A DNA stretch of 16,101 bases from positions 1 to 16,101 of the forward strand of contig JBMSQQ010000079.1 in assembly GCA_049423385.1 (NCBI GenBank), written 5' to 3'. The translations under genes and the position numbers were made by a program. The DNA comes from Silvanigrellaceae bacterium (GTDB lineage: Bacteria > Bdellovibrionota_B > Oligoflexia > Silvanigrellales > Silvanigrellaceae). Numbering within the stretch: position 1 is the stretch's first letter; every line of letters begins with the position of its first letter. Below are positions 1 to 16,101 of the stretch, piece by piece. The notes under the pieces are model-generated. The model had not been told where the DNA came from. It searched no databases and saw nothing but the letters and a program-made list of their open reading frames with translations.

Positions 1-104
1 CACGACTCAAAGCGTTTCATCTCCTTCATCAAGCGACGCCAAATCCGCTGGCTACGTGGACTGCGGACAATGAACTCTGATTCACCGACAACTTTTTTTG
101 CCAC
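1..104 (-). CDS. Possible 5' end of a gene running off the left edge (MAKKVVGESEFIVRSPRSQRIWRRLMKEMKRFES...)
   Basis: The only minus-strand frame open from 143 to the window edge. GTG at 104. No clear SD and no recognisable family. Confidence 0.25.
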   Translation of the reverse strand, partial: MAKKVVGESEFIVRSPRSQRIWRRLMKEMKRFES

Positions 105-414
105 ACAAATTGAGCAATTCAATGAAGTGCAGTGTAAAAACCATTAGCCTTCAGCTCCCACGACACCCTGAGAATCCAGAACTCTGGTCCATTGCTCAAA
201 TTTATGATTCCGCTTTGTGCTGAAGTGTGCAGACCGGAGAAGCTCAAGTCGCTGGGCCAACCTTCGCAAGTCGTACGTCGTGATTAAACTTCCCACCGTG
301 ACACATTCATGCGAACTTCATAACAGCAAGATGGAAAATCAAAGGACGCTCTCTACGCCAATGGTACTACTGCTTAAAATATGGGAGAGTAGCCATGTGC
401 AGCCTGTTTTTTTC

Positions 415-449
415 AAAATCCCATGGGAGCAAACTCCGGGATTTTTTTT
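415..449 (+). terminator. Intrinsic terminator-like hairpin with T-tract
   Basis: AAAATCCC (415-422) pairs with GGGATTTT (438-445). Inner GGAG/CTCC stem with CAAA loop and a 3-nt bulge. Eight T at 442-449. Confidence 0.4.
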
Positions 450-471
450 GAAGGCTATCGGGGGACCTCCT

Positions 472-960
472 TTGCAGAAGCGAAATGGTGTTTCTATACT
501 ATCTGCAAATCGTTGTCGCATAAGTATTCGGGTGAAAGTCAACGCTCGCACCAGTCAAGTGTTGGGTTTTTCCAATGAGCGTGGCGTTCTCGAAGTTGCC
601 TTGAATGCCCCACCCCGCGATGGTGAGGCGAATGCCGAGCTTATCGAAGTGATGAGCGAGTTGTTGCAGCTTCCAAAGCGACATCTGGCTATCGTCGGTG
701 GTCTTCAAAGTCGTGACAAACTGCTCGAGGTCGAGAGCGATTTCCAACGCATCGAGGAGATTCTGATGCGCAACAGTGCCGTTGCAACGCCCTTAAAAGA
801 AGAACCGCCTGTACGTTACACGAAGTCAAATTTGCCCAGCAAACCTTGTGCAACATGTGGTCTTCCATTCAACTGGCGCAAGAAGTGGGAGCGTTGCTGG
901 AATGAAGTTCGATACTGTTCAGACCGGTGTCGGAACGAAAAAGGGTCTGGTCATTCTTGA
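472..960 (+). CDS. DUF167 (YggU/UPF0235) domain fused in frame to a C-terminal DUF2256 CxxC...CxxxC domain
   Basis: IRVKVNA...[19 protein letters not shown]...GLQSRDKLL fits DUF167. [37 protein letters not shown] fits DUF2256. I place the start at the in-frame TTG 472 (GGGGA at 461-465), downstream of the hairpin. The ORF is open from 217, so the start is uncertain. Confidence 0.8.
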
Positions 961-986
961 ATGCTGTTTTTGCCTGGCCTCTTTGG

Positions 987-1013
987 TCAAGATTCACCCG
1001 GATTGACCGATAA
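987..1013 (+). promoter_or_regulatory. Sigma28 (FliA)-type promoter
   Basis: TCAA-N15-ACCGATAA versus the consensus TAAA-N15-GCCGATAA: exact spacing, one mismatch per box, 32 nt upstream of ATG 1046. Confidence 0.55.
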
Positions 1014-1045
1014 CTTCCAACGGTCCCCGTGTTTTTGGAGTTTCA

Positions 1046-2263
1046 ATGACTGTCAGAACAGCTTCCAATAAAAAGCCCACTTTTGCGATTGCATTGGCGG
1101 CTGGATGTGTTGCTTTGTTGTCATGTGTAAAAAAGAATCAGAGTCAGCCTCAACACGCCATCGGAACTCTGCCTTTGCGCTCTGAGCCCTTTCTTTGGCA
1201 GGAAATGACTGTTGCTGAGTTTACAAAAGAGGTTCTTCCCAACATGTGGGTGATGGCCTCGGAAAGTGACCTCATTCCTGATACCGACGCAAGAGTGAAG
1301 TTGCTTCAAGAAGCCATGAATCAGTTTCACGCGAAAGTCACGAAAAAATATCCAAGCTTGGCAAATGTTCCTCAACCGCGCGCGGCACTGTTTCGTGACT
1401 CTTCAATGAGTGCTTTTGTTGAAACTGTTCCATACTGCGCAGAGGCAACAATTCTGCTTCCTGGTTCGACAGACAAACCTGTTTACGCAGACGCCGTGCG
1501 AATCACCAAGGATGGATCCTTGGCAGATAGAGACTTGTGTCGGGCAGCTGATTCAACTCTCTTCAACTCTTATGTAGGTTTTCTAAATTCTCTCAGTCAC
1601 GGTTGTAGACTTGAAAAAACAGGAAGTGCTTTTAAGTTGTCGCCAGCCTGTCGTTTGAATGCCTACTTTAATGGTTACTCCAAAGCGACGCGATTTTCCT
1701 TCGACCGAATATCATCCGTGATCTATTTTTCCACGGGTCTGCTTGACACACTTCAAGACAACAAACTTGTAATTTACACTTTGATGCACGAATTGGCTCA
1801 CTATTACCGTGCCCATCCATTGCTTCCAGAGGCCGATTTTGCAATTTTCTATTCTGTGGGAGAAAAGAATACGCCAAGTTTTCCCGTTCCGGATGAAGAA
1901 CTTTCGCGACTTGCTCGTGAGAAAAACTTTGCCGAGTTGACCAGAATCATGATCGAAAGGCGATTGGGCTATTACTCCTTTGAACAGGAGGCCGACGAGT
2001 TTGCCTTGGAGTTTCTTGCGGAACTTGGAATATCCACTGCAGATGGCGGTGAATCGATGATGCGGATGCTTAAAAACACCAAGAAGGTGACACCACCCGA
2101 GTTGGATTATGAATCATGCGCTGCGTTGCGAGCTCAAAAATGGATGACATCAAACAACGTTTCAGCCTATGTCCCCATTGGAAATCTTGCCGATCCACAT
2201 CACTCCCTTTGTTACCGTGCTTACAACCTTGACCGTGAGCGTGACGCACACCGCTTTCCGTGA
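1046..2263 (+). CDS. M48-like zinc metallopeptidase, predicted lipoprotein
   Basis: Signal peptide with lipobox-like ALLSC. IYFSTGLL precedes LMHELAHY (HExxH), with EQEADEFA downstream (third-ligand ExxAD motif typical of M48) and a late His-containing DPHH. GGAG SD at 1037-1040. Confidence 0.8.
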   Translation: MTVRTASNKKPTFAIALAAGCVALLSCVKKNQSQPQHAIGTLPLRSEPFLWQEMTVAEFTKEVLPNMWVMASESDLIPDTDARVKLLQEAMNQFHAKVTKKYPSLANVPQPRAALFRDSSMSAFVETVPYCAEATILLPGSTDKPVYADAVRITKDGSLADRDLCRAADSTLFNSYVGFLNSLSHGCRLEKTGSAFKLSPACRLNAYFNGYSKATRFSFDRISSVIYFSTGLLDTLQDNKLVIYTLMHELAHYYRAHPLLPEADFAIFYSVGEKNTPSFPVPDEELSRLAREKNFAELTRIMIERRLGYYSFEQEADEFALEFLAELGISTADGGESMMRMLKNTKKVTPPELDYESCAALRAQKWMTSNNVSAYVPIGNLADPHHSLCYRAYNLDRERDAHRFP

Positions 2264-2326
2264 GGTGAATTTCCACTTTTGAGAGTGGTTAAAACCCCGG
2301 ATTCAGACTTCAGAACCGGCTTTGCG

Positions 2327-2363
2327 AAAAAGCGCGAGGGCATCGAAAACACCTCCCGCGCTT
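2327..2363 (-). terminator. Possible intrinsic terminator between convergent genes
   Basis: AAGCGCG (2330-2336) pairs with CGCGCTT (2357-2363), with an inner AGG/CCT. The A-run at 2327-2331 gives a U-tail on the minus strand. The loop is large and the stem imperfect. Confidence 0.35.
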
Positions 2364-2472
2364 GAATATGAAAAACCTGACCCAAATTTGCATCAAATCC
2401 GACATGTCGGCAGGCTAAAATTTAAATCCCTGAGAAATCGCATCATTGCATGAGGAGCTGCTCGATGAAAAT

Positions 2473-3012
2473 TCACCTGCAGACAGCAGCAAATTTAATT
2501 TTATCAGACCACCGTCCGAGCATGACACCCGAGCGTTGACGATATTCAAAATTCAACGTTCCCGAGGCGGTATCGAAGTCCACCAAATGCCAATCGACGT
2601 ACCCCTTGCGAGAACCGTCTGTGTACTTTGTCCGATGACTTTCCATATAAAAATAATCGTTGCTGAACTCAGTGACAGCATAGTCAATCGGAGAGCGGAA
2701 ATTGTGACGTCCATCTGGAGTATCGAACTCGAATTTCTCGACTTCACCCGACTCACGAACCATTTCAAATGAACTCAAAAACCAGGTAATCCGGTCGCCC
2801 CCGAACGCTCCACCATCCTTTTGCAGACTGCTCAGACAAAGATTCACATTCGAAATAGTCTCGCCTGAAACCTCATTTCGAACGGATTCAGCTTGGCACG
2901 CCTTAATCAATCTGCGTCCTTGATTTGGACCCTCATTGCAGGGTGCTGCATTTGCATAGGAAACCAAGCATGACGCAACAACGAAAGGCAACAAAACGCC
3001 TCTGAACACCAT
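2473..3012 (-). CDS. Secreted hypothetical protein (179 aa)
   Basis: GGAGG SD upstream of the ATG. Sec-type signal peptide ending in ANA. Beta-rich mature region with four Cys. No family recognised. Confidence 0.7.
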   Translation of the reverse strand: MVFRGVLLPFVVASCLVSYANAAPCNEGPNQGRRLIKACQAESVRNEVSGETISNVNLCLSSLQKDGGAFGGDRITWFLSSFEMVRESGEVEKFEFDTPDGRHNFRSPIDYAVTEFSNDYFYMESHRTKYTDGSRKGYVDWHLVDFDTASGTLNFEYRQRSGVMLGRWSDKIKFAAVCR

Positions 3013-3126
3013 GGAAACCTCCGGATTATTTCCGAACAGATTGCCACAAAGTTCGCCAATTGCAAACTTTTAACCATTGAATCTGCTCAGCAAAACATTG
3101 CACTCAAAAACTCAAGACTTGGAGAC

Positions 3127-5037
3127 TTACTTTGGATGGAAGCCAAGCTGCTCCCTGGACTGTCCAAGAATATCAAAAATATCTTTGTGGGGATTGAACA
3201 AAAGTCTCGGAACTTCAACATAAACTGCATTGACAAGATCGGAATGACTCAGCAATTCAAACATCGCAACTTCATGGTAAAAGACCGGTTCTCCATTGTG
3301 AATTTTTTTGGAGATTAGAAAAATCTCGCTGCGTGTGAGTTGGGAAAAATCCACAGCAATCGAATGCCGGCCGTCATTTGGCAAGAGCGAATCCATCATC
3401 CTTGATTCAACAAATGCCAGCGCTGCATTGAAGTGCGTTGCCTCGACCAAACCACTGCTTCCAAATAGCTTGTCCCTATCGCCAGGCGTTAAACGTCCAC
3501 CCTCAATACAGATCCTGACCTTTTCTCCCAATGGATTGGAAGCGATCACAGGAACACCACCGACATCAGATTGCTTCCGTGCAACAACCCCAAGCACAGA
3601 CAATGGCCTCAAGAGCTTTTTGTTCAGCTCTGTCAGCCGCTCAAGATTGCTCTTTGGCCATTCCATGTGGGGAAAGTGAAAGATGGCCCCCAAGAGCGAA
3701 AGTACATCTTCAAATTTCACCAATGTGGTTCCGGAAGATGAGCCCTCTGCAACGTTTAACCTGACCCGATTGCCCATCGAAACCAAAGTATTAAGCATTT
3801 TGATTGCATCCATCGAGATGTCTGAAAATCTTATGGTTTCTTGGGCATGCTCAGTATCTAAAACAATTGCCCTCTGGACGTCCGTCCGAATCGAATCAAG
3901 ACAAAGCTTTATCGAATAAAAGAGGCACTTCAGGGAATCAATTTTAAGACTCACTTCCTCACGGTTGCCAAAGATGTTGTCCACCGTCCGAACATGCAGG
4001 CAATTGCAAGACTGAATTCTGTCGGAAAGGAAATTGAAGTGATTGACGATCTCTCCGTGGCCTCCAGCCACAACGCTGTACTTGCCATCGGGCTCAAGCA
4101 AGGGTTCAGCGGCAGCAGTGAAGCGTATTGTCGAGTTTTCCATCCCCTGTTCCAGGATTGAATAAGACTGAGGTCCTGGGGACATCAGGGAGTCACGCAC
4201 GCCCTGTGCAATTGAATTTTGCATTTTTTGCTTGAATCCCTCTTCGGAGCCAACAGCAACAACAATTATCGTTTCAGAGCCAGGCAAAATCGCAGCCTGC
4301 TGCCAAATATTGAAGTCCAAAAAGCATTCCAGCCGGGATCCAACCGGAACCAGGGCCTTTGGCAAGGACACGCAACTTTGAAGAAAAAAGCGGAACGTGA
4401 AGTATGCCTCAAAAACCTTTTCCAAATCCCTGTCCGAAAAAACAAAATTTTTTGAAGGTGAACAGTTCGACCGGAATTTTGAAATTGACCTCTTTGCAAT
4501 ATCCAGAATCTCGGAAATTCCGCGACGAAAAACCTCGGACTTTTCTCCAAATTCGTCGGACTCCAAAAACTCTCGGACTCGACCGTATTCAGTAATGAGG
4601 CTCGAATCCAATTCAGCGAGTTCTTCAGAAATATTCACCGAACCACCAATATGAGTGGTGCCAGTGGCCGTGAGAATGCTTTCAAAAATCAATTGAATCC
4701 CTGGATAGTGGACTTCAATCGACTCGCAAAAAGCAGCTATCCTGTGCAGAAATCGGGTTGCAGCGCCAGCTGCAAGGATGACTGTTGCAATCCTTTGATT
4801 CAACATTGTTTCAGCGGAAAGACCAGAAAGACCGGATCGTTCCTGATAATCCTGGAGGAATATCGCCACCGCCTCTTCTGAAATCACCATCCCATTCTCA
4901 ACAGTGCAGGGCTCAACGAGGGAAAACGGCTCTTGATACTTTCCAGCCAAATAATCTTCAATGCGCTTTTCATGCGTCAAAACCTTCTGTTGGTCTAGAC
5001 CAGTATCTCTCAGAATATTGAGATTTACTTTCGACAT
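3127..5037 (-). CDS. DUF4301-like protein (nucleotide-diphospho-sugar transferase / UDP-sugar pyrophosphorylase-like fold)
   Basis: Ordered motifs VILAAGAATRF, LPKALV, GGHGEI, TVDNI, RPLSVLGVV...DVGGVP, ATHFNA and VYVEVPRLLFNPHKDIFDIL match my recollection of DUF4301 (ASGAASRMF, PKGL, GHGAL, NIDNV, RPIRVCGMV, THFNP, FVEVP..FNPVK..DLL). AAGGGAG SD. Overlaps the ATPase end by 13 nt. Confidence 0.8.
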   Translation of the reverse strand: MSKVNLNILRDTGLDQQKVLTHEKRIEDYLAGKYQEPFSLVEPCTVENGMVISEEAVAIFLQDYQERSGLSGLSAETMLNQRIATVILAAGAATRFLHRIAAFCESIEVHYPGIQLIFESILTATGTTHIGGSVNISEELAELDSSLITEYGRVREFLESDEFGEKSEVFRRGISEILDIAKRSISKFRSNCSPSKNFVFSDRDLEKVFEAYFTFRFFLQSCVSLPKALVPVGSRLECFLDFNIWQQAAILPGSETIIVVAVGSEEGFKQKMQNSIAQGVRDSLMSPGPQSYSILEQGMENSTIRFTAAAEPLLEPDGKYSVVAGGHGEIVNHFNFLSDRIQSCNCLHVRTVDNIFGNREEVSLKIDSLKCLFYSIKLCLDSIRTDVQRAIVLDTEHAQETIRFSDISMDAIKMLNTLVSMGNRVRLNVAEGSSSGTTLVKFEDVLSLLGAIFHFPHMEWPKSNLERLTELNKKLLRPLSVLGVVARKQSDVGGVPVIASNPLGEKVRICIEGGRLTPGDRDKLFGSSGLVEATHFNAALAFVESRMMDSLLPNDGRHSIAVDFSQLTRSEIFLISKKIHNGEPVFYHEVAMFELLSHSDLVNAVYVEVPRLLFNPHKDIFDILGQSREQLGFHPK

Positions 5038-7706
5038 GCCACTCTCCCTTTGAGGACGTTCGAGATCAATTTGTCCAACTCAACAACCAAGACAACAGTG
5101 AAGCTGAGAACCAGGAGAACAGCTATTCCATCAATTGGGATGGGAACAATTTGAAGAATTTCCCTTGTGAACTCAAAATGGGAAGCGAGCAGGTGAATAC
5201 CAAGTGCAATCAATACAGAAAGAACAAGAACTGGACTCCTGATTGGACTCAATTTGAAAGCCGAGACACTTTCTGATCGACAATTGCCAATGTGCACGTT
5301 TTCAAAAAAGACCATCAGCATCAGCACGGAACTCTGCGCAAGAGCCTGATCAGCGTATCTGTCAAGAATCCAGGTGTAAGTGTAGAAGGAAACACATCCC
5401 ATGGTCACGGAGGACAACAAAATCCTTCGAATCATGATCGCATTGAAGATACGCTCGGATGGTTTTCTTGGCGCTGCGCGTAGAATGTTTGGTTCACCAG
5501 GCTCAAATGCAAGCGCAATGTCCTGAATGCCATTCGTGACCAGATTCAGCCACAGCAAGTGGATTGGATAGAGCGGCAATGGAAGCTTTTCAACCAATGC
5601 AAGCGTAACCATGATGATCTCTGCACAGCCCGTGGATATCAGAAGCATGATTATCTTTCGGATATTGGCATAGGCAATTCGTCCTTCTTCTATGCCTGCA
5701 ACGATTGAAGAAAAGTTGTCATCTGTTATCACGAGCCCCGCAGCTGAACGCGCGGTGTCGGTTCCACTTGCACCCATCGCAACACCAATATTGGCAGTGT
5801 GAAGTGCAGGAGTGTCATTGACACCATCGCCAGTGACAGCAACAAAATGACCAAGCTGCTGGGCTTTCCTTACGATATTGAGCTTCTGGTGAGGTGTGAT
5901 TCGAGCAAAGACCTTGCATCTTCCCAGTGCATCAACGAAGTCTGCCTCGCTCATTGCATCAATTTCACGCCCATTCAGAACCTCATCAAAGTCTTTAATC
6001 AAGCCGAGCTCTTTTCCTATCGAACTTGCAGTGACTGGATGATCGCCAGTGAGCATGAAGACTGTGATTCCGGATTCCATGCAGATTTGAATTGATTCCC
6101 TGACACCATCCCGCAAGGGGTCCTTGATACCTACGAGTCCAACGAGGTGCATTCCGGAAAGACTTTCAGAAGTCAGTACATTTGGGCCATCGCCCTTGAG
6201 ATCGAGATCCGCCACGGCAACCGTCCTGAAGCCCGCCTCCGCAAGTTCCCGCACCGAATGAGTGAATCGCGGGAAGTCTGTCTCTTTGCGACACATACCA
6301 AAGACAACCTCTGGGGCACCTTTTGCCATCAAAACAGAACCAGAGTGCGCTCTCACCAAAACAGCTGCGTATTGGTTTTCAGAGTCAAACGGAATTTCGT
6401 CGACAATGGAATAGAGAACTTCGGCAGACTCTCTGCTCCATTTCAACTTGTGCGCCAAAGACAACAAGGCAACGTCTGTTGGGTCTCCACGCCACTTCCA
6501 TCGTCCTTCGTCAATGTACAACTGACCGTCATTGCAGAGCACCGCCGCTCGTGCAAGACGTGAAAGATGTGAATGATTGGAGTCGACAATCCGGTCTCCT
6601 TGAACAACTTCGCCTTCGGGTTCGAACCCAACCCCGGTGACCTCAAAGCGTTCACCGCTTGGGTCAACAATCCTCTGAACGGTCTGCTCATTTCGAGTGA
6701 GAGTTCCGGTCTTGTCGGTTGCAATCAGGGTGCAGCTGCCAAGCGCTTCAACAGCCGGCAACGATCGCACAATGACACCCCGACTGAGCATCTTGTTTGC
6801 TGCTATCGCCAAAGCCACTGTCAGCGCGACGGGAAGGCCCTCTGGAATCGCAGAAACAGCCAATGCAACGGCAAAAAGTGCCATTTCAGCAACATCGTAG
6901 CCCCGGCTGAATATTCCAAACCCAACAAGAACCAAAGAAATGATGCAAACCACGATGGCAATCGCCTTTGAAAATTTCTCCATTCTCAAAACGATCGGAG
7001 CTCTGCCCTTTTCTGCTTTTTGAATTTCGGCGGCTATGCTGCCAATCTCGCTCCTCACACCCGTCGCAACGACGATTCCCTTGCCCTTGCCCTTTGTAAC
7101 AGAGCTTCCGGCAAACAAAGTATTTCTGCAGTCACCCAGTATAACCCCGGACCCGGCCATCCAGTCGAAGCTCTTGGCAATTGGGACTGATTCACCTGTG
7201 AGCAGAGACTCATTGGTTTCAAGGTGGAACGAGTGAACAAGACGCGTATCTGCCGGAACAATTGTACCCGCCTCAACAAAAATGATGTCACCAGGAACCA
7301 ACTCCGTTGCCGGAAGAGTCTTGTTGAATCCATTCCGCAGGCAATTGACTCTTGTGTCAATCATGCTTTGCAATGCAAAAGCGGTCTTTTCAGCCTTGAA
7401 CTCGTGATATGCACCAATCGCAGCATTTATGATCAGAACCACAAGAATAAAGACGGCATCGACAATGTCACCGAGAAAAACTGAAATCAATGCAGCAATG
7501 AGTAGGAGGTAAATCAGTGAACTTCGAAACTGCCTCCCAAATATCGAAACCAGACTGGCTCTTGGCTTGCTCGGCAGAACATTTCTTCCCACTGAATCGA
7601 GTCTTCGCTTCGCTTCCTCGTCAGACAGTCCGAGCGATGATGTCTTCAATTGCTCGACGACTTCGTCAACCGTATGGCGAGCGAATTCAATTGCCGGAGT
7701 CGACAT
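5025..7706 (-). CDS. P-type II (SERCA/PMR1-like) cation-transporting ATPase
   Basis: LTGES, IPEGLP, DKTGTLT (phosphorylated Asp), KGAPE, MLTGD and TGDGVND motifs, with about 10 TM segments. ATG 7706 lies 7 nt after a GAGGA SD, so it is preferred over GTG 7712. Confidence 0.95.
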   Translation of the reverse strand: MSTPAIEFARHTVDEVVEQLKTSSLGLSDEEAKRRLDSVGRNVLPSKPRASLVSIFGRQFRSSLIYLLLIAALISVFLGDIVDAVFILVVLIINAAIGAYHEFKAEKTAFALQSMIDTRVNCLRNGFNKTLPATELVPGDIIFVEAGTIVPADTRLVHSFHLETNESLLTGESVPIAKSFDWMAGSGVILGDCRNTLFAGSSVTKGKGKGIVVATGVRSEIGSIAAEIQKAEKGRAPIVLRMEKFSKAIAIVVCIISLVLVGFGIFSRGYDVAEMALFAVALAVSAIPEGLPVALTVALAIAANKMLSRGVIVRSLPAVEALGSCTLIATDKTGTLTRNEQTVQRIVDPSGERFEVTGVGFEPEGEVVQGDRIVDSNHSHLSRLARAAVLCNDGQLYIDEGRWKWRGDPTDVALLSLAHKLKWSRESAEVLYSIVDEIPFDSENQYAAVLVRAHSGSVLMAKGAPEVVFGMCRKETDFPRFTHSVRELAEAGFRTVAVADLDLKGDGPNVLTSESLSGMHLVGLVGIKDPLRDGVRESIQICMESGITVFMLTGDHPVTASSIGKELGLIKDFDEVLNGREIDAMSEADFVDALGRCKVFARITPHQKLNIVRKAQQLGHFVAVTGDGVNDTPALHTANIGVAMGASGTDTARSAAGLVITDDNFSSIVAGIEEGRIAYANIRKIIMLLISTGCAEIIMVTLALVEKLPLPLYPIHLLWLNLVTNGIQDIALAFEPGEPNILRAAPRKPSERIFNAIMIRRILLSSVTMGCVSFYTYTWILDRYADQALAQSSVLMLMVFFENVHIGNCRSESVSAFKLSPIRSPVLVLSVLIALGIHLLASHFEFTREILQIVPIPIDGIAVLLVLSFTVVLVVELDKLISNVLKGRVACRK

Positions 7707-7889
7707 TGCCACATCCTCACCACATTGCCGCCAAGATGCGACAACTCCAGTCCACTCAACTTTCTGAACTCATGAAACTTCTGACACGAATGAGCTGCCC
7801 CATAAACCCTTGATTCTTACGTTAATGAAACCCCTGAAGGGTTTTCCCGAAGCGAATTTTCCACTTCAATCCGGCGATTCATACACTTC

Positions 7890-10274
7890 ATGAAAAGGTC
7901 ACATGCTGTGCGCAGTCAAAAAAGTATTTCGAAACTTTTGACCGTCACAAATGACAGGATCATCCTGTTCGTCAGACTGTTCTTTCCACTGCTTGTTGTC
8001 CTTGGATTGTTTGCTTATGCCCTGGTGCCACTCGTCTACTTCCTGACGTCCCAGTGGTTCGTGAAAGACTTGGACCTTCGAAGCGAACTCATTTCGAACA
8101 CACTTCAAGAGAGTGTTTCAAAAGCCTTGGCACTCACGGATCAGCAGGGAAGGAGTGAAGCACATGAAATCCTCATGCGGGTAACCCGCGATGAACGTCT
8201 GCTGGCATTGGGTGTTTGCAGTCCAGAGGGAACACTGTTCATCAAGACTGAACTTTTCCCTGAGAGTCTTGGATGCACGGACGTCATGGGACTCTTACCA
8301 TACAAGGGAATCATCAAGCACCTTCCGCATGGAGATGTACACCTTGCACGAGGCAAGATTGAGTCTAGTTTCGAAACCATTGGACCTCCGCCTCCCGAAT
8401 CCAAGCCACCACTTTCCGCCGGAGATTCTTTTGGCACATCCAAGGCGAAGTTCATTGGAAACCTCATCATCCTGCATGACATGAGTTTCATCCAGGCAAG
8501 AGGGAAGAACGCAGAGTTCTATATATTTGTGTTTTTTCTGAGCATCGCGTCAGTCACTGCCATCACAACCCTGATTGTCTCGCGCTGGAGTCAAAGGACC
8601 TGGATGACGACCATCAGAACAATCGTTGGTGGTGTCAGGGAATCAGGATTGAAATTCCGAACACAGCATCGAGATTTTTCGCCATTCCTGAGCGATTTGC
8701 ATAGCCTTGTCAGAAAATACGAGAGTTCTGAACGTTCGAATGAAGACCTTGATCGCTATTGGGATGCAACAAAAATCAGAGAGATTTTGAACCGTGAATT
8801 GTCGGGAGACGAAGTCATCGTCGTCTCAAACCGACAACCCTACGCACACAACTATTCAAATGGGAAAATTGAAGTCAGTTCTCCCGCGAGTGGCCTCGTC
8901 ACTGCGGTTGAACCCATCCTTCGCGCATGCTCGGGAGTTTGGATTGCACATGGGAACGGCTCGGCAGACAAGGACGTTGTCGATTCGTTTGGACGAATCA
9001 AAGTACCCCCTGACAGTGGCGAATATGAGATCCACCGCATTTGGCTCACGGAAGAAGAAGTAAACAGATACTATTCAGGATTTTCCAACGAGGGACTTTG
9101 GCCGCTGTGCCACAATGCGCATATCCGCCCCATTTTTCGTCGAGAAGACTGGCTACAATATTCGTCGGTCAACAGAAAATTCTGTGATGCTGTCGTTTCA
9201 GACTCGACAACTGCCGAACCAGTCGTACTGGTTCAAGACTTTCATTTGTCACTCTTGCCAGGCTTTATCAGGAAAGACCTGCCTGGTGCCACGGTCATCA
9301 CGTTCTGGCACATTCCGTGGCCGAATCCTGAAACATTTGGAATATGCCCATGGCATAAGGAAATTCTAAGTGGACTTCTGGGAAGCTCCATTTTGGGTTT
9401 CCATACGCAGTTTTGCGTCAACAATTTCCTGGACTGTGTGGACCGATTTCTTGAGTCTCGCATTGACCGGGAAACAAACACTGTCTCATATAAAGAACAC
9501 ATGTCTGAAATCAGGGCATATCCAATCTCCATTGAATGGCAGTCATCAAAAATGCTGCAAGCTCCTCCTGTCCTCGAATGTGAAGAGTACGTTCGTAAGA
9601 AGGAAAAAATCCCCAAAAACGTCAGGATCGCCATTGGAGTGGACAGGCTCGACTACACGAAAGGAATTATAGAACGATTTAGAGCCGTTGAAATGCTCTT
9701 GGAATCCAATCCAAGATACAGGGGAAACTTTACCCTCATACAAATTGCAGCTCCAACTCGCAGCGGCGTTACGGCATATCGAAATTTCGCTGATGAGGTT
9801 GTCGAAGTCTCCGAAGAAATCAACCGGGCATATGGGAGCGAGAGCTATCAACCAATTATTCTCAAAATCGAACATCACACTCAGGCCGAAATCTTCAAAT
9901 ACTATCGAGCTGCAGATGTTTGCCTGGTAACAAGCCTGTCTGATGGAATGAATCTCGTCGCAAAAGAATTCGTTTCTTCGCGCGATGATGAGGGAGGAGT
10001 GCTTATACTCAGCATGTTCACAGGCGCATCAAAGGAGCTTTTCGAGGCGCTCATTGTCAACCCGTATGATATCGAGCAAACTGCCAGTGCCTTGCTCCGA
10101 GCACTTGAAATGCCGCGACCCGAGCAGCGTGCAAGAATCCATGCCATGCGTTCGATACTGATGGACTACAACGTCTACAAGTGGGCTGGCCGCATGCTTC
10201 TTGATGCAGCAAGGATACGTCGCAGGAATCAGTTTTTTGAAGAGTTCAACGGGGAAGTTGAGAGACAACAATGA
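7890..10274 (+). CDS. otsA: GT20 trehalose-6-phosphate synthase-like enzyme with an N-terminal TM/extracytoplasmic/TM extension
   Basis: VVSNRQP, SGLVTA, YYSGFSNEGLWPLCH, QDFHL, FWHIPWP, GVDRLDYTKG and DGMNLVAKEF motifs. About 300 extra N-terminal residues contain two hydrophobic helices. The start is uncertain (in-frame GTG 7908 follows AAGG). Confidence 0.9.
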   Translation: MKRSHAVRSQKSISKLLTVTNDRIILFVRLFFPLLVVLGLFAYALVPLVYFLTSQWFVKDLDLRSELISNTLQESVSKALALTDQQGRSEAHEILMRVTRDERLLALGVCSPEGTLFIKTELFPESLGCTDVMGLLPYKGIIKHLPHGDVHLARGKIESSFETIGPPPPESKPPLSAGDSFGTSKAKFIGNLIILHDMSFIQARGKNAEFYIFVFFLSIASVTAITTLIVSRWSQRTWMTTIRTIVGGVRESGLKFRTQHRDFSPFLSDLHSLVRKYESSERSNEDLDRYWDATKIREILNRELSGDEVIVVSNRQPYAHNYSNGKIEVSSPASGLVTAVEPILRACSGVWIAHGNGSADKDVVDSFGRIKVPPDSGEYEIHRIWLTEEEVNRYYSGFSNEGLWPLCHNAHIRPIFRREDWLQYSSVNRKFCDAVVSDSTTAEPVVLVQDFHLSLLPGFIRKDLPGATVITFWHIPWPNPETFGICPWHKEILSGLLGSSILGFHTQFCVNNFLDCVDRFLESRIDRETNTVSYKEHMSEIRAYPISIEWQSSKMLQAPPVLECEEYVRKKEKIPKNVRIAIGVDRLDYTKGIIERFRAVEMLLESNPRYRGNFTLIQIAAPTRSGVTAYRNFADEVVEVSEEINRAYGSESYQPIILKIEHHTQAEIFKYYRAADVCLVTSLSDGMNLVAKEFVSSRDDEGGVLILSMFTGASKELFEALIVNPYDIEQTASALLRALEMPRPEQRARIHAMRSILMDYNVYKWAGRMLLDAARIRRRNQFFEEFNGEVERQQ

Positions 10275-11308
10275 ACATCTACAATAGTCACATTACAGCC
10301 TCGATTGCATTTTTGATTTTGTTTTCCATATTGCTGGCTGGAAAGCATTTGATTGTTCGCAAACTCAAAGATTCAGCAAGTCAGACCGAGTCCATTTTGG
10401 ACGACTCGATTCTCGTCATTGCAAAGAAATCAAATGCCCTGTTCCTTGCCGTTTTTTCCCTGTTTGTTGCCATCCAGTTTACCGATGTTCCAGGCGAAAT
10501 GGCGCTCTGGGTCAAGAAGATACTCATAGTCATGTCGGGGTTTCAGGCCTCTATTTGGCTGGTGAATGTTTCATCTATCGCCATCAACGACAAACTGAGC
10601 GAAAAGGTCAATGGCAGACTTGTAGAATCGGCCATGGCAACCGTGGCAATTCTCCTGGTCAGAATCCTGATCTTTGGTGTCATTGCACTGCTTGTTCTTG
10701 ACAACTTCGGAATCAACGTTGGAGCTCTGGTCACAGGTTTTGGAATTGGCGGCGTGGCAATTGCCCTCGCAGTGCAGAAAATACTGGGAGACCTGTTTGC
10801 ATCGCTCTCAATTGCACTCGACAAACCTTTTCGGGTTGGCGAGTTTATCATTGTCGATGACTTGTTGGGAACGATCGAACGGGTCGGACTCAAAACAACA
10901 CGAGTTCGGGCACTTTCAGGCGAACAAATCATCTTTCCAAACAGCTCATTGCTCGAGTCGAAGATACGAAACTTTAGCAAGATGCTGGACAGAAGAGTCA
11001 CCTTGAAAATATCTGTCGTATATGAAACCAGTGCAGAAAAATTGGAGCACATCTGTGACGTTGTCTGCAAAATCATCCAACAAACAAATGGTGTTCGACT
11101 TGAAAGGGGGCATTTTGCCGAACTTGGATCAAGCTCGCTCGATTTTGAATTTATTTATTGGGTGGATTCACCCGACTACAACATCTACATGCAAAAGAAG
11201 CAAGAAATAATCCTGAACATCAAACGATACTTTGATGACAACGCAATCGAATTCGCATTCCCGACACAGGTTGTTTACACGCAATCAATGAATACTGAAG
11301 GACGGTAA
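10271..11308 (+). CDS. mscS: MscS-family small-conductance mechanosensitive channel
   Basis: GIGGVAIALAVQKILGDLFAS, DKPFRVGEFI, GTIERVGLKTTRVR, IIFPNS and IEFAFPTQ motifs. ATGA overlap with the otsA stop. Confidence 0.95.
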   Translation: MNIYNSHITASIAFLILFSILLAGKHLIVRKLKDSASQTESILDDSILVIAKKSNALFLAVFSLFVAIQFTDVPGEMALWVKKILIVMSGFQASIWLVNVSSIAINDKLSEKVNGRLVESAMATVAILLVRILIFGVIALLVLDNFGINVGALVTGFGIGGVAIALAVQKILGDLFASLSIALDKPFRVGEFIIVDDLLGTIERVGLKTTRVRALSGEQIIFPNSSLLESKIRNFSKMLDRRVTLKISVVYETSAEKLEHICDVVCKIIQQTNGVRLERGHFAELGSSSLDFEFIYWVDSPDYNIYMQKKQEIILNIKRYFDDNAIEFAFPTQVVYTQSMNTEGR

Positions 11309-11377
11309 GACATAGAGCCCGGCACAATTTCTGACGGGCTTCCGTCGACATTCACAATATCCGGTCGACACCCGAAT

Positions 11378-12658
11378 TCAAAACTGACGTGTCATTGCGA
11401 ATACAAACATGAAGAGCAACGTTGGAGGCAATGCGGCTAAAAACAAGCCAAGTGGACTTATTCCACCGTCACCAAACGAATCCTTCAATATCCCATATCC
11501 AGCCGGGTTGGGAGCATTTGCAATGACCGTCAACCCCCCTCCTGCCACTGCGCCTCCAACAAGTGCGAGCTTTGCTGAATCCGATAGTCCAGGCACCAGT
11601 GAACCAAGATACGTCAACGCAGCGTTGTCGGTGAACGCGGTCAGCACAGTGGCACTCAAAAACAGAGCGACTGGCTGAAGAGCTGCAACAATTCCTTCCA
11701 GCCACCAGCCTTGAAGCCCACCAAGTGTCACAAGCCCACCCAGAAAAAATCCAACAAGTAGACCTTCTCTGATGTTGATTCTGTTCTGATGCTCGCGTGT
11801 CACCTCGGTCAACCCGAGAAAAAAGAGAAAAAGAGGAAGAAAAAACGAAATATGTTTATGATTGACTATCGTCAACAGCATAAACAATAGGTGCATTATC
11901 GTGAGCCAAACTGGTACGGGTGGTCGATCATCGTGCGATTTCTTCACATGAAGGACTGACAACTCTCGCCAGAAGAAAACCGCCGTCGCCACTGTTCCAA
12001 TTAAAACCGAAATCAACCCCTTGATTCCGATATTTCTCAGAACAAAAATCAAATCCCATTTCCATGGACCAACAACCATAAGTATTGGAGGTGCTGCAAA
12101 ATGAGTTAAGGTCCCGCCAATTGAAACGTTTACAAAGAGCAAACCAAGCGTTCCGTACCGTAAACGATTCGAAATTGATTGGGAGAAAAACGACTTTCGA
12201 AGCAGCAATGCTGTAACCGTCATCGCAGCCGGCTCGGTAATCAATGACCCCAAGAGCGGACCAACAATAAGTGTCGTCAAGTAAAATGCGATCGACTGGG
12301 GAATTGGGAGCAAAGATGAAGCACTGCGAATCAGTCGCTCTGCCAACTGAAGAATCGGCCGCGTGGAGGACAGACACATGATAACAAAAACAAACACTGC
12401 TTCAGAAAAGTTGACCTGATTCATGTAACTGACAGCTGCATCTGTCCCTGAGTGCATCGATACGACAAGCAAAAACAAAAATGCCCAGAGTCCAAATACA
12501 ATTTCAACCTCTCCCAGGAAATGAAAGAGGTTCTCCATGCCTGAACCTTCGCGATACTTTGCTGCCAATTTGTTGAATTGCTTTGAAACAAAAGTATGCA
12601 AAACCGCAAGGACGAAAAACAGTGTCGATACCTTCAAAAGTAGAGGATCTGTGATCAT
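11378..12658 (-). CDS. DUF1504-family putative Na+/H+ antiporter (IT superfamily-like)
   Basis: HFLGEVEIVFGLW, GSLITEPAAMT, NVSIGGTLTHFAAPP, LTAFTDNAALTYL and GGGLTVIANAPNPAG motifs, with many TM helices. Start moved to ATG 12658, which has a GGAG SD at 12664-12667. Confidence 0.85.
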   Translation of the reverse strand: MITDPLLLKVSTLFFVLAVLHTFVSKQFNKLAAKYREGSGMENLFHFLGEVEIVFGLWAFLFLLVVSMHSGTDAAVSYMNQVNFSEAVFVFVIMCLSSTRPILQLAERLIRSASSLLPIPQSIAFYLTTLIVGPLLGSLITEPAAMTVTALLLRKSFFSQSISNRLRYGTLGLLFVNVSIGGTLTHFAAPPILMVVGPWKWDLIFVLRNIGIKGLISVLIGTVATAVFFWRELSVLHVKKSHDDRPPVPVWLTIMHLLFMLLTIVNHKHISFFLPLFLFFLGLTEVTREHQNRINIREGLLVGFFLGGLVTLGGLQGWWLEGIVAALQPVALFLSATVLTAFTDNAALTYLGSLVPGLSDSAKLALVGGAVAGGGLTVIANAPNPAGYGILKDSFGDGGISPLGLFLAALPPTLLFMFVFAMTRQF

Positions 12659-12730
12659 TGCGACTCCAAAGTAAACAAGTCGGGCAGCATCAAAAGCCCA
12701 AAGGGTGCACAATTCCAAAAGCCTGACGAT

Positions 12731-14113
12731 TTACTGCTGTGGCTTTTCAGAAACAATTACTTTAGCGTTTTCATTCGCCATCCGAACTCGAAACCATCTC
12801 TCTATCTTCGACAAATCACCAGCTTTGAGCCTTGCATCTTTCTCCAACACAAGAAACTGAACAGCAGATTTTTCGGATGAAAGCTCAGATCCTGATGCTT
12901 TTCTTCTGAAGGAATCACCTCTCGCCACCACTGCACCGGAAATGTTCGGAAAATATGCCGAAACTTCATTTGCTACCTTTAAATTCGTTTCACCCAAAGA
13001 TGACAAGTCCGCAATGGTCCGTTCCAAGCTCTCAATTCTCTTGTCGCGTTCCCGCAGCTCTGAAAGTGACTTTTGGTACAAGTCATTCAGGAGATCTTCC
13101 TTCAACAAAGCCTTGTTTACTCTTTCATCGGCACCCTGAAAGATGACCAGGTCGGCATCTGCCAACCCCGATGATTTCATTTTTCTCTTGATCCCAGAGA
13201 TCTTGCCTTCATCCAGCACATCACCGATCAACGTAACCTCAATCCTTCTGGCTTGCGCATCGATTCCAATTTTTGCCGCACGAACATTGGCAGATTGCAC
13301 CTCATTATCGACAAACCTTGCAGCGCTGCTTCTAAAAACCTCTTGTTGTACAAGTCGATAGGCCAGAAAAATGCTCGGCAATGCTGTCACGGAGATAATC
13401 AGGATGAACCATCTTCTCAACTTTGCTTCTACCGCATTTCCAACATGTTGAATCCTTGGAAACTGCAAGAACCCCAAGACAACAATTGTCGCAACAGCAA
13501 TGAAAACAGAGTTTATAGAGAACAAATAGAGCGCACCCAGAAAGTACTCTATATTCGCATGAGCGATTCCGTAGCCCGCTGTGCACAGCGGAGGCATCAA
13601 GGCAGTCGCAATTGCCACTCCGGGAACAACATTGGAGTGCCCTTTCCTTATTGCTGCCACAGCGCCCGCAAGACCGCCAAAGAATGCTACTGCTACATCC
13701 CAGATTGTTGGTGAAGTGCGGGCCAACAATTCGGACTGGGCTTCCCGAAGCGGAGTGACCAAAAAGTATGCTGATGAAGTTAGCAAACTTATAACAGCAG
13801 CAATGATCAAATTGGTCACTGACTGCCGAACGAGTGCAAAATCGCGAATTGACACGCCGAATCCTACACCCATTATTGGGCCCATCAACGGCGAAATAAG
13901 CATCGCCCCAATGATCACAGCAGGCGAGTTCACATTCAAACCTATCGCAGCAATAAATATTGCTATTATCAGTGTGAGTGCGTTCATGCCCTTCAGCTCA
14001 ACACCTGCACGGAGATGTTCAGCTATCTGCTCAAAGTGGGCCACCTCGTCCTTCAGGGAAAATCGACTCAAAAAACCATGTCTCATTACTTTGAACAGGT
14101 CCACTGATTCCAT
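12731..14113 (-). CDS. DUF389 / TIGR00341-like membrane protein with soluble C-terminal region
   Basis: NSPAVIIGAMLISPLMGPI, ELLARTSPTIWD and PGVAIATALMPPLCTAGYGIA motifs. About 7 TMs followed by a coiled-coil-like segment (ELRERDKRIESLERTI). Purine-rich SD. Confidence 0.9.
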   Translation of the reverse strand: MESVDLFKVMRHGFLSRFSLKDEVAHFEQIAEHLRAGVELKGMNALTLIIAIFIAAIGLNVNSPAVIIGAMLISPLMGPIMGVGFGVSIRDFALVRQSVTNLIIAAVISLLTSSAYFLVTPLREAQSELLARTSPTIWDVAVAFFGGLAGAVAAIRKGHSNVVPGVAIATALMPPLCTAGYGIAHANIEYFLGALYLFSINSVFIAVATIVVLGFLQFPRIQHVGNAVEAKLRRWFILIISVTALPSIFLAYRLVQQEVFRSSAARFVDNEVQSANVRAAKIGIDAQARRIEVTLIGDVLDEGKISGIKRKMKSSGLADADLVIFQGADERVNKALLKEDLLNDLYQKSLSELRERDKRIESLERTIADLSSLGETNLKVANEVSAYFPNISGAVVARGDSFRRKASGSELSSEKSAVQFLVLEKDARLKAGDLSKIERWFRVRMANENAKVIVSEKPQQ

Positions 14114-14340
14114 TCACTCTTCCTTCCAATCCAATTTTCGGTCTCGCCTGAGCCAAACCGATTGCACTCGGATAGCAGGATACTGTGACGGTGAATTTCG
14201 CCAATTATGTATTCCTGGATCTTTGGATTTCCGCCAAAATCTCAACAACAAAGACCAACGATTGGCTTTTGCCTTTGAAAAAACTGCCAACCTGAACATT
14301 TGCAGATTGGCAGCGCGGCTCTGAGTTGGAGGGTCGAAGC

Positions 14341-14718
14341 TCAGGGCTGCTTCCTGTTTTTTCCAGACTTCTTGTCTTTCTTTGTCTTTGACTTTTCACT
14401 TTCTGAATTCTTCTCCGCGGGAGCGACCGCCTTGGCAGAATCAGCTGCAGGTGTGGCAGCGGGAGTCGCAGTTGGCACAACTCCCGATGTGGTGTTCGGA
14501 ACTGCAGCTGGTGTAGCGGTTGGAACAGCACCCGACGAGGTGGATGGTGTGGCCGTTGGCACAACACCCGAAATGGTGGATGGCGTTGCTGATGGAACAA
14601 CACCTGAAGTGGTTGCCGGAGCCGAAGCAGTACTACTTTGCGAAGACGGAACCGACGCACATGAACTCACAATCAAGACACTCGCAGTTGCAATCGCTGA
14701 AACTAAAAAATTGCGCAT
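14341..14718 (-). CDS. Small low-complexity Thr/Pro/Ala/Ser-rich lipoprotein with Lys-rich tail
   Basis: AAAGGA SD. Signal peptide with lipobox-like VSSC (Cys20). Repeat region followed by KSKTKKDKKSGKNRKQP. Confidence 0.75.
   Translation of the reverse strand: MRNFLVSAIATASVLIVSSCASVPSSQSSTASAPATTSGVVPSATPSTISGVVPTATPSTSSGAVPTATPAAVPNTTSGVVPTATPAATPAADSAKAVAPAEKNSESEKSKTKKDKKSGKNRKQP
14458..14613 (-). repeat. Four imperfect 36-bp coding repeats (TxSG[V/A]VP[S/T]ATP[S/A])
   Basis: TTSGVVPSATPS / TISGVVPTATPS / TSSGAVPTATPA / AVPN spacer / TTSGVVPTATPA. Confidence 0.85.
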
Positions 14719-14745
14719 GAATAGACATCCTTTCTCAAATCATGA

Positions 14746-14763
14746 CTTACTGTCTTCAGTAAG
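14746..14763. promoter_or_regulatory. Perfect 7-bp inverted repeat upstream of the repeat lipoprotein gene
   Basis: CTTACTG-TCTT-CAGTAAG. Confidence 0.35.
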
Positions 14764-14808
14764 AGTAACTTCAGAAAAATTTCGAAAAAACATCATTTCG
14801 ACATTGCC

Positions 14809-14837
14809 TATATATGGATATTCAATATCCTTATATA
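14809..14837. promoter_or_regulatory. 29-bp near-perfect palindrome, candidate operator
   Basis: TATATATGGATATT-C-AATATCCTTATATA: 13 of 14 positions pair around C14823. Confidence 0.5.
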
Positions 14838-14841
14838 AGAC

Positions 14842-15393
14842 TCACCTGAGCTTCAGACACCAGCCGACTCCATTTCCCAAGTAATTGTCAAAATGTGAGA
14901 GCTGATAGTGAGATTTTAAGCCACCAAGGTTTAGAGAAAGGGTGGCAGTTCCCTTATTAAAATCGAGAATCAGATATGACTTTCGTCGATCGACTGTCTT
15001 GTTGTTCCATGTCAAGGCAGAAGTCTTGGCCACACATCGTTCGAAAGCCCTGTTAAGACGCAGCTTCCAGACCAGTTCAGTGTCTGTGCGCTTCACCAGC
15101 TTTATATTGTCGGCAAACCAGCTGGAATTCAGTTCACCACATGAAACCAATCCTTCGTTGGAATCTTTTATCAATCCGTCGGACGCCGAGACCAGAAATG
15201 GGCAGTCATCAACTCTATCTGCATCGAAAACGAACCGAATATTTGGCACTATTGGCGGAACTTGTACAGATCCACCCGTCATGTTTGACCCGCTCAAAGA
15301 TGGCGCTGCGCCCTTTGTGGACTGCGGCAAGGCTTTTACAACGGGCAATGCAAAGAGAAAAAATACGGACAGATTCAGTTTTCGTATAATCAT
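14842..15393 (-). CDS. Secreted hypothetical protein (about 183 aa)
   Basis: From ATG 15393: MIIRKLNLSVFFLFALPVVKA is a typical signal peptide, and the mature part has four Cys. The ORF is open to 15492 and there is no clear SD, so the start is uncertain. Confidence 0.6.
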   Translation of the reverse strand: MIIRKLNLSVFFLFALPVVKALPQSTKGAAPSLSGSNMTGGSVQVPPIVPNIRFVFDADRVDDCPFLVSASDGLIKDSNEGLVSCGELNSSWFADNIKLVKRTDTELVWKLRLNRAFERCVAKTSALTWNNKTVDRRKSYLILDFNKGTATLSLNLGGLKSHYQLSHFDNYLGNGVGWCLKLR

Positions 15394-15495
15394 GGCGATT
15401 AAATTCCGAATGATTTTTTCGGATTTTAAAACAAGGCAAATTCCCCCGGATGCGATATTCAGATAATGAATATCATCCATTGAACAAAACAAAGG

Positions 15496-16101
15496 CTAGA
15501 TGCTGAAAGATTTCAGCAAATGAGAGACCTGTCCAAGCATTTGTTTATCGCGAGATGCGATAAAGATTGACGATTGCCAGAATCCTTCTTTCGGTCCCAG
15601 AAGGTGGATACGCTTTAAATTTGAAGCGTCGATTGCATATGCCCTGGGCAACAGGGCGAACCCCAAACCTTCGGATGCAATCCTGATGATGGATGAAATT
15701 GAGCTGGATACGAACACCGTGCTTTTTCGGATGAGGTTTCTCGAACAGAATCTATCTGTCTCCTCTCTCAGCTTCAAATGATGTGACGGTAAAATAAGAT
15801 CAAGCGGCAATTCGACGAGATAGCCAATCCAGTCAGCAAATGTAATTGGCGCGATGTTTCTCGAAAATCGGGTCACCAAACCAGGTTGGCATATGAGACT
15901 TACCGGCAAATAGTGCTGTTCAACGAAGTAGCTGCCAACACAAGATAAAATGGAACTCGTGAATGCAAAGTCAATTTCCCCGTCGGACAGCTGCCGACTG
16001 AGATCCTCATTTCGAACATTTATCAAACAGATATTGACACGTTTGTTTCTAAAATATTCACCGACAAATTGACACATAAGGTCCGATACGAACGGACATT
16101 C
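15496..16101 (-). CDS. LysR-family transcriptional regulator, C-terminal effector-binding domain (N-terminus beyond the right edge)
   Basis: Frame open to the edge (ECPFVSDLMCQF...). EDLSRQLSDGEIDFAF, LILPS...LREETDRF and SSISSIIRIASEGLGFALLP are typical of the LysR substrate-binding domain. The HTH is not in the window. Confidence 0.8.
   Translation of the reverse strand, partial: ECPFVSDLMCQFVGEYFRNKRVNICLINVRNEDLSRQLSDGEIDFAFTSSILSCVGSYFVEQHYLPVSLICQPGLVTRFSRNIAPITFADWIGYLVELPLDLILPSHHLKLREETDRFCSRNLIRKSTVFVSSSISSIIRIASEGLGFALLPRAYAIDASNLKRIHLLGPKEGFWQSSIFIASRDKQMLGQVSHLLKSFSI

Follow-up and report, generated by a model that had tools for sequence, protein, structure and literature searches.

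Bacteria are usually said to control trehalose synthesis at the level of transcription, with OtsA as a soluble enzyme. For another compatible solute, Widderich et al. reportedly found in 2016 that the ectoine biosynthetic cluster of Nitrosopumilus maritimus includes an mscS gene. Qian, Fei and Galperin (bioRxiv 10.1101/589796) describe the AlgC phosphomannomutase as a membrane-bound protein with an N-terminal periplasmic dCache domain. Studies of the soluble catalytic part alone had long left this domain unnoticed, and it was proposed to provide direct environmental control of enzyme activity. In Archaea, the msc-gt-tpsp operon of Thermoproteus tenax combines trehalose-6-phosphate (T6P) synthesis with a mechanosensitive channel, and a joint stress-response model has been proposed for it (PMC3634074). 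The window (the whole 16,101-nucleotide stretch of DNA analysed here) contains a gene for a membrane-anchored trehalose-6-phosphate synthase (TM-OtsA) directly upstream of a gene for an MscS-family channel (Table 1). The otsA start is ambiguous, with ATG 7890 and GTG 7908 as the candidates; the database protein P0003 has 788 aa.

Table 1. Coordinates of the features of the otsA-mscS locus and its neighbours in the window
Feature	Position	Strand	Basis or remark
DUF4301-like protein, 636 aa	3127..5037	-	overlaps ATPase gene by 13 nt
P-type (type II) cation ATPase	5025..7712	-	divergent from otsA
Intergenic region common to otsA and the divergent P-type ATPase gene	7713..7889	.	ORF map, sequence
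TM-OtsA (membrane-anchored trehalose-6-phosphate synthase)	7890..10274	+	794 aa open frame
TM1, ~aa 24-52	7959..8045	+	hydropathy; model helix 6-81
Extracytoplasmic PDC/Cache-like (PAS-like) domain, aa 53-208	8046..8513	+	AF2 model, Foldseek, VIA-align
Cys110 codon (8217-8219) to Cys129 codon (8274-8276)	8217..8276	+	putative disulfide pair
Variable Pro/Ser-rich loop, ~aa 160-186, between strands 4 and 5	8367..8447	+	
TM2, ~aa 209-231	8514..8582	+	hydropathy; model helix 199-251
Cytoplasmic linker, aa 232-307 (76 aa)	8583..8810	+	models, alignment
GT20 catalytic domain, aa 308-772	8811..10205	+	Pfam PF00982, E 5.3e-117
ATGA overlap, otsA stop TGA 10272-10274 and mscS ATG 10271-10273	10271..10274	+	
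mscS, MscS-family mechanosensitive channel, 345 aa	10271..11308	+	Pfam, hydropathy
Na_H_antiport_3 transporter	11378-12718	-	G110 island homolog, 69% identity
DUF389 membrane protein	12731-14113	-	G110 island homolog, 47% identity

Transmembrane segments were called by Kyte-Doolittle hydropathy in 19-residue windows with a threshold of 1.6. Hydrophobic stretches were found at aa 19-55 and 207-232, in agreement with the TM1 and TM2 coordinates of the initial annotation. That annotation had also described a receptor-like topology and an outer domain with two cysteines, and both descriptions held: about 156 aa lie between the two segments and contain exactly C110 and C129, and TM1, loop and TM2 were present in 76 of 79 homologs. 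The AF2 model of the N-terminal module, with a pLDDT of 85 overall and mostly above 90 in aa 53-208, contained helices at 6-81 and 85-101, five strands and a helix at 199-251, TM1 extending into a long stalk helix that ends at aa 81. The long N-terminal helix followed by a five-stranded sheet that defines the Cache/PDC fold lies, in the model, between TM1 and TM2. The Pro/Ser-rich loop had a pLDDT of 44-71 in both models, falls in a gap-rich part of the alignment and is longer in the window protein than in most relatives.

Foldseek, a check that the initial annotation had proposed, VIA-align and ESM Atlas all gave a sensor-like fold for the outer domain. The best Foldseek matches were WalK/YycG, DctB, CitA, LuxQ, KinD and Tlp3, with target-normalised TM-scores of up to 0.66. 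VIA-align, searched against 48,161 chains, aligned the domain with WalK at Z 11.2 over 131 aa at 3.1 A, with DctB and LuxQ at Z 10.9 and with CitA at Z 9.7, and the first 38 matches (Z 11.2-8.0) were by title periplasmic sensor or ligand-binding domains, with the exception of one domain of unknown function. The ESM Atlas neighbours were sCache_3_2, sCache_4+HAMP and BarA-type kinases. At the sequence level, aa 1-307 matched no Pfam family at E<=10, Cache, PAS and CHASE included; the module and linker of the relatives gave matches at chance level only at the same threshold, and a PDB sequence-profile search with the module returned nothing significant (best E 0.23). Twelve columns of the module were invariant in an alignment of 44 sequences, which represent at least five phyla, including W56, D60, R64, C110, P124, C129 and D197 in the outer domain and R204 just before TM2. 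Both C110 and C129 were present in all 44 aligned sequences, each of which has exactly two outer-domain cysteines, and the pair may form a disulfide. If the protein is read as a receptor-enzyme, its sensing could concern redox or ionic strength, with the Cys pair and a membrane-proximal D60/R64/D197/R204 cluster as the relevant features. A two-copy homodimer prediction of the N-terminal module scored 0.30, against a mark of 0.42.

In the linker model, the TM2 helix ran to aa 251 and was followed by a loop and by helices at 264-283 and 293-304, with low confidence at aa 250-290 (pLDDT 48-59). The linker positions S234, W238, P265, D269 and W291 were conserved, and S234, W238 and W291 were invariant. 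A HAMP domain, for which the initial annotation had suggested looking here, did not emerge: the linker gave no match to Pfam HAMP (PF00672) even at E<=10, it was not among the domains found by a whole-genome PF00672 scan, whose six HAMP domains all lie elsewhere, and hhalign of the linker alignment (44 sequences) with the own-genome HAMP alignment (6 sequences) gave a probability of 10% and an E of 0.0031 over 36 columns, in the HAMP register. The modelled layout can be called HAMP-like, and HAMP identity is a possibility only.

The N-terminal module matched 1349 protein clusters (50% identity) in many phyla. The long TM-bearing OtsA homologs mentioned in the initial annotation do exist. Carriers included Burkholderiales (Massilia, Janthinobacterium, Uliginosibacterium), Nitrospira, Gemmatimonadales, Geobacter relatives and Oligoflexia. 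The module was seen only in front of GT20: PF00982 was carried by all 79 module matches in one search and, among the matches listed, by 119 of 120. When 46 long representatives of the module were inspected, GT20 was found in 23 and any other family in none, and 19 of the remaining 23 ran into GT20 before a frameshift. A literature search found no paper on the sensor-like TM-OtsA architecture or its N-terminal extension, and the receptor-like module is named in no database. TM-OtsA is a large, widespread and unnamed membrane-anchored OtsA subfamily, and not a rare one.

The module might act as an anchor or scaffold only, tethering and perhaps oligomerizing OtsA at the membrane without gating catalysis. 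The PDC-like domain would then have a structural role or offer a periplasmic partner a place to dock, and trehalose could, for example, be made close to an exporter or at membranes in need of protection. We regard this as unlikely: an anchor requires neither a 156-aa folded domain with 12 invariant positions and a Cys pair across phyla nor a conserved linker of ~75 aa with invariant S234, W238 and W291, and soluble OtsA enzymes of 455-497 aa work without any anchor. It would nevertheless fit the lack of a ligand-binding family signature in Pfam, the action of the best structural match, WalK, via partner proteins (according to the title of 9a5d, a WalK-YycH model) and the failure of the module to recombine with other outputs, which is unusual for a generic sensor and is consistent with a co-evolved structural appendage.

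Related loci were searched for with a 6-sequence alignment as the query. The usual operon of the family was otsA-otsB, optionally followed by a GH15 trehalase-like gene (otsA-otsB(-GH15)): downstream of otsA, otsB was present in 10 of the 13 same-phylum loci and, among the 80 taken from other genomes, in 68; a 4-nt otsA/otsB overlap, as in ATGA, was present in 5 of the 10 canonical loci of the phylum. No MscS gene was adjacent to otsA in the 13 same-phylum loci or in the 80 loci from other genomes, where one lay 2.6 kb off. That locus (L054) was considered as a second otsA-mscS case and rejected, with the channel behind two unrelated genes; its otsA is nearly identical to that of L057 in the same MAG, so it may be an assembly duplicate. 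In the window no otsB was found. The same genome contained one PF02358 (OtsB) match, at the start of contig C83, the N-terminus of which lies at the end of contig C159, after an otsA paralog that is also accompanied by a divergent GH15 gene. The window otsA was sister to this paralog (SH-aLRT 100, 60% identity), with a branch length after duplication of 0.62, versus 0.40 for the paralog, and it is common to close relatives only (P0003 and P0004, the latter 85% identical). When metagenomes were scanned for sequences close to the window copy, the one locus returned was distant, at 31% identity. By its phylogenetic position, the window otsA is a lineage-specific duplicate of the canonical copy.

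TM-OtsA matched PF00982 (Glyco_transf_20) at 391.9 bits (cut-off 32.5) over model positions 2-470 of 473, and with the domain at nt 8811-10205 the GT20 start given as near 8812 in the initial annotation was therefore right. The closest solved relative was Mycobacterium thermoresistibile OtsA (5jij, E 6.9e-81), and E. coli OtsA (1gz5/1uqt) matched at E ~1e-63. Among 48 full-length family members, the window protein included, S313/N314/R315, D450, H474, R586, K591, R624, D685-N688, K692 and E693 were invariant, and the invariant GT20 positions were identically aligned in 5jij and 6jbi. These fall in SNR, DxH, HIPFP, RLDYxKG, PxR and DGMNLVAKE, which we take to be the catalytic and substrate-binding motifs of the E. 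coli OtsA structures. Judged by its motifs, the window gene should encode a catalytically intact OtsA-type trehalose-6-phosphate synthase. The NCBIfam OtsA equivalog TIGR02400 scored 414.2 and PRK14501 scored 478.8, short of their cut-offs of 564.85 and 634, and substrate specificity is therefore taken from the family and its operon partners. The glucosylglycerol-phosphate synthase model TIGR02398 gave a partial match of 279 bits. Together with these sub-cut-off scores and the longer post-duplication branch, this match could point to a window paralog with changed chemistry, whose GT20-type product would be glucosylglycerol phosphate or a different sugar phosphate; the absence of otsB would then be accounted for. 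We consider such a change very unlikely, given that all family-invariant GT20 positions are kept, that the canonical paralog at 60% identity sits with otsB and GH15, and that the OtsA models score 414-479 bits versus 279 for GgpS.

At the 3' end of otsA, the overlap of its stop codon with the mscS ATG reported in the initial annotation was found as ATGA. The MscS protein matched PF21088 (37.2 bits), PF00924 (65.6 bits) and PF21082 (44.8 bits), all above the cut-offs, and has additional N-terminal hydrophobic segments by hydropathy. Contigs of two studies (12,953 and 6,487 bases) spanned 7700-11400 unbroken, the longer being near-identical to the window and possibly its own source, and a 151-base piece from a third study bridged 10212-10362. 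The otsA-mscS junction is no assembly artefact. In those contigs, the otsA variants were synonymous in 10 of 13 cases (X2), 6 of 6 (X9) and 4 of 4 (X1); at low depth, X13 had one otsA variant and one mscS variant, both nonsynonymous. These patterns indicate purifying selection on the otsA coding sequence. The intergenic region upstream of otsA is presumed to be the promoter region of otsA-mscS; a sigma-70 consensus scan found no site in it, and a promoter/terminator consensus scan of 7500-11600 found fewer sites than in shuffles. Co-expression of otsA with mscS is plausible, and the archaeal operon is a precedent for it (PMC3634074).

The window otsA is flanked by the P-type ATPase operon and by an mscS that was there before it, and all of these belong to a conserved ion/osmotic-homeostasis island. 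All island genes (ATPase, DUF4301-like, mscS, Na/H antiporter, DUF389 and LysR) were matched in the congener G110, where the ATPase, 47% identical to that of the window, and mscS are direct divergent neighbours, the DUF4301-like homolog follows the ATPase, and otsA-otsB-GH15 lies beside the ATPase operon. In the window, mscS occupies the overlapped slot normally held by otsB, and its tight coupling to otsA is local, without a family-wide counterpart. The MscS link is confined to the window lineage and so could be an accident of insertion, in which the otsA duplicate happened to insert between the ATPase gene and mscS, the ATGA is a product of chance or drift, and synthase and channel share an island but no functional link. 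The empty MscS counts in the related loci (0 of 13 and 0 of 80), the mscS standing alone and divergent from the ATPase in G110 and the restriction of the window copy to P0003 and P0004 all fit such an accident. We nevertheless think it somewhat improbable, as the arrangement has been kept, with few changes, in contigs of two to three independent studies, the coding sequence is under purifying selection, mscS sits exactly in the slot that otsB uses elsewhere, the genus already has trehalose genes and mscS together in one island, and an archaeal operon of trehalose synthesis and msc is known from T. tenax (PMC3634074). The initial annotation had gone further and proposed physical pairing of the synthase with the channel. 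This proposal is unsupported, since mscS was already in place when the window otsA, a duplicate, was inserted beside it. A complex linking synthesis and release mechanically or allosterically is extremely unlikely: the ATGA overlap and the shared membrane location speak for it and nothing more, whereas the rest of the family lacks this partner, which means that MscS cannot be what the conserved module evolved for, and the slot is usually taken by OtsB, a soluble protein.

We favour, with moderate confidence, an intact membrane-anchored OtsA, duplicated beside mscS and tuned by its outer sensor module. In this mechanism, the outer domain would respond to a signal from the envelope or the periplasm, for example a solute, ionic strength or redox at the Cys pair; TM2 and the linker would relay it to the cytoplasmic GT-B domain, and the relayed signal would tune T6P synthesis post-translationally. 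The single OtsB of the genome would turn T6P to trehalose, and translation coupled to MscS would mean that solute-loading cells also make an emergency release valve. A bolder and more tentative proposal, which we hold to be possible, is that TM-OtsA represents an unrecognised transmembrane receptor-enzyme class in which a PDC/Cache-like sensor gates a GT-B enzyme, and that the duplicate and MscS form a two-gene fill-and-release osmostat. If the module gates the enzyme, compatible-solute synthesis would be under direct outside-in control, a GT-B glycosyltransferase would be a new output type for PDC/Cache sensors, and post-translational control of this synthesis from the outer side of the membrane would be common to many soil and freshwater bacteria. 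With several carriers in culture, gating is open to direct testing. The local otsA-mscS coupling would be a bacterial example of solute synthesis joined to a release valve.

TM-OtsA has the catalytic GT-B domain and motifs of the classical soluble OtsA of E. coli and mycobacteria and of fungal Tps1, and its canonical members share the classical operon partner otsB; it differs from solved OtsA chains, which are 455-497 aa long and start at GT20, by ~300 extra N-terminal residues. Topology and outer fold are common to TM-OtsA and to WalK, CitA, DctB, LuxQ and BarA-type sCache_4+HAMP proteins, whereas its output is a glycosyltransferase and not the kinase, MCP or cyclase of PDC/sCache sensors, it is without sequence-level membership, and its linker, unlike that of sCache_4+HAMP sensors, is not demonstrably HAMP. 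The N. maritimus ectoine cluster concerns another solute and other enzymes, and is not known to include a membrane-anchored synthase. The T. tenax system belongs to an archaeon; its TPS-TPP is a soluble fusion that has a separate GT4 protein as its activator and carries no sensor module, and a fragment-like MSC channel of 197 aa heads the operon (PMC3634074). With AlgC, in the available text, TM-OtsA shares the order of TM1, a periplasmic Cache-type domain and TM2 ahead of a cytoplasmic sugar-metabolic enzyme; AlgC is a PMM whose double Cache was found by sequence profiles, whereas TM-OtsA is a GT20 enzyme with a single PDC-like domain seen only structurally, and a linker of the TM-OtsA kind is not described for AlgC in that text (bioRxiv 10.1101/589796). 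Set beside these systems, TM-OtsA is a real and overlooked variant of the transmembrane receptor-enzyme theme.

We delimited the trehalose-6-phosphate (T6P) synthase gene and its mscS neighbor, and their features lay where the initial annotation had placed them, to within a few bases at most. The synthase, TM-OtsA, may start at ATG 7890 or GTG 7908; the database entry identical to it across the N-terminal query has 788 aa. The otsA stop (TGA) and the mscS start (ATG) overlap as ATGA at 10271-10274, as had been described. Region 7700-11400 was spanned in a single piece by Logan contigs from two separate studies (5 differences in one, 15 in the other); the near-identical contig may be the source of the window DNA. 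The overlap was also bridged by a piece from a third study. The otsA-mscS junction is genuine DNA. The differences within otsA were synonymous in 10/13 cases in Logan match X2, 6/6 in X9 and 4/4 in X1; the low-depth match X13 had two differences, both nonsynonymous. In the MscS protein, two hydrophobic segments (aa 3-32 and 47-75) lie N-terminal to the segment 116-177 that contains the pore-helix region. At 345 aa the protein is longer than the E. coli MscS model, NCBIfam PRK10334, whose profile length is 286.

Features of the window and of TM-OtsA
Feature	Position	Strand	Remarks
otsA ORF	7890-10274	+	open frame, 794 aa
GT20 domain	aa 308-772 (nt 8811-10205)	+	full-length Pfam match, E 5.3e-117
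Hydrophobic stretches of TM-OtsA	aa 19-55; aa 207-232	+	hydropathy
mscS ORF	10271-11308	+	345 aa; three of three MscS Pfam domains exceed cut-offs
DUF4301-like protein	3127-5037	-	636 aa; overlaps P-type ATPase gene end by 13 nt
P-type ATPase	5025-7712	-	precedes DUF4301-like gene
247-aa ORF	217-960	+	~95 residues without family, then DUF167 (YggU-like) aa 100-173 and DUF2256 zinc-ribbon-like aa 203-240

TM-OtsA is a membrane-anchored, intact OtsA. The closest solved structure to its GT20 domain was Mycobacterium thermoresistibile OtsA 5jij (E 6.9e-81), and fungal Tps1 and E. coli OtsA structures were also similar. Across 48 aligned full-length family members, SNR 313-315, D450, H474, R586, K591, R624, D685-N688, K692 and E693 were invariant, and their catalytic roles are presumably those known from E. 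coli OtsA structures. Because TM-OtsA scored below the curated NCBIfam equivalog cut-offs for OtsA (414 against 565 for TIGR02400), its T6P specificity was inferred from homology and from the operon partners of its relatives. With low equivalog scores on one side and invariant residues on the other, it is very unlikely that the window TM-OtsA makes a changed product.

We investigated the module ahead of GT20 by searching with aa 1-305, which matched 79 proteins of 490-794 aa, all (79/79) carrying PF00982. Hydropathy detected TM1, a loop and TM2 in 76 of them (exceptions P0062, P0080 and P0081), in agreement with the receptor-like topology initially proposed. In a 44-sequence module alignment made from DNA loci, 12 columns were invariant (P33, W56, D60, R64, C110, P124, C129, D197, R204, S234, W238 and W291). 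Exactly two cysteines, C110 and C129, the pair previously noticed in the presumed periplasmic domain, lie between the hydrophobic stretches. Both were kept in 44/44 sequences, each with exactly two outer-domain cysteines, and a C110-C129 disulfide is therefore likely. No Pfam family matched the module at E<=10, and a profile search with it gave no match among PDB sequences.

AlphaFold2 was run on this alignment to examine the fold of the outer domain (aa 53-208). The model had a pLDDT of 85, mostly >90 in the outer domain. Two helices come first, 6-81 (TM1 and stalk) and 85-101, then five strands and helix 199-251, in which TM2 runs into the cytoplasm; a poorly modelled loop separates this from helices 264-283 and 293-304. 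Foldseek against the PDB returned as best matches the outer sensor domains of WalK/YycG, DctB, CitA, LuxQ, KinD and Tlp3 (best E 1.4e-5, the majority 1e-3 to 4e-2; target-normalised TM-score up to 0.66). VIA-align, which is independent of Foldseek, was run against 48,161 chains and agreed, with Z 11.2 for WalK (131/147 residues, 3.1 A), 10.9 for DctB and LuxQ and 9.7 for CitA; its first 38 matches (Z>=8.0) were by title periplasmic sensor or ligand-binding domains, except one domain of unknown function. The nearest ESM Atlas clusters, GT20 clusters left out, were sCache_3_2, sCache_4+HAMP, GAPES3 and BarA-type kinases, which serve as leads only. These results, together with the Pfam and PDB-sequence nulls, suggest that the outer domain is a single PDC/Cache-like domain by predicted fold, without sequence-level membership, and the sensor fold expected by the initial annotation was thus recovered in the model.

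The linker (aa 232-307), proposed initially for comparison with HAMP, may be such a domain. Past TM2, a helix ends at a conserved Gly and is followed by a 12-14-residue connector and a second helix, a HAMP-like arrangement. Pfam HAMP did not match the linker, and a whole-genome scan found six other HAMP domains, the linker not among them. Aligned to these six with hhalign, the linker alignment reached a probability of only 10%, though in HAMP register; in the full-length model its pLDDT was 48-59, and its structure is uncertain.

Searched exhaustively with a profile of the module, 1.84 billion representatives yielded 1349 matching clusters at E<=1e-3, of which 882 reached E<=1e-10. Matches among longer proteins in the indexed database numbered 795, and PF00982 was present in 119 of the 120 listed, the remaining one being without annotation. 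Among 46 representatives long enough to show the region after the module, 23 had GT20, 23 had no Pfam family and none had another family; 19 of the 23 family-less ones aligned into the GT20 region of the window TM-OtsA before apparently frameshifted tails. These results suggest that the module, among the matches listed or checked, occurs with GT20 only. Carriers included Oligoflexales, Silvanigrellaceae, Nitrospira, Gemmatimonadales, Limnocylindria, Geobacter, Trichlorobacter and many Burkholderiales (Massilia, Janthinobacterium, Uliginosibacterium, Casimicrobiaceae). Within the window's phylum, the module was found in 14/131 genomes and any GT20 in 41/131. Many phylum genomes encode a different GT20 gene (higher Pfam scores, 450-527 bits; open frames ~730-790 aa; e.g. 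G102:C937, G041:C3, G104:C193), which the module search did not match and which may be an OtsA-OtsB fusion; both kinds occurred together in seven phylum genomes.

We next compared the gene neighborhoods. In 10/13 phylum loci otsB (PF02358) lies directly downstream of TM-otsA; of the others, L026 ends at a contig edge and L029 and L034 showed none, possibly because the ORF filter retained an opposite-strand frame in place of otsB. A GH15/TREH_N-type gene adjoins TM-otsA in 12/13 phylum loci, MarR genes are frequent, and MscS homologs were absent from all 13 stretches. Across 80 loci from other genomes, otsB was downstream in 68 and GH15 present in 45, and one had an MscS homolog, 2.6 kb off and not adjacent. 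The same 4-nt overlap joins otsA to otsB in 5/10 phylum loci having otsB, and mscS in the window occupies the slot normally held by otsB. The rarity of MscS elsewhere speaks for an accidental adjacency of mscS and its position in the overlapped otsB slot against one; on balance we consider an accident somewhat unlikely. Two contigs of one beta-proteobacterial MAG (L054 and L057) carry nearly identical TM-otsA genes, which may have arisen by recent duplication or in assembly. One of them has otsB; after the other come BrkB-like and unknown genes, with an MscS gene beyond these at a distance of 2.6 kb.

A second TM-OtsA (777 aa) is encoded in the same genome on contig C159, divergent from a GH15 gene. 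C159 ends within an OtsB N-terminus with an FDYDGTL motif and contig C83 starts with the continuation of OtsB; thus, a canonical otsA operon exists elsewhere in the genome. The two contigs are probably neighbors, and no exact overlap between their ends was found. A 35-sequence maximum-likelihood tree placed the window copy as sister to the C159 paralog (SH-aLRT 100; 60% identity), with branch lengths of 0.62 and 0.40, respectively, and their N-terminal modules were only 46% identical. The homolog P0004 is 85% identical to the window copy. Orthologs of the window MscS occurred in 8/32 other genomes of the family. The congener G110 has homologs (28-69% identity) of the ATPase, DUF4301-like, mscS, Na/H antiporter, DUF389 and LysR genes; there the ATPase and mscS genes are direct divergent neighbors, and otsA-otsB-GH15 lies on the opposite side of the ATPase operon. 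The most parsimonious account has a duplicate otsA arriving between mscS and the promoter region of the ATPase gene, in an island already holding trehalose and ion-homeostasis genes. The MscS coupling of otsA is local and derived.

The entire window (1-16101) is a conserved ion/osmotic island. At locus L128 (G110:C46:38000-56000), homologs of the ATPase, DUF4301-like, mscS, Na_H_antiport_3, DUF389 and LysR genes lie within 18 kb, beside otsA-otsB-GH15. The ATPase-then-DUF4301-like pair recurs in G110. The Pfam match of the DUF4301-like protein is confined to its C-terminal part, an Atlas structure search gave TM 0.68/0.84 to a DUF4301 cluster, and sequence searching yielded no relative of solved structure. 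The 247-aa DUF167/DUF2256 ORF is possibly a fusion or an over-long call.

The outer domain of TM-OtsA is constrained and has a predicted sensor fold, the linker is conserved, and translation overlaps with mscS. We propose that the outer domain would perceive an envelope cue and modulate the synthase via TM2 and the linker, that the genome's single OtsB would dephosphorylate T6P, and that MscS co-translation would supply a release valve alongside solute synthesis. A module serving purely as an anchor or scaffold would also provide the membrane attachment, and beside the fold and conservation we consider it unlikely. A physical complex of the synthase with MscS, raised by the initial annotation, is extremely unlikely. 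As far as fold and conservation go, the sensor-like synthase it proposed is supported; the MscS coupling it included is confined to this lineage's derived arrangement.

In the full-text literature outside subscription journals, no description of an OtsA extended by a TM or sensor region was found. The Nitrosopumilus ectoine cluster reportedly includes an mscS gene, a precedent for such pairing. For GSU2337, the Geobacter metallireducens genome paper (PMC2700814) notes no more than 'a domain 37% identical' to its mycobacterial counterpart. Further precedents are the msc-gt-tpsp operon of Thermoproteus tenax (PMC3634074) and a membrane-bound dCache-AlgC phosphomannomutase (bioRxiv 10.1101/589796). 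Open to experiment, TM-OtsA is a widespread, unannotated variant of the receptor-enzyme theme.
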